A stretch of DNA of 64,000 nt from contig CM102289.1 in NCBI GenBank assembly GCA_046563655.1, positions 3,410,001 to 3,474,000 of the forward strand, written 5' to 3'. The notes under the pieces are model-generated. The model ran no database searches. It saw only the letters and a program-made list of their open reading frames with translations, and had not been told where the DNA came from. How positions within the stretch are numbered: position 1 is the stretch's first letter; each line of letters starts with the position of its first letter. The translations under genes were made by a program, and so were the position numbers. This document shows, piece by piece, positions 1-64,000 of the stretch. Origin of the DNA: Yuukianura sp. NJ FZ-2021. Taxonomy: Eukaryota.

Positions 1-1374
1 AACACTTCTCTGGTTAACCTAACCTGTAAAACTTGCAACATCAGGGACTAAGGTTAATGTAGGAAACCTAGCCAACTTGGATGTCTCTCTGCGTGATTTC
101 TCTAAAAAGCGAGGTTCCTTCTGGAGAAAAGTTAATTTGACACCTGCCAACTGAGTTCATATTGGAAATCTCTTAAGCGATACAAGTCTCTCCTGCTACT
201 AAATCTTTTTGTTTTTCACTCCAACCTGTATCGATTCCAAGAAAAAGCAGCATGTTTACCGTTTTTTACAAAACATATAAAAAACAATTTCAAGTGAAAT
301 ATTTTCCTGCCAAAGTATATTTTCTCCGAAATGTGAAAACCTGTCAGACTAATCATGGAATTAAACTTTGTTTGTCGGGTAAGTTCAGACAAGTCGCTTA
401 AAATATTAATAACTTTCAAAATCAACTTTCTCCGGAGGCTCCAACTTTTGAAATAAGGTTGATTCCGGTTTTAGCCTTTGAAGAATTTTTATTCCCTTAA
501 GAGACTTCTGGACCATGCTCCTCGTTTCGCCTGTAAGCAAAGTAATGCACCAATTTCTTTAAGAAAAATATTCGTAAGCAAACGTTGTGAGCAGCTCAAA
601 ATTTGTTCCGGTTCTAACAATTTATCTGGTTAGTAGAAAGAATTCTGAAAAAAAGAATATTGAATAATTAAAACAGAGCGCACGCTCCGCTCTCGCTTCT
701 TGGAGCATAACTTTTCCACTGTCTACTTCCGTGGCATTTCTCCAGAGAGTTCAAAAGCCCACTTTCACCACTTAAACAGCACAGCACAATTTTGTGTGCG
801 CACATTCATTACACAGAAGGCGCAGAGGAAGTGGAGTAGCTTTCACTGAAACCTGTCTCCTCTACGATAACATTTCATCCACATATGGAACCTAGAGGGC
901 TAAAAAGTCCAGAAAAAATGTAACAGAGGTCCTATTATTCAATTTCACAACAGGAAGTTTCCTTTTCCAGAACTCACTTGACTTTTTGGTTCCGTTGCCA
1001 AAAAAACGTAGGCGGACAACTCAAAAGACAAAATGGTGGAACAAGGAGGAAGTGTACGTGCTTTGATTACTGTTTCAGGAAAGATAGCTTGCACTTTTTG
1101 ACTTGCAAGGCTTGATGATCGAATCTTGAAATTTCGACTCTTGAAAGTTTGGACAATGAAAAACTGTTTCCTATTTGTCTTGGACAACTAAATTTGAGTT
1201 GTTTTTATCAAACAGGAAACTGTCAAATCTAAAGTTGCAACAGTTACACTTTTCAGAAAAAAAAAACAAGTCTCTTAAAAACCTTTGTTTTGAATTTCTT
1301 CTTTAAAAAACGAGTCTTATAAAAACCTTTGTTTTGAATTTCAACCAAAGCTTTACAAAATTTTTCAATTTTAG

Positions 1375-1419
1375 GATGAAAAGAACCAAATTCTTATAAC
1401 CAATACGTGGCTAACTTTG
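1375..1419 (+). CDS. nAChRalpha7: alpha7 alternative exon 3a (loop D), [15 protein letters not shown]
   Basis: 45 nt, ttttag|GAT...TTG|gtaagt, phase 0-0; classic nAChR exon 3 motif. Confidence 0.92.
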
Positions 1420-4400
1420 GTAAGTGCAATTTTTGCAAAAAAAAAATTGCTCCGAGTTTAAACGGAGTAAACTGTTAGTCAGATCCAGTAATCTGTGACT
1501 TGCAGATTTAAAATGTCAATGGAGCTAATTGTGTGCTGCTACTTAGTTGTAACTGTGAGCGCAATGTTGTTCTCTCGGCATACGCAATTGCTGCAACCAG
1601 GTCTGGTCTTGCATGTTAACTCGACCACATGTTTAAAAATAGACTGACTTAGGTTAGGTTTACATTAGGTTAGCCTAATCAACATTTTAAATTCGTTGAG
1701 AAAAAGGAAGGACGCGTTTTTTTGTGCCAATTTGTAAAGATCTTTCGATCGTTTTTAGTGTGTTTTTTTTTCAGAAAAGAGGAATCCTGCGATCCGTAAA
1801 TGTGTCTCCGCATGTATCTGCTTTCCCCTGTGCTTTCTCCATGATCATAAAAACTGTATGTGTGTAGCCACTGCCACACCAAAGGTCTCCAGTGGATTCT
1901 AACAAAACCTAACCTAAAGTTCACCTGACTACTACAATTCCTTCAACGACTGTCGATTTCTTTGGGGTTTAAAAGCTGAAAGCTTGGACAGTTAAGGCTT
2001 ATCCCCTTTAAACTTCCCTCTCTTCCTCCGTTTACTCTAGTGTACCACTACCATAAATTTCAATTGAACAAACAAAATGGATACCCTGGGAATTGTCCTT
2101 ACTTCTAAAACCTAAAGCCACCGTTAGGTTAGCCTAGGCTCTCCTTGTTAGGTTGAAAGAAACTTGCACTTTTCTCCTAAATCCCCGAGTTCTATCACCG
2201 CCCATCCCTGAAATTGATTCTTATTGACGTGGGCATTAAGACAGGAAACGACTGTCGTTCAAATGATCTTTGGAGCTTTGAGGGTTATTTCCGGCCGAAA
2301 CGCGCTGTGTTTTCCTCTGACAATTCTTTTTTTGGTCTACCTTTAACAGAGAGTTGTTTGTTTCGATCCCAGAAGTTAACAATAATGCTGACGGTTCATG
2401 ATGTTACAAACGACTCAGCGTATCTAACTGTGGTTCCTTGATGGTGCATTTATATCGATGTTAAGTTGATGAGATAGAACTTAGCAATTGATGTTGAGAT
2501 GAACACTGTTTAGTATACTACTTTACCTGTGTTTTCAATTGCAACTGTGATCTGATTGTTTGTGTCTTTGTCCCTTCTCTTTGTTTGCATGTGCTCACAT
2601 TGTATTTGCGGCAATATTTCTAAATGCAGGACGAGAAGAATCAAATTCTAGTCACTACTCTTTGGTTACGAATGGTGAGTCAATACCTTTCCTTATACGA
2701 CCTACTTTAACACTTCTTTCAAATCAAACCGCATTTTTCAATTTCATTTTCACTCAATCAGCCCTTGAACAACTTTCTTTACTTTTTTTTAAATCACTCT
2801 GCTTTGAAAACACAAAAGTCAATTCAATTTAATTTCAACAATGGAACTGCTGAGAGAAATGACGCAAACCAAGTAAGGTTTGGCAGACTAACGTAACCTA
2901 ACCTAGCAATTCTTTCAATCTCAATCAACGCTAACAAAAAAAATTCTCCAACGAATAGATGTGGTGACAATGGACTTTCTCCAATAACAATTCAAAGAAA
3001 CCGCACAATGTTGGCCCACGAGGCAATTAACTTTCTTAATCAATTTCTTGGCTTCTTCTATTCAATCTCAGCAGTTCCATTCAAAAGTGTCAATTTACGT
3101 TTACGTTTACGCCATACATAACGTTTACCGTGTGAAAATTTAACTTTTTGCATGTAACCTGCCAGCTTACAAAGTCATAAACCAGCCATTTCAATCAATC
3201 CATAAAATTTGCACCTTCAGTTCTTACTAAAAAACCTTGTCAAACTGGTACAGAACTGATGCGTGGTCTCGCCCAGTTTTTGTTCCTTACGCAGGAACTA
3301 CTGCGACGGGTAATTCAAATTGAATTAAAAGGTGTGTTGCGCATGAGTAGGTTGATGGTTCGAAATTTCCTGAAATTTGGTCTTTTGCTCCTTTGCTGTG
3401 TGCATAAATTCCATTTACTCTAACAATTTCACGGTGGATTGAACTGGAGCAGAGTCGAGGCGAGAGGTTTGGTGTGGAACCTGAAGATCCAGAATAGCAT
3501 GACTCCTCCACTTTCTCTTCAAGAAGTGTTGGTGACCAAGGATGAGACACAAAGGAGGGACATTTGACACGTTTTCAACTTCGGCTGTCACAAACCATAA
3601 CTTTCCAAAGGTTAACCTAAAAGCAAGAAAGCAGGGCGAAAGCATTCGTCTGCCGATGAGGGCAAGTTTGCTTAATAAAATGCCTTGGAGGAGCCAGAGA
3701 AACAGAAGAAAGTGGAGAAAGTGATATTCAATTGACTTGGTCTAGTCGTAATCAGTCTCCACTCATGCATGAAGCCATCAAAGGAAGCAACAGAAAACTC
3801 TCCATTGTTCACCACCACTTTTCCTGTATCTTCACTTTCTCAGTAGAAACGTCTAACTTTCTTTTAGAATCAAAAAGATTCAAGAACACTTCTGAAACTG
3901 AAGTTGTGCTACAATTCTGTATTTGGATGTGCATGACAAAGAAGTGCATGATTTGTATAGAAAACAATGGACGGGAAAAGTTCATGTCTCGCGGGAACTT
4001 TTGAATCGTGACGAGAACACGATTAAAATTGAAGTTGCATCTTTGCACGCAATGCATGTTGTTTGTTGTTCCATCGAACAAGAGGAGTGTTGTTGGAAAA
4101 GACGTGCATTTGAAGACTTGTGAATTGCTTTATTAGTTAATCGACTGCAAACTAAACAGTTTGTGGATATACAGAAATTAATGAAGGGAAGACATGCGAG
4201 AAATCTGGTGTAGGGAGGAACCTTTCTTTTTCGTATTATAAACCTCGTCAGGCAAACAAGCGAGGAAGTTGTACTATATTTTACAGTAGAAAAGTGAAAA
4301 GAGGGAACCTTTGTGTATTGTTTGAAAATATTTTGATACCCGAGCGCCACCAGACGAGTGGTTCTAGAGTTAAATGAGGCTTTCCTTCTGCTTCAAGCTT

Positions 4401-7400
4401 CAAGCTTTGTCTACTACTTGTCGCAGTGTTGCTTGTGGTGAAAGTAGACTTTCACTGCAACGCTTTCGTTGTGGCTTACTCAGTCAGGTACTGACTGTAT
4501 ACTAGTTTCTTTTGTGTTTACACTGCGCATGTGCCCTGTGCTACATAAAGTTTGCAGGACTTGCGCCTGCTGTAGCATCAGCTTGCTCTCGATCAGCCTT
4601 TCAGAGGCCCAGACAAAAGCTTCGCTTGACTGTTCTTAGAAATGTGCTTATAAGAAATTCAAACAAAGCCTCAAATGTAGTCGAGACGAGAGCATGCGGT
4701 GCTGGTAGCAGAGCCATCTCTGCCGCTTGAACTGAACCTTGCTACTCTCTTGGCTTGTTCTTCCACAAGGCTCTAGATTTCACCTCCTTGCTTTCACTTT
4801 GGCTTCAGCTTGACTCAATTTTTCATTAGACTCTACACACTCCTATGAATACATTCTTAAATTGTACTTCTATTCTAATGTGACAGGAGTGGAATGATTA
4901 TAATCTCCAATGGAAGCCAGAGGAGTATGGCAACATTTCCGACCTTCGCATTCCTCCACATCGAATATGGAAACCTGATGTTTTAATGTACAACAGGTAC
5001 AGAAACAAATATTAGTCCTTTTAGTTACATTTTTAGCCGAATTTTACACAATTGACTAAACTTGTAACTTTAAAATACTTGAACTTGTTAGTGCCGATGA
5101 ACAATTTGATGGTACGTATCAGACGAATGTCGTGGTGCGTAGCAACGGGAGCCTCACTTATATCCCTCCAGGAATATTTAAGAGTACGTGTAAAATCGAC
5201 ATCACTTGGTTCCCCTTCGACGAGCAAAAGTAAAATTTTCTCATTTCTCAATTTTTTAAATTCTACATTGTTAATTGTAAAGTCACGGTCGAGAGAAAGT
5301 TATTACAAGTGAAGCATGTACGGAGACTTTCGTTTTGAAAGTTTCAATTTACATTAAAAAACTGGAGTACATCCGAAAAATGAAAACTAAATTCAATTTA
5401 CATATTGCGTAATTCAAAATTGAGAGTAGTAACTTACTCTCGGCTTACACAAAAGTAAGCATATTAAATTTTAACCAAAAACCAAATTTCGTTTGTCTCT
5501 AAGATGCGAAATGAAGTTTGGCAGCTGGACATATGATGGTGGCCAGGTAAATCAATTAAATACTAAAAGTTTCAATACAGTAACTTATATACATTTTTTG
5601 GTTTCTTAAATTAATCATAATTTCGAAATTCTGGACGTGTTTTTCTAAAAAAAATTACATTGGATTACTAACTCATTTGTTTTAAATAAGCCCAATGTTA
5701 CTAAGATTTTAACCAAATTTAAATTTTTCAGCTGGACCTTCAGCTGCATTCCCAAGACGAATCAGGAGACATTAGCAGTTTTATACCAAACGGTGAATGG
5801 TCTCTCAAGGGTAAGGAAAATGACTTTCCTTTGTACTATTTACATCAAATATTTGACTTGGCATTATTATAACATTCAATAGAATTTCTAGGAATCGCTG
5901 CAATTGAGACTTTGAGTTAGAAAACTTAGGTCCACTATTTGACCTTGTGTTGACTCAAAAATTTATGATTCTTTTAAAAAAAGTCTTTGAAACCGTACTC
6001 CACTTCGGTGGGATTTGGACACTGGCGGGTAATTGGAAATCAGAGAAAATGAAGTTTATGTGTTACAAAGGGTTGTGTGGCCTTTGATGCCTTTTCTTTC
6101 CAATTTACGTCCCAAACCCTACTTTCTTCTTGTTTATATTTCTACTGTCTCCCAAACCCAGCTCTCCCGTTCCACTTGGATTATATTTCAGAGGAGGATC
6201 AAGGCGTAGGAAGAAACGGTTTGAAACATTGCGGATTTCCAGGAAAGCGTACGATGGGCCACGAATGCGGTCGACTCTTCTTTGGCACAATTTGGAGAAA
6301 CCTCCGGCACGTGTATGCGTGTATGCCAGTCTCTACTACTCTAGTAGTTATATGCCGCCACCCACGTTCCTTTCCCCGGTTAGGTTAGTTTAACCTTTCT
6401 CCCTGCTTTCTCTTTGCAGAGATCCCTCTAGACGCCCAGAGCACATGAATTTCATTTTGAGGACTTACATTATTTAGAAAGGAGTGTTGTTGCGTGTACA
6501 AAGTTTAGCCTTTTCAATTTGTTACCGCTGGACTCGTTTCCCTCGGAGTGGGTATTATGAGATGAACGAAGAAACTGCTTCCAGCTAACTGCCAACTGAC
6601 AAATCAACTTCAACTTTTCTTCTTAAGCTGCTTCCGACAACTTTCAACCTTGTATAGAATAGGAAACTGTTTTATAACAGGCACAGGAAGGCAGAAATGA
6701 GATTTTGTTTGCAGAAACCATTTCCGTTTGATCCTCAAAATTTGTTTTGGGGGGAAATTTTAGTTTCCTTTTTAATTTTGGTTGACATTGATTCCAGGTT
6801 TTACTTTTTTGTAGTATGGAATTTCTCGAAGAGGCTTTTAAAAGTGTGTAAAGGGCAGATAAAAGGTTAGATGGCGCTGCAATGCCAAAATGTAGAACTA
6901 GAAATACGAAGTGAAAGTACGCAGACTGCAGCGTTTCAGCTACAGAAACCTTAGGAAAGTGAGTCAGACTTTGTAAAATCGATATTTGTACTTGGACGTG
7001 AACCAGTTCATTGTACTCGGTCAACAGAAAGGCTTTCCCAACGTGAGTTTTTGGACCATTTCAAAAACAATACCTTCAACATAGGGTGAATAGCAATCAG
7101 AAATGTATATTTTTAGGCCACTCCTTCATTTCAGAATTCTCCAAAAACTTTTACTTTAATCTTCAACTACAATATCAAAGATTTATCTGATGTCCTTACA
7201 ATAGTTTTGAGCCGTGAAGAACGTGAGAGTAATCATTTCCTGTTATATGTTTAACTAAATAAGTTTCATTTTTTTTTGTCCTAACCTGTGTTGATGTTTG
7301 TTCTTTTATCCTAAACACACTTTGACTTTCGAATCATCTTTTAAATGTCATTTTGAAGAACAAGTTAAGTAGATGCTGAGTTTGACATGATCAAAACCAG

Positions 7401-10400
7401 CAGCACTTTCCCTAAATATGATCCGATCGAACAGCACTTTTCACTTTCTACTTTGACGACGCTTTTACTAAAACATTTTTTGAGTCCACCACCAGTTCAA
7501 CTCGAGTTTTTTGAATGACGTTTTGGCCTTTAAGTGGCAAAAGAAAAGGCTCTTAACATTTTCTCAGCCCACTCTGGATCAATGTTTTGAGTGGTTTTGA
7601 GCAGAAAAAGAGTTCCAAGGATTTATTGAATGTTATAAAAAAAAAAGACTGAAACGTGTTTTTGAGAAACTTTTTTTTATGATGGTGGCAACTAATAATT
7701 GAATTTTTGGATTTGTTTTTTGGTTCTTGTATTTTTGTAGGCGTGCCGGGGAAGAGAAACGCCGTGTTTTATGCTGTAAGCCCTTTTATTCCTTCGTAAC
7801 TTCAAAGTTTCCTTTTTCAATTTTTGAAAAAACCCGTGAGACTGATTGACACTTCTTTTTTGATTTTTGATGGTTTGTGATGCAGTGTTGTCCGGATCCA
7901 TACGTCGATATAACATTTGTGATTCACATACAAAGGCGAACGTTATATTATTTCTTCAATTTAATCGTTCCATGCGTCTTAATTGCCTCAATGGCCGTGC
8001 TTGGGTTTACACTGCCGCCAGATTCAGGAGAAAAATTATCTTTAGGTAACCATAACACTAACAAAACCAAACTTTTTTGACTCCATTTTGATTTTGACCA
8101 TTTTAGTTTTGACCCCCCAATTGACCTCTCCTTAATCCTCCAACCTGGCGGGGCTAACTCAGCGCGGAGTGCATGAACAAATTTGTGTGAAAGATTTTTT
8201 TTAAGAAAGCAGGAGACATTTTGAACATGGTTAAATTAAAATTTTGAAAACTTTTGGAAATTGTGTACTTCGGGAAACGGACGACAAAACTTTTAGAAAA
8301 AGTTGGGATTTAATCTACTTTTGTTAAAAAAATGCTCTGTTACACATTTACAGCTCACTGCATTTTGTGCATCTAGGTGTGAAGGGCGTGCGCAACGTCA
8401 AATATTACTCGTGTTGCCCAGAACCGTACGTGGATGCCATTTTTACGGTTCACGTTCAGCGCCGAACTCTATTCTATTTGGTCAATTTGATTGTCCCTGG
8501 AATCATGGTCTCCTCAATGACTCTCCTTGGATTTACCCTCCCGCATGAATGTGGAGAGAAGCTAACACTAGGTATAGGCGCCTAAAGTAACTAACTTTTG
8601 AGACAGGTTGAAATATCTAGGTCAAACTTAATAGTTTTAAACACTATGTGTCAGGTCTCAATTCAGACTTTTCAAAAAAGTTTCAAATTTAAAACAGTTT
8701 TGAAAAGTGTTTACGAGATTAACTCTCCAACATTGCTTCCACTCAAAACACCCAAAAAAGGAAAGTCCAAATTCAATTTCAGCTCTTGCTCACTCCATTA
8801 TGGCCACTTTTCTGCCTTCTTGAATTTCAGCCCACTGACAGGGCGCAGAGCGTTATTGAATCTTTTTTTTTCATGCCTCTGCATACTGTACAGTTTGTAG
8901 TGTGCTGCTCCAGTATTACGAAAACTCCCGCCCAAAGGAACTGGACCAGTTTTTAACCGAACCACGTAATCCGCCTCCCAGCATCTTTCACTATATGCAC
9001 CACTACTCTATACAAACAGCCAAACTGTTCCATGACTTTCATGAACGGCACGTTTCGGACAGAATCGTCATTAACGATACTTTCTAGACAGAATTCTCAT
9101 GGAGGTTCGTTATAAACGCTAAAGCACAACAAGGGAAGTACTTTATAAACAAAATCAAGATCTATCTTTGTGCACAAAATCCAAGGTTCCTATACCAACT
9201 AAATAGTTTTCCTTTAATAGGTTTGGCAATAAGTCCTGTTTACAAAAAATCTCGCCCCGAACCATTTTTTTTTGTCAAATCCATTTGTTTACATATAAAT
9301 TATTGCCATAGGAAGGCACAGTGAAGCAAGTTTTGCTAATTTTTTAACAAAATTTAAAAAGTTATAGTTATTGCGTAACCTGTTAAAGAAGAAACTATTT
9401 TCTTGTTTACCAACCTTGGACGGAATCTAATTCAGGAATTTTGCAAATCTCCCAAATAGAAGAGTTTTGTACTTCTTAGACCGCCGGACATCCGTCCATT
9501 GAGTCCATAACTTAATAGCTAGTTCTTAAGTGACCGTCCATGAGTGTCCGGCTTCCTTCCTAACTTATCCTCCGAGTTCAGAGGACTGAAGAACGGATCG
9601 ATTCCATTTACTTTCCCCACTTTCCCGTCTTCCGACTTACAGTGAAGGCCCGAGCACTATGGGAAAAGTGGCCGAACACGTTTCTTTGCATTTTCCTTCA
9701 CGAGAGAACGCTTTTCCACTTCAAGCGGAATCAGGCCCATTACACAGTGGCCCACGGCTTCAAAACTCCTCGAATCAACGGTCAACACGTAAAGGAGCAG
9801 GGTATAATATGTTACAATGCTCAATGTTAGGCTAATTGCATTTGTCACTTTTACTTAATTATAAGAAACAAACAATTATGGTTGTGAATGATAAGAGGAC
9901 AAAACGAAGGTTGCAAGGAGCAGTGAAAATTCAAAAAAATTCCAAAAACCTAAGTTTTGCCAATCATCAAATTTGAATTCACCTAACCTTTGAATTTCGA
10001 AAGAACAAAATACGTCTTCATTCTAGTTTTCTGAGTTCCTAGTTGCGGTGACAGTGTTTTTTTTTGGATGCGATGTTTGTATGTGGAGCGAAAGCACTTG
10101 TCCTTGGGCACTTAAAACATACTCATAATTTAGCAGGGTGGCTCGCTTGGAGAGACAATAGAGAAAGTGTTGATTTCTCTAAGTGCCCACCGACAGTATA
10201 ACCTAACCTTTAGGCCAGGTTTTCAACCTAATCTACAGCATTTCTACCATGTAACTGGTGGTATTGATCCTTAAGGTGCGACTTTGGTATGATCAGCTCC
10301 ATTCCTTTTCCTGTTCCTTCTGTTTTCTGTTTTGGTTGAATTCCCTCCGGGCCTAAAGCCCATTTTCTAATTTGCAGAGTGTGAACCATGTTGTTTACTA

Positions 10401-13400
10401 AAGTGGAACTTAATTTACTCCCATGTAGGTGTGACAATATTACTTAGTTTAACAGTGTTCTTAAACATGGTCGCGGAAACAATGCCAGCAACCTCAGACG
10501 CAGTGCCTTTACTAGGTAACAACACCATTCTCACACCTTCAGCCAGTTCGTTTTGTGTCCGGTGCCTTTGGATCTGTGATGTTTTACTTCATTTTAGTTC
10601 AGAAAGCTATATGGACCATTTTGTTTTTTCTTCTTTTTGCCTTAACAAATTATTTTCAAACGGAAAAAAATATTTTGAAAAACCTAATTTTAAAATGTTT
10701 TTTCTCCACAAACAAATAAGGCAAAGAGTTATGTGTAATGATGACTGTTTATTTTAGACTCAAAATCCTTTTTAGCGACACACGCTTAATCTGGTGTTGG
10801 ACGGTGACAAATTTATGAACACTTTTCGATTTTGAAATTTCATTTTTTCCTTACTTCTGTCTCTTCTCTCTCATATTTGAACTTTCTCTTGTCTTGTTTT
10901 TACTTATTCACTTCACGCTGAGAACTCCAAACTTTTTTTTAGAGTTCAGAAGCCGTATAGTTTTTTTCTTCTTTTGTAATGCACATTTTAGTCTAAATTT
11001 TTAACCGTCTTTTTGAGAGCCCACTTGACTTTCTCTTTCACTTTTTTTCTGTGTCGCTCTTCTGAAGTCTTTTCTCCACTTCACAGTTTATATCTCATTT
11101 CACATGAGTGATTTTTGAATGAAGACTTTGTGCGTCGACTGAAGCCAATTGAACATCCAAGGGCTCCTAACGTAGCCTTTGAATAAGGCTCAAGGACCCC
11201 GGGAAATAATTTAATCAAATTAAAGGCATTAGAGTGAAGCTAATCACAATTCAGCAGGTTCTCTATGCTTCCCTTCTTTCACTTTGTTCCCATTCATACA
11301 ATGTTGAGTACTAGAGCAACTCATGAGTCATTATTTGCCAAAAATTTGGAAAAAGCCGTATGAATTACCAAACAAAACTATGTATATAGCTAGTTTTAGT
11401 TCAATCTTGTGCTAAGTTTACATGTAACCTCGATGTTGACCGTTGACATTCCGCAGGAGACGCTTTTATCTCGCAAGCACACTTCAAGAAACTGAAAATA
11501 CTGAATTGAGATCTTCTCTGTCAGTTTGCAATCTGCCAAGGGAGAGGCAGAAGTCCATGCGGAATTTATTTGGCAAATCCTTCTGGAAAACAGAGTCTTA
11601 GCTTGTGTAATTCCTAATATTCTATTATTTTATATGCCAAAGTTTTCTTTCTCAATTTCCATTGCCAAAGTCGTGCCAAAAGAGATTCCAGGAGGAAAGA
11701 CTTTTGGCAATATCCCTCCTCCCCCTCTAACCCAGATCAAATATTGAGAAAATAAATTTTCATTTGAAAGGAATGGTATTCCTTTTTGCTCATAAATCTT
11801 GATCTCCCTGAAATGGAACAGAAGAAAAAGACACTTTTCCATCAGAATGAATATACACTGCAGGAGAAAGTTACCTTAAAAAAAGTTAAATCTTAAAAAA
11901 ATGTTCTAAAAAAACTTCCGAACTTGTCACCTTGGCAGACTGTGAACTCGACTTTTGAGAATTAGAATAAGTTATTTAAAATTTTTAAATTTCGATGTTA
12001 AATATTTCACTTTCACCGTAAACGGAACTCTTAAGTTTCATCCTGTACTTTTATCGTACACAATTTTATATTGTATATTGTAAATTAGGTGTGACAATAT
12101 TGCTGTCATTGACGGTATTCCATAACCTCGTGGCAGAAACGCTTCCTCAAGTCTCGGATGCTTTACCAGTTCTAGGTATAATTATTTACGTTGCACAAAA
12201 GTTATTAACAGTCAATTCAACACGCTCCCCACCCTGGCTTACCTCAACTCTTGTTCTAACAAGTTATAGCAGTCTCACCTATAAACTTTTACCCCCCACC
12301 CTAATTTTCACCCTAAGTCATTTTTTGGTATTTTACTGTAGACTTTCTTCAACCTTCACTATCAACTCACACTATCGCCTCTTTTGAAACTGATACGGTT
12401 TTTTCCAAAGACGATTTTTGGCAAATAATTTTGGTACCACTGTAACCCGCCGTAGGGCTCTGTGTAGTCCGCAACTGTAAGCAAACTTTACCAAACTGCT
12501 GCCTTCCTTTGGACATTTGGCAATATCAATTGCAAATTTGAATTCCAAATTTTGTGCAAAAAATTCCCAGTACAACTATTTGTACACCATCACTTTTGTA
12601 CTTTATCTACTGGGAGACACAGTTTTGAAGAGTAGAAGCGATTTGCAAGTCTCTAGAAAGCAATCAATCTACTCGACTCCATTTGGAGTACTGTAATAAA
12701 GTGTCTCATGTGAAATGGGATCGACATCTCAGCACAACTCACAAATTCCATTTACTTTCTTCTTTTTTCACTCACTTTTTTCATGATTCATAATTTTGAA
12801 ACCAAAGAGAAAGTTTTCAAATTTGTCATTTGTTGTGCATCCAGTGTCGTTGCATTTTTTGGCAGCATGTTTTTGTACACACAGTTTTTATACACAAATG
12901 TTGAACACTATTTGCTTTCACTTGCCAGGAAGAAGCAACTCAAATGCACCCTGGTTGTTTGTTTTTGACTGCCGAAGTGTAATGTTAAATTTAGTTTGCT
13001 CTGTACACCAAGCTTTGAATCTTATACGAAAGCCTGTTTTTGGCAATTTGTTTTGTTTTGTACCAGAGCATTTGATTCGAAAACGATTGGAGATCTGATT
13101 TGTAGTTCCGTTGACTAATGAAATTTGTTGCATCTTCCTCTGTTCAATTCTAGGTACATACTTCAATTGTATCATGTTCATGGTAGCCTCTTCAGTGGTC
13201 TCAACGATTTTAATCTTGAATTATCATCATCGGAACGCTGACACGCATGAGATGTCTCAATGGGTAAGCATCAAGGACTTTCTCCGCTTTTACTTCCCGC
13301 CCAAAAAATTTTCTCGACGTAATCCACAATGCGCGTTTAGAACTTGTATCCGAAGGCTTAACGTCGCATTTGTTCGCTTTGCCTAAATTGCTAAAGCCTC

Positions 13401-15675
13401 CATCATCATATTCTTGTCAAAGTTTAATGATTGACCACATTCTTAAAGCTTCCCGCCAAACAGTCATCTGCAATCAAGGTTCCTTGACAACGAAAAGTTA
13501 ATTTTCTTTAACAGGTTGGGGACTACCGCGTTTGTTGAAAAAAAAAATTAGTACAAATTTTGTACCAATCCAAAAAATTGGTACCAGTTCGTATGCAAAA
13601 TTTGAAAAAAAATTAACTTGTACCACAACTACGAGCCCCGAAATGAAAAGATACTTTTTTTTTTGCAAATCAAAAAAACACGAGGTATTACGCAACCTGT
13701 TAAAGAAAACCAAAATCAGCAAATCTTATCGGTAGGCGTTACTTTGTTCATGGGCTACTTGAGAAAACGAGGAAGTCATGCGCAGCATCACCCTTCGTTT
13801 AGCAAAAACCGAAACGCTATGCGCATCGTCGGGCAGTTGCTAATTGCTTTTAACGAACTGGAGTGGTAACAAAGACCACCAAATTATTGTACACTTTGCC
13901 AATCGCCATTAACGAACCATGATTTTAATGTTGAACTAAAGTAGTTTGCTCTCTTTTCTCTACTTTCCCCGCCCACAATATTTATTATTTTGGAATTTGT
14001 TGTTCCCGCCTAACCACAAGCGGGTTCTGTACAAGAGAGTTCTAAGGCGGGAGAGTAATGGAGGGAGACAGGCACTCTGCGGCTTCCCTTTCATTTCTTC
14101 CTAGAAGACAAAGTTTTTGGGTTGGTCTAATGGGATTTCCCTTTGTCTGTGTTCTCTCTCCATCCTTTAGGTAAGAATCGTATTTCTGCAATGGATGCCG
14201 TGGCTTCTTCGGATGAGTCGTCCGGGTGATAAAATTACGTTAAAGGCAATGGCTGCCACTGCCAAGATGAGAGATCAGATCCGAGAGCTCGAAATGAAAG
14301 AGAGATCTTCCAAAAGTCTGCTAGCCAACGTCCTTGGTAAGGTCAAAGGTCAATCTTTACTCTCTCCATCTACTCTAAACAATCTGAAATAGCTAAATAT
14401 CCTGCCCCTTGGCACACCAAACCCACCACTGACAGTTTCATATCTACAAATTTATGAATTTACGAAGCGGACAGGGCGATGTTTGGGACTCATAAATAAA
14501 TTGGGAACACATAAGGATTGAGTGGTCCAGAAAACCAGATATGGCTTTTTATTCAACCAATCGATTCACTAATACCCGCAAGTTCCTAATTTCAAAGTTA
14601 TGTTATTTTTGCAAATGCTTTTTTTTTAAATATATTTTATTTCACGGCTGCGACAGGCAACTACACATTTGTTTTTCATACATATTATACATATATGTAT
14701 ATTGTCTCAAGTCTTTTTTCGAAAGCGAAGTTTTCAATAAACTTAAAATAAGCTTTCTGAAAGCTTGTTTTGTTCCAAAAATGTTTACCTAGTATAAATC
14801 TAAGTCACGTTACTTTTGATTTAAAGCATTTCTCAGTGTTCGAGCTGCGATCACTTATAAAAAGATGAAACCAAAATGACAAGTTTAGCATCATAATAGA
14901 TCAATGTTGTATAAATTTCAGTGTTGAGAGTTTTTTTTTTCATTTGACTGAAAAGAAAAATCGAAAAAAAGTTGAAATTAACTGAAAATTTTATCTATCC
15001 TTGTTTCATTTTACTGGAACAAATTGAAAGAAAGTAGAAAGTAAAAGAAATTGAAATATTTCGTTGAAAAATTTCAGCGTATCAGTAAAATAAGTTAAAG
15101 ATGCTGAAAAGATTTATTTGACGTTACATGTATTTTTCATTTTCTTGGCATTGTTTTCATTTTTCACTGAAAAGTGAAATATTTCAAATCTAACGCTGTG
15201 ACAGATTCCCACATACGAAAAGAAAGTTTACTACACTGACATGAACTTTTCTTTTTTTTTTGTACTTCAGATATGGACGACGACTTTCGACCAGCGACAC
15301 TTCGATCCTCAGCTCTTCATTCTACTCCGGGATGGCGGATCGGTGGCTCACATGAAGACCCGATCGCCTCCACCGTGAGCCACCATCCGTGTCTCGGGGC
15401 CCACCGGGAACTGTCCCTCATCCTCAAGGAAATTCGCCTCATCACGGACAAGATCCGGAAGGACGACGAAGCAGCAGAGATCACGAGTGAATGGAAGTTT
15501 GCAGCCATGGTCGTGGACCGTCTCTGTCTCATCATCTTCACGCTCTTCACCATCATCGCCACGGTTGCCGTTCTCGCTAGTGCACCTCAGGCACGTCTCT
15601 CCACTTTGCCCCACTTCCTCCTTGAAAAGTTGTATCTGACTTTTTGTTTCTTTCCTCTAGGTATTTGTCCCTTGA
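1375..15675 (+). CDS. nAChRalpha7: nAChR alpha subunit, alpha7 type (5'-partial; exons 1-2 lie upstream of the window)
   Basis: Phase-consistent exons: [1375-1419 or 2630-2674], 4887-4996, 5092-5229, 5504-5546, 5732-5810, [7741-7775+7886-8045 or 8377-8571], [10429-10515 or 12089-12175], 13154-13263, 14171-14336, 15271-15590, 15661-15675. Encodes WKPDVLMYN (loop A), Cys-loop [21 protein letters not shown] (loop B), YxCC loop C, GEK+M2, [24 protein letters not shown] (alpha5/alpha7 type rather than alpha6 type) and M4 [16 protein letters not shown]. Confidence 0.93.
2350..2460 (+). pseudogene. possible decayed duplicate of alpha7 exon 2
   Basis: After ttaacag reads (E)SCLFRSQKL...[20 protein letters not shown] then ttaagt. 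Resembles alpha7-family exon 2 (PVANDS..LTV...QIIDV|gt) but has a stop, is shortened and has a dead donor. Confidence 0.35.
2630..2674 (+). CDS. nAChRalpha7: alpha7 alternative exon 3b (loop D), [15 protein letters not shown]
   Basis: 45 nt, tgcag|GAC...ATG|gtgagt, same length and phase as 3a. Confidence 0.9.
5288..5444. repeat. short degenerate inverted-repeat element in an alpha7 intron
   Basis: gtcgagagaaagttatt (5288-5304) versus agtaacttactctcggc (5428-5444), 14/17 complementary. Confidence 0.4.
7741..8045 (+). CDS. nAChRalpha7: alpha7 alternative exon 7a (loop C + M1), split into 35-nt and 160-nt exons
   Basis: 7741-7775 [12 protein letters not shown], intron gtaagc...tgcag 7776-7885, 7886-8045 [11 protein letters not shown]...[12 protein letters not shown]; total 195 nt. 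Confidence 0.9.
8377..8571 (+). CDS. nAChRalpha7: alpha7 alternative exon 7b (loop C + M1), uninterrupted
   Basis: 195 nt, atctag|GT...CTAG|gtatag, phase 1-1, open: [66 protein letters not shown]. Confidence 0.88.
9182..9418. mobile_element. MITE, same family
   Basis: Both ends closely match the 51949 copy; TSD degenerate. Confidence 0.8.
9643..9801 (+). pseudogene. possible degenerate third copy of exon 7
   Basis: Pyrimidine tract + ttacag, 159 nt, phase 1-1, open frame VKAR...[11 protein letters not shown]...[16 protein letters not shown]|gtataa echoing exon 7b motifs VK, IF.H.RTLF, GF..P...G; lacks CC and a hydrophobic M1. Confidence 0.3.
10429..10515 (+). CDS. nAChRalpha7: alpha7 alternative exon 8a (M2), [30 protein letters not shown]
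   Basis: 87 nt, tgtag|GT...CTAG|gtaaca, phase 1-1. Confidence 0.92.
12089..12175 (+). CDS. nAChRalpha7: alpha7 alternative exon 8b (M2), [30 protein letters not shown]
   Basis: 87 nt, attag|GT...CTAG|gtataa, same length and phase as 8a. Confidence 0.9.
13475..13728. mobile_element. MITE, related subfamily
   Basis: caaggttccttgacaacgaaaag...; internal ttggtaccagttcgtatg shared with the 49393 and 54301 copies. Confidence 0.75.
15591..15660 (+). other. GC-AG intron before the terminal 4-codon exon of alpha7
   Basis: CAG|gcacgt donor, ctgac branch-like site, pyrimidine tract, ctctag acceptor. Splicing gives SAPQVFVP*, matching the short alpha7-family C-terminus. Confidence 0.75.
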
Positions 15676-18600
15676 TTTGAACTTCGCTTAACGAAACAAA
15701 GGAATCCAAACAGAAAAGAAGACAAGACAAATCAAACCAAATTCGATAAGAGCAGCATGACACACTTGAACAATCCAAAAAGTCTCTCTCTGCTTTCCAA
15801 TCAGCCCAAACTCAAAGTGTCAACACCAAACTCCTGCCGCTACAATTTATCTCAGTCCTACCTGTCTCTCACACTTCCTCGCATGAATCACCCCACCAAC
15901 AATTCAAGTCAGCACAACCCGATTTAAATGTTAATTTGGACCCACCGTCGCCCTCTTTTGCTCTTCGACGTTTCGTCTTCCTGGGAGAGACGCCAAAAAT
16001 CCTTGGAGCTCCAGTGGACCCAATGATTCAGAAAGTAAAGAGGACCAAGGGAAAACGGAAAAAGTGTCCTGGATAGCAGTGTAAATTTTCTGTCAAGACG
16101 TCGAATCGGACAGCAGAGAGTGACTTTGGGGAAAAGTCAAATAGAAGAGTTCAGGATCGAGCAAGAACATGCTAGAACGACATCCATCCATCGACCTCTA
16201 TTTCTCTACTTTCTCCTCTGAAATCCAATTCATGTCTCCAGAAAAAAGCCGGATCCATCTGAAGTCAGATTCACACTTCACTTTTAGTTCAACGACGCCG
16301 TTCCTAGAGTGGTCGTCGGAGGAGACAATTTTCTCCTAATCTTCGAACTCCTACACAGCGAAGCACCAACTTTCTTGAGAAGAAGGACAAAGAATGGATA
16401 GGTCCCAATTTCAGCTGACTTCCTCTGCTCCCTTAAAAATGCAACGGAGTTACACTTGGCGAATACTCAAGAAAAAGTAGGGAAAGTACGGAACTTGCCG
16501 AGAATTGCCAAAAAGAAAGCAGCATCCAGCTCAATATTGTACTTTCTCCACAGAAGCATGAGACACCGAGAGGAGAAAGCAGAAAAGAAAATGCCTTTCC
16601 TTCAACGTAATTTTCCCTTCGTGACTATACATGTACAACACAGAATTTGAAAGTGATGCAGCGCTCCGCCAAAGTTGTTGAAACCAAAAAAAAATTCAAA
16701 CATGACCACAAGCCTTTCTCTCAAAAAGTTAAGTTTGTGGAGAAATGCTGATGACTTTGAAGGCTTAGTTAACTTATGCAAAGAAAAAATGCTCAATTCA
16801 CACTCCATTTTGAAAAGACAGGATTTGCCTTTCAATTTCGTTGGGAAGAAAAGATTTGACACGAGTCCGGAAATAGTCTTTGCGATGACACGGGTGGATC
16901 GTGTGTGCTTCAGAGAAAGTCTTCCCCGTTTTGCCTCCTTCCAAAAATCCTGCTCAGATCCAATCGGCCAAGAGCATTCTTCATCGCTACCGTATTTTCT
17001 GTTCACACTGAAACCTAACATAACCTTTGCAGTTGACAGTAGAAAACAGTCTTTTGACTCCATTATTCAGGGCGGAAGAAGAACCACATTGCAAAAGAAG
17101 GCTTAACGCTTCATCTTTCGATTGTATTCCACGGGATCACTCGCCTCTGCGTCTTATCTTCTCTACACCACTACTTTCTTTGTCAAATTAAATGGCAACC
17201 TAAACAAAATGAAACAACTTTCACCACTTTCTTCACAGCGCTCACCGATTCTTTCAAGAAACTTCAAAGTGACAAACACTCCAAAAGAATTTTCACTTAA
17301 TCCAACCGTGATCTATCTCCAGTGCTACTCTCGACCGTTCCGAAAGCCTTAGTTTTAGGTTAGGCGTTTTGTCGGATCCTACTTTAATCAATAATGAAGT
17401 CATTGTGAAGAAGGTTGGAAGCTGCCAGAGCCAGAGAAGCCAAAGCTACATCAATTTTACTTTCCTTTCTTCTCCAGCCCTTAAGTATGGATGAAGCGTT
17501 CAATTTGTTCTCACGAAAATGGCAAAGGAAGAAGACTATCAAAGGCCCTTCCTACTGCAGAATTCAAGTCCCTGGAAATCTATTTTTCTGACTTTAGTTT
17601 TTTTCCTGCTCTTTTCTCTCTATCCTTTTCATCTCTTTTCGTCAAACAATGGGAGCTCATTGACATCATGAGAAGAATATGTTAGTCGTCTACGACTGGA
17701 ACTATACAGTTTTATGGTAGTTCATGAAATCCCAAATTCCCTTTGACTTTAGCCACCACCTTCCATCATCACAGTTGTTCAGGGATTCTTCTCGCCTTCG
17801 AGACATATAAATTTCCACGAGAGTGTAGCAATCTTTAATTCATTAGAAATCCATCCAATTTCGAAGTCTGTTTATTTGGACAAGATTCGTTTCGCTCCTA
17901 TTGTTTGGTTCTGAAAGTTTAAACAAAATCAAAGAAACGCTCGTCGTCTCCAAAGTTTTTTTTAGTTTTAAATTTCCCTTTGTCTTTGTTTTACTTTCCA
18001 AAGTGCTCAAGAAACGTAGAAAAATTGAAATTAAACCGTTTCTTCTCCCTCCAGCGTCTTTTTGATCAAGAAGAAGAGTTCAAAGGAAAAGTCAACATCG
18101 AAGTGATTTCTTCGCTCAGTAGTCGTCAACATCTCAATTTCCGTTTGCCACAAATGAAAACTCGGAGTCAGCAGAGGATCATAATCGTTGAAAAAATGGT
18201 GCGCGTTCCAGTTTGCAAGATTTGGATTGGACTTTCTTCGCACCCAAAAGGAAAGGCTTTCTCCTCCTCCTGCCAAGTTCGTCGTCTTATGAATAAAATA
18301 TGGCCGAATAGCACAAAAAACCTTTGTGTTTTGTGACAAGGGCGCTGCTGCGACCGAAGACTACTCTGTCAAATTGGGCAGTTGAGTCCAATGGACCGTG
18401 ACACGCCGCTTACATCATCTTCTGAGCCATGGTCACTGTTTATGTTTTGTGTGATGAATTTCCTACAGCTTCAACTTAAACTAACAGTTACCGGCGTCGT
18501 CGTTTGGTTTATTTATTGGCTCTGCTCAGTTCTGGTCGCTTCCAAAAGTGTCACTTTGTTCAGTTGATTTATGGACTAACGTAGCCCTGTAAATCCTACG

Positions 18601-21600
18601 GTCTGGTGCCAACGGAACCAAGGTTTCTGACCTTGATTTATTCATCACCGCTTCTTTTCAATTTTATTCAACTGAACTTTTTTTTGAAAAAAAATTGATT
18701 TTCAAACCCAACCTGTGAACGCTTACTGTTTACCAACAAAAAAAAGTGAAGTGTGAAGTGCTCCGTGAAAAAATAAAAACCGGTGAAGTGCTTCTGTTTA
18801 CACCGTGATTTTTCAAGCGTAGTTTTAGCTGACAAGGTGCTTATTGCTCATTAGCTCGCAGTCTTTGGACGCTCTAGAGCATATATGTTTGATTTGACTT
18901 GATAGTTGTTTGGATTTCTTTTTAAGCTTAAAAAACAATAAGCCAAAGTACAGATTTTTATTTCCTTTTTTCTAAACTTAGGGTGCATTTTTTTGACTGA
19001 CTTCTCTTTGTTCCGTCAAGACTTTCTTCGAACTATTCATCACTCAACCTCATCTTTCCTTCTACTGTTCGTCGTGCTTCCAAGTTCAACGACAACGACT
19101 TGCAGCAACTCCCCAGTACTGCTCTCCTTCCGTTCAGTTTCCAGTGCAAAAGTTGATAAAGACCGAAAACTCGGGTCATCAATCTTCAGTTTTTGTGATT
19201 TTCATAACCTCCTTTTTGGCTTTCTACTTCTCTCTAAAAAGAAAGTTTCAGTGAAAGTTTCCCTATTTTAGCTACTAATTTGTATTCCCGCTCCACATCT
19301 CCATCATCTTTATCACATGACTGCTCTGGAAAAGGCTATAGCAACTCATCAGTTGGAATCTAAGACCTAAGCTTTCTCTTCTTGTGACAAAGTTTTTTTC
19401 ATCATGTCTTCTTCTTATCCACCGCTGCCACTTTGAAAAGAAAGTTAATTGTGCATCTGCTTTCATTTTCCAGTTTTTTGAAAAGAACCGCGGATTGGAT
19501 TTTTTTTCTCCATTGACTTTCTCCTTGTCTCACAACATCGCTTTCCCATTACGAGAGCTACGAGAAGAAAAGTCGGAAGAAAAGTAAAAGGAGCTTGAGA
19601 GACTTTGGGTAAAACGCTCCGTTGATTTCTCCGGCATTCAATTCCTCAGGAGAGCACATCACTTTACACGACTTGCAAAAGGAACTTTCTGAGCTAACCC
19701 AGCACTAGCCTAAAACCTAACACAGTACAAGTCTAACTTTCTCCGCATCTTCTTACAACCTCCTTCCGTCTATTAGTCCATTTCCAGCCGAAAACTTTTC
19801 CACCTTCGTCACTCGAGCAGTCTCCGAAGGGTTTTGCCGCAGTTTGACTTTCTCCAACTTCGTTCAGGATACGGACCAGTTCGCTGCTGTTTCTGTTCTA
19901 CAAGCCGCCGTTCCGTGGAAATGGAAATAGTGATTGATATACGTGGGACGTGGTTGGCAGAGGTTAAAGGCACTGCGAAGTGATACTTTCTCCAGCACTA
20001 TAACTTCCATGCATAAGTCAGGTTTGTAGGTTTCGCAGGTTGTGACTTTCCGGCGCGAGTCTCGCAATTACTAAGGTAGCGGTGAACCAGCTTTTACTTT
20101 TTTGACTTTCTCTGGAATCTCCGGATCATGAACAACACTTTCCTGTGCCACCAATCTCCAATTTCAAGTTCTTTAGTTTCCACGTACAGTTTGACGTTAG
20201 GCAACAACTATACTCAGCCAAGAAAAAAGTAGGAAGAAAACTTTTAGCCGACAAATGATGATGAAGATGAAAATGAAAATGACAGGAAGAGGGTTGGAGA
20301 AAAGTTTAGAGCACGTCTTGGATGTTTAGTGAAGTATTTTTTCTTCTAGAATTTACGAGGCTTGTCTTTTTTGGCTGGGTTGCTAAGCATTCTGGCCAAA
20401 CCTAGCATAACCTTTGACCTTCTCCGCAATCCAAAAGACACCTCTCAACTTCATTCACAACAGCAAAACCCCAGCACAGCTCCAACATTTGCTCACTTCT
20501 CAACATATTTTTCTGACTAAGGATGAAGACAGTGTACGAGTAATTGGAACTTAATCAACCGATTCGGGTTTCCTGTCACTCCCGAACTTAATTGCAAAAA
20601 GTTTTTGTCTTTCCTTTTGAGGAAGTTTTACAAAAAGCTTACAACAAGCCGTCGTTAACATTTGTATCTAACAAGTACATTTCTCTCATCTAACAGATCT
20701 ACTAATTGGAAATAAGTTATAGCCAATAGGAAACGCAGGATGAGTAGAGATACACACAAGTATGAATCTTTATAACTAATTCAGGCGTTGTTTCCTCCAG
20801 CAGTTAGTTTACAACTGCTAGATTCAAAGATGTGAATTATTCAGAATCCTAAATGTGTCAAGTCCAGGACGAAGAGAAACCGAAAATCAAGAGTAATGGG
20901 TTTCTAGGTCTCTCAATAGCGTTAATAAACACGCGGAAGAATTGAAACCAAAAACCTCCTTGATGAGCAAACAGCGGTTTCCACTTTCTCTGCTTTCACG
21001 TCCGCACCGACCCGTTGCATAAAATTATCAATCAAAATGTTAATTTCCAAATTTTGCTGCAGGCTAATTTTAAACCAACAGAAACGTTTTAAACAAAACA
21101 AGAATTCGCCTATACTAGGAATTTGCATTAGCTTTGTTGCGATAGAGCTGAATTGAGCCAGCTTTAACGTTCGGAATTTGAAAAACCGTGTTAAAAAATT
21201 TGAAAAAGTTTAAAACCGATGAAGCCGATTGGATCATGAGCATATTCCCCTCCTTTGCCTAATTAACACAAAATAGTTCCAAGTTATCCCAACTTTTTGA
21301 AAGGAAGCCTCAATTGCTATGCGCAAGATTTTTGCAATTTTCTTGGAAGATAGTTTTGCTCCTGTCAGATTAATTATGCGAGTCAACGAAAACTCATTTT
21401 GAGCATTTTTTCCACACTAATGTTAGTAAAAGCCGTTTTCATCTTCTTTTCAAAACTTTGTTCAAAAGTTACCAGAATTGATGATTCAGAGAGTTTTTGA
21501 GAAGGATATGCTAGGCGATTTTTGTTTCCGTAAAGATTTTATACGGCGAAAAAGAAAATTTTTTCACTTTCTCCAAGTTTGAGAATTCCCTTGATGAGAC

Positions 21601-24600
21601 TCTGATAAAAGGTTTTTGTTTGCACTGGATTTGCATCTATCTCGAATTCAAAAGTTGTTTGCAGACGTCAAAGGAGTTCCACACGAAACTAGTTCAATTC
21701 CAAAAACGGTGAAGTTTTCATGCTGACACGTAAAATTACTTTTTTTTTTCAATAACAAAATTTTGAAAACCATTAGTTCAAAAGAGTACTTGCATAAGAA
21801 TGAATAGAAAGGATGGCAATTTGCCAAGTTTGCTCCAAAAAATGCGGTTTTTGCTTTTACTTTCTTCTCCTTAGCTAAATAGAAATTTGACGCAATAGTT
21901 TGTGCTAATTGTAAATAATACTTTTAACTTTACTTCTTCTTATTAACTCAATTATCAAAATCTAAACTAATATTATAATTAGGTTAGAAATTAAGACACA
22001 ATTAAGAGGAATTTCTAGATTCTAGAACCTGAAGTTGTAACTCAATGGTGCAAGCACATAACGGAAGTCTTTTTTGAGTGACTCCGTGAAGGCATCTGCT
22101 CAGCCGGTCTGAGACAAATGTACTTCTTCCTTTGGTGCACATTTTTCTGCCCGTTTGAACGTAAGCTCCTCATGGAGTCCATTTTTTGGAGTATTTACTA
22201 CCATTGAATTATATGTTAAGTTAGGTAAGTTAGGTGTACTTTACTAAAAGCGTAAAGTAGGAAATAATTGGAGAAAGCACTTGTTCAACTTTCTCCGTTT
22301 TGAAGATAAGAGGAACTCAATAGGCCATTAACTCAATTCAACTTTCATTCTTGTTGCTTAAAGCATTAAAAAAAGTCACTCAAACTTAAATACTTGATTA
22401 GTTACTTAAATTAACTCAACCATTGCATGGCTCTTGTTAGTTTTAAGCAATGGAGTGACTCAATTGTTACTCACTGAACCAGTTATTAACTTAAATATTT
22501 ACTAAACTTAAATAGATTTGAATGTCGTTCAGAACCAATACACTAACTAAAAAAGGCAAAGACAATTATGGGTAAAATTATTTAGAAAGGTAAGATAATG
22601 AAAGTTAGGGGAAAAAAAGTGACAAACAGAAAAGCTCGTTCACTCATTCCAAAAATGAACTTAAAAAGCGTTACTTAATAACTACTGATAATTGCTCTAA
22701 AAATCATTCTTAAAGACTCCCAGAGTTTCCTGCGGAGAACTCCATTGTTGTCAACACCTATTATACTTAATACTTAATTATTGTAATTGTTAATAAAATG
22801 AAATCGAAAACACACATGTTCTGCTAAATCAAAGTTCAGTGGCCTTTCAATTTCACAAATTATATGTTTTTAGAAGCTAAAAATTTTAGCGTTTGTGAAA
22901 AATCAAACTACCATATACTATGTAAAACATTCTCAAATTGCCCAGTATTGCGTTTTTTTTTTCCAACCAGGCATTTTTTCATTCTTTTTCCAACCAAACT
23001 GTTTTGAGTGACAAGTTTGCCAAGCGTGTTGCTTAGTTCCGCAGTGAACGTTGATATTTCTTAAAGTGTTTCCTACTGCTTTAGTTTCTGGAGGCATTAG
23101 ATTATACTGGAGGGTAATTTAATTTGGCGAAGAACTGCCATCACTTAAGAGGCACTTACAAAACGCAGAGTTTAGAAAACATTAGTTTAGTTTTCCAAAA
23201 AGAAGAAGGAAAAAGACTTTGTGTAGCAGCATGTCCCAGTCTTCTACGTCAAGTCTTTACTACGCCCATTCGCTCTGCTGCATTCACACTAAGGGAATCG
23301 ATTTAACTTTCTCCGGAACTCCACTGTTGTCTAACTTTCACACTCCACCCTAACTTTTACCACTGCCTAGCCATCCAGCTGTATTTGGCAACTCTGGACC
23401 ACTTTGATGCAGCCTCTGCCGAAGCCGGCAGTCTCACAGAGTCTTTTGGCACAATTTCATCCCAGGAACTATACGATATGGACCTCTGCCTTAGAAACCC
23501 AACTATGCACAAATATATTGGACGGTTTACTTATATTTCCAAGCCACTTTCTTGCCGTTTCCTTTCATCCAATTTATTTTCTCCTGCCGCTGGAACACTT
23601 TCTTCGAAGGAATTTCAAACCACTTTCGGTGTTCCCAATTCCATGTCTGATCTCTCCTCGTTTTCTATTTACTTAATTTCTGTTTCTCTTTACTCGTTGA
23701 AAAAATAACTATAAAGTCCTAACTTTGTTTGATCTTTTCAACCTTTCTTGCAGAACTCCAAATTCTCCCGCCAAATTGCTACAGTTCAAGGTTTTTAAAA
23801 ACCTTTGAGTTTTTTTAAAACCCAGCCCGCTTGTTTTCAAAACACCCCAGGGGTATTTAAGGTTTTCAAATGCCTTTCGATTGTAACGCAGATCATCCAG
23901 AAAATTGTTTAGGTTACTCACTCTTATGTTTAGGATAACGGCAAATGGCGATAGTGGCAACTCGATAAACCATTTTTACTTTTCCCATACCCTATGTTAT
24001 TTAAAGCAGGAATCCATCTAGTTCCGTACACAAGCTGAAGCTATCTCCTTTTGAGAGCGCTGTTAGAAATCCGCTTATTATTCATCCTTTAGACTCACTT
24101 AAAATGCAATGGAGCCTGCTGGAAGTAAACGAGTTTTACATGAATTCTGCAGAGAAGTTTCAAGAAAGTGGTTCATTTAAAAGCCTCTTGTGGAGTTTCG
24201 GCCTTCATAATACACCTTGACTCTGGTTTTCTCTTTTGGTAACCAAACTGCGTGATGGATTGATCTATGCGTTGGAATTAGCTTTTCAAATTCAGAAAAC
24301 TAGAGCTTTTCTGAAGGCTCCTAGTCTGAATACACTTTCTGTTCGAGACGCCTCTTGAATTTTAGACGACTCTCACTTTCACTTTGCATGGAAACAAAGG
24401 TAAGTATAGGAGTTGCCACACGCAACCACTGCAGTGGCATTCCTTCCAGAATTCTAGCCATGGAGGGCCCTTCAATTCCAAAAGTGTGGGATTTGAGACT
24501 AATCAAAAAGAGGATGACTTTATTATTACCTTAACTTCCTCAACATGAATATTCACTTTGGAGGGGAAATTTGCATAGTAGAGTCCATACGTGGAAGCTT

Positions 24601-27303
24601 TATTAAGGCCACGAGTACAAAAAGAAAAGTTTAGAACAAAGTGCTCTGCCTTGTTGACAAATTATAAATTCCAGTGCCCAGACTTTTCTTAACTTTTTGA
24701 GAGAACAAAAGGGAGCGGAGGAGAACAAGGGAAAATCACTTCACCTTTTACCAAAAACTTTTTGTTTTCAAAGGAAATCAATGAAAACTCATTTCTTAAG
24801 GCAAAATGAACTGCCATAAAGTTTTTATGGAAATTTTGAAAAAATAACTCGAGAACGTCAAACAAAAAAAAAGTTTAACAAAAAATTTTGACAAATTATG
24901 GTGTCTTTTGACTTTTAAAAACGACCTAAATAGAGTAAGACAAAGTTAGGAAGAATTCCAAAAAGCTCACAACTTGTCAAAGCATGGAATTGCGTTGTGA
25001 TGGTTTAAAATTTGTGAAATTGTTAAGAATTATTTTAGCCGTTATTTTTCTTAGCAGGAAGGTTTTACAAGTATTTTGCTGATTAAAAGCTGCTTCAGTG
25101 TAAAAATATTGGTAAAAAGCAACAAACCAGATGATTGTGCCGAAGCACAGAGAAAAGGAAAAGTGTTTTAAGCGGGATAAATCAAAAGCTGGAATGCGCA
25201 GGAGATTAGTCTTTTCTGTAGCTTGCATGGGTTCCATAAACAGGAGGAATCCATCTACTAGTCCTGCCGTCGCGTCGTCCAAATTAACCCCAAAAATATA
25301 TTAGTATTGATTTTTTAATTTTGCAAAATTAGAATTCTACAAAACTAGAAAATTAGTTTGCGCATTTTATGAATCAAGCGTTCTGTTATTTCCTCGTTAT
25401 GATTTCTTTCCGCGTGACAATTCTTAAGTAGTTAAGTTTTCTAATTATGTTACATTCAACAGCCACCTTTTGACATTCTCTAAACAAATGTCACAATGTA
25501 ACCTCCCCCACTTGTATTAATTCAAGTTCTAAAAATGGGCATTATTGCTGAAGTCGTTATTGCTACTCGACTTCAGTCATTATTAGTTAAACTCTGGAAT
25601 GAAACTTTGTTTTGCTTGTAAAGTCTGGTCAACCGTTGAAGCACATTTTTAACCAAAACGTCTTCAACTAAGAATTTTGGCGGTATGAAAGTGGTGGAGA
25701 GGCGTAAGTTGAAGTTTAGCGGAGAAAGTTGTGGGAGTTGGTGAGTTTGGATTGAAACGGCGTGTTGGTGCACATTGGGTTTGGGCATGAGACGTTACCT
25801 TTTTCTACTCTTTCGTTCTATTCTGTTAACATAAGCCTAGTCGAAAGTGGTTTGGGTCGATAAGAACCTTGGTCGGGAGTGTGTCTTCTTCGTACATTGG
25901 CCGAGTGAGCCTGTTCTACGAGTCTGGATTGGTGGAATCGAGACCGGGGAAAAGCATCACGAAAGTATAGCAGAGAGGGGAATACTTTCACCCGCTCCTT
26001 TCTCCCGTCGTCCTCTTCCGAAAGATCCCCAAGGCAAGGCTCCACCAACATTCCTCAACCAGTCTCGACACAGACCGGAGCAGGAGAGACCCACTTCCCA
26101 AAAGAAACACGAAATACCACCCAACCCAACAGGACTTTTGGTTGCCCAGTATTCAAAACTCGTGCGTGAAGCACAACGAGGAAGTCAGTCGCCGTTCCTG
26201 GATGAAATCAGAAGACGTCTAGTGTAGTGCTGCTCTGGTTCCCGTTTTTTGACATCTCTCACCTGGACTTTGACTAATTGCCTCTCCACTTCCATTCTTC
26301 TATTACGACCAATCTAGGTTCTCCAAAACCTAATCTAAACAAAGTTAGAGCGAAGACGGAAGTGAAAGCGGAAGAAAGTGACAGATCCACGTGCCTCAGC
26401 CTACGTCACTTCATCAAAATCACGATACAGAATGAGACAAAAGCGGAACAAAAACCACACTGCGGTTCACACGAGGACCTGAGACACTTTCTAGCATTGT
26501 TGACATGGCCAGTGTCACTTGAGGTCATCTCGGCCAAAGTTCCCTTGTCATGTGATAAGTTGTGTATAGGAGGGACTATAGGCACACGTTGAAGGCTTTC
26601 TTAGCTTTCTAGCCTCCAGAACTGTTCCTCTCTAATCGCAAGTATTATATTACCCGCCTCTCGTCGACTTGGAAGCACTTTGGAATGGAAAAGTTGGCAA
26701 TGGAGCAAGTTGTGAAGAAGTGAAAAGGAAAGCCAAGAACTTGGAAAAAACTCAATCCGAGTTTCCTTTGAAAGAAAAGGGCAGAGAGAGAGAGATTTGG
26801 GCTATTGGAGAAAAGTGTACAATAAAGAAGGAGAAAGCTGGTCGGTCGCCACTTTGAGACTTATAGGCATTCCCCATTCAACTAAAAGTTACGTTATACT
26901 AACCTAACCCAAACAAACCAACATGGAAGAATCGTTACACTGTACCACAGTAGTTCTCTTCGGCAGTCGCCAGTCTCCAGTACATTTATGGCAGCATCAG
27001 GATCATCTCCATGCAAAGTGTTCTTCATCTTTGGTCCAAAACTCTCATACACGCAGTCTCGCCCCCTCCCAAGTCCCATTTCCACTTACACACTTTGACT
27101 AAATGTGGAGCCCCGGACGAAGTCAAGTTGGAAACACTTTTTCAACTGTAAACATCAGGTTTAACCGCCTCTATATGCAAAGATGCAGCTTTTGAGCCAT
27201 TATGCTTAGAGTGACTGAGTTAAATTAGTGGCGGAGGGAGTGACGAAAATCCTTAGAATGGTATCTTAAGTGCGGGAACTATGAAAAGGAACTTTTCCTG
27301 ACA

Positions 27304-28714
27304 ATGGCCTCAGCAGACTCCCTAGCACGCAATTTTTTATTCTATTTTCTTCTCATCGTCTCGGGAATCCTCTTGAGGCAAGGTAAGACTCAGAGTCGTC
27401 AAAGACTTTCACTTCCGGTTTATTACACTCCAAAGACAGACTCCAAAACATAGCCTAACTTAGGAGTTAGAGAAAGGCATGACACAAATTGCAATTCCCA
27501 CTAAGCCTGAAGTGGCAGGCAACCTTCAGTCAAACAGTTCGTTCCGCTTAATAACGGAGAAAGTAGAAGGACCCATCATTTATTTACTTCTGTCCCTCGG
27601 CCCTTTACATTCTTCCGAGAAATGGAGTTTCACTTCAAATGACAATGGGCTGGAAGTAAGTCAAATGGTGTTTACTAACGAAAATGGCAAACGAAGAGTT
27701 TGGCACTTATTTTGATGGAATTTGTTAGATTTAACGTTAATGACCTGACATACCCCACAGAAAACATGAATTTGACAACCCAATTTGAGAAATGGTAGAG
27801 TTTTCAAAAATGCTCAAAATTTAAAAAAAAATGAAAAATGGAAAAGTCTTGATTTTCAGAATGTTTCGGCTTCTTTTGAACGTTCAGAAGGATCCATGAA
27901 TTCTAAACTTTTGGAATGTTTTGAAATATAATATCATGCAATTTCGGTGTTTTGAAATATGGAGCCAAGAAGTTATGGGTATTTTTTATTTTTGCTTGTT
28001 TTTGTTTTGATTCTGTCATTTACAAAAAAAAAACCGTTTGTGGACTGTTTTGAATTTAAGCAGCAGCAGAAATTCTTCGAGCAGATACCATTCATTCCAT
28101 TTAGTGAAAAGCGTCTCAGTTTGTCGATTGTCATTCCGTATTTTGAGGATTGTAGAACGTGCCATAGGAATTGTCCAAAGGATGTAATCCCTATAATTTC
28201 CCTAGCGAAAGCTATAAGGAATTACTTTCACTTCAATCTTCATTTTTAGTGGTGCCATTCCATTTGCCATACAGAACTTTCTCCTCTACTATTGAGAACT
28301 CTAATTCCATAAAGATGAGAGTAAGATATCGATCTGGACTGGGGAAACTATCACCCGGGACTTCCCTTAATACATCTTTCATAACTTTTTGGGTCCTAAT
28401 TATTCTGTCAAAACAATTGGAAATTGGAAAGTGGCTTGAACAATGGGAGTCATCTTCCCATTTCCTCAGATTTCATTTGAAGTCTCTTAATTAAAGCCAG
28501 AGTGCTTAGACTTCAGGACCACTCAAAGGGCTTATTTATTAGACCAAAAGCTTCCTAGTCTTTGCGGAATCTCCTCTTCAGATTTTCATAATTTTGAATT
28601 TTAAGTCCTTTTTTCATAAAAAAAATTGTTGTTTCGTCTTTTGATAGCTATTTTAGTCTTCTGGAGACGCACGTCTACGACGTGCTGAAGAAGACTATTG
28701 ATACGACTTTGTCT

Positions 28715-28748
<34 letters not shown>

Positions 28749-31700
28749 CTGTCACGTTTTTTAGGATTCATTGCACTGAAACATTAGCCCCATCGCAGTC
28801 GGGGGGTTATGTATGGCTCAAGAGTTTTCAGTAGGTCTACATTGCACTCAAAGTGTTAAATTAACAACGTAAAAGTTGGCGGCTACTTTACGTACCCGCA
28901 GTATCGTGGCTCCGCAAAACTGTTTTGGTTTCGATTGCACTCAAAATATTTATAAACAACGAAGTTTTGATCTGGTCATTTTCTGGCAGTATGTTTAATT
29001 ACGTTCTTAACTTAAGACTGATTAGAGGGTAGAAAATCCGGCTTAAATGTGTCATATGTGAATAGTGCATAACAGGAGTCAAATTTGCATTTACTAGAAA
29101 TTTTTATAATTTTGATCTTAACAAACGATATTCCACTCTTTAGCTTATGCCCTTATTTACCACATTGTGCGTTTATTTGAACCGATTTAGATTTTACAGA
29201 AACTATATTCGAGTACTGCTTCTCAACGTTCAATTTTGTGCACACTTATAAGTAGATGCACATAAGTGTCAAATTGCGCAGATATTTTGACGCTGGGTAA
29301 TGAACCTTGTTATTTCAACATTTGTGCATACTGGAGAATAACTGCACATACATCTTTTAGAATGGTGATTACATCAGAATAATTGTGCATTTATATGAAC
29401 AGATTTAATGGAATTCTAATTGTGTTCATACTTGAGAACAATTTGATGCAAAAATGTTGTGAATCAAAATAATTTTCAGGAGAGTGAAAACTGTTCAGGA
29501 CTAAAGCTGAACTACATTCTTATGCAAACGGTTTTTTCACATTTTGGTGCAATTGTGCACAAAAAGGCCCCACATCTGCACTGAAAATTTTGAGCGACGT
29601 TTTGGTGCATCAGCTACATGAAAACGGTTTCTCAGTTCGGCCACATTTTTGCGGCAGGCCGGTCTCAATGTCGTATCAATTGTCAACTCCCTCCAGAAGA
29701 CCTATGCTCAACCCTTGAGCATTGCCCTACCTTGTTTAGTTTAGACTAGAGGGAAACTGCGCAAAAGCGGATTGATTTTTGAAACAGAAGTACCTGAAGT
29801 AAACGTCCAAGCACACGATTGGTTGAATGAACTCAATTAAACGTCATTGAGTGTTAGCAATTGAGCAAACCAATAGAGAAGAGGATTCTTTTTTGTGAAA
29901 CTGTAGTGGATCGATTGTTGAACATGTTCTGAACATGTTTGAGGAAACTTGTGTTGAAAGTTGTCAGTGGCAAAGGGTTATGGACTCCCATGTGGCATTT
30001 CCCTGTGAATGTATCGCTTTGATTGTGGAGGTGAAAGTAAGTCTATTGAAGTTATTTGTGTCCTTTGGATTTCCTGCATTGGAAGGAGTATGATGAGTAA
30101 GAGAAAAGGAGTGAAAGGCCTCGGGAGACCTTCCCTAGCTTAACTTTCCTTTCACCTCAAAGTCACTTCACATTACCACCTTCCCTACAAACAGAAAACC
30201 AAACTTTGCCTTTTTTCAAACTCAAATCATACCAAAACCAAGCCAAATCGCTGAAATCAGAATAGAATTATTCATTGGGAACTATATAATTTTCATTTTC
30301 AAGAATTCTTGGGAAACTTTGTTATTCTTATATTTGAAAATTTTATGAAATATTCTGAGTTGAACTGAGAGGTAGTTATATAACTCAAAATTCACAACTT
30401 ACGCTAAACTAGGGAGCTAGTTTGCTAAAACGAGTAACGCGTAGAATTAGTTGAGTTAGCTTCAGCTAGATTTTATTTTGCCTTTTAATGTGCTAATGAA
30501 AGAAGTAAAATCGACGATGTTTTTCACATAGTAACTAATCATGCGGTGACTATAAGAAAAGTTGTATGCTAGGGATTTATCAATTTATGCGTAATTTGAA
30601 GTAAAAATTTTGCAATTTGACGTGGCAAAGCGAGAATTTTCTGGTTCTTAAATTTTTACATTTCTACAAGGGAATTTAAAAGCGAAATTCTCGAAATGAC
30701 TGTTAATATTTTTTAGAGCGATGATTATTGTTCTACTTTTGGCCCATCAGACATTCAGTGGTAGTAAGACAGCTGCTGGCAGAGAATATGAAGACAAAAT
30801 TATATAAAATTGAAATCCAATTTCTTTTTTTAACCTATGAAATGCATATTAAATTGAATGTCTTAAACTTTTTTTTCTTTTTCGTTGTCCATTATTTCAA
30901 AAACTTTGTAATAATAATGATCTGTGTGGAATCTTTACTGGTTTCTCACAAATTATTAAAGTTACTGCAGTGAACCAGAGTTAAAGATGTTTGCCGTAAA
31001 CGCCAAGAAAACTACAACCAACGATTGATATGAATATGCATTTTAGATTTTGTCGCACATCAAATTCTCGCAAAAATCAGCCGTTTCAGCATTCCACAAA
31101 CATAACCGGACACTTTTATCTAAATTCGCAATTTAGCGTGATTTGTGAACTAGAAAAAATACCGGCGTTAAATTCTAATACCTTTAGTAAGAAGCTGTTG
31201 GCTATTAAGCCCAATTTTGTATTTGAAAAACTTACAATTGGACTCTGACAGTGACATGTTCTGGATAATAAAGACGAGTTGAAAAACCTGCTGAAGTTAA
31301 GAAAACGGGGAAACTGGAACAATCGACATTGTCTTTCTTATTTGTGAACTCTGCTGGAACTGGAAAAGGCGATGAACTGCCAAGAGGTCAACCCTAAGCA
31401 AAGCAGTGTTGAGGCTTCTGAACTCAAACCAATTTATGCTAAAATTGTTCTCCTTAACACCTATATAATACCATGCATGAATTTTCAAAAGCTATCCAAA
31501 AATCATTCTCCAAAACTTGAAAAAAATTTGTTCCAGAAGATCTTTACTGAAGCCTTAAAAGGTAAGCGTCAAAATTTAAAAACGAAAAGATAATAAAGGT
31601 TCTAAGCTTTGTTTCGGTTTGAAGATGGGCAAGATTCTTCTTCTCACTGCCCTGGCCGTCGTTGCCGTCTTGTACGTCGTGGATGTCAGAGCGGTAAGTT

Positions 31701-34700
31701 TTTTCTTACTTTTCGAATCTAAGTACTCAATTCGAACTTTTAAAAATGAAACAGTTTAAACATTAGCTAACTTTTATATATTCCAGGGTGGACCAACTCC
31801 TCCGCCACCACCAGTGACCTGTGATCAGTCTTGTCAAAGTAAGCAATGATATCAATATAGTTTAAGCTTATTGTTTCAAAATGTGACTGGCTACATGAAT
31901 ACTTTTTTTTATTGTGCTACAGTGGTTCAAGCAAATTCGGACCTGTTCAAGCAATGCGTGGATAACTGCAAAGCGGCGCAAACCCAAGGAAATGCACTCG
32001 GTAAGAACCTTACTGACGCAGGGGGGCAACTCCAACAAGGCGCTGGAGCAATCGGTGGCAATAATGGCACAAGCGGAACAACGTAGTCATAAGGATACAA
32101 ATTATCCTCGCAAACGGCTATAACAAATGCAACTTATTTTATTTGAACGTAATCTGGACCAGAAATGAAAATCTAAACAAAAAGTAGTCAAACTGTAAAA
32201 ATATTTAGAAAATTTAGTGTGTTTACAAAATTCAAAATTGTAGCTTAGAAAATTATTAATCCGAGTTCTAATCAATAAATAGTAGCAAATTTGCAATGCA
32301 AAAACTCACTTTTTTTTTTAAATCTTAATTTCAGGATAGCTCGACTGCATAACTTTTACTTCCGCTGTAACTTTAAACTCGTCTTTAAACAAACAAAAGC
32401 CGTTAGGTCCAGAAGATCAAAATTCTTAAGAAAATGTAAAAAAAATCTGTCAAGCAGTGAAACTGTTTTTTTACTCCTTAAAAAATTGATTTAAAACTTT
32501 TTTTTTGGGGAGAATCAAATGATCGACTTACTGCCTAACCTGTTAGAGAAAAAGTTTTCTGTTGTCAAGACACCTTGCTCAGTCTCCTCCTCATTCTAAC
32601 TTTTTAAATGTTAACGTCCACATCCTCAATTTTACAATGCTGGGTTGCAAAATGCTGAATTCATTGAAAGGAGTTAACGAGCCAAGATCTTTGTAAAAAC
32701 ATGGATGACACGAGGAATGAGGGATTGTGGCATTTTGAGACATTAGTCATCCTTTCACTTCTATAGTATGGACAGCATCTTTTTGTCCCGGCAGCATGTC
32801 TCCTTTCATCTACAAAGCCACTATTTGGCTAGGAACATTAGACCTTTCATTCCGCTCTTCCTAAAATTATCCATACGGTCTTCGGACAGGCCAAAAATGC
32901 TGAATCTTCAGTTTTCTTTGGAGGGGAGAAGTTCTCATTTGTACTTCCAATTCATAAGCAACTTCCGTCTGTTTGCACTCCCAAAAAGGAATTTAACAGA
33001 AACACTTGCCAAAATAACAGGGAACAGCCCATTTGGAGGAGAAAATGCTTCACAAAAGTTCCTGTTAGTTCTTCCGTCTCCTAAAGATATCGACCGAACA
33101 ACAGCTCGTTCTTGCTTGGCTGCACAAAGCTTAAAACATCAAATTCGATGCTGAGAGAAACTAAAGCAAAACAAATACGAAAGAGTTTCTTACAAACCAA
33201 TGAATTTCTTGCTTCAAATCAACTTTCACCAGCAGACCAACAAAAATTCAACATTGTGGTTGACAGTCAGATTCAAGATTTTCAAAATTCAGAAAAATTC
33301 AAACCGTAAAAATGTCTCATGCAATCGAAGAATGGTGTAAGTGTAATATTACTGCTTAGGGAAAACTTGAGAAGGTTAGGCTAAGTTAGGAAAAAGCGCC
33401 AAGAGGGCCATCTTCTCCATCATTTGTATTCTTTTTAAGAGGTTTTCACTCCGCCGGGCGTAAAAACCGAAAAATCGGGTAATGCTTTATGGCACTTGAG
33501 TATTAAGAAATGGGAAAGTGGGAAGAAGTACGGCTGCGGGGCCTTGTTGAATGCAAATGCAGTGTTCAAGAAGTGATTTATAAAGGACTAGGTTCTCCAC
33601 TTTGATCCTACTGAATGTAATTCCATAGGATTTAAATGAATTTGGGCCAAAGATCCAATCATCTTAAGAAAAGAAGTGTTCGGAGAAAGAAGAAGAACAG
33701 AAAAAGACTGAAACCACTTGGAAAACTTACATATTTTGAAACCTAGGCATGGAGAGTGAAATGGCGTTGGGAAAATGCTAGAAGGAATTCATTGAAATCT
33801 TCCCTGATCCATTTGGATTAATTCTTTCCAAGGAAAAAAGTGTATGGCTTGAACCAGTGCTAACTGAAATGTTCAGGAGCAAGTAAATGCAATTAGGGTG
33901 GAAGATGAGAACGCTTAGTGTAGTTTAAATTCTGTGCCTCTCCTACAGAGTCTTTTGCACTTAAAAAATAAAATTGAGAGGTAATTCCCATTAAGTTTAA
34001 GGTGAAAGTCGTTTAACTTTTACACGAAAAGAAAGTCGGTCCTCTTCCATTACGTTGGAAAAAATGAAGCTATAAAGGGAATGGACAGCCACCAGGTACA
34101 AAAAAATGGCCAACGCAAAGTTTATTAAAATCTAAAGTTTAGAGAAATTTTTTTTAGTTTCAGATAATCATGAAATTTCGAAACTGCTTTACGTACTTCC
34201 GCTTTTCTGCCTGGAAGCAATGACTCATTTGCCAGCTTTTAACTTCTATATAAAAACAACAGAAATATGAGGCTTCCGATTTCCATTTTCAATTTCAAAC
34301 TTTTAGTTTACTCAAAACAGAACAAAAAGCGAACTCTGAGTTTTATTAGTGTACTTTGCAAATTGAATTTTTCAAAATAACAATCAAAATTGAAAACTAT
34401 GTTGACATAAAATGTTGAGACTAGCTCGTAATTTGCGGCCACGCCTATGAAACACAGAGTTGCCAACCCCCTGTACGTGTTCATCTGACACATTTAATTA
34501 TTTTCAATCTATTAATCATAGAACACGTCTTCCCAAAATGTTGAAACGAGAAAGCATTCATCAAATTCAAACTTCTACCTCACCAAATCTCTCCTGATTG
34601 TATCACATGAAGAAAGCTCATCCACACAAAAAGTTTGTTTCAGGACTCTATAGATTTTCTAGAAGCATCATAAGGTCCAAAAGCTTCCAACAGAAGTAGA

Positions 34701-37700
34701 GAGAGATTTACTTTCCAGACGGAATTTTGACATGAGGAATGAGCTTTTACAACTTTTCTTTTCTAAGGAAAAAAACAAGCTCCAAATTCTGGTGGGTTTT
34801 TACCAAAAGTGAAAGCCTTTGGAGTTACTCTGGCTGTGTTATTCCCTAGACACACAATTCTTGACGGTACAACTTTGTGTACTATACATAGTATATATTA
34901 TAGTTAAATGTACATGGAAAACTTTGAAGTCTCTGGTGATGATGATAACTTTTCCTGAGCCTCACAACTCATCCTGAAATGAACAAGTGACGAGATCGTT
35001 TAGAACATACCGTACTCTAGGCATTAACTTTTTGAGTAAAAGGCTTTTGCCATGCGTGCATGTGCAAAATGTCACAACTTTCTCCAATACCCTGCTTCTT
35101 TCCCGCCCTATTTTCAAATCCGCACCAACCGCGAGTACTGACACCTTATGTCACCATGGCCGCAGTTGGGACGACATCGATAACAAGAAAAAAACGAAAA
35201 ACCGAAAAGTTAGAAAAAAACTTTCCGAAAAGCTGCGCTGGAATGCTAAACACTTCCAGTTAGAAACATGATTCCTCAAATTCGTTGTTTGAAATCAAAT
35301 CTCAAAGCTTGGTCGAGCGTTTGTGTAGTGTTTTTCTTGATTGGTTTTTGCTTGAACACAGGATTCAGAAAATAATGAAGCAACAACATAAATACCACAG
35401 CGGCTTTTTCCACAGTGTGGCTTTGAAATTTTGAAAATCGAGTGGCAAAAAAATCGAAAAGCGGAGGAACAGTACAGCTTTGCTTTTTAGTTTGATGGAA
35501 TCCGCATGGATGTCGTGAGTCAAAATGATTGAAAATTCCAGTCTCTTGTTTTTTTTTTCATTGTTGAGAAATACACCGGGGTTTTGTAAAGAAAATGCTC
35601 TTTGTGTAACTTAATATGACAAGAGGAGACATAAGACTGAGCGAGTAAAGTCAAACGGCAGAAACTTCACATACTTGGTGGTGCTGGTTTTTGAAACTTT
35701 CAGAAAAAATACGGTTTTCTTCCATTTTGACTTTTTGAGTTGGACGGTTTCAAACACAGCTAACTTGAGGGTGATTTATTTAGCGGACGGACTGTCAAGG
35801 TTTTACAGCAGCCGGAGAAAGCAAGCTGCCGCTTTCTCCTTTTTCTTCAAAAAACTTCAAACTTACTGCGCATTTTTGAATTCTGAACCCAGATCAAGCG
35901 TCTTGAATCATCTAACATTCTCCACTTTCTTCTTTTAACAAATGATGCGCCAGTGGCTATCATCAGAGGAATACTAATCAGATCCGACATTTTGATCCTC
36001 ATTCAGCAACTGTTCGCATTGGCACAAAACTCACTTGTCATAAAACCAGAGGATTTATAATCAATGAAAAGTCTGCTAGACAAAAAAAAACTGAGTTCGA
36101 AATAACGCGTAGTAACTGTTTTACAGTTACATTGTGTTTTAAGCTTTGCTTTCTCTCGGAGAAAGCACGAAATCAGAATCCTTTCGTAGCATTTTTGTAG
36201 TTTCAACTTTTGGATTTGTCGTCCGCATAAAAAAATCTGGGCTAAAACCTCCGAGTCCAAATCCTTTTTGGTCTATAAACCAAATGTCAAAGCAGCTACT
36301 GCAGACGACGAGTCCAGAAACAGCTCTGGTAAAGCCAGCTCTAACTAGAAGTAGTTCAGAACTAACCGTGGCTCTCGCTTTTCAATCTGATTCAACATCT
36401 TTTTATTCCACTTGAAAGTCACCACTACCACCAAAGTCCAAATGGGAACCAGAAGAAAACGACATGAAACGAAACTCTGTCCAAAGACGGCTAGAAATAC
36501 GCTTGAGCCAGCGTATTTTCACTACGTCTATCTTGTACATTTTCAAATGCTCTCTCCTCTCCTGCGTGCTCCACTCAATTTGTCCTTAGCATTGCAAAGA
36601 GCCCACGCGGGATGAAATGGAATAATTTAAATTTTTCAAAAAGTAAACGACAAGCACAGTAAAGCAAAGGGAGGATTGTAGCTATATGGAAACCCTTCTG
36701 CATTTCAAGTGCAGAAGTTTTGAACAGGAACATAGGCGGAAGTTCTGTTTTCCGGGATATATGAAATCTCCCGCGGATGAACTATTGGGTGCACATTTGG
36801 ACTTTTGGAATTTGAAAAATTGACGATGTCCATGTACCCATTAGCAGAGAACGTGCGGTTTTGGCGGGAAATGATAAGAATGGAAATTAAGAAAAGCCAT
36901 AAGTCAAGGGTCATGGCTTTTAGTGGTGTTGGTTCTCAAAAGTATTTCTGAGAACTTTTTCATTTGATGCTTATCAGACATGAGACGCGGCAGAAATGCT
37001 TCTAGAAGTGGGCGGATTCACACTTTGGGGGAATATACTTTTATCGGCCATCTTTCAATGCTTTTTTGGTTAGTTTTTTCGATGATTTCCTACACTTACT
37101 GACTTTCTCGAGGCATTTTAGGTTAGGTAACCTCTGTGATAGTGATAGGTTAAAACTTAAAAAAAGTAGATAGTTGGCCATTGTCTTGTGCTATGTGTCT
37201 CATGACAAGAACAGTTCAAAAGATCCCAAGGCACCCAAAGTTAAGTCCAATATGTGGAGAAAGTGTCAAACCTTGTGGAAAATCGAGAGAGAAAAGTTGT
37301 CGATGTGGCTGATTCTGCGGTAAACCCTCTCGCCAGTCTCTCTGCGGCAATAATGGAACGTCAAATTGGATTTTGTTACTTTTTTCTGCTTTTCTTGAAG
37401 ATCCTTTCAAATGTCATTGCACAACTTAATTTCATTTCTTAGTTTAAAAGTTGTTCAATTTCAGAGAATTAAGTTCCCGTTTCTCAACTTTTCTTTCTTC
37501 CTTGGTTAAGCTCAAGGCAAATGTGGAAAACCAAGGCGACAGTTTTCGTTTTATCCTTACCAGAAACGACGTCCTGGGAGACAAAGAATAAAACCTATTA
37601 CAATTCCCGTCATTTGTTAAACGACACTTGAAATCGGAGGAAGAGGGTTCTTGGTTTGGACAATTGATTAGATTCTATTAAAAGGAAGCAAGAAGGAGAA

Positions 37701-40700
37701 AAGTGGAAAGGAAAAAAGTTTGATGTGCGGAGGAAGACAAAAACTTTTTGTAATTTTGTTTTTTGGACAAATTTCCCTCGTTTGTCTTTTAATGGTTCCA
37801 ATTTGTAACTTTTACTGCGCTGTTGTGCCTTGAATTGAAGAGGAAAAACCTTTAAACAGAACTTAACTTTGAAATGGTACGGATGAAAATATGAAGTTTT
37901 AGAATCAATGTCTTTTGGGTTTAAATATAATCACCAACACTTTATACTTCAACTTACAAACAGAAATGCTCTCCGAAGCAAAAACTATGTTCACACTATT
38001 GGAAATATGTATGTATATGAGATAGCTTTTGAGTTAAATATAAAGTCTATTTCAAACAAACTTTTATTGGTTTTTGTAATCTCGAGTGAATTTGATTTAT
38101 TTTTGGTTTAAAAGGGTTTCAAACAATACCATCCATCAATTTTTAGGTTTTGTTTAAAAAAAATTTTTTTGCAAAGTTTTTTTTAACCACAAACACTTAA
38201 TTTTTTTTGGCTTTCCAATTTTCTTATTTGTCAAAAGTTGAAATGAAGATTTGTGTTTTGAAGTATTTTTGAAAATGAAAAGTTTAAGAGGTCGTTGGCA
38301 AGTTTTTACACGTTTTCTTGATGTGACAATTATCTCACCCTTCCGGAAGGATTTCAGTATGACATATTTCTGGTTAGGTGACCATGGACTAAAAGTGACC
38401 TCGGAGAGATAGGTTTCTGCCACTCGTCTGATTTATACTCATCCACGAAGCCCATCTGATGCCCGGATCGTAAATTTCTCCTAATATCATTACATAACAG
38501 AACCCACAGTTACGACGGCAGTGCTAAGCCGAATATAGGCCCGCACAGCAGCTTTCTCTTTTTCAAGCGCCAAAACGAGCCTCAAACTTGGAAAAGACGC
38601 GCCTTTTTCCTTTACTAAAGCTCCGGGAAAGGAACATTATCTGCCAAAACTTTCCTTTCCTATCACTTCCGCTTGGAATATGGACGTTTTTGCCAAATTC
38701 CAAGAAATCCAGCAGGTCACGTATTTCAAACACTTCCCTATAAAATGACCCACAGAATACTTTTGAGGCATTATATTAATTTTTATTGCTAAAAATTTAA
38801 TTTTGAATGTCAGCTCAGCATTTTTTTCTCAAGTTTCCGCTTATGAGGCTTAACAGTCGTAGCGAACCTTTCAAAACAAAATTTTAACTTAAAAAATTGT
38901 TTAGGTTCAGTTTTACTAAAATATGCGTCGCTGTTGCTCAGTTTTGTGGATTAAGCTGCACTTAATAACTGAAATACTTAAATTGAAATTGGTTAGGTTA
39001 GGCTTATAGACTGTGTTTTAATTTCAACTCTCCGTAGTTTTGTAAAACATCATTTAGTAGAATTAATGAAGTTTTAAAAGTATGGAAACCAATTTTAGAC
39101 TCCAAAAGTGAAATGTGGGCGGGTGCTGCTCAGAATGTAAAAGTAGAATCCCATTATTAGGAGTTTAGACAAAGGGCAAAATGCAGACAATGGCTAGAAT
39201 GGAAAGAATTGGCTGTAATATCATAAAATATGAACTGAATTGCTTTGGAAGAATTCTCAACCTATTTTATTATAACTTATTCGTCACTAACCTCCCAGCT
39301 TAAATTTATTTTCACTTGAACTCATAGCGGGGTCATGTCTTAACAAGGCTCTACTTTTAAATTATCCAACTATGACCCCATTTAACTAGGCCCCAGCTAA
39401 ATAATTCCAGGCTTTGAAATGGGAATTTCTCGTCTGCAATAGAAAAAAACGTTTTTCAAAATTTTGAAGCTCGTTGAGAAAAAGTTATGAACATATGAAA
39501 TGAATTTTTAGGTGAGCCTTAACTGAGAGTTTGTTGAGAAATGTTAAGCTTTAAAAACTTTAGTATTTTTGCTAAACTGTCTAGTTGTGTAGATGACAGA
39601 AGTGTGCAGAATAATCCGTAGATTGCAGGAGGCTGGTTTTGATTGCTGAATGGAACTAATGGGCAAAGTTGTTTGGAATTCTCGAAGGGAAATTAGACGC
39701 TATACTCATCCTGTTTTGGTAAATTCTAGCTTTCAAAGTCAGAAAAACAATATGGCGTCCTTCCTGCCAGCTTTTGATTAGGTTAGTTTAGTTTTGTTAG
39801 GTTAGTCTACAACAGAACAGACTGAAAAAACTATACTCCGGCTTTTGAAAATTAAAACACTCGATTCAAAAAGTTGTGCTAAAACTTTCCGAAATTGAAC
39901 ATTGTTTTATTGATTTGAATCTGACTAATCCCAACCAAACCCAATTTTCGCAGAAAACGCAAAATTTCAAACCTTTCGCAATTTGAAAAGTCAAACCAGC
40001 TTTTAAAACTCCTAAAACTTTAAACCTGACATAACCGTCAGACCAAATCCTGGTTGTCGTGATGACGGCACTAGAAATGTTAGTGTAACCCGCGAAGCAT
40101 AAACTTTTAACGATTTGAAGCTACGGGGTCATCACACGCTACTCTTACTCGCTTTGGCAAGAAAGAAGAGCAATTTGGTCAAACCGATACATCAATTCCA
40201 GCCACTTAACAGCCCATTTGGAGCGTCCCGCTGAAATGGAAAAAAGGGCGAATCTGCCGGGACATAAAACAGGACAATACCTAACTCCAACCTTAAACTA
40301 TGCCTGTAGGGCATGTAAAGACGCTAGGACATGGACGCTTAACGTTGGAATACTATTTAGAAGATTTTGAAATTCAATGGGTTGGTACTAAATAGCATAC
40401 GAATTGGTTAGAGTAGGAAATTACTTTTTAGAATGAGGAGTTGAGATGGCCCGGAGTCGTTGATATTCCCATTTAGATCCTCTTCAACATCAATTTTCAT
40501 TTTTAAACAAAATGTGTTTTGGGTTCTCCTGTGCTGCCCTGGTTGTAAATCCCGGGATTTGGGAGGGGGAGCTTATCCTGAACTAAATCATATTAGGACA
40601 ATGAATTGGAGGGTGGAGGTCTACTCACAAGGTTCCTACACAGCATTGGGTTGCTCAAGCCATCCTCTGCATACATAACGAAGATCATATATTTTGGCAA

Positions 40701-43700
40701 CTTCCAGGTTTATTACTTACGCTGGAGCATGAGTTATTATTATGGGAGGCCAACGGCGCTTTTCCTTCACCGGGAGAAAGTGCGCGGGAAAAGGATGAGG
40801 ATTTTGTAAATAGGAGAGGAACGAGAGGGAATCAGTTAGGTTCAAAAGCTGGAGGGAAAGTAACTAGGTTTTTGCCTGGAAAAGGCCACAACAACAACTT
40901 ATAGAAGGAGCATCAGAGGTGAAGAAAGTCTTGCGGTTTTGGTTCTTCTCAATATTAATTTCCGGCTCCAGCAACGTACAACCTAATGATGTGCCTTTTG
41001 TGGTTAGGCCTTTTGCAGATTCTGTGCAGAAAACATCTTTTGGACTTGCTGTAGATTAGGCTTCTTCCGAGAAAATCCAAATGAAGTTTTGGTAAAGGTG
41101 ACTCCACTAGATACCTTAAATCCATTTTTTCAGGAAATTAGGTTATTTGCAAAAACCGCATGGTGCAAAATTTCACAAGATGTTCTTAACACGAGAGAAA
41201 TTTCTGGGTGAGAAAGTTATTGAGATATCAAGGTATCAAAGGAGCATTACTTTTTTAAACTTCCCGCCATCAAACTAATGGCTTCTTTTTATCAGGCATA
41301 AAAGTCTAAACACATCACATGCCTCTCCATGTTAACTCCATTTTAACCTTAAATTGAATTATGTACTTTAAATCGAGTCAAAGGGCACGGAGAAAAAAAT
41401 TTCCCGTGCGATAGCAAAACTGAAATTTATTTTTCATAATTTAAACTTCAGGAAGCATTCTCATTTTGAATTTTGACAAGTTAGGTACGTAGCAGGTAAT
41501 AAGGTCGAAATAATTTGGTCGCAAGTAATAAGGTCGGAGGTAATAAGGTCGCAAGTAATAAGGTCGCTAAGGTTAGGTAGATCAACTTGCAGAGTCCAGT
41601 TAATCCTGAAATAACTCGAGCGAGAGATTAAAGTTAGAATTCAAAAGTAACAATATTAAAATCAAGCACATTCCAAATTTTGAAATAATTTTTCAACATT
41701 TTACCAAAATTAATCAAAAGTCTGAAACTGGGGAAAAGATTTTTGGGGAAATGAATTTTGTTGTTTACTTTAAAATTCCGCTTGGTTGATTTTTCACACA
41801 TTCCGCTCAAAAACTTTTAAATTTCTTCGCGCGGGGTTGCTTTCACTGATTATCTAATTTAAAAGACAACGAGACGTTAGATTTGAAAACTTAATTACAG
41901 AAAGCAAAATTAAAGCTTTGTTTCCAACCTGGGTTCCCGCCACCACCGAGAATGTGTCTCAATTAAGGCTCAAAGGAAAAGTGTCGTCAGGAGCTTAATG
42001 TTCAAGAGTTGGACTTAATTGAGGATTATTTACCTTTCCCCCAACTTTAATTCTGCTTGCTAAAAAAGAAAACAAAAAAGCCCGCCTTTTATTACGCCCG
42101 ACTTAATGTTCTGTTTTAGAGCCCAAGTTTCTGCAATGACTATTCCCATTAGAGCCTTATTTTTCCTGTACAGTGCTGACTGGATACATGGAGCTCTGGG
42201 ATTCAAAAGTAGCTTGACTCAGGCGGAAACAAGGAGCGTCTCTGGAGGAATACTGAAAGCACATTGATGAAGAAGAGCATTCTGTAGGAAGGATCTCATC
42301 AGCGTTATCCCCTTGGCCCATTATGAATCCCTTCCCAGTCTCATCTCCCTACTTCAAACTGTTTGTTTTGTCACAAACCAAGCATAACCTAGCCTAAATC
42401 TAGCTGAAGATTTGCCAGGAACGTAGTTTTCTAGTCTCCTTCCGCAGAATTTCGTGGAATTTCAAGAATTTTTTTTCTTTTAAAAAGACTGAAACGACGT
42501 GAAGCATAAGTTCGTTCTCCCATTTACAAAAAAGAAGTTGTTTCTTGGGGATCCATTATGCCTCGTCATTTTTTTTTGAAAACGAGCGTTGTTGTGGTTC
42601 TTCGAAAGAAGAATTTACATAAGACTGTATCGAAGTAAGAAAATGGCGTCTACTCAACCCAATTTTCAACTCATCCGTTATACTTCCGAATATTCTAAGA
42701 TTCTCCGTGAAACGTAAAACCTAACCAACACAACCTAAAATTACAAAGGCACAGTGTTTTTGCAAATTCATAGAAGGAGGTTGTCTAGAAGATTCTCTCG
42801 ACATAGAAAGTCAGGCGACAAAAGTCTTCTTCGGCGGGACATTTACTTGAGCCCCTGCTGCTAAATGCATGAAAGGTTGGGAAGGTGGAGAAAGTAGTGA
42901 AAGTGGAATATAATCCCAGTGCTCCTTCTCTTCCATGCTTTATTCAGGTTACCCGGGTATTTCAAGGTACCGGGGTCGCTTCAATTTATATTTAGCGAAA
43001 AACCAGCAGCAAAAGCTCCTTTCAACACCAAGACCAAAGAAACTCATCTCCCAAAGTACTATAAAGTCACACTAATAAGAAACCCAAGTTTTAGCACACA
43101 ACCACCCCAAAGTCATCATCTTCTTGTGGGGGAAGAGAACAAGGCTCATTCAAAATTTCTGAGGCACAAGAAAAGTTAGCCAGTAAAAAAGAACTTTGGG
43201 TGATAAAATTTGAAAAACTATGGTTGATTTCGACTTTAATTAAGTTTGAATTTAGATTCGTTTTTAAAATTGTTGAGTTGAAGATAGTGAAAGTAGATCT
43301 TGAGCACGCTGACTTTTGTAATACTTTTACTTTTATATTTATACGTTCCAGACACCTTAACTAGAAATTAATCGAGGTAGAGTATGGTTCCAGATTTAGA
43401 GTTTGCTTTCCCATAAGTGTACTTGGTGACAGTTCCAGATGGTTCAGAGGTATTAAGTTCCAAATAACTGAAGTTTCCCGCCGGAGAAAGCAAGGGAGAA
43501 ACCTATGCATGTCAGCTCTTATCCCGCGTTAGACTTGATTTGCATTCAAATCCCATCATCATCACCAGGTTCCCTTCTGTCCTTCTCTTTACTAGCTTAT
43601 TAGGTTAGGTTGCTAGCCTAACCTAACCAAAGTTCAGAGTCCAAATGAATAAACCTGATTTCCTGAAAATCAGAGTCCTATACATAAAAAAGGAAAGTGA

Positions 43701-46700
43701 AAGTTAGATTGTATCTATGTAAACCTTACCAAACCTCGGTAGAGCCTAACTTGTGACAACTGAATACCGTATGTTCGGCTGCCAACTTTAAAAACTTTTT
43801 TTCCCTCCTTTCCCTCCCACCCCCAATTCCGAGATTTGCCAAGCGGCAGCTACGCTCCGCAAGACTACTGGCACTTTTCGAGCTCTGTCGCCAAATTCGA
43901 CTTTTCTAACCTAACCTAAAGTAAATTCACTTCACACCAATGTAATAATTAACCCAACATAATTAATTAACGTTTAAATTAACCTAACCTAGTTAATTAG
44001 CGTAATACCCTATCCTAAAATAAATTTAATTCTAAATTATTATGAATTGACCTAAAATTAGAACAAACTAACCTTTTTTGAACTAGTTTTGAACTTTTTT
44101 CAAAATTTTGAACTTTTCCCAAAATTTTGAACTTTTTTCAAAATTTTGAACTTTTCCCAAAATTTTGAACTTTTTTCAAAATTTTGAACTTTTCCCAAAA
44201 TTTTGAACTTTTTTCAAAATTTTGAACTTTTTTCAAAATTTTGAACTTTTCCCAAAATTTTGAACTTTTTCGGTTTTAAACTTTTTTTTTTCAAAATTTT
44301 GAAAAAAGTTCAAAATTTTGGGAAAAGTTCAAAATTTTGGGAAAAGTTCAAAATTTTGAAAAAAGTTCAAAATTTTGGGAAAAGTTCAAAATTTTGAAAA
44401 AAGTTCAAAACTAGTTCAAAAAAGGTTAGTTTGTTCTAATTTTAGGTCAATTCATAATAATTTAGAATTAAATTTATTTTAGGATAGGGTATTACGCTAA
44501 TTAACTAGGTTAGGTTAATTTAAACGTTAATTAATTATGTTGGGTTAATTATTACATTGGTGTGAAGTGAATTTACTTTAGGTTATTTGAGAAAAGTCGA
44601 ATTTGGCGACAGAGCTCGAAAAGTGCCAGTAGTCTTGCGGAGCGTAGCTGCCGCTTGGCAAATCTCGGAATTGGGGGTGGGAGGGGAAGGAGGGAAAAAA
44701 AGTTTTTAAAGTTGGCAGCCGAACATACGGTAGCAGGGAATGTCATTGAAGTGAGTTTCAGTATTGATAAACTCCTTCAAGATCCCGCCTGTTCCACGTT
44801 GAGTGAAAGTCATTTGAAGGAATGATTTATGAAGTTCAGCTTGCCTCGTGGAGAAATCAGTGAAAGTGATGGAGTCCTTTGGCCCAATTTCCAAAAAGTT
44901 TTATGCAGGTCCATGCTCATGCTCTGTATTTTGTGTCTCTCCTTTGAATTCCAGGTCGCTGTTCTGAGGATGAGGAGAAACTAGTTCGTGATCTATTTCG
45001 TGGTTACAATAAATTGATACGACCCGTTCAGAACATGACGGAGAAAGTCCATGTCAAGTTTGGACTCGCCTTTGTACAGCTCATCAACGTGGTAAGGCCT
45101 TGCGTGCTGGAATTTTTAATTTGGAAACTTATTTGGTGTAATTGGTTCCGTGTCAGTCCGCATCTTCACAGTCGTTTAACAAAACACGCACCCTATAAAC
45201 CACACAAAACAATTAAACTTAAATTAACCCACGATTAAATAAACAATTAAACCAAATTTCAAAGGGTTTTGCTTTGTACTTTGTTTAACTCCTCCAATTT
45301 TCTAGATGAGAAAATTCTCCTGCAGTTTTACTCACTCGCATACTTGAATTTCGTGAAACAGCGAGCAATATTTGCAGTAAAAAATGTAATTACCTAAAAT
45401 TTTTTTTTAAATTTTCGTGTAATAATTTTTCAAAATGCATTGTACTTCTGACCCAACACAGGATTTCGTAGAATATCACCAAAAAAATGAAAAAGCGTTA
45501 AAAAAAATCCCGCCAGCAAGATATGTGACAAAATTTCAAACTTTCCAATAAAACATTAATATCGAAAACCTTTTGGCGTAGAGCGGGACGTGGTTTGTGA
45601 TGATGAGAACTTCAACGGTGCAGGGTTAGCTCATGATGTTGTGGTACGAGAACGAATTCTTTTGAAATTCCCGTATTCCCCAACATCCTTTGCAAAGAAT
45701 AGATCCGAATGAAAGTCATTTATTTCTATTTTTGGACAAACATATACTAAGCTCCGGTCCAAAATCGAATTTCACCACAAAAGAGTGCCCCAAAGTCCAA
45801 AGTCGATGTGGTTTCTGCAAAGTTTTGTAAACTTTCGGAACTTGATGAACTTTCGAAATCCATAGTATTGAATGTATCGCTCAATTGAGTCAAATTAGAA
45901 TTAAAAAAATAACTTATTTACTTGAAAAATTAATAAAACTAGGCAACAGTCCATTAACTCTTTTAAAATAATATTTCTGTTTCCCAAATATTTTGGACAA
46001 TAAATTAATATAAATTGGTTCACATTTTGATAAATTTTTTAGAAAAAAAAAGAGTTCATTCGCAAGCCAATTGCTGTGTTTGTTCATTTCAGAATGAGAA
46101 GAATCAAATTATGAAGTCCAATGTTTGGCTCCGTTTGGTAAGTTTCTTTTGTTCAACGTTTAGCTTTGAATCCAAAAACTACCTTAAGGTAGTTGTATCT
46201 CCGTCTGTCGTAACTCTGTCACTCAGTCCGTCACTGTGGTTAGTTACCATAAACCTGTCAACTGTGAAGTACGCAACGACTTAGCCGGATTTTCCCGCTT
46301 TCCTAAATTTCCCGCACAGTCTAGAAAGCATGACTTCTACGACGCTCTGTCTCATAAAGTAATTTCAACTTGACTATAAATTAGAACCGGGAGTCTTGAG
46401 GCGATTAGGTGAACTCCTCTGTGACCTTCCATCTTGGCACCAATGTTATGCTAGGTATAATGCTAGGACGAAGGGCGTTGGAGTGGGTCTAAGTAGCTAC
46501 ATCAGTGTCTTCCATGACTGACACTTCCGTCACCCGTACTGCCATTCGAACCGACTGTTTTCGTGCTGGCATGAGACACCTTCAGATCAGACACCAACTT
46601 TTGTCCAATTTGTATCACGTCAAGCGAAAAGCGGGAACTGTGTCCACTCCGGAACTGACACGAGAGGCAGGAAAAGACATCGTTCCAGTTCAAAATGGAC

Positions 46701-49700
46701 GGAACCGGGACAAATCTGAGAGAGAAAGTCAAAGGCTCGTGTCAAAAAAATTATAGATACAGAAAAGCAATATGAAACTTCAGCGTTTTTCCGCTTCCAT
46801 CACAACTGCGTTGAACTGAAAACAAAAATGGACGACTCTCCTGATTCCTCACGATTCAGCAGCAGTAGATGCTGCTGGATTCTGAGCAACTACCATCATC
46901 TTCCTTGCTAGAGCTCTAGACTCCATTTCTGACACTTTTAGCACCCCCACCGAACCATTGGAGAAATATTCGGGGAATCGTAACTCAGGATTTGCTCATA
47001 CTATAGCCTTCATCTTTAGTCTTCCTTATATCCATCTATGCAATCAGATAAAAAAATGGGAAGTGGAAGAGTAGTACTTTAACAATAGTTTAGCAACATT
47101 CCTTTTTCATCACACGGAATGTTCTCACATTTTTCATAAGACCTACAATAAAAGAAGGAGCACACAAAACGAAATACTCGACTTTGTCATCCCTTCCCAT
47201 TGCAAACAGGGAAAAATTGGGAAACTTTTCTCCAGAGTGAAAGTAAAAAGTGAAAAAGAATTTTGGAAAAAAGAAAAGATGTATTACGCTGTGAATATTT
47301 TACAAATCACTCTGCCTCGATTTTTTACAACTATGAAAAATGACCAGCTCTGAGACCGCAATCCGTAGTGTCCACAGTGTACAATTATTAAAATTTTAGT
47401 AAATACATAGGAAAGCTAAGTCCTTGAAAAATGAATAGAAACAACACAATTGTCAGAATTCTCTTGTCCTATAATTTGTCTTTCAAAATTTTGTTATTGA
47501 TTCCCTAAATTTCTGATTTCAAAAATTTAGTAAAACTCACGCCATTGTTTATTACTCTACTCTGACAGTTTTAAAATTGTGGAAGTACATGGTCGTATCT
47601 CTAATGATTTTGAAAGTTTTGTGAGCGAGTAACCACAAAACTGCGGTAAAGCACGAAACTTTTTAAAGTTGTAGTAGTAAAACAGTGTAATTTTCATTTG
47701 AATTTAAAAGTGTTAAATTTAAACCACTTTCTGCGTGCTGTCCAATAATATGCTTAATTTAAACTTGTTTTACTGTTCCTTTGCCTAACTTCTATTTGAA
47801 AAATAGTGAAGGTGGGAAAGGCCTAGACACAGTTCTAAGCTCTCGCCTTTGTTAAGCGGGCAAGTCTAAACTCGTTTTGAATTTTGAACTGTTCCAACTT
47901 TGCCCATTTCCTAAAAAGTACGGGAGGGAAGACTGAAACGGAAAATGGCGGGAAACGCTGTAGAGTCTTTCCATGAGGCTCCTCATTTTCTATTCCATTT
48001 TCTTAACTTAAAACGAATTAGAGAGTCGCATCGCTTCTATGCAAAATGAAGCGAAAAAAAGAGCTCGGTGCTCCTGCCTCGCACTTTGGCCTCGCTCCTT
48101 TTTTCCTTTTACCTAATAATTGTTTCCACTCAAAGGAACGTAATTTAAACTGAAAAATTGAATTCCGTTTTTTCTGAGTCCCGTTCATTCCAAACGGCAC
48201 TTTGTTTTAAAACAATCTTCTGCCTCATCAAACCAAAGGACTTCAGACTCATTTCATTAATTTTTTTTATAGAATGTGAACGCGTACAACCTGAACAGAT
48301 TTTTTTACGGCCTCAATGCATTGCAATTCATAGCGAAAAAAAATTTTAGTTTTGTTTCAAAGTTAACAAAAAAGGGAACAAGGAATTGACTAAGGATTTG
48401 GTTTTAGACAAAACTAGTTTAAAAACTGTGGCTTCGAATTATTTCAAAGGTGCAACTTTTCACAAAGGAAAAAGTTATTCAATAATTTCGAACTTTATAA
48501 CAGTTCTACTGAAACTTTTTGTAAAATGATTAGTATTTCGGTGAAACTTTTTGAAACAAAGTGTTGGTTTCAAACTACTATGAACTGAGATAGCTGTAGG
48601 ACGTCACGGAAGTGGCGTACACTTTTGAGTACTAAAAAATGTATTTCCTTTGACTTGTTTTTGTTTTTGCTCCTGAAACATTTATGATTTTTAGTCTAAC
48701 GTCTCTCCATTTTCTCTTTGAGCAAAGGACATGAAGTATGGAAGTCATTTTGGAACTGTGTGTTATACGAAATAGCGTAAAAATAAATTGTTTCGTGAAG
48801 TTTATTTGTTAAGGGAGAGCAGAAGTAGAAGGAGTAAGTAAGAGCAGAGGAGAAAGAGTCAATAAGGAAGGAGTGAAAGAACCCGTAAAAGGGAACGGAC
48901 TTTCTTTTTTAGGTTTCTCAGGGAAAGTCATGACGCTAGCAGAGTGTAGTGCCGTAGTGGTGCCAAGTCCTGAGCCATTTCCTTCTACTTCGGTCGTAAG
49001 TGACCTCTGGAGCTCCTTCCTTTTCCCATTCTCTTATTTCGTGTAACAACCATTAAGGGCTTCAATGACCTCTTCGTTCCAATATCCGACATTCGACGTA
49101 CTGTCTCACACGCAAACTTTTCTCTTGTAAACTTACCTAACATAATCTACCTGTCCACCTTAACCTAAACCCATTTGAAAGAAATTAGTCGAAGGAGGAC
49201 GCTAATTTAAGGATATGTTCATGTCTTGTTCAATTCCATTACTTCCTAATTGAGTTCATCTCCCTACGGTTACACCTTAACAATAATGTTAACCTAACGT
49301 AAACTACTGATCAATTCTTGTTAGCTGGACTAAAACACAATTGTCTAACCAAGTCATTGGCGTTCTGTTCAAATGTGTTCCACTCCTAGACCCAAGCTTC
49401 CTTGACAACGAAAAGTTGATCTTCTTTAACAGGTTGAGTACTACTTCGCTGGTTGACAAAAAACGAGAAATCACAAAAAGTTAGTACCAATCCGAAAAAC
49501 TGGTACCAGTTCGTATGCAAAACTTAAAAGATTCGGCTGTATTGTTATGACTACAATGCTCCAACATGGAAATACTTTTAAAATCGGAAAAACATGTAGT
49601 ATTACCCAACCTTTTAAACAAAATCAAATTTAAAAAACCTTGGATAGACCTACCCCATTCGCTTTTAGAGCACTCAGCAGTAGTCCAACGGTGTAATGTG

Positions 49701-52700
49701 TAATGGACCATACGTTTTCATATTTGGGTTTGTCCAGGATGTTAGCAATTGCGGTAAAATGTTTGTATGTTGTAGGTCTGGAATGACTACCAGTTGAAAT
49801 GGGATGAGGCAGACTACGGTGGGATCGCTGTTCTACGTCTTCCGCCAGACAAAGTCTGGAAACCTGACATAGTTCTGTTCAATAATGCTGATGGGAACTA
49901 CGAAGTCCGCTACAAGTCCAACGTCCTGATATATCCCAACGGTGAGGTTCTCTGGGTTCCGCCTGCGATATATCAGGTACTACTCCCGCTACTTGAGTAC
50001 TTTCTGTTTTGCACAATGAGAGCGACAGCGGGTTGGAAAATGGCGGGAAAGGAGTCGTGTTTTTGAATTTTGTTTTTCTGTGTGCCATTGTCCCGCGTTT
50101 TCCATTTTCCATGTGAACTTCATTAGATTTTATTCTAAAGAGTTTTGGTTTATTATGAAAATTCCCCAGAGCTCATGTACCATAGATGTCACTTACTTTC
50201 CCTTTGATCAACAAACCTGCATAATGAAATTCGGTTCCTGGACATTCAACGGCGACCAAGTTTCACTCTCACTGTACAATGATAAGAATTTCGTTGACTT
50301 GTCCGACTACTGGAAATCAGGTAAGACTTGACATTTTATGTTCATTTTAGTAAATTACGTTTTGTTAGAGTTAGTTCCTTCTCTACCTTGCCAGATTAAA
50401 AGGCTTTCTCTTTTTCCCATTTGGGACCACATGCTACCTTATGCCATTGAATTAGTCATTTTTCAAGCTTCCCCTTTGCAATCACTGTCACAACTCCACT
50501 TTCTTTTGTTTAGTAAATGAAAATCTCTGACTCATTTGTCTTTGGCACAAAACAAAAGTAGTCTCTAAAAGCCCAACGACGTTTTTCCAACATTATAGTT
50601 TTACTTAACAATTGAGGCAACCCTGCAGGTAAACAATTCCCTTTCCTAACCTTACACGAAAGCCTAGCCTATAGAAAACCACTACAAACTGAATATTTTA
50701 ACAAACGAAAAAGAAAGTGAAAACAAGTTTTCACTTTCCGCTAAAAACTGAAAATTTAGCAATCTATTTTTGTCCAACCAAGGCGGCGGAACGAGAGTGC
50801 GTCACCCGCTGCATCTGGCACAAAGATTAACTGCTACAAAAGTATACAGAGCAAAAGGTTTCCAAACGTCACTTTCACCTTCCTAGGACTTTCTCCCTTA
50901 GGAATCCAAAGTTAGGTTTACGTTAGGCTAAGGTTAGGTTAGGTATTGACAGTAGGAAATTTAAAGCTACTCGTGTGCTCGCATGAGCATGTTAACTTAC
51001 AATGTCCTCAGAGAGTTTCTTGTTTCCTTTGGTTTAACCTGGGCGATGTTAGGTTAACTATGTTCAGGCTTAGATGTAAAAAGAGCGTACAGAGTTCAAT
51101 GCCTTCTTTAAATATGAAATCCCCGCCAAAGAAATCCTACTAATCCAAACTACTTAAGGAGAAACTCGAGTTGTTTTAGAAGAAAGCGGAATGACGCCGC
51201 CTGAGACTCATTAAAAGTTAAAGTCCTCAAGGAAATTGAGTCAAGTTGAGCAGAAAAGGCCTTTAGAAATCCCTTAGCCCAGTTCTAACTTTAGCCGCAC
51301 CAAAGTTTTCTCTCAACTGAACCCGCCTGCTTTCAACTATTGTTACACTTGGTATATCACAATACTTTCACTCGTTAGTAGTAGAATAAGTCCATTTTGT
51401 CAATTTTGGCTCAGTTTTTAAAACTTTTGTTTTGGTTTTTCTAGGGACTTGGGACATCATCGAAGTGCCAGCTTATCTGAACGTAATAGCCGGAAATCAC
51501 ACCGAGACGGATATTACATTTTACATCACAATTCGGCGGAAAACGCTCTTTTACACTGTCAACTTAATTCTTCCCACGGTTTTGATCTCCTTCCTCTGCG
51601 TCCTTGTGTTCTACCTTCCGGCAGAGGCGGGTGAAAAAGTGACTCTGGGAATCTCAATTCTCCTGTCGTTGGTCGTCTTTTTGCTCCTCGTTTCAAAAAT
51701 TTTGCCGCCAACGTCCCTCGTCCTCCCACTCATTGCCAAGTACCTCCTCTTCACATTCATCATGAACACTTTCTCCATCTTGGTCACCGTCATCATCATC
51801 AACTGGAACTTCAGGGGCCCTAGGACTCATCGCATGCCGCACTGGATACGTGTCGTCTTTCTCAAGTACTTGCCGGTAAGTGTCCGTCCATTCCAAAGTG
51901 GACAGTTCCAGGCAACCTATAACCTTTCAAAAGTTCGACAGATCACACCAAGGTTCCTATAGCAACGAAGTAGTTTTTCTTTAACAGGTTAGGCAATAAG
52001 TCCCTTTCCTAAAAATGTCGCTGCAAATATTTTCCCCCTTATTTTCCCTTGAAATTGTTTACCGCTCTTTTTGTGTAAAATTCAAAAGTTTGCTCCAAAC
52101 TGGACGTTCAAAATAACGAGAAAAAATTTTGGAGCAAGAATTCATGAAACGAGAGCTGCCGTTATGCCCTTTAATTTTTGAAATTTCGAAGAGTAAGACA
52201 TACAACAACGACTTATTGCTTAACCTGTTAAAGAAAAAACTATTTTCTTGTTTACAAACCTTGGATCACACGTTCGCATTGGCTTTTCTACATTTGACGT
52301 TCAAGAGCCATTGAACAACGTCCACGCGTCCTAACTTTTCCTAAGCTGAACCTGACATTTCTGCCTTTGGTATCTATGGGTTTTGTGTTTCAAAGGAATT
52401 TTTAATCCAGCTCTTTTTTTCATTTCAGATTTACCTTTGCATGCGGAGGCCAAGGAAAACGAGGCTGCGGTGGATGATGGAGATGCCTGGAACGGAAGTT
52501 CCTGGATTCGGGAGTGCGGAGCGGGCACCGCCTCCGAATTCGGGCTTCCACATGCCCGAACTGCCACCGAAACACTCACTGGAAGCTCTGGAACTGGCGG
52601 ATCTCCACCATCCTAATTGTAAAATTAATCGAAAGGTACTTGACTCGGACTTAGTTCCTACAGGAATCACACGAACATGTTCGTCTTACAAATTCTAACC

Positions 52701-54865
52701 AAGTCATCAGAACAGCAAAGCCTCCTGCTTCATTCCATCTAGCCCTTCATTAAGAATTAATCCTCAATTTCTCTAAGTGAACATATAAGCTATCCAGAAT
52801 TCTCATGCTTTCCACTTTCCTGGTTGGGCTAATTGTTTAATTTTTGGAAAAATGTGGGAAGGAGAAAGTGGCAGGAGAGGCTCCTTCAATTTCATTTTTA
52901 TTCTAGCCGAATAAGAAGCAATATTATTTTTCCTAATATTTCACCACTTCCTTTGCCTTTTCTTTTTAACTTTTAGGCTCAAGAGCGGGAAAGAGAGCGA
53001 AGAGAAAGTGAGAGCTCAGATTCCTTGTTATTAACTCCAGAAGCCTTCAGAGCCACGGAGGCCGTCGAATTTATTGCAGAGCATCTCCGCAACGAAGATG
53101 AGTACATCCAAGTAAGTCTTCCTCAAACCGCTGCGGCGCTAACAAAAAATTTTTACACAAAAAAATCCTGGACGTTTATGGTCGCTCGGAGTCCGAACCT
53201 AAGGAAAAACCAAGAAAAACTTAGGAATTGCAAAACTAAAAAATCTTAAACAGAATCTTTGGAGGAAAGTTTTGGTCCACAAGAATCCGTCACCTAACGT
53301 CAAAACGTAATGCTTGTACATTCCTGACCGACCAAAATAAGCGCATCGGCGCACATGTGACCGTCCGAAAGTGTCTGGTTACGAAAAAGAAAGCGCCAGA
53401 CAGAGTGTGGGCCTACAAAAATTATGATTTCGGCATCAATAAATCATTTCGCGCTCCTACCACCACGGATTCACACTTTCCCGCTCCTTTTTGCATGGCT
53501 TCACACCGCTTGCCTGTCCTTCTGTCGCTGCAGCGTCTGACGCTGATTCTCCTTAACAAAGCAATGTGACACTACAGATGAGAAGCTCACAAAAAAAAAG
53601 TCTCATGAAATTAAATGTAGTGAACTGCCCGTGGTGGACAAGGAATGGGTTAATTAATTCAAAAGCTCCCGCCCTTCCCATTCATTTTCGTTGGAAATGT
53701 TCTGGCTTTTTTGGTATTCAGATCCCATTTCTTTTTGGCAAATTCAACAAAATCTTTTCCTTTGTTCCTACAAGACAAAATGGGAAACGCCGTTACACTT
53801 TATGGTGACTTCTCCTTGGGTTTAGAGTTTCACTTTTCCTTTCAAGAAAAGAAAACCACGAAATTTTTATTGGGATTCTGCCAAAGTTCAAAAGACAATT
53901 TCGAAACCTCGACATACAGCGTTTGCAAATAGACGAAAAACGGAAAGTCCCGAAGAGTTTGCCTTTGCGATGTTGACCTTTTGAAATGTCCTGTTTGAAC
54001 TACTCTTAAAAGAACCTTGATCAAAAATCTTATAAGACGACTGATGCTGCTGCAGTAAGTACAGTACAAACAGATGCATCGCTTTTGAAATTGTGTTTTC
54101 AGCAAAAAAAAAAAGTTTCAAAGAATTGGAATAAGGTAGATTTTCAATCTCAGCTTTTCAAACAAGGGTCTTCCGCTGTTTGTGAAAAGAAAAAAAGTAA
54201 AGAAAAGTCCGAAAAGATTCTGTTATATTAAAATCCAAGAAGTTGAATATGTACACCGCCTGAATCGTCAATTTTGCCTATGTCGCAAAGTTGCCCAAAC
54301 CAAAGTTATTTGACAATGAAAAATAAATTTTTTAAACAGGTTGAGTACTTGAGTACTATCTCTGGGATAAAAATGGGGAAAAAACGCAACGATTGGTACA
54401 AATGTGACCAACATTTGTACAATTTTTTTACAACAAAATTGGTACCAGTTCGTATGTAAAATTTAAAAAATTCGAATGTATTTGTTTGACTAAGATACCA
54501 TGAAATGAAATACACTCTTTTTTTGCAAAATTGAAAAAAAAAACCATGAGGTATTACTCAACATGTTAAAGAAAATCAAAGTCAGCAAACCTTGGCCCAA
54601 CTTATCAGTAATACAACCGATTCCCTTGCAGAACTTTGAGAATCCAGGATGTAAGTCTGTAGTTGAAGTTTTAACCGCTAGCTTTTGGTCCTTGTTTTAG
54701 ATCCGTGAAGACTGGAAGTATGTGGCGATGGTAATCGATAGACTCCAATTGTGGATCTTCTTTCTCGTCACGGCCAGCGGAACTTTTGGGATCCTCTGTG
54801 ATGCTCCACATATATTTGAGCCCGTGGATCAGGATAGAATCATTGAACTCTACAAAGGGAAATAA
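27304..54865 (+). CDS. nAChRbeta1: nAChR beta1 subunit, complete, 516 aa
   Basis: Exons 27304-27382 (signal peptide [27 protein letters not shown]; least certain), 44955-45091, 46093-46137, 49776-49976, 50170-50320, 51445-51875, 52429-52635, 52977-53111, 54701-54865; sum 1551 nt, all GT-AG and in phase. Motifs [63 protein letters not shown] are typical of arthropod beta1; no vicinal CC. Confidence 0.95.
28651..29737 (+). mobile_element. DINE-1/HINE-like non-autonomous Helentron element
   Basis: Subterminal inverted repeats gtcttctggag (28656-28666) and ctccagaagac (29691-29701), internal partial IR gaagacta (28690-28697), (GTCY)n microsatellite 28711-28753, 3' stem-loop atgctcaa-ccc-ttgagcat (29704-29722), T-runs at both ends. 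Confidence 0.8.
31462..31508 (+). promoter_or_regulatory. putative core promoter of the nested peptide gene
   Basis: TATATAA at 31462-31468 and Inr-like TCATTC at 31503-31508 upstream of a gtaagc donor at 31562; spacing is longer than ideal. Confidence 0.4.
31625..32086 (+). CDS. nested small secreted four-cysteine peptide, 94 aa, unknown family
   Basis: Exons 31625-31693 (signal peptide [23 protein letters not shown]), 31787-31838, 31923-32086, canonical splice sites in phase. Mature [71 protein letters not shown]. Probable 5'UTR intron 31562-31624, AATAAA 32274-32279. Confidence 0.85.
32521..32577. repeat. isolated right end of the CAAGG MITE family
   Basis: cgacttactgcctaacctgttagagaaaaagttttctgttgtcaagacaccttg matches the family TIR. 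Confidence 0.55.
41496..41566. repeat. 15-bp minisatellite, about 5 copies
   Basis: Unit gtaataaggtcgcaa with variants. Confidence 0.8.
43767..44730. mobile_element. foldback/palindromic non-autonomous DNA transposon with TA target duplication (Tc1/mariner-type ends)
   Basis: TA|CCGTATGTTCGGCTGCCAAC...GTTGGCAGCCGAACATACGG|TA. Near-perfect inverted arms (about 320 bp unique plus 19-bp tandem units aaaattttgaacttttYYc in opposite orientations); no coding capacity. Confidence 0.9.
49393..49642. mobile_element. MITE, related subfamily
   Basis: caagcttccttgacaacg...aaaccttg; flanks cctagacc/gatagacc (6/8 match). Confidence 0.75.
51949..52263. mobile_element. MITE, CAAGGTT...AACCTTG ends, 8-bp TSD (P-superfamily-like)
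   Basis: Exact flanking duplication GATCACAC (51941-51948 and 52264-52271); ~55-bp imperfect TIRs. Confidence 0.88.
54301..54594. mobile_element. MITE, related subfamily
   Basis: caaagttatttgacaatg...aaaccttg; flanks gcccaaac/gcccaact. Confidence 0.75.
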
Positions 54866-57101
54866 CCCAAGGGAATTCCTTATTCAAAAAAAAGCGCCAC
54901 TACTACTACCACCACCAGCCGCCATGCGAATCGCGAATTCATTAATTCAGTTTTAGTTTCTACTGTTCAGTTCCAAATACTCAAAGCGTCATGGCCAGAA
55001 GTGCACGTCTTTTTTTCTTTTTCTATACTGCCATCACCATGACTCGAAAATTTTCAATCCTCATCCTACGGTGCTTCCACTTCAATGGAGATTTCAAATT
55101 TTGCACAAATTAAACTTCCCGCGCTCGCTCCATGGATCCACTTTGGCTTTTTAGTTTCCATCCTTTGTTTTTCCTTCTTCAAAAGCTTTGTCACTGAAAT
55201 GGGAGAAACAACGGTGCTCCAATCAGAGTTACTAAAATTGCTTTTTAAAACAGCCAAAACTTCTAACCCGTTTGAAAATTGCTCATTCGATGGAGTTTAA
55301 AAAGCAAAAAGGACTCCCAGAGGGAGCGAGAGCAGCAACATAAACACAAAACAAAACGTAATAAACCTAACCTAACAAACTCAGACTAAGAATTCAAGAA
55401 TGCTCAAGCTTTAATTAAGGATAAGGATTTATAGTAAAGACTTTAGAAAGAGACACAGTGAAAACTAACAATAACAGTTAAGTCAAATTGTTTCTCATTG
55501 TTATCCTAACTTGCTAGGAAGCGAGTTAAAAGAAAGCAAAAACCAAGTAGACTAATTTAGTTTAAATTTAAATGTACAATTGTAGTTAAGTATAACAACT
55601 ACGATGAATCTTCTGCCTAACATGTAAGGATGCACTTTATTTTCTAAACAGGGCTTAACCTTTTAACTATGTTGTGTTAAATGTTTAGTATAACTTGGAA
55701 TATGGTGATAAACCTTTAGCTAAAGTTGCAATCTGACACAATTTAGGTGCTTGTTCGTTCTAAATGTTAAACAATGGTTACTAATACTAACTAAATGCAA
55801 AGTTTGAAGTTTTTTATGGACTTCAGCGGAGAGTAAGCTTAGAGTTAACAGTAAACTTGCTAAACTGCCGTTTTGTAAATACCACTAACTAGGGGTAATG
55901 AACTTTAGACTTGTTGCGCATGCGTGCGATTGTGTGTGTGCTTGAACAAAAGCCCGAATAGTGCATGTGAGGCTTTAGAATCACAACTATGCTAAACTGT
56001 GTTGGAGTTTTTTCGACGCTTTAAAAAACTCTGGGTTGAGTATTAATTTAAACTACTTAAAAAATCAAATTGTCAGATTTTATGTACCTCAGCACAGGAA
56101 AAACTTTTGTACTAACTAAAAATAACAATAACTTTAAGTTGAACAACTAATTTGACAAGGGTGTGAACTACACAATTTACCCAATGGTTGTTTTCAGGCC
56201 AAAACGTTTTAGATATGTGTCAATTCAAGCAATTTTGGGTTGTGATTTCTCAGCAGGGATACTAAATGTGCAGTGTTTTTGAAATCAAGTTAAATTCTGC
56301 CAGAAGCAAAGAGTTTTTTAGTTAAACGGGGCTGATAAGTGGTTGTTAAAGTCACAAATTAAAAGGCAAGAATTAACTACAAAGGCTCTCTCAGTGCCAC
56401 CCACTTCAAAAGCCAGAAAGTTTCACTCGAAAACAAAAGGAAATTGAATAAAAGAAACCAAATTGTTGAGAATTTAACACTGAACTTAATTAAATTCAAA
56501 CTCAGCCTTTTTTGAAGTTCAAAAAATAAAATCTAGGTGAGCTAGAACACATTTTTGAAAAAAAAAAGTTTCAAAATTCAAACTTATTGATCCAAAAGTT
56601 TTTAGTCAGATCGGAACACTTTTTTACAAATAGTAAAATTAAAGTAGATTTCAAGTTAGTATGTTTATGGAAGCAATTTAAATTCAATTTTTTTTTGCGC
56701 AAACTCTACCATGTGGATTAAAGTCTAGCATTTTTGAAAAATTTGTTATTCAATTTGTGCAAAATATTAACGCAATTGAACTGAAAACATTTAAACTCAT
56801 ACTGTTTTTTTTTTGAATTTTTAAGCACTATGTTTTTATGCTTTAAGAGGTCAGATCAAAAGGAGATGAATGAAGACGTCAATAAAACCTGGGTCTTTAA
56901 CTAGGCTAAACGTGGTGCAGAAGGTCATTTTAATTTAAATAGATTTTCTTAATTGATAGAATGGACTTATCCAGTTTCCCCCTCTTGTTTTAGATTTCAA
57001 CATAGATGTACTTCCAAAGTGTATTCATCCACGAAACAAACAAACGCCGTTGATCTGTGTTCTAAACACAAACAGGCATAGAATTTCTTATACACAGAAA
57101 A

Positions 57102-59193
57102 ATGAACGGAAAAGTACTTTTCGGAATATTCATCGTTGCGTCAATTCAGTATGGTAAGCGAAAAAGAGTATACTTAAAGCGCTGAAATTTAAGTCTAATT
57201 AACTAAAATTTGTTCAAAATGCATTTTTTAATTTTTGAAACACAATATTGCTTCTTAGGTTACACTAACAACTTGAAATTTTCCGATTTTTTCAGCAACT
57301 GATGCGAGTTTAGATGAAGGGGAGCTGGTCAAGCAATTGCTAGATACGAGAACTTACAACAAAAACATTTTTCCTCAACCTGCTACAAATGGATCTGCAC
57401 TCGACGTTAAAATTGGAATGTACTTTGTTTCACTAGCTGAAATTGTAAGATTAACCTAACAGATTTTAGTTTAGCTAAAACTTAAGAAATTGTAAGGCAA
57501 AGGTCAAATTTGCCTCAATTGACCCGGAGATGAATTTCAGATAGGTTTCTAAGAAGTGGCTTTTTTTTGTTCTAGAATGGAAAAGAGGGCTACATGACTT
57601 CGTCGCTTCGACTTACATTGGTACTTTGATTTAAAAATACAATTGTCCTTTATATTAAAACAAAAGTTGTTGTCATTGGTTGTCAGTAGACATGGAACGA
57701 CCCAAGGTTCAAAGTTAATGGCGGCAAGGGGAGCATCGTTCCACGTATATCAGAAGCCAGTGTTTGGAAACCGTCAATTCAATTTATCAATGCGTATGCC
57801 CAATTTTAAATAAAAAATTAAGCAAGATTCAATCTTTTTAATATAGTATCTTATTCCGAAAATTTAAATTTAGATACGACAAGCAACCAAACATGGAAGA
57901 CGACAAAGTGTCGATTTACCCCGAAACTGGAAAGGTCATTTGGAATCCAAAAGTTTTGGTTAAGGTTGCACTTTTCAGAAAGTTTGTTTTTTAATAAAAA
58001 GACTTAAAACTAACTTATACTTATTATACTAACTGTTTTCTTTGCAGACAACTTGCAACATCGATGCCTACTATTTTCCATTTGACGTGCAAAGTTGTGT
58101 AATAAAAATAAAAGACCGTGTTCACACAACTGATGAGCTCCATCTATCAATTTCTGAGAACAACGTTAACATGCACAGTTACATCAAATCTGGTAAATTC
58201 CTAAAGCAAATTCACGCTGTGAATAATTTGATATGGTTGACATGAGATTACTAACGAATTTTACTGACTGAATGTAGGAGAATGGACATTCATCTCTTCC
58301 GAAGTTCGCAAAAGCCTCCTTAATCCCGAATCCAAAATGGAACCAGCCACGGAACGTTTGACTTTTCGAGTAACTTTCCGAAGAAATCCCGGGAATTTTT
58401 TTGTGACGCTTGTCGTTCCGCTCATTTTGGTTTCTTTTGTTTCCATTTTAACATTCCCGCTCCCAACAGATTCAAAAGAGAAACTCGTCCTTGGCTTTGT
58501 CTCGATCATCTCGATACTCCTACTGTTAATTGACATGGCCAATGTCATTCCACCTTCAGCCATTGGAATTCCACTTGTCACGAAATATGCCATTTTCGTC
58601 CTAATTCTAAATATCTTTGCCATCCTTGCAACAATTCTAGTTTTGCAGTTGGCCTCCAGAGAATCAGATATGCCTGAAATGGTGCGAAATATCGTTCTGA
58701 CCAAACTGGGGGTAACGTTACATTTTGTGCAATCAATTTCATTTTATGTTAAGAAACTATTGGTATCCATGCTACTGTACGTAAACTCATCAATGATGCT
58801 GTATTTTCTAGAAATACGTGTTGATTAGTTCACCGGAGTCCACAAATTCTAAGCAAGGACCAGACACTGTGCAAGAAAACCAGAATCACGTGGGACAAAA
58901 CGAAGAGGAACCTCAAACTGAAGCGGAGTCAACAATACTAAATACGTTGCACAAAAAGAAAATGCAAAACGAGGTAAATTTTAGAAGAACATGAAAAAAT
59001 ATCGCACATGAGTTAGTGTTGCTGGTAAAACTTTACAAAGACTTTCAAATTTTAACAGAGAAACGAATTATGGAGAACAGTAGCAGCCATTCTAGATCGA
59101 ACTTTGTTCATCGTTTTCACACTGGTCGCAGTTATTGGAATGGCAGCTTACTTAGTAAATGCAAACGCAGCAGATGTAGTGACAGAAAATTAA
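57102..59193 (+). CDS. divergent non-alpha nAChR-like (Cys-loop) subunit, 438 aa, beta1-derived
   Basis: Exons 57102-57153, 57296-57444, 57576-57620, 57690-57793, 57874-57964, 58048-58192, 58278-58711, 58812-58973, 59059-59193 (1317 nt, in phase). Signal peptide, WNDPR, VWKP, Cys-loop CNIDAYYFPFDVQSC, four hydrophobic segments, W..VA.ILDR before M4. Confidence 0.9.
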
Positions 59194-59498
59194 AATGGAA
59201 AATAGACGCTTAGCACATAGATATGTCTGATAAACTTAAGCTTTAGTGCATCACGTGAGCTCAGTTTAAGTTTGCGTAAAGTACACTAAAATCTGCATTT
59301 TATTACAACTTAAATTCATACGGGAATTAAAACTAGAAACGTATATTTCAAGGTTGAGCTTTTCTGGTATACAGTGTTGATCGTAACTTTTCCCATTTCC
59401 ATTTCGTCGTTGCTAACATTAGTAATCTAAAGTCCATCCAAAAAAAGTTTAGTTTCTAGGAAACAGTTTCCGGTTTTGGCGTTAGGTTAATTTTAGTA

Positions 59499-61114
59499 TC
59501 ATCGAACAGACTCGTATCCTCCTGGTAAGCCATTCTTCGTCATCACTATTTGCCAGAGTTGATACTTTCTGGACCTAAAAGCTCCAATTGACAGAGACAA
59601 ATAGAAGTACCACATTCGGAAGAATGTTTGATCGTATTTAGCAGACAACTGAGGCCAAGCTTTGACAAATTTTTCCCGCCAAGCTGTAAGTGTCTTTGAA
59701 TAGTCATGTCCAAAGTTGTGCCAATCTTCAACAATGAACAGACCGTTGCATTTCTCCAAGATTTCAGTGTGGAACGGCAAAATTCCGTTCGGAAAAATGT
59801 ATTGATGAAACCATGGTTCAATTAACGGAATACCAGGGTGACTCACGCCTAAAAATTAAAGGAGAAAAATTTCAAGGTTCAAAAAATACACAAGAATTGA
59901 AACAAAGAAAAACTTGTCATAAATGCTCATACCGATTGTGTGAAGAAGAAAAATTCCATCGTCTTTTAAACATTTAGAAGCCAGTTTGAAGAAGTTTCGA
60001 AAATTGCTTGTTCCAACGTGCTCGAACATGCCGACGGAAACAATCCGATCAAATTTTTGATCCAAATCTCTGTAGTCCTTAAGAACAATTTGAACTGGAA
60101 GTCCTGCGCAGGATTTTCGTGCCAAGTCCGCCTGCTCTGTTGAAATCGTGCATCCCACGACTGCTACTTTATAATTTGCCGCCAAATACTTGCAGAGGCT
60201 TCCCCATCCACATCCAATGTCTAATACTGTCATTCCTGGTTCCAGTTTGAGCTTGTCTCCAATCAACTTCATTTTGTGCTCCTGCGCTTCATCCAAGTTC
60301 TGCGCTCGTTTCCAGTAACCACAACTGTAGTTCATCGATTTATCCAAAAATGCTTCAAATAAGTCATTTCCTAGAAACAAGAAAAAATGTTTTAAAAAAA
60401 CTATTGAGTTCATCAGGAAATGCAAGCAGAACAATATATTGGTCACTGTGATCATTTCACACTTTTCTCATTTCCTACTTTCAAAACCTGTCTGCAAATT
60501 GCATTTCGCGCTTTGTGCAATTTGAAAACACCGCCCCCTTCTTTCATCACGATGCACAATATACAACACCACTCTAACCTACAGATGTACTGACTAATCA
60601 GTGTTTTGTTTTAAAAAACTGGTCCTACCCGCTTTTAAATTTTAAAATTTTATAAAATGTTACAAAAAAAAATTGAATCCACTTTAGTACCTTTGTTGTA
60701 ATGATCCTTAGCTACTTGCCAAGCTCGAACTCTAGTTTGCAAATTGCAGATTTTGAAGAGCAAGAAGTTGACAGTTCTATTAATAAAGTGCATGTACTTT
60801 TTGTACAGTTCAGTTTTGAAAATGACGTTGAGCAGTTCGTCCAATTGGTCGCACTCCCACAAACCTTCCATGTACGTTTCTCCTAGTCCCAACGAAGCAT
60901 TATTTGCAAGTCTCACGTAAAATTCCCGCTCATTTTGCTTATCGATTTGAATGTCGAACGGACGGTCGCCATTGATTTGGATTCCATGAGACACAAACTG
61001 ATGTCGGACGTATGCTTTTGCAAATGGGTAGAAACAAATGATGAGGAACTTTTCAATCTGCTTGTACACGGTAACCAATAAGACGATGATTCTGTAGAAG
61101 AGGCTTCCACACAT
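59499..61114 (-). CDS. cfa: cyclopropane-fatty-acyl-phospholipid synthase, bacterial Cfa type, 403 aa, two introns
   Basis: Exons 61114-60691, 60370-59933, 59848-59499 (1212 nt, both introns phase 1, GT-AG). Motifs SLGLGETYMEGLWEC, HY..GNDLF, YSCGYW, VLDIGCGWG (SAM binding), FDRIVSVGMFEHVG, FLLHTIG, YIFPNG, EDWHNFGHDY, GAFRSR..QLWQ align with E. coli Cfa as recalled. Confidence 0.93.
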
Positions 61115-62693
61115 CTTGGACGCACCGACAATAGAAAAGAATTTTTCAAACGAAAATATGTTTTTCTTCTAAAAATTTAGTAACAGAAGACCAAAGCAAA
61201 TATTCTTGTGGCCATCAAACGTTTTTATTCCGCCAAGCTATTACTTGATCCGCTAACGTTAACTTTTGGTCTGATTTCACTTCAAGCACAAAACAAGTAC
61301 GCTAGACCACCACGCTACAATCAAAGGACAGAACTGGTCTGAGATGGATCAAGTCTCTTTGGCAATAATCGTTTAAAGTTAAGTTACTTGCTACAGTAGT
61401 ACTAAACGCATGTTTTTTGTTTGAGTACATGTAATACATGAAATGAATACAACAATGTATGCAGAGTTACAGATCGTATTCGCAACACCTTTCTCACAGT
61501 GTGTTGCCTCTTAGCTAAATTCACGAAATCAAAAGTATTTTGTCTTGCGGCTACCGGTTCCTTCACTTCCTATTGTATGTGCGGTGCCATTACGACTGCC
61601 ACCGCCACTCAATTTCGAAAAAGAAAACTATTCTGTAAATTGAAAAATGTCAAGAAATTTTAACTCCCCAAATCTATCCCGTAGCGGTAAAACTTGTTTC
61701 CACGTCAGATGATATCGTATTTAATCTAACTCACAAGAATGGGATACTGACGGCGACAAGTAGAACTTTTTTCAAAAAATGAATTTTCAAATGTTCAGAT
61801 CTGTTTTTACAGATTTAGATGATTTATGATTTATGTCTTTTTGAATTTAGATTTGCAGAAGACTTTTTTATAAATTACATTTTGGCTATTGGAAATGGAA
61901 CTCAGAAAATGAAGAAATGTATACCGTGTAGCATGTGTTGTTGATTTGCATAAACTTTCTAATATTGAAGTTATGAAAAACTTGCTGAGCAATTTAAGAG
62001 ATGTCAAATAACCTGAAAGAAACCTGTTTTGTTTACATTGAGGAAGTAAACATTCAAACTTAATATTTCACGAGAGAAGCTACCGGTGTAATGTTCTTGT
62101 CAAAATCTTGTCAAAAAAGGTGCAAAATCTAGGTCATTCTCCCCGTCTCTTTGGCGTTATCTTTCATCTTGCTCAAAAATCATTTAAATTGATAAAAAAA
62201 ACTAATGAAAATCAAATGTAGAATTACGCCATTATTTCAAATTTCACTTTCATAAATTATAGTCTAAAGCGCAGCACTCAACTCCTTAATGTGTTTATGG
62301 ATGAAGTAGGTCACGGGTCCATTTTACTTTCATTGAAGGTGATTTTTGTTTAAATTATGACAATAAAAACAGGCCTTGACCTAAATTCTCGGGTCTTACT
62401 CTAAATGTTATGTTTGTCAATGCTCCATAACCTTACCATGCTTTTAGAGCTTTTGGTCTAGCCAAGGTCCATTTTTCATTCTGATCTTGACCTTAAAACA
62501 TGGACATCCACGTCACTGTCAAGGTTGTTCTAAGCACTTTCCTATTAATCAACGGAGTTACGCAAGGTCAGTATTCTGAGTCTGAAATATTGGCAATTTA
62601 CTGCAATGCGGTGTTATTCAGTTTTTGAATGGTTAATCGCCGTTTTCCAGTTGCGTACTTAATTTTAACTGTTAATTGTATTCAACGATGCAG

Positions 62694-63896
62694 GTACGGT
62701 GGAAAACAACGACGTTGCCAATCAAGAGCGTTTCGATGGCACAGGTACTAAATTGGATTTAAAAGTAAGCCAGACTAGTATGCCTTGTAAGTATGCGTAA
62801 TTAATGTTTAATGTCGAGGGCTAACCTGGAAAACCGTAACAAATCGACGCTTGCTTCAAGCTGAAACCCAAGGTTTCTATAGCAACGGTTGCTTCATAAG
62901 GTTAAGCAATAAGTCTTGTTTTCCAAAAATCTCACTCCAAACTTTTTTTTCACCCAAGTTTCACCCAGAGTGGCTGAAAAGACATCACGGCGGCTGATGT
63001 ATTTTCGTTTTTGAAATTTTGGGAAGAAAAATATAACAATCGAGGTATTGCTTAACCTTATGAAGCAAGAACTATTCCGTTGCTATAGAAACCTTGCTGA
63101 AACCGGAACAACTGCGCAGGCCAACGTCATTTCAAACAAAAAACGGTCCCTGCGCTTCAAAAGAGTAAATTTTCAACCTTCTTTGTCAGCATCAGAGACA
63201 TCCGATCGGGGGCAGCACCGTCTCGCCTTACGACAAATCGAAAAGATGCCATTCAATGGACAAGCTCCGTTGCAACCGAATTTTCCAACTGCGAATGTCA
63301 ATAAGCCATTGCATTCAGGGTCCAATCAGATGGCTTCAACGGGGCCTTATAGTTTGCCCCCGATGTCAATTTTCCCTCTGGCGTTTAATTCAAATCCGAC
63401 AGCATATCCCAGCCCTTACGCCTTTCCGGGAGTACAACGTGGAGCCTATCAGCAACAATCAATGCAACACCCATTAGGCCAACTTCAAATGAATCCGATA
63501 TACTACTCCGTCCCGCCTTATTTACTTCAAAATCAATTCCAGCAGCCTTTTGCATTTCCCGCTCCAGCAGGACCTTGGACTGGACCACAAATGACCGTCC
63601 CACCGTACTTCCCGCCTCCATTTTTCCCTAGTTCATCGCCTCCATTTCTTCCATATCCAGCAACGTTACATTCACCACCTTCGGACAATACGGTAACTCA
63701 AGCAAATTTTGTAAAATTTACTGAATTTGTAACTTGGAATTTGGTACAGAAAAATTCTACTGGAGATACTAATAGTAGCAGTGAATTTGCACACAGCGAA
63801 GAACAGATCACTCCCACCGTAGTGCCCATTGAACCAGGCGATACAGCACCGGTAGAGGGCAGTACTGATGTGAATTCAGCATCATCAAATTCACAG
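62694..63896 (+). CDS. internal exons of an unknown Pro/Gln-rich low-complexity protein (partial)
   Basis: Candidate exons 62694-62786 (phase 1-1) and 63190-63896 join in frame; 235 open codons in AT-rich DNA; no recognisable domain; start and end not identified. Confidence 0.6.
62869..63096. mobile_element. MITE, same family
   Basis: Exact flanking duplication CTGAAACC (62861-62868 and 63097-63104); TIR caaggtttctatagcaacgg / ccgttgctatagaaaccttg. Confidence 0.88.
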
Positions 63897-64000
63897 GTAA
63901 TGAAATACACCATGACAAATAAGTTAAGGCCTAGTTAATAATTGTGCGATGATTACCTCTTTGACATGAATGAAAATGCGATTTAATAGTAGTCTGAGTC

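Follow-up and report, generated by a model that had tools for sequence, protein, structure and literature searches.

An alpha7-type nicotinic acetylcholine receptor gene with three tandem pairs of putative alternative exons in the springtail Yuukianura sp.

Introduction

The alpha5/6/7 group of nicotinic acetylcholine receptors assembles into homomeric channels, and spinosad acts on its member alpha6. To our knowledge, descriptions of isoform diversity in this group are nearly confined to exons 3 and 8 of alpha6. Excerpts of two papers describe mutually exclusive exons 3 (3a/3b) and 8 (8a/8b/8c) in insect alpha6 (PMC6393475; PMC1919356). The springtail gene studied here has tandem in-frame copies at the same two positions, with the same lengths of 45 and 87 nt and in the same parts of the protein, the loop D region and M2. 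Unlike insect alpha6, it falls into the alpha7 group and contains a further cluster, at exon 7, covering loop C and M1; the excerpted alpha6 papers make no mention of such a cluster, and the term "exon 7" has no occurrence in PMC1919356. The alpha8 gene of Bombyx mori has an alternative exon 7, with copies that are 86% identical and encode TM2-TM3 (excerpt of PMC2045683). This is likewise a duplicated, alternatively used exon numbered 7 in an insect nicotinic receptor gene, but it belongs to another subunit and another part of the protein, is young and lepidopteran, and is not homologous to the Yuukianura pair.

The alpha7 genes of Periplaneta (Pame-alpha7) and Leptinotarsa belong to the same orthogroup as the Yuukianura gene. 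The latter has beta1 next door, and excerpted text of PMC12309072 reports alpha7-beta1 linkage in six insects. Two copies of exon 7 and two of exon 8 distinguish the Yuukianura gene from described insect alpha7, and termite-like contigs contain two exon-7 copies and two to four exon-8 copies per gene. The cloning paper on cockroach alpha7 (PMC7221154) has no matches for "splic", "isoform" or "exon". Dscam1 and 14-3-3zeta resemble this gene in having tandem homologous exons with an exclusivity that neither nonsense-mediated decay (NMD) nor short introns explain; in the Yuukianura gene, however, the clusters contain two exons only and the search for docking/selector elements gave no convincing candidate.

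Gene structure

The window analysed here is the whole 64,000-nt stretch of Yuukianura sp. NJ FZ-2021 DNA (GCA_046563655.1, contig CM102289.1, positions 3,410,001 to 3,474,000, forward strand). Exons 3-8 of an alpha-type nicotinic receptor gene occupy positions 1375-12175 on the plus strand and include the tandem pairs 3a/3b, 7a/7b and 8a/8b (Table 1). The initial annotation had described three equal-length pairs of open exons with canonical splice sites. The coordinates, the strand and the total lengths stand, but 7a consists of 35 plus 160 nt and is not a single 195-nt exon. An in-frame TGA (7868-7870) lies within the apparent 195-nt 7a, and the coding total of the two pieces is still 195 nt. 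The members of each tandem pair thus agree in length and phase and have splice sites of their own, in the case of 7a only when its two pieces are added together. Four springtail-like contigs (L001-L004) were used as comparison loci. The split is common to L002, and no such intron is present in L001, L003 and L004; the 110-nt intron is evidently young within the lineage.

Table 1. Positions of exons, conserved intron blocks and the neighbouring receptor gene in the window
Feature	Position	Strand	Length (nt)	Content	Basis
Exon 3a	1375-1419	+	45	Loop D region; AG/GT, open frame	
Exon 3b	2630-2674	+	45	AG/GT	
Constitutive exon 4	4887-4996	+			Gene model and tblastn
Constitutive exon 5	5092-5229	+			Gene model and tblastn
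Constitutive exon 6	5504-5546	+			Gene model and tblastn
Constitutive exon 6'	5732-5810	+			Gene model and tblastn
Intron block upstream of 7a	7608-7647	+			Conserved with L002
Exon 7a, first piece	7741-7775	+	35	Strand before loop C	Sequence read
Intron inside 7a	7776-7885	+	110	Phase 0, GT..AG	
Exon 7a, second piece	7886-8045	+	160	CC of loop C, M1, M1-M2 loop	
Exon 7b	8377-8571	+	195	One piece; AG/GT	
Three intron blocks downstream of 7b	8792-8833, 8841-8863, 8948-8972	+			Conserved with L002; not found in other loci
Exon 8a	10429-10515	+	87	M2, alpha7-type; AG/GT	
Intron blocks between 8a and 8b	10768-10817, 11022-11038, 11069-11125, 11209-11231, 11328-11364, 11729-11768	+			Conserved with L002
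Exon 8b	12089-12175	+	87	M2, alpha6-like; AG/GT	
Exon 9	13154-13263	+			Gene model
Exon 10	14171-14336	+			Gene model
Exon 11	15271 to at least 15590	+		C-terminal end uncertain	Gene model
Neighbouring beta1 nicotinic receptor gene	46093-54811	+			tblastn

The pair members are separated by 1210 nt (pair 3), 331 nt (pair 7) and 1573 nt (pair 8) and are 60-77% identical as protein. This identity, together with the conservation of both members of pairs 7 and 8 elsewhere, excludes a chance origin of the pairs. Relaxed tblastn searches (E up to 50) of positions 1-16000 returned exactly two copies per cassette and no third copy of any, including termite-type exon 8 variants. All eight exon combinations (8/8) give one open frame of 460 residues from exon 3 to the stop; the figure of up to eight isoforms proposed earlier holds as a coding possibility, not as a number of observed isoforms. 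The alignment with Folsomia ends after ...SAPQ, and the C-terminal end of the gene model is uncertain.

Orthology

Several features identify the product as an alpha-type nicotinic subunit, as had been annotated. The adjacent cysteines of loop C are found as YACC in 7a and YSCC in 7b, and the Cys-loop, in exons 5/6, has the form C-x13-C. The Cys-loop is encoded in the constitutive block of exons 4-6' (4887-5810). The second piece of 7a matches the neurotransmitter-gated channel transmembrane region (Pfam PF02932) with 28.6 bits at a cut-off of 28.1. Exon 7b alone stays under this threshold, at 20.1 bits, since its match spans just 28 residues of the model; against human alpha7 chains it aligns over its full 65 residues (chain residues 177-241; E 3e-17).

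Phylogenetic analysis was performed with the alternative-exon columns deleted and with Drosophila alpha5/6/7 left out of the set. Based on this tree, the gene belongs to the alpha7 group and not to the separate alpha6-type group, in agreement with the initial annotation. Its nearest named relative is Folsomia candida alpha-7, isoform X1 of which is its sister (SH-aLRT 100). Both fall inside a 19-row pancrustacean clade with the author-named alpha7 of Periplaneta and Leptinotarsa (SH-aLRT 91), and the node at which the two springtail sequences join the alpha7 clade of insects is moderately supported (SH-aLRT 85). Folsomia also has a separate alpha6-type gene (P0051). The adjacency to beta1 was borne out as well: the next receptor gene, 30 kb downstream on the same strand, shares 97% identity with a protein of Allacma fusca that bears the name "beta 1 subunit", and 88-94% with most of many proteins named beta-like 1 or beta1.

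Collectively, we consider it probable that the Yuukianura gene is orthologous to insect alpha7, with three tandem pairs of alternative exons, each used one at a time, and with the a copies in major and the b copies in minor isoforms. Exons 1 and 2 would lie upstream of the window. Exchange of 3a and 3b would alter 15 consecutive residues of the loop D region. Exchange of 7a and 7b would replace loop C together with M1 and the M1-M2 loop, and exchange of 8a and 8b would replace the pore helix M2. One-at-a-time use is expected because two or no M1/M2 segments would be incompatible with the membrane topology of the receptor. The a copies would then yield the major alpha7-type isoform, and the b copies minor isoforms in which the flank of loop C, M1 and the M1-M2 loop are altered and M2 is alpha6-like. 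Judged from the sequence, both members of every pair are intact and spliceable.

Conservation of the alternative exons

Exon 7b shows 80-94% protein identity with its counterparts in L001-L004, where, as in the Yuukianura copy, splice sites are intact and neither stops nor frame shifts occur. Its pN is 0.05-0.12, with 64-96% of silent sites changed, and the second piece of 7a has a pN of 0-0.07 against relatives. Exons 7a and 7b both retain YxCC..PY of loop C, the M1 proline and GEK, and they differ in the M1-M2 loop (PPDSGEK in 7a vs PHECGEK in 7b). For exon 8b, pN is 0 and pS 0.85 against L003. With pN far below pS, these values argue firmly for strong protein-level purifying selection on 7b and 8b, and 7b is evidently no relic.

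The exon 7 tree contains a hexapod 7b clade of 12 rows (five springtail-like and seven insect; support 100/98) and a 7a clade of 23 rows (support 98/94). Exon assignment was taken from this tree; a motif-based A/B labelling was rejected, in which single-exon chelicerate and myriapod genes were also tagged "B". Tandem 7a and 7b are present in gene models of termite, locust, bug, louse and decapod. The duplication, put forward earlier as possibly new, is not lineage-specific: it is seen in many public arthropod models and dates back at least to the origin of hexapods. The passages of literature searched contain no account of a 7a/7b pair in alpha7, and a paper on the cockroach cys-loop gene family (10.1002/ps.6245) could contain one. 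In decapods, Panulirus has a B-only and an A-only isoform of equal length (P0180 vs P0179), and a B-only exon occurs at the same position in Macrobrachium (P0196, P0199 and P0211) and Scylla (P0099). Because the decapod B exons fall outside the hexapod 7b clade, these isoform models may reflect an independent duplication.

Among the exon 8 copies, 8a is identical to Folsomia alpha-7 (30/30) and shows no silent differences from L002. Exon 8b is identical at 29/30 residues to exon 8 of mayfly isoform P0257 and at 27/30 to that of Locusta alpha6, and is nearer to the alpha6 M2 than to 8a. Related species retain both members of pairs 7 and 8 as coding sequence. The retention of pair 3 is seen only through Folsomia and Orchesella proteins: 3a shares 13/15 residues with exon 3 of Folsomia alpha-7 isoform X3, and 3b shares 10/15 with that of isoform X1, so that the conservation of 3b concerns just 15 residues and one named relative.

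Exclusivity and RNA pairing

Every cassette length is divisible by 3 and no spacer is shorter than 331 nt, and therefore NMD and simple steric hindrance do not account for exclusivity, as the initial annotation had argued. The 7a-7b spacer, 331 nt here, is 149-877 nt in related loci, which speaks against a steric rule. Such a rule may perhaps hold in the species of contig proteins P0001, P0002 and P0026, because just 6 or 13 in-frame codons separate their two copies. In the Yuukianura gene, the most likely mechanism is splice-site competition under the control of trans-acting factors.

RNA pairing, which had also been suggested, is possible, though on the unlikely side. Exclusivity would then result from competing long-range docking/selector pairings in the style of Dscam1 or 14-3-3zeta, possibly with coupling of 7b and 8b by a duplex between 7b and the intron that follows 8a. 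Introns are alignable in two species only. The termite-like loci are 98-100% identical to each other and too alike for covariation. The conserved intron blocks stand out against an intron background of 44-57% between the Yuukianura gene and L002. They were not found in L001, L003 and L004, and an upstream-intron alignment of five springtail-like sequences revealed no common element beyond the one shared by Yuukianura and L002. Complement screening block by block detected only short AT/GU-rich runs, none common to both species, and no block pair has a consistent complement in both. RNAduplex energies between blocks are mostly like those of shuffles, the best pair being reached by 2/30 shuffles.

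The pairing in favour of this mechanism is a 12-14 bp duplex between 7b (8453-8466) and block 10790-10803, which is found at the homologous place in L002 despite four silent differences in 7b. The duplex has an energy of -22.1 kcal/mol in Yuukianura and -19.6 kcal/mol in L002, values reached by 3/500 and 24/500 shuffles. However, the duplex was picked from a screen of 50 exon-block pairs, and in either species the 7b site is only about the fourth to sixth best partner of the block along the pre-mRNA. It may serve as a weak lead; no docking/selector pair in the two species with alignable introns is convincing beyond chance level. A complement between 8a and block 8841-8863 (-8.1 kcal/mol) was reached by 160/500 shuffles and was rejected.

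Rather doubtful is a related view, in which the hexapod alpha7 locus encodes two coordinated channel cores, 7a+8a (alpha7-type) and 7b+8b (alpha6-like, differing in M1, M1-M2 loop and M2), instead of three independent switches. Coordination would perhaps come from base pairing between 7b and the intron downstream of 8a, and the arrangement would predate the springtail/insect split and have been lost in Holometabola. Hints in this direction are the 8b-type M2 in five of five decapod B-only models, the closeness of 8b to the alpha6 M2 and the recurrent 7b-intron duplex.

Exon use in gene models of relatives

Gene models of relatives support one copy per transcript for exons 3 and 8, and for exon 7 only in decapods. 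The sole difference between Folsomia isoforms X1 and X3 is the exon-3 type, at equal length, and 499-residue mayfly isoforms exchange two exon-3 types and three exon-8 types, with a fourth exon-8 type in a 498-residue isoform. All eight Folsomia proteins contain 7a and 8a, and cloned cockroach alpha7 (P0146) has 7a- and 8a-type exons. In a set of 67 hexapod proteins from eight clusters, 7b is found, alone or in tandem, in none of the 66 that cover exon 7. Hexapod gene models that contain 7b always have it behind 7a (e.g., P0004-P0006, P0008, P0011, P0015 and P0017); none has 7b without 7a, and 7b-only models are confined to decapods. The hexapod models with 7a and 7b are either artefacts or a sign that both exons may be included together.

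This tandem arrangement would fit a quite unlikely reading, that 7b is no true alternative and is either skipped or joined on after 7a, the outcome being a non-channel product with a regulatory role or as splicing noise; transcripts with both copies of exon 3 have been reported for alpha6 (excerpts of PMC2045683 and PMC13578988). A decoy, however, needs no intact loop-C and M1 residues, would not give a pN of 0.05-0.12 with saturated silent sites across the whole 64 codons of 7b, and would not stay conserved from springtails to insects. Exon 8 copies are also modelled in tandem (P0237, P0271 and P0283) though the alpha6 papers call them mutually exclusive, which suggests a habit of the gene-model pipeline. 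The idea that the b copies are decaying duplicated exons no longer in use is close to refuted: silent sites are saturated in the b copies, unlike in the a copies and constitutive exons, but pN is far below pS, neither stops, frame shifts nor broken splice sites occur in the Yuukianura gene or L001-L004, and 8b matches an exon used in mayfly isoform models at 29 of 30 residues.

Significance

With three pairs of alternative exons as the preferred reading, the alpha7 gene of springtails and non-holometabolous insects would have the same exon 3 and exon 8 clusters as alpha6, plus an exon 7 cluster (loop C, M1 and the M1-M2 loop) that has apparently been under selection since before insects arose. 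If the isoforms are expressed, one gene would produce subunits that vary in the principal face of the agonist site, the lipid- and modulator-facing helix and the pore. This would bear on the history of the alpha6/alpha7 duplication, on how two-exon clusters with long introns remain exclusive, and on the interpretation of receptor pharmacology in springtails and other soil arthropods that are not pesticide targets.

Gene structure and subunit identity

A gene model on the plus strand was built from stop-to-stop frames and splice-site inspection (see the table of features). The exons of the alpha7-type gene all carry AG and GT at their acceptor and donor sites, and all eight combinations of the exon pairs 3, 7 and 8 translate as one open 460-residue frame, in agreement with the initial annotation. 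Its coordinates and lengths for the three pairs also hold, except that 7a is not a single exon: the unsplit reading contains an in-frame TGA (7868-7870), and the 195 coding bases are divided into 35 + 160 by a 110-nt phase-0 intron (7776-7885). A relaxed tblastn of positions 1-16000, with queries including two further exon-8 types from termite-like contigs, identified two copies of every cassette and no more. The window does not reach exons 1-2, which lie farther upstream. Where the protein ends at its C-terminus is uncertain; the protein of Folsomia candida, the closest named relative, diverges past ...SAPQ (window 15590). Right after the 7a donor, the segment 8046-8108 contains a branch-point-like CTAAC, a long pyrimidine-rich run and then TTTTAG, resembling a complete 3' splice site just 62 nt past that donor.

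Exons of the alpha7-type gene and other genes predicted in the window
Feature	Position	Strand	Basis
Exon 3a	1375-1419	+	frames, splice sites
Exon 3b	2630-2674	+	frames, splice sites
Exon 4	4887-4996	+	frames, splice sites
Exon 5	5092-5229	+	frames, splice sites
Exon 6	5504-5546	+	frames, splice sites
Exon 6'	5732-5810	+	frames, splice sites
Exon 7a, two pieces	7741-7775 and 7886-8045	+	frames, splice sites
Exon 7b	8377-8571	+	frames, splice sites
Exon 8a	10429-10515	+	frames, splice sites
Exon 8b	12089-12175	+	frames, splice sites
Exon 9	13154-13263	+	frames, splice sites
Exon 10	14171-14336	+	frames, splice sites
Exon 11	from 15271	+	frames, splice sites
Non-alpha subunit gene	46093-54811	+	
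Third nAChR-like gene	58045-58828	+	Pfam PF02932, 48.5 bits
CMAS-like open frames	59499-61168	-	Pfam CMAS, 205 and 74 bits

In a protein search, exon 11 matched F. candida 'alpha-7 isoform X1' at 89% identity over 79% of the query. The named matches that follow at this coverage share at most 66%, and some Schistocerca, Anabrus and Anopheles rows share 73-81% but cover only about half of the query. This places the window in a springtail that is not F. candida. F. candida carries a second gene, of alpha6 type (protein P0051). A maximum-likelihood tree was constructed from 33 proteins, with the exon 3, 7 and 8 columns taken out and no Drosophila reference among the rows. The window gene pairs with Folsomia X1 (SH-aLRT 100), this pair groups with an insect clade containing the author-named Periplaneta and Leptinotarsa alpha7 (support 85), and the entire pancrustacean alpha7 group has a support of 91; Locusta alpha6 and P0051 form a group (81) apart from it. 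The tree thus gives moderate support for the original assignment of the gene to the alpha7 group and not to the alpha6 group.

The gene had also been described as adjoining beta1, as in insects. The product of the non-alpha subunit gene on the same strand shares 97% identity with the Allacma fusca protein called 'beta 1 subunit'. Many proteins are called beta-like 1 or beta1, and identity to most of these is 88-94%. An excerpt of PMC12309072 lists six insects with clustered alpha7-beta1 genes, in line with that description. Just past beta1 lies a third, highly divergent nAChR-like gene (27-30% identity to the alpha7 gene). Open frames on the opposite strand match the cyclopropane-fatty-acyl synthase family, which is chiefly known in bacteria; the origin of such a gene in a springtail is possibly of interest.

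Age and distribution of the exon-7 pair

A protein search with 7b retrieved matches of about 160-185 bits, above what one 65-residue match can give; the matched proteins have 7a-type and 7b-type segments in tandem. Such proteins occur in Polyneoptera (Zootermopsis, Cryptotermes, Periplaneta, Schistocerca, Anabrus and Timema), bugs and lice (Nilaparvata, Rhodnius and Polyplax), and Malacostraca (Macrobrachium, Panulirus, Homarus, Armadillidium and Trinorchestia). In the Blattella protein P0027, a complete 7b-type segment comes after the last part of a 7a-type one. A total of 73 loci in metagenome contigs were matched by 7b. Five are springtail-like (7b identity 80-94%): L001-L004 carry 7a and 7b in tandem, with 8a and 8b additionally in L002 and 8a, 8b and exons 9 and 10 in L003, and L043 shows 7b only. 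Nine termite-like contigs carry 7b, eight of them also 7a, 149 nt upstream. Their alpha7 gene contains up to four tandem exon-8 copies (L005:11916-19119), with four in L005, L010 and L012 and three in L007.

An exon-7 tree was inferred from 56 peptides and 66 columns, so many of its forks are unresolved. Hexapod 7b forms one clade of 12 rows, five springtail-like and seven insect (support 100/98), and the 7a-type sequences form a separate clade of 23 rows (98/94) that takes in Holometabola, a mayfly, Artemia and Eurytemora. The 7b-type (B) exons of decapods form their own clade (95/85), unjoined to hexapod 7b. The single hexapod 7b clade, with springtail-like and insect members, dates the duplication to the springtail-insect split or earlier. 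The crustacean B exon and hexapod 7b may stem from the same or from separate duplications.

The 110-nt intron in 7a is young: it is common to the window and L002 only, with 7a unsplit in L001, L003 and L004. In L002, 7a has gained a further intron ahead of ...DSGEKLSL and so has two (L002:364-476 and 612-694), and L043 has one intron within 7b (L043:2274-2377). Some springtail-like lineages have recently gained introns within their exon 7 copies.

Selection on the alternative exons

Values of pN and pS were obtained by Nei-Gojobori counts, the exon 7 comparison with L001-L004 spanning 64 codons.

Silent and replacement divergence between the window and springtail-like loci
Exon	Compared with	Silent sites changed or pS	pN
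7b	L001-L004	64-96%	0.05-0.12
7a	L001-L004	24-48%	0.007-0.07
7a	L003	0.47	0.068
8a	L003	0.32	0.039
Exon 9	L003	0.41	0.044
Exon 10	L003	0.62	0.075
7b	L003	0.80	0.115
8b	L003	0.85	0

The initial annotation had tied the reality of the b copies to constraint on each cassette. Both 7b and 8b are conserved in relatives, with pN far under pS in the comparisons with L001-L004 and L003, and much changed silent sites together with low pN indicate translated sequence under strong purifying selection. Against L003, silent sites are far less diverged in 7a, 8a and exons 9-10 (pS 0.32-0.62) than in 7b and 8b (0.80-0.85); against L002, none of the 21 silent sites of 8a has changed. This pattern suggests that only the exons of a major isoform are constrained at the RNA or codon level, and we infer that the extra silent-site constraint on the a copies and constitutive exons marks that isoform. 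Selection on codons or splicing signals would hold the silent sites of the a copies, and the b copies would enter rarer isoforms.

Use of the alternatives in gene models

As indirect evidence on use, gene models were read for 67 members of eight hexapod clusters, excluding the short fragments P0236 and P0284. In Folsomia, isoforms X1 and X3 (519 aa each) differ in exon 3, which is 3b-like in X1 and 3a-like in X3. Among mayfly isoforms of 499 aa, two types of exon 3 occur in combination with three types of exon 8, one of the latter being identical to window 8b at 29 of 30 positions; a fourth exon-8 type was found in a 498-aa isoform. Exon 7 is covered by 66 of these members, and 7b is absent from all of them. 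The hexapod models with 7b, retrieved by the 7b protein search, always include 7a too; these may be pipeline artefacts, since similar models (P0237, P0271 and P0283) join two exon-8 copies. In Panulirus, Macrobrachium and Scylla, there are B-only models with the length or position of A-only (7a-type) models, and all five decapod B-only models have an 8b-type M2.

Protein consequences

Exon 7 gives an ungapped alignment with residues 177-241 of human alpha7 chains (e.g., 7koo_A), a stretch that begins with the strand ahead of loop C, includes M1 and finishes at the GEK of the M2 mouth. Both copies keep YxCC, the next PY, RR(R)T ahead of M1, the M1 proline and GEK, and differ at roughly half of the M1 positions, in the loop-C flanks and in the M1-M2 loop. 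In this loop, 7a has PPDSGEK and 7b has PHECGEK, which is conserved in the listed exon-7 peptides from springtails to termites. Judged by identities alone, 8b is nearer to the alpha6 M2 (27/30) than to 8a (23/30), which suggests that the exon-8 duplication is older than the alpha6/alpha7 gene split.

Possible mechanisms of exclusive splicing

The initial annotation argued that neither NMD nor steric hindrance explains exclusivity, and this view stands. Because every cassette length is a multiple of three, NMD would not be triggered by including both copies of a pair or by skipping both, and steric hindrance in the window gene is ruled out by spacers of 331-1573 nt within the pairs. The contig proteins P0001, P0002 and P0026 have 6 or 13 in-frame codons between their 7a-type and 7b-type segments. 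In these species, known from proteins alone, the exons for the two segments probably lie too near each other for mutual splicing, and steric hindrance may operate there.

RNA pairing, suggested instead alongside splicing factors, was examined by intron comparison. Introns could be aligned between the window and L002 only (background identity 44-57%), and about a dozen conserved blocks of 17-57 nt rise above this background. Pairwise duplex energies of the blocks are mostly no better than those of shuffles, and a two-species search found no block complement common to the window and L002. One candidate duplex of 12-14 bp joins 8453-8466 in 7b with 10790-10803 in the intron past 8a and recurs in L002 notwithstanding four silent changes, and it outperforms most shuffles (matched by 3/500 and 24/500 in the window and L002, respectively). 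However, it was drawn from 50 comparisons, and the 7b site ranks only about 4th to 6th among the partners of the 10790-10803 block along the pre-mRNA; this duplex is a lead only. The conserved intron block 10786-10812, between 8a and 8b, contains a stretch similar to the start of exon 8 that, in one frame, reads T-V-T-N-L-stop. The block occupies the site of the extra exon-8 copy in termite-like contigs and may be what remains of a lost third copy.

Novelty of the exon-7 pair

For alpha6, alternative forms of exons 3 and 8 are textbook knowledge (excerpts of PMC6393475 and PMC1919356), and a literature search found no report of them for alpha7. The cockroach alpha7 cloning paper is silent on splicing (PMC7221154). 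A search of the literature other than the cockroach gene-family paper, a likely source, found no description of the 7a/7b pair of alpha7. Unlike the loop C/M1 pair of the window, the Bombyx 'alternative exon 7' sits in alpha8 and spans TM2-TM3, according to part of PMC2045683. The exon-7 duplication had been put forward as new; no paper describing it was found, and it is less novel in that public gene models of many species show the tandem pair. Collectively, the alpha7 exon-7 pair is real, ancient and apparently undescribed, with its isoforms predicted from sequence.

Follow-up and report, generated by a model that had tools for sequence, protein, structure and literature searches.

A young intron divides one copy of a duplicated, probably alternative exon 7 in an alpha7-type nicotinic acetylcholine receptor gene of Yuukianura sp.

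RESULTS

The receptor gene and its duplicated exons

The window, by which we mean the whole 64,000-nt stretch of Yuukianura sp. NJ FZ-2021 DNA that was analyzed, carries a nicotinic acetylcholine receptor (nAChR) gene whose features are listed in Table 1. From its sequence, we classify the gene as encoding an alpha7-type subunit (the insect D-alpha5/6/7 group) of a springtail-like hexapod. In a profile search of the window exons, Pfam PF02931 matched exon 5 (E value of 3e-13), while PF02932 matched exon 11 (43.6 bits) and 7a2, the longer piece of one exon 7 unit (28.6 bits; cut-off, 28.1). Unit 7b is a short piece and on its own scored 20.2 bits with PF02932, under the cut-off. The vicinal cysteines of loop C, as found in alpha-type subunits, are encoded by both 7a2 and 7b. 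The last exon was 91% identical to Folsomia candida "alpha-7 isoform X1," with the runner-up match at 66%, and by this exon F. candida is the nearest named relative. The top matches were all "alpha-7" or "alpha-7-like" models, the cloned cockroach alpha7 among them; the locust "alpha6" represents another paralogue. The gene has tandemly duplicated alternative exons in three clusters, at exons 3, 7, and 8, and the isoforms of F. candida diverge in exactly the exon 3 segment.

TABLE 1 Positions in the window of the exons, introns, and intronic elements of the receptor gene
Feature	Positions	Strand	Basis or remarks
Exon 3, first alternative copy	1375..1419	+	45 nt, AG..GT; weak tblastn match to F. 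candida isoform X3, 87% over 15 residues
Exon 3, second alternative copy	2630..2674	+	45 nt, AG..GT; weak tblastn match to F. candida isoform X1, 67% over 15 residues
Exon 4, ligand-binding domain	4887..4994 (approximate ends)	+	tblastn
Exon 5, Cys-loop	5087..5233 (approximate ends)	+	tblastn; Pfam PF02931
Exon 6, phase 1 end (one base carried over), donor gtaagg	5732..5810	+	Sequence reading, frame script
7a1, 35-nt first piece of 7a, phase 1 to phase 0	7741..7775	+	
Intron inside 7a, 110 nt, phase 0, GT..AG, lineage-specific	7776..7885	+	Shared with L002 only (113 nt there)
7a2, 160 nt: vicinal cysteines, M1, M1-M2 linker, M2 start	7886..8045	+	Pfam PF02932
Intron between 7a and 7b, 331 nt	8046..8376	+	No block conserved with L002
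7b, continuous alternative unit, 195 nt	8377..8571	+	
Intronic block 3′ of 7b	8792..8838	+	Conserved with L002 (88% over 49 nt)
Exon 8a, 87 nt, M2	10429..10515	+	97% nucleotide identity to L002 and L004
Arm 1 of strong inverted pair, in 8a-8b intron	11329..11364	+	31-nt stretch 100% identical in L002
Exon 8b, 87 nt, M2	12089..12175	+	
Arm 2 of inverted pair, 3′ of 8b	12390..12430	+	Duplex, -40.1 kcal/mol
Exon 9, M3	13154..13266	+	
Exon 10, cytoplasmic loop	14171..14335 (approximate ends)	+	tblastn
Exon 11, loop and M4	15270..15590 (approximate ends)	+	Last exon; Pfam PF02932

Anatomy of the exon 7 units

The exon 7 pair spans loop C with its vicinal cysteines, M1, the M1-M2 linker, and the first residues of M2. 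The original prediction described 7a as cut by a 110-nt phase-0 intron immediately before the cysteines and 7b as continuous, with 195 nt in each, and these coordinates proved exact. The two pieces of 7a (35 plus 160 nt) add up to the length of the uninterrupted 7a in three related loci, L001, L003, and L004. At the level of the units, 7a and 7b have equal outer phases (phase 1 on either side), with AG and GT at every boundary, and within the window 125 of 195 nt and 38 of 64 residues are identical between them. The acceptor of 7a1 ends in tttttgtag and its donor begins with gtaagc; the 7a2 donor begins with gtaacc, and 7b lies between an acceptor ending in catctag and a donor beginning with gtatag. 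In the 110-nt intron, the donor is GTAAG and the acceptor CAG, and branch-point-like CTGAT and TTGAC motifs lie 36 to 40 nt before the 3′ end. The frame of 7a2 (open reading frame 7871 to 8080) is closed by a stop codon 15 nt upstream of position 7886, so the exon cannot simply extend upstream. The 35-nt piece 7a1 is evidently no chance match: it is 82% identical in nucleotide sequence to the uninterrupted exon of L001 and encodes the conserved stretch that precedes the vicinal cysteines.

Unit 7b had also been described as changing conserved residues. Every substitution named is present (VPC to VPG in M1, PPDSGEK to PHECGEK in the linker, and S to T at position 2′), but the description was too broad, as PHECGEK and the 2′ T form a conserved signature of 7b in hexapods. 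VPG was found in all six springtail-like 7b copies, while the insect 7b copies in our tree keep VPC; one aphid 7b copy, on a long branch, has neither. Only the change from VPC to VPG is special to the springtail-like group.

Reading frames of the possible exon joins were followed with a script. Joining the 35-nt piece directly to 7b or exon 8 had been expected to shift the frame, and it placed a TGA at the second codon past the joint with 7b, 8a, or 8b, all of which start with GTGTGA and so give a stop in frame after 7a1. The join of exon 6 to 7a2 was shifted in frame, retention of the 110-nt intron led to a stop, and a premature stop resulted from every partial join. That 7a is a composite block to be picked whole, as originally proposed, follows from these frames. 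The frame was kept when both units were included and when both were skipped; since co-inclusion of 7a and 7b stays in frame, nonsense-mediated decay cannot prevent it.

Age of the duplication and selection on the two units

Units 7a and 7b were found in tandem, with 7a first, in 14 of the 72 metagenome loci, and the pair is also present in termite, locust, stick-insect, planthopper, kissing-bug, and Daphnia protein models. We built a tree of 36 exon units. All 18 of its 7a-type units, which came from springtail-like loci, insects, Daphnia, Artemia, a copepod, and decapods, fell into one supported clade (98/94) with every 7b unit outside it, and the 7a/7b duplication is therefore ancient. The order of events suggested before, with duplication preceding the intron, agrees with this clade and with the confinement of the intron to the window and one relative (see below). 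The second exon 7 copy of decapods was placed apart from hexapod 7b in this tree, and we do not claim it as an orthologue.

Comparison of 7b among the window, L001 to L004, and L042 showed differences at 30 to 48 of ~46 synonymous sites and at 6 to 21 of ~145 nonsynonymous sites. Throughout these copies, all acceptors are AG, all donors are GT, and the 195-nt length and the frame are kept. The combination of saturated synonymous sites and few replacements indicates strong purifying selection on 7b. For the split 7a, the window and L002, its closest relative, differ by 11 synonymous changes and 1 nonsynonymous change; because dN/dS between them is 0.02, we conclude that the exon stayed functional after the insertion. 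In the springtail-like copies, 7a acceptors are U-rich and conserved and 7b acceptors are variable; 7a donors begin with GTAA and 7b donors with GTAT or GTAC. U12-type splice sites were considered for 7b and rejected, as only L002 resembles GTATCC.

Origin of the intron in 7a

Following a suggestion in the original prediction, we looked for the intron at the homologous site in relatives and outgroups. In 85 of 86 exon copies from 72 loci, the exon is continuous, and these include L001, L003, and L004. Only the window and L002 have the intron, at the identical site and with a conserved 17-nt 3′ end, and by the four-point condition these two come out as sisters (summed differences of 122 versus 143 and 153). 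Because the intron is missing from L001, L003, and L004 and from all but one of the copies surveyed, gain is favored over loss as much the more parsimonious account, and the intron in 7a appears to be young. Gain may have been followed by precise loss in L001.

The converse history, with the intron already present before the exon was duplicated and later lost from 7b and, in nearly all other lineages, from 7a, is very improbable. Precise intron loss is a known process, and the protein tree does not separate the window, L001, and L002 (94/55), but this history would require many independent precise losses among springtail-like, insect, crustacean, and other copies. Related loci, moreover, have other new introns inside these same alternative exons that are not homologous to the 110-nt intron, which argues for ongoing gain. 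The 7a of L002 has had a second intron added with the frame intact, and close relatives carry 0, 1, or 2 new introns within one exon. A transposon-derived (introner) origin was considered as well. Neither the 64-kb window nor any of the 72 loci contained a further copy of the 110-nt intron, and the DNA examined (window and loci) showed no flanking repeat or repeated element at the insertion. Among the six new introns, there was no similarity apart from that of the orthologous pair.

Protein models and the use of 7b

We classified all fetched proteins of ≥300 amino acids (n = 133) by their exon 7 content: 107 contained 7a only, 14 contained both units in tandem, 1 contained 7b only, and 11 had neither motif. 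The last class includes four decapod models with only the second, 7b-like copy (4 of 25 decapod isoform models) and some models in which exon 7 is skipped. Thrips palmi has one model with 7b only. In F. candida and Orchesella, 7b appeared in none of the eight models covering exon 7, and no 7b-containing spliced form was found among the close-relative proteins of the collection searched.

These counts bear on whether a choice between the two units still exists. If 7b were an unused relic in springtails, only the split 7a would be made and no choice would be left; the eight models lacking 7b and the single protein in 133 with the 7b motif alone fit such a relic. A relic would decay, however, and the six springtail-like 7b copies have kept their frame, 195-nt length, AG/GT ends, and protein sequence despite saturated synonymous sites. 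The 7b exon type also persists in insects and Daphnia, and it stands alone in the thrips model, as does the second, 7b-like copy in the decapod models, so we regard a relic as unlikely. The opposite loss, in which the 110-nt insertion disabled 7a and left 7b as the sole working exon 7 of the lineage, has very little probability in our judgment. The window and L002 copies of 7a have accumulated 11 synonymous changes and only 1 replacement since the insertion, the intron has the donor, acceptor, and branch-point-like motifs given above, and length and frame are exact in both pieces and survived the second intron of L002; on the other side, the exon sequence around the new donor is no classic proto-splice site, and 35 nt is short for exon definition.

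Normal co-inclusion of 7a and 7b, as in many database protein models, would yield a product in frame, and the 14 tandem models depict it. Its product would, however, carry two copies of loop C and M1. Cys-loop receptors have a four-helix topology, and a doubled M1 would invert the remaining membrane domain. Tandem runs of two to four M2 exons in several of these models mark them as prediction artifacts, and the same genes have single-copy isoforms as well. We consider routine co-inclusion extremely unlikely.

DISCUSSION

We think it likely that 7a and 7b are an ancient alternative pair, both kept by selection, that a recent phase-0 intron split 7a into a two-piece block, and that the regulated choice lies at the outer splice sites. 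The common ancestor of the window species and the L002 species would have acquired a short spliceosomal intron in 7a, directly ahead of the cysteine codons, with the coding length left at 195 nt. It would be removed constitutively, like any ordinary short intron, and the regulated choice would stay the old one, between the 3′ splice sites at 7741 and 8377 and the donors at 8045 and 8571. With choice only at the outer splice sites, 7a1 and 7a2 would therefore travel together. Transcripts with just one piece of 7a would be out of frame and stop early, giving no receptor, so that the block would police itself. Unit 7a is probably the default form, because its U-rich acceptor is the stronger and nearly every annotated relative uses it; 7b is probably minor and regulated, with changes to the flank of the ligand site, to M1, and to the pore at its cytoplasmic mouth. 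For Yuukianura sp. itself, we infer the use of 7b and mutual exclusivity from the DNA.

Programs that predict alternative exons seek neighbors of equal length and frame, and a split option is invisible to them; such cases are probably under-counted. The locus offers a clean before-and-after comparison of how new introns arise and of whether choice lies at the outer splice sites only. The swapped segment includes the ligand-site flank, M1, and the inner pore mouth, where positions in Cys-loop receptors determine conductance, calcium permeability, and sensitivity to drugs and toxins; the alpha5-7 group includes the target of the spinosyn insecticides. That hemimetabolous insects, springtails, and crustaceans conserve a second form of this segment would thus matter for non-target toxicology, provided that the form is expressed.

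Mutually exclusive exons 3a/3b and 8a/8b/8c are described for insect nAChR alpha6 in the available text of the sources (Grauso 2002, as cited; Jin et al. 2007, PMC1919356; review, PMC8505678). The window gene resembles alpha6 in receptor subgroup, in tandem exon duplication, and in its exon 3 and exon 8 (M2) clusters, and differs in that one exon 7 option is interrupted by an intron. An exon 7 cluster reaching from loop C to M1 is not in the event table of PMC8505678 for Drosophila D-alpha5, D-alpha6, and D-alpha7, and the term "exon 7" does not occur in the accessible text of Jin et al. 2007 (PMC1919356). No report of an alternative exon 7 pair in an nAChR, or of a new intron dividing an alternative exon, was found in the full-text literature, subscription journals being outside the scope of the search. 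The main text of PMC9219234, which combines "exon 7a" with nicotinic terms, has no such passage; the cockroach alpha7 paper does not mention splicing, and the accessible parts of two myosin papers contain no split-exon case. A two-exon alternative unit used as a block is provided by the vertebrate GNAO pairs 7.1-8.1 and 7.2-8.2, as presented in the available part of PMC5896119; there, both options are two-exon pairs that were copied together, and they are terminal exons. In the window, the unit is instead internal and asymmetric (two pieces versus one), with an asymmetry that stems from later intron insertion.

Taken jointly, the observations allow a wider reading that we put forward tentatively and hold to be possible but not probable. 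The alternative exons of this gene would be a hotspot of ongoing intron gain in springtails, where five closely related loci have at least five independent new short introns in units 7a, 7b, 8a, and 8b, with unit length always kept; the one-of-two choice would survive as partial joins eliminate themselves by frame; and exon 7 would add a third ancient cluster, not described before, to the arthropod alpha5-7 group, possibly coordinated with exon 8b. If this holds, it would illustrate a general route from single alternative exons to multi-exon alternative modules, and species that have the intron and species that lack it would form a natural series in which to test exon choice. Recent lineage-specific intron gains have reportedly been seen in Daphnia populations. 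The gains described here are similar in that the new introns are short, are mutually unrelated in sequence, and occupy sites that are uninterrupted in close relatives; they differ in lying inside alternatively used duplicated exons.

How one of the two exon 7 units would be chosen can be considered in terms of spacing and RNA pairing. In alpha-tropomyosin, adjacent alternative exons 2 and 3 are kept apart by steric exclusion. Two insect-like contigs (P0002 and P0003), in which only 7 codons lie between the end of 7a and the start of 7b, fit exclusion of this type. Steric exclusion was rejected for the window, unlike alpha-tropomyosin, since its 331-nt intron is too long. Competing RNA pairing between a docking site and selectors controls exon clusters in insect Dscam (Graveley 2005, cited in PMC1919356) and human ATE1 (PMC7797038), according to the text available from these sources, and is a possible enforcer of a one-of-two choice when inclusion of both stays in frame. 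Unlike those systems, the exon 7 cluster showed no strong or conserved RNA pair in the comparison of two species, the window and L002: inverted-repeat searches (window 5811 to 10428; L002 1 to 2900) returned only AT-rich pairs with 71 to 94% complementarity, and the best duplexes in our scans (-31 to -38 kcal/mol) had long bulges and lay at non-homologous places in the two species. The conserved block at 8792 to 8838 was rejected as evidence of pairing; it forms 10 bp with an upstream block in L002, with two mismatches in the window. Around exon 8b, the two flanking arms form a duplex of -40.1 kcal/mol, compared with a mean of -15.3 (standard deviation, 4.9) in 121 control windows, and this inverted pair is a strong candidate for pairing of the docking site/selector type.

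Exon 7 of the receptor gene and its reading frames

The alpha7-type nicotinic receptor gene of Yuukianura sp. NJ FZ-2021 carries two alternative exon 7 units. The original prediction described 7a as split by a 110-nt phase-0 intron and 7b as continuous, at 195 nt each, and every detail of that description matches the sequence; at the DNA level, the split unit is real and well supported. Both units run from phase 1 to phase 1, and they match at 125 of the 195 bases and 38 of the 64 residues. In the frame of 7a2, a stop codon precedes 7886 by 15 nt, so 7a is not one continuous exon.

Coordinates of exon units, introns, and inverted-pair arms (window positions unless a metagenome locus is named)
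Feature	Position	Strand	Size	Remarks
Exon 3 copy 1	1375-1419	+	45 nt	Weak tblastn match, AG/GT ends; F. candida isoform X3 version
Exon 3 copy 2	2630-2674	+	45 nt	Weak tblastn match, AG/GT ends; F. candida isoform X1 version
Exon 6	end 5810	+		Phase 1, one base carried over
7a1	7741-7775	+	35 nt	Acceptor 7739-7740; residues before vicinal cysteines; ends in phase 0, GTAAG donor
Intron in 7a	between 7775 and 7886	+	110 nt	GTAAG start, CAG end
7a2	7886-8045	+	160 nt	Opens with two cysteine codons
7b	8377-8571	+	195 nt	Uninterrupted
Exon 8a	10429-10515	+	87 nt	tblastn
Arm 1	11329-11364	+		Upstream of exon 8b
Exon 8b	12089-12175	+	87 nt	tblastn
Arm 2	12390-12430	+		Downstream of exon 8b
L002 7a	329-719		35+135+25 nt	Introns of 113 and 83 nt, the second additional to the window's
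L042 7b	2215-2519		53+142 nt	110-nt intron, after codon following loop-C cysteine motif
L004 8a	3618-3798		74+13 nt	94-nt intron
L004 8b	5612-5853		63+24 nt	155-nt intron

Frame outcomes were computed by a script that joined the window's exon sequences in silico. Since 7b (8377), 8a (10429), and 8b (12089) each start with GTGTGA, joining 7a1 to any of them produced TGA as the second codon after the joint. Joining exon 6 to 7a2 shifted the frame, and retention of the 110-nt intron led to a stop codon; partial use of 7a thus cannot yield protein, which upholds the proposal that 7a is taken as a block. Inclusion of both 7a and 7b, or skipping of both, preserved the frame.

The gene lies on the + strand from 4887 to ~15590, with two copies each of exons 7 and 8 (tblastn with insect and springtail proteins), and Pfam matched the ligand-binding and transmembrane domains of neurotransmitter-gated channels. 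The best match to its last exon is Folsomia candida "alpha-7 isoform X1", at 91% identity (second-best match, 66%), and at the 90% level that protein clusters solely with springtail proteins (Folsomia, Orchesella, and Allacma) and one fragment; we therefore term the organism springtail-like. Exon 3, the segment distinguishing F. candida isoforms X3 and X1, is also present in two copies, giving the gene three alternative-exon clusters. Relatives of the gene include the cloned cockroach alpha7; locust "alpha6" is a separate paralogue.

Age of the 7a/7b pair

A search with 7b returned a 7a-type unit followed by a 7b-type unit in termite, locust, stick-insect, katydid, planthopper, kissing-bug, louse, and Daphnia models. 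Because several of these models also string together two to four M2 exons, the tandem arrangement is a prediction artefact, and the models show that both exon copies exist in those genomes. Such in-frame tandem artefacts, present in 14 retrieved models of at least 300 amino acids (among insect proteins P0005-P0019), mask alternative exons in public annotation.

Scanning metagenome contigs yielded 72 homologous loci, 14 of which carry tandem 7a and 7b with 7a first: L001 to L004, eight termite-like loci, Daphnia-like L023, and thrips-like L034. In a tree of 36 units, all 18 7a-type units formed a single clade (support 98/94) without any 7b, while springtail-like (95/77) and insect (80/70) 7b units formed separate groups and Daphnia and aphid 7b had long branches. 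The duplication is therefore older than at least the springtail-insect divergence. The decapod second exon 7 did not group with hexapod 7b in this tree.

Origin of the 110-nt intron

Alignment placed an intron of 113 nt at the identical 7a site in L002 and showed L001 and L003 to be uninterrupted there. Both introns begin with GTAAG and have 17 nt in common close to the 3′ end. The presence of the intron in other alpha7-type loci, a check named in the original prediction, was followed across the 72 loci, where the site is continuous in 85 of 86 homologous exon copies, the sole exception being 7a of L002. With so many continuous copies, it is very unlikely that the intron is ancestral and has been lost from all of them. 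On sequence comparison, L002 is the closest relative of the window: 12 collinear blocks align, some of them intronic, and four-point sums of exon differences gave 122 for the pairing of window with L002 and L001 with L003, versus 143 and 153 for the two alternatives. The window, L001, and L002 are not resolved in the protein tree, so the intron may have been gained and then precisely lost in L001. We favor a recent gain: the 7a/7b duplication is old, and the intron occurs only in 7a of the window and L002, in agreement with intron gain after exon duplication, one of the two options (gain or loss) in the original prediction. The two 7a units differ by 11 synonymous changes and 1 replacement, indicating that split 7a remained under selection after the insertion.

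Split units in L002, L042, and L004 make the window's split one of several in the group. Every split unit keeps its full length of 195 or 87 nt. Except for the orthologous window/L002 pair, the new introns are mutually unrelated in sequence, and no further copy of any of them was found in the 64-kb window and the 72 loci.

Selection on the two units and their probable use

Exons were compared pairwise among the window, L001 to L004, and L042. Copies of 7b differed at 30 to 48 of ~46 synonymous sites and at only 6 to 21 of ~145 nonsynonymous sites, and AG and GT splice sites were kept in every copy, a pattern typical of a coding exon that is being used. This selection suggests that 7b is expressed in the window species. 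The protein collections searched contained no spliced 7b-containing protein of any close relative; the one 7b-only model is from Thrips palmi. Only 7a is present in 107 of 133 retrieved proteins of at least 300 amino acids, and all eight springtail models covering exon 7 contain 7a and 8a. Decapod isoform models (n = 25) contain the first exon 7 only (19), the second only (4), or both (2). All four second-only models (among predicted proteins P0117-P0151) carry an exon 8 version resembling 8b, which may hint at a coordinated choice of M1 and M2 exons.

Over one set of species pairs, nucleotide conservation is much higher in 7a and 8a than in 7b. The dS of 7a is 0.29 to 0.77, 7a2 is 90 to 93% identical to L001, L003, and L004, and 8a shares 97% of its nucleotides with L002 and L004; 7b is 72 to 82% identical, with synonymous sites saturated. 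The conservation of 7a and 8a points to some constraint at the RNA level, for example from editing, splicing signals, or structure.

Proposed working of the choice

The 110-nt intron, with branch-point-like motifs 36 to 40 nt from its end, would be an ordinary short intron removed from all 7a-using transcripts. The regulated decision would be the ancient one, between the outer acceptors and donors of 7a and those of 7b; block behavior would need no new control because half-used 7a yields no protein. We propose 7a as the default form because its acceptor is U-rich and conserved (that of 7b varies across the compared loci) and because most retrieved proteins contain 7a only.

The 7a-7b spacing is ~150 nt in termite-like loci and 331 nt in the window, where it rules out steric exclusion. 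In P0002 and P0003, from insect-like contigs, only 7 codons of open read-through separate the end of 7a from the start of 7b; so short a spacing cannot hold an intron and would alone prevent 7a from being joined to 7b. Inverted-repeat and duplex scans around the exon 7 cluster in the window and L002 found no conserved RNA pairing for it. A pyrimidine-rich intronic block at 8792-8838, ~220 nt downstream of 7b, is 88% identical to L002 over 49 nt; the duplex scan found no convincing conserved pairing partner for it in the window and L002.

By the established organization of Cys-loop receptors, the residues swapped between 7a and 7b presumably fall into four places: next to the cysteines that bind agonist, within M1, at positions −5′, −4′, and −3′ where the pore opens inward, and at M2 2′. 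Given these positions, gating, conductance, or ion selectivity should not be the same in the two receptor forms.

Comparison with known systems

Insect alpha6 is well known for its clusters of alternative exons 3 and 8 (PMC1919356; PMC8505678, Table 1). The window gene has an exon 7 cluster, which these two sources do not list. Full-text searches of openly available papers found neither an exon 7 alternative cluster of this kind nor a case in which a new intron divides an alternative exon. Exons 7 and 8 of GNAO are known two-exon alternative blocks and resemble window 7a in being an alternative unit of two exons; as described there, however, both options are pairs, duplicated together (PMC5896119), whereas the window sets a pair against a single exon.

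Other features of the window

An inverted pair flanking 8b is a candidate RNA structure for looping out that exon, with a predicted duplex of −40.1 kcal/mol versus −15.3 ± 4.9 in 121 control windows. In arm 1, 31 bases are 100% identical in L002, where the intron has otherwise diverged and the contig stops before arm 2. Two more nicotinic-receptor-like genes lie on the + strand at ~44900-54820 and 58040-58720, with PF02932 on their transmembrane exons (E values of 5e-41 and 1e-12), so that the window holds a three-gene receptor cluster.

What the first reader, a model, noticed from the sequence alone, without database searches (positions are those of the whole stretch)
59499..61114. Bacterial-type cyclopropane fatty acid synthase domesticated in an animal genome
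Seen: full-length Cfa with two spliceosomal introns, host-like composition, and a stop 305 bp from an animal receptor gene, so contamination is unlikely. The SAM motif and the Glu (MFEH), His (LLHT) and Tyr (HDY) bicarbonate ligands known from E. coli Cfa are retained, and there is a hydrophobic N-terminal extension. Known: Cfa is chiefly bacterial and aids membrane stress tolerance; most animals lack it, although cyclopropane fatty acids have been reported in some millipedes. Inference: horizontal transfer giving an arthropod its own lipid cyclopropanation. Similar genes may already be annotated in other soil arthropods.
Basis: partly seen in the sequence, partly recalled or inferred. Interest (0 to 1): 0.8.

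Follow-up and report, generated by a model that had tools for sequence, protein, structure and literature searches.

The report
Bacterial-origin cyclopropane synthase in an arthropod
An intact, intron-bearing gene for a bacterial-type enzyme that puts cyclopropane rings into membrane fatty acids sits between ordinary animal nerve-receptor genes, and it belongs to a small group of such genes already annotated, but never studied, in springtails and a velvet mite.

Summary
On the minus strand, 61114..59499, three exons separated by two GT..AG introns (320 and 84 nt) encode a 403-aa protein with no internal stop. It matches E. coli-type cyclopropane fatty acyl phospholipid synthase end to end. It keeps the SAM motif and all five bicarbonate-site residues. 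The neighbours are Cys-loop receptor genes of arthropod type, and the nearest receptor stop codon lies 305 bp from the cfa stop.

In two trees the protein falls in a well-supported clade (100/98) with Cfa proteins of the springtails Orchesella and Folsomia, the mite Dinothrombium, and unnamed environmental sequences. This clade lies among bacterial Cfa sequences, and the donor is unresolved. Clade members share a one-residue insertion and a hydrophobic N-terminal extension, and indirect evidence suggests they share the intron-1 site.

Cfa genes appear among horizontally transferred genes in a 2016 supplementary table for Orchesella cincta.

Two links appear in no paper my searches returned. 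Springtails make cyclopropane cuticular hydrocarbons with no known enzyme. Soil ecologists treat cyclopropane fatty acids as purely bacterial diet markers. Expression and activity remain untested here.

The parts
60691..61114 (-). cfa exon 1. It encodes residues 1-141 plus one base: the hydrophobic N-terminal extension and the N-terminal (lipid-binding) domain.
   Evidence: Translation. NCBIfam NF008686 model positions 17-121, 94.4 bits. The first ATG after the upstream in-frame stop is at 61114.
60371..60690 (-). Intron 1: 320 nt, GT..AG, phase 1, inside the Gly142 codon.
   Evidence: GC is 32.5%. The spliced product aligns without a gap across the junction. Truncated gene models of relatives break at this site.
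59933..60370 (-). cfa exon 2: SAM-binding Rossmann core with VLDIGCGWG, Cys158, Glu258, His285 and Ile287.
   Evidence: Pfam CMAS 2.2e-57. NF008686 250.8 bits. PDB 6BQC 1.2e-55.
59849..59932 (-). Intron 2: 84 nt, GT..AG, phase 1, inside the Gly288 codon of HTIG|V.
   Evidence: GC is 25.0%. It appears absent at this site in three relatives whose single-ORF gene calls run through it (P0005, P0011, P0023).
59499..59848 (-). cfa exon 3: C-terminal part with Tyr337. The stop codon is at 59501..59499.
   Evidence: Pfam CMAS 2.1e-20. NF008686 150.4 bits.
59299..59304 (-). AATAAA, a candidate polyadenylation signal 195 nt after the cfa stop.
   Evidence: This is a motif match only; no RNA data.
59056..59193 (+). 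Context: last (TM4) exon and stop codon of the neighbouring Cys-loop receptor gene, convergent with cfa and 305 nt away.
   Evidence: ORF. (Neur_chan_memb positions 203-232 of 233, E 0.019, weak).
58268..58825 (+). Context: TM1-TM3 exon of the same receptor gene (coordinates are ORF bounds).
   Evidence: Pfam Neur_chan_memb 1.8e-12.

Best explanation
This is a resident, intact arthropod gene that descends from a bacterial cfa gene acquired by horizontal transfer. It is one member of a family shared by springtails and at least one trombidiform mite.

Shown here: the three-exon structure, its place among animal genes, its position in the arthropod Cfa clade, and retention of the SAM motif and all five bicarbonate-site residues.

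Inferred: the protein is held at an internal (probably ER) membrane by its hydrophobic N-terminal helix. There it transfers a methylene from S-adenosylmethionine onto a cis double bond of a phospholipid acyl chain, with bound bicarbonate as the base, as E. coli Cfa does. The animal would thus make its own cyclopropane fatty acids.

More speculative: these acids tune membrane stress tolerance, or feed cuticular lipid synthesis.
For: Structure and family.

Catalytic residues: E. coli C139, E239, H266, I268 and Y317 all align to identical window residues, and the columns for C139, E239, H266 and Y317 are identical in all 20 sequences of that alignment; at I268, 18 have Ile and 2 (P0015, P0033) Met. 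A passage in PMC3132707 says these five are strictly conserved in non-plant enzymes, while cotton enzymes have Q at H266 and two of the three have S at C139.

Identity over the full length: 61% to Orchesella cincta, 55-57% to Folsomia, 51-55% to Dinothrombium, and 49-54% to the bacterial and unnamed (bacteria-like) rows shown.

Trees:
- Quick tree of 110 rows: a 14-row clade holding the window has SH-aLRT 99.
- Careful tree of 68 rows: the same clade has 100/98, and (window,(Orchesella,(Folsomia XP_021968610,P0009))) has 100/99.

Shared derived features in the clade: one extra residue after HTIG in all 14, and an N-terminal extension in 13 of 14.

Intron 1: four truncated gene models of relatives begin or end within one residue of the window's intron-1 site. 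P0125 of O. dallaii ends there; P0005, P0011 and P0023 begin there. P0403, the transcript-length partner of P0023, reads through the site.

Genomic context: animal receptor genes lie on one side, and the X1 contig spans receptor plus cfa at about 1% divergence.

L002 (which encodes P0020, a clade member) looks like a cDNA, with UTRs and AATAAA near its 3' end.

An AlphaFold model of the Orchesella homologue, not of the window protein, matches E. coli CFAS 6BQC at TM 0.92 normalised to the target. It shows the extension as a helix over residues 3-34.
Against: - No RNA evidence exists for this gene, so the splicing and the start codon rest on homology and consensus sites only.
- No activity data exist for any member of the clade.
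- The bacterial backbone of the trees is unresolved. The nearest bacterial row, a Candidatus Peribacteria MAG, has only 90/77 support, so no donor can be named.
- The ultrafast bootstrap had not settled (correlation 0.923).
- Eukaryotic CFAS from plants, fungi and kinetoplastids were not in the trees.
- At least one protist transcript (an MMETSP member of the P0261 cluster) carries a related gene, so eukaryote-to-eukaryote routes are not excluded.
- The intron-sharing evidence is indirect: it comes from gene-call truncations, not genomic alignments.
- The hydrophobic N-terminal stretch contains an Arg and is short for a transmembrane helix.
Confidence: 0.75

Rival explanations
1. Bacterial contamination or a chimeric assembly: the gene belongs to a microbe and was joined to animal DNA by error.
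For: The family is overwhelmingly prokaryotic. Of 120 listed hits, 12 carry organism names, and 8 of those are bacterial or archaeal MAGs.
Against: Two GT..AG introns, AT-rich and with in-frame stops, interrupt the ORF. GC and GC3 are host-like. A divergent second-haplotype contig of 10,981 nt covers 55000-62859 and 63096-64000. A run from another study (X4) holds pieces of receptor, intergenic DNA and cfa at about 91-98% identity. The best 80 of 555 prokaryotic loci are only 41-52% identical to the clade's first sequence.
Confidence: 0.02
2. Vertical inheritance: an ancient eukaryotic or metazoan CFAS retained in a few arthropods and lost almost everywhere else.
For: The clade unites a mite and springtails, which are very distant arthropods, and they share an insertion, an extension and probably an intron. 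Other eukaryotic CFAS were not sampled in my trees.
Against: Among the 12 organism-named rows of the 120 best hits, the only eukaryotes are Folsomia and Dinothrombium. No insect, crustacean or other animal appears. The clade is separated from bacterial Cfa by a branch of only 0.17-0.26 substitutions per site, while E. coli plus Yersinia sit on a branch of 0.39-0.56. The Orchesella genome authors listed Cfa-like genes among horizontally transferred genes.
Confidence: 0.06
3. A decaying or silent relic: transferred and integrated, but no longer expressed or functional.
For: No RNA run was available and no activity is known. The terminal branch is fairly long (0.42).
Against: The reading frame is open across all 403 codons despite that branch length. 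All catalytic and SAM-site residues are kept. Splice sites are canonical. Relatives occur as transcript-like contigs.
Confidence: 0.07
4. The same fold with altered chemistry or substrate: for example, a methyl-branch or methylene product, or action on free, CoA-bound or very-long-chain acyl groups rather than on phospholipids.
For: The CMAS family includes non-cyclopropanating methyltransferases, such as the mycolic acid methyltransferases. The clade has its own insertion next to His285/Ile287 and a new N-terminus. The known springtail cyclopropane lipid carries its rings at positions unlike those of bacterial fatty acids, and it also has a methyl branch (abstract).
Against: All five bicarbonate-site residues are kept, and the best family match by far is the E. 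coli Cfa equivalog: 250.8 bits on exon 2 against 134-166 bits for the other cyclopropane synthase models.
Confidence: 0.1

Closest known systems
E. coli cyclopropane fatty acyl phospholipid synthase (Cfa; PDB 6BQC; NCBIfam NF008686)
   Same: Two-domain layout, SAM motif, all five bicarbonate-site residues, and a collinear match over model positions 17-382. The Orchesella homologue's model superposes at TM 0.92.
   Different: The window gene has two spliceosomal introns and about 18 extra N-terminal, hydrophobic residues. It has one extra residue after HTIG. It sits in an animal genome and presumably acts on eukaryotic membranes.
Annotated Cfa genes of the springtails Orchesella cincta and O. 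dallaii and Folsomia candida, and of the velvet mite Dinothrombium tinctorium
   Same: Same clade (100/98), same insertion and extension, and probably the same intron-1 site. Two O. cincta Cfa-like genes are listed among horizontally transferred genes in Table S7 of PMC4987106.
   Different: At most 61% identity to the best named homologues, so this is a different, more distant host. Intron 2 appears specific to the window's lineage.
Plant cyclopropane synthases (Sterculia, cotton)
   Same: SAM-dependent cyclopropanation of phospholipid-bound oleate in a eukaryotic microsomal membrane (passages of PMC3132707).
   Different: Plant enzymes replace H266 with Q and often replace C139 with S. From recall, they carry a large N-terminal oxidase-like domain. 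The window protein keeps the bacterial residues and has no such domain.
Mycobacterial mycolic acid cyclopropane synthases (CmaA1, CmaA2, PcaA, MmaA2)
   Same: Same catalytic fold and bicarbonate site.
   Different: They lack the N-terminal domain (287-302 aa) and match much more weakly, at 1.8e-29 to 7e-31 against 1.2e-55 on exon 2.

Membership tests
E. coli-type cyclopropane fatty acyl phospholipid synthase (NF008686 / Pfam CMAS PF02353) | CMAS catalytic domain with the class I SAM-binding motif | tested here: met
   PF02353 at 2.2e-57 (exon 2) and 2.1e-20 (exon 3). VLDIGCGWG aligned with E. coli.
E. coli-type cyclopropane fatty acyl phospholipid synthase (NF008686 / Pfam CMAS PF02353) | Bicarbonate-site residues C139, E239, H266, I268, Y317 (E. 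coli numbering; list taken from a passage in PMC3132707) | tested here: met
   Window C158, E258, H285, I287 and Y337 are identical to the E. coli residues.
E. coli-type cyclopropane fatty acyl phospholipid synthase (NF008686 / Pfam CMAS PF02353) | N-terminal domain preceding the catalytic domain | tested here: met
   Exon 1 residues 33-140 match NF008686 positions 17-121 at 7.2e-27.
E. coli-type cyclopropane fatty acyl phospholipid synthase (NF008686 / Pfam CMAS PF02353) | Whole-protein score above the curated equivalog cut-off (400 bits) | tested here: inconclusive
   Only the exons were scored separately: 94.4 + 250.8 + 150.4 = 495.6 bits, a rough sum. The spliced protein was not scored as one sequence.
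E. coli-type cyclopropane fatty acyl phospholipid synthase (NF008686 / Pfam CMAS PF02353) | SAM-dependent cyclopropanation of unsaturated phospholipid acyl chains | not testable with these tools
   Needs an enzyme assay or complementation.
Horizontally acquired Cfa clade of soil arthropods (springtails, trombidiform mite) | Placement inside the clade in a likelihood tree | tested here: met
   The 14-row clade has SH-aLRT 99 and 100/98. The window's 4-row subclade has 100/99.
Horizontally acquired Cfa clade of soil arthropods (springtails, trombidiform mite) | One-residue insertion after HTIG and a hydrophobic N-terminal extension | tested here: met
   The insertion is in 14 of 14 clade rows and in none of the 6 other (bacterial or bacteria-like) rows aligned. 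The extension is in 13 of 14 (P0015 lacks it and may be truncated)..
Horizontally acquired Cfa clade of soil arthropods (springtails, trombidiform mite) | Spliceosomal intron at the Gly142 codon (intron 1) | tested here: inconclusive
   Present in the window. Inferred in relatives only from four truncated gene models.
Horizontally acquired Cfa clade of soil arthropods (springtails, trombidiform mite) | Host is a springtail or mite | tested here: inconclusive
   The neighbouring nAChR beta-1 exon is 94% identical to an ostracod protein (76% coverage), 88% to the springtail Allacma fusca, and 81-86% to insects and crustaceans. The host is arthropod, but the order is unresolved.

The most novel reading that the evidence does not exclude
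The arthropod Cfa clade is the missing cyclopropanating enzyme of springtail lipid chemistry. Under this reading, springtails and some mites make cyclopropane fatty acids themselves. In some lineages these are elongated and decarbonylated into cuticular cyclopropane hydrocarbons such as sarekensane. The cyclopropane fatty acids that soil ecologists score as absolute markers of a bacterial diet would then be partly endogenous in these animals.
Probability: 0.35. Interest if true: 0.75.

Novelty: new member of a known kind. Interest (0 to 1): 0.5.

Why it matters
Animals are generally assumed not to make cyclopropane lipids, and two literatures meet at this gene.

- A dicyclopropane hydrocarbon, sarekensane, is the major cuticular lipid of the springtail Vertagopus sarekensis. 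The paper has no occurrence of 'synthase' and names no enzyme (abstract and passages of PMC10825826). The other two papers that mention the compound do not name an enzyme in the passages I saw.
- Soil food-web studies treat cyclopropane fatty acids as 'absolute markers' made by bacterial prey and not by the consumer, citing work on Collembola (passage of PMC6701827).

An intact cfa family kept across springtails would give the first a candidate enzyme and would question the second. Both are directly testable in Folsomia candida, a laboratory model. The gene is also a clean case of a bacterial gene that gained introns and a membrane-targeting extension after transfer.

Tried and rejected
- No whole genome is held for the window. 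Copy number in the host could not be checked.
- Earlier scan notes: nothing by place or by words.
- RNA evidence: no RNA holder was listed among the 5 runs. Expression was therefore not assessed.
- The exon-1 word search found only one bacterial protein.
- The metagenome scan returned 80 loci, nearly all contiguous bacterial-type ORFs. Only L002 was examined and found to belong to the clade. No genomic contig with introns was recovered.
- The profile search of 1.84 billion representatives collapsed the clade into very few 50% clusters and carries no names.
- The Folsomia genome paper's 3 held supplementary files have no 'cyclopropane' and neither GenBank accession. One file was cut when stored.
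- One supplementary file of the Orchesella paper was not searchable.
- The trombidid mite genome paper's main text has no 'cyclopropane'. Its supplements were not searched.
- Literature searches linking a Cfa gene to springtails, or to horizontal transfer in arthropods, found nothing relevant in main texts.
- Naming a donor was rejected because the backbone support is too low.
- The N-terminal lengths of bacterial homologues are over-estimates, because I took the first start codon in the open frame. I use only the E. coli comparison.

Full report
**What is there.** On the minus strand between 61114 and 59499 lies a three-exon gene.

| Part | Coordinates | Length |
|---|---|---|
| Exon 1 | 61114..60691 | 424 nt |
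| Intron 1 | 60690..60371 | 320 nt, GT..AG |
| Exon 2 | 60370..59933 | 438 nt |
| Intron 2 | 59932..59849 | 84 nt, GT..AG |
| Exon 3 | 59848..59499 | 350 nt with stop |

The spliced CDS is 1212 nt and gives 403 residues without an internal stop. My first junction for intron 2 was two bases off and was corrected. Both introns are phase 1, are more AT-rich than the exons (32.5% and 25.0% GC against 41.4%), and carry in-frame stops.

**Family.** The three exons match the NCBIfam equivalog model for E. coli-type cyclopropane fatty acyl phospholipid synthase, NF008686. The matches run in order over model positions 17-121, 124-267 and 278-382 of 383, with 94.4, 250.8 and 150.4 bits. Pfam CMAS matches exons 2 and 3. 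Among solved structures, E. coli CFAS 6BQC is by far the best match to exon 2, at 1.2e-55. The Aquifex enzyme is at 5.4e-32 and the mycobacterial mycolic acid cyclopropane synthases at 1.8e-29 to 7e-31.

**Catalytic equipment.** I aligned the spliced protein with E. coli Cfa (translated from L001) and 18 relatives. E. coli C139, E239, H266, I268 and Y317 correspond to window C158, E258, H285, I287 and Y337, and all are identical. VLDIGCGWG is also kept. A passage in PMC3132707 states that these five residues are strictly conserved in non-plant enzymes, and that cotton enzymes have Q at H266 and two of the three have S at C139. The window protein is therefore of the bacterial type, not the plant type.

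**The gene lies in animal DNA.** A Pfam scan covered 227 of the 237 stop-to-stop frames of 65 aa or more. The ten left out lie inside the cfa gene, and three of them had been scanned.
- The scan found only Cys-loop receptor domains, all on the + strand, at about 7.9-15.6, 44.9-52 and 58.0-59.2 kb.
- The exon at 51390-51959 is an nAChR beta-1 orthologue. It is 94% identical to an ostracod protein over 76% of the query, 88% to the springtail Allacma fusca, and 81-86% to many insects and crustaceans. The host is therefore an arthropod of pancrustacean type. I could not place it further.
- The last receptor exon (59056-59193; weak TM4 match) ends 305 nt from the cfa stop, tail to tail.
- AATAAA lies 195 nt after the cfa stop on the minus strand. 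ATTAAA lies 133 nt after the receptor stop on the plus strand. The two 3' ends therefore abut or overlap.

**Linkage and contamination.**
- Five DNA runs hold the stretch and none is RNA.
- In run X1 one contig of 10,981 nt covers 55000-62859 and 63096-64000, with 80 base differences and 25 gaps in the first piece. It is a second haplotype carrying receptor and cfa together. X1 is probably the source sample, so this is not fully independent support.
- Run X4, from another organism code and another study, holds short pieces of a receptor exon, the intergenic DNA (59213-59457), the exon 2/intron 1 boundary (60084-60440), and exon 1 with upstream DNA. These are roughly 91-98% identical to the window.
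Of these, 555 were relatives, and the best 80 are only 41-52% identical to the clade's first sequence. All 80 read through without a stop.

**Relatives.** Exon 2 found 7958 proteins at E of 1e-20 or better among 8000 scored candidates, and 120 were listed.
- Twelve of the 120 carry organism names: Folsomia candida (2), Dinothrombium tinctorium (2), six bacterial MAGs and two archaeal MAGs.
- Cluster look-ups added Orchesella cincta ODM99302.1 and an O. dallaii fragment.

| Homologue | Identity over full length |
|---|---|
| Orchesella cincta | 61% |
| P0009 (unnamed) | 59.5% |
| Folsomia (two proteins) | 55-57% |
| Dinothrombium (two proteins) | 51-55% |
| Bacterial and unnamed bacteria-like rows shown | 49-54% |

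**Trees.**
- Quick IQ-TREE of 110 rows: all hits of 340 aa or more, minus seven redundant or partial cluster members, plus the window protein and E. coli Cfa. It gave a 14-row clade with SH-aLRT 99.
- Careful tree of 68 rows: the 14 clade rows, E. coli Cfa, 48 of 173 prokaryote-type candidates kept by greedy clustering at 64% identity, and 5 named rows added back. P0004 and P0128 were left out. It gave the same clade at 100/98.
- Inside the clade, (window,(Orchesella,(Folsomia XP_021968610,P0009))) has 100/99. Its sister is a second Folsomia paralogue with P0082, at a weak 69/81. Further out lie an unnamed group (P0010, P0025, P0020), then the two mite proteins with P0042, then P0015 and P0033.
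- The bacterial backbone is unresolved. The nearest row, a Candidatus Peribacteria MAG, has 90/77, and the bootstrap had not settled (correlation 0.923). I name no donor.
- Plant, fungal and kinetoplastid enzymes were not available to me and are not in the trees.

**Shared derived features.** All 14 clade rows have one extra residue after HTIG (HTIGVSH or HTIGVNH types), and none of the 6 other (bacterial or bacteria-like) rows aligned has it. Thirteen of 14 have an N-terminal extension with a hydrophobic stretch. In the window there are 44 residues before the I-x-I-N-G motif against 26 in E. coli, and the best 17-residue hydropathy mean is 1.84. An AlphaFold model of the Orchesella homologue, built from the 13-row alignment A1 (mean pLDDT 83.9), shows residues 3-34 as a helix. 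The model matches 6BQC at TM 0.92 normalised to the target. This model is of a relative, not of the window protein.

**Introns in relatives (indirect).** Four truncated gene models break within one residue of the window's intron-1 site.
- The O. dallaii model P0125 is homologous up to ...KHYDLG and then runs into unrelated residues.
- P0005 (Orchesella cluster), P0011 and P0023 begin with unrelated residues and become homologous at (L/A)GN.LFE.
- P0403 is a 402-aa sequence on a 1462-nt contig in the same 90% cluster as P0023. It reads through that point, and the two align from P0403 residue 140 onward.

This is what a shared intron would produce. It also places the unnamed P0010/P0025-type group in eukaryotes. 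P0005, P0011 and P0023 run uninterrupted across the HTIG site, so intron 2 looks specific to the window's lineage.

L002, the contig behind P0020, looks like a cDNA: a 100-nt leader, an ORF at 101-1312, and AATAAA near its end.

**What it most likely does.**
- Shown: the gene is intact, integrated, has the full catalytic set, and belongs to the clade.
- Inferred from the E. coli enzyme: methylene transfer from SAM onto a cis double bond of a phospholipid acyl chain, with bicarbonate as the base.
- Inferred from the extension: anchoring at an internal membrane.
- Not shown: expression, product, substrate.

**What is already known.**
- The gene is annotated in Folsomia, Orchesella and Dinothrombium.
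- Table S7 of the Orchesella cincta genome paper (PMC4987106) covers GO terms enriched among horizontally transferred genes. It lists cyclopropane-fatty-acyl-phospholipid synthase activity with 7 genes annotated in the genome and 2 among the transferred set (Ocin01_07379 and Ocin01_09578, p = 0.0044; supplement read).
- That paper was not among the 7 returned by the full-text search for 'cyclopropane' plus 'Collembola', so the main text probably does not discuss it.
- The Folsomia paper's held supplements and the mite paper's main text do not mention it.
- Searches found no paper treating this gene in arthropods.

The finding is therefore a new member of a catalogued but unstudied family.

**Why it could still matter.** Sarekensane, cis,cis-3,4,13,14-bismethylene-24-methyldotriacontane, is the major cuticular lipid of the isotomid springtail Vertagopus sarekensis. 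The authors describe its cyclopropane rings as unprecedented in arthropod cuticular lipids, and the paper names no enzyme (abstract and passages). The two other papers that mention the compound name none in the passages I saw. Separately, a soil food-web paper calls cyclopropane fatty acids absolute markers that the consumer cannot synthesise, citing springtail feeding work (passage). No paper returned by my searches treats a cfa gene in springtails, so I found neither link made; both are open to test in Folsomia candida.

**Verdict.** Novelty is modest, with a testable and more interesting extension.

Noticed in passing
window 62869-63096: A 228-nt element with perfect terminal inverted repeats: 20 nt at 62869-62888 / 63077-63096, and 23 nt just inside them. 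Its contig depth is about 30 times the flanks. It is absent from the second haplotype, where contigs join 62859 to 63096. It looks like a polymorphic MITE insertion.
   Followed up: partly
window 7871-8077 and 8328-8582; 10371-10754 and 12022-12384 (+ strand): There are two tandem pairs of near-duplicate receptor exons. The TM1 pair is 62% identical over 55 aa and the TM2 pair 62% over 39 aa. They resemble the mutually exclusive alternative exons known, from recall, in insect nAChR alpha-6-type genes.
   Followed up: partly
window 44948-51959 (+ strand): This is an nAChR beta-1 orthologue with strongly conserved exons. Its TM exon is 94% identical to an ostracod protein and 88% to the springtail Allacma fusca. 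About 35 unnamed transcript-length environmental proteins match at 89-91%.
   Followed up: partly
window 63015-63935 (+ strand): A 307-codon open frame rich in Pro, Gln and Ser has no Pfam match even at E 1. Its start overlaps the MITE-like element. It may be an exon of an unknown low-complexity protein, or chance.
   Followed up: partly
run X4 at window 62896-63059 (table 5c): In the other organism's contigs, the MITE region is replaced by short inserts. One of them reads as CCTAA repeats, the complement of TTAGG. From recall, TTAGG is the usual arthropod telomere-type motif.
   Followed up: no
proteins P0261 and P0405: A related 412-aa Cfa with a hydrophobic N-terminus occurs as a transcript in a marine microbial eukaryote transcriptome set (MMETSP). 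Bacterial-type cfa genes may therefore have entered other eukaryotes too.
   Followed up: no
protein P0004: The top-scoring hit to exon 2 (329 bits at only 62% identity, 497 aa) groups with E. coli Cfa in the tree. The score suggests two matching stretches, that is, a duplicated or fused enterobacterial-type gene call.
   Followed up: no
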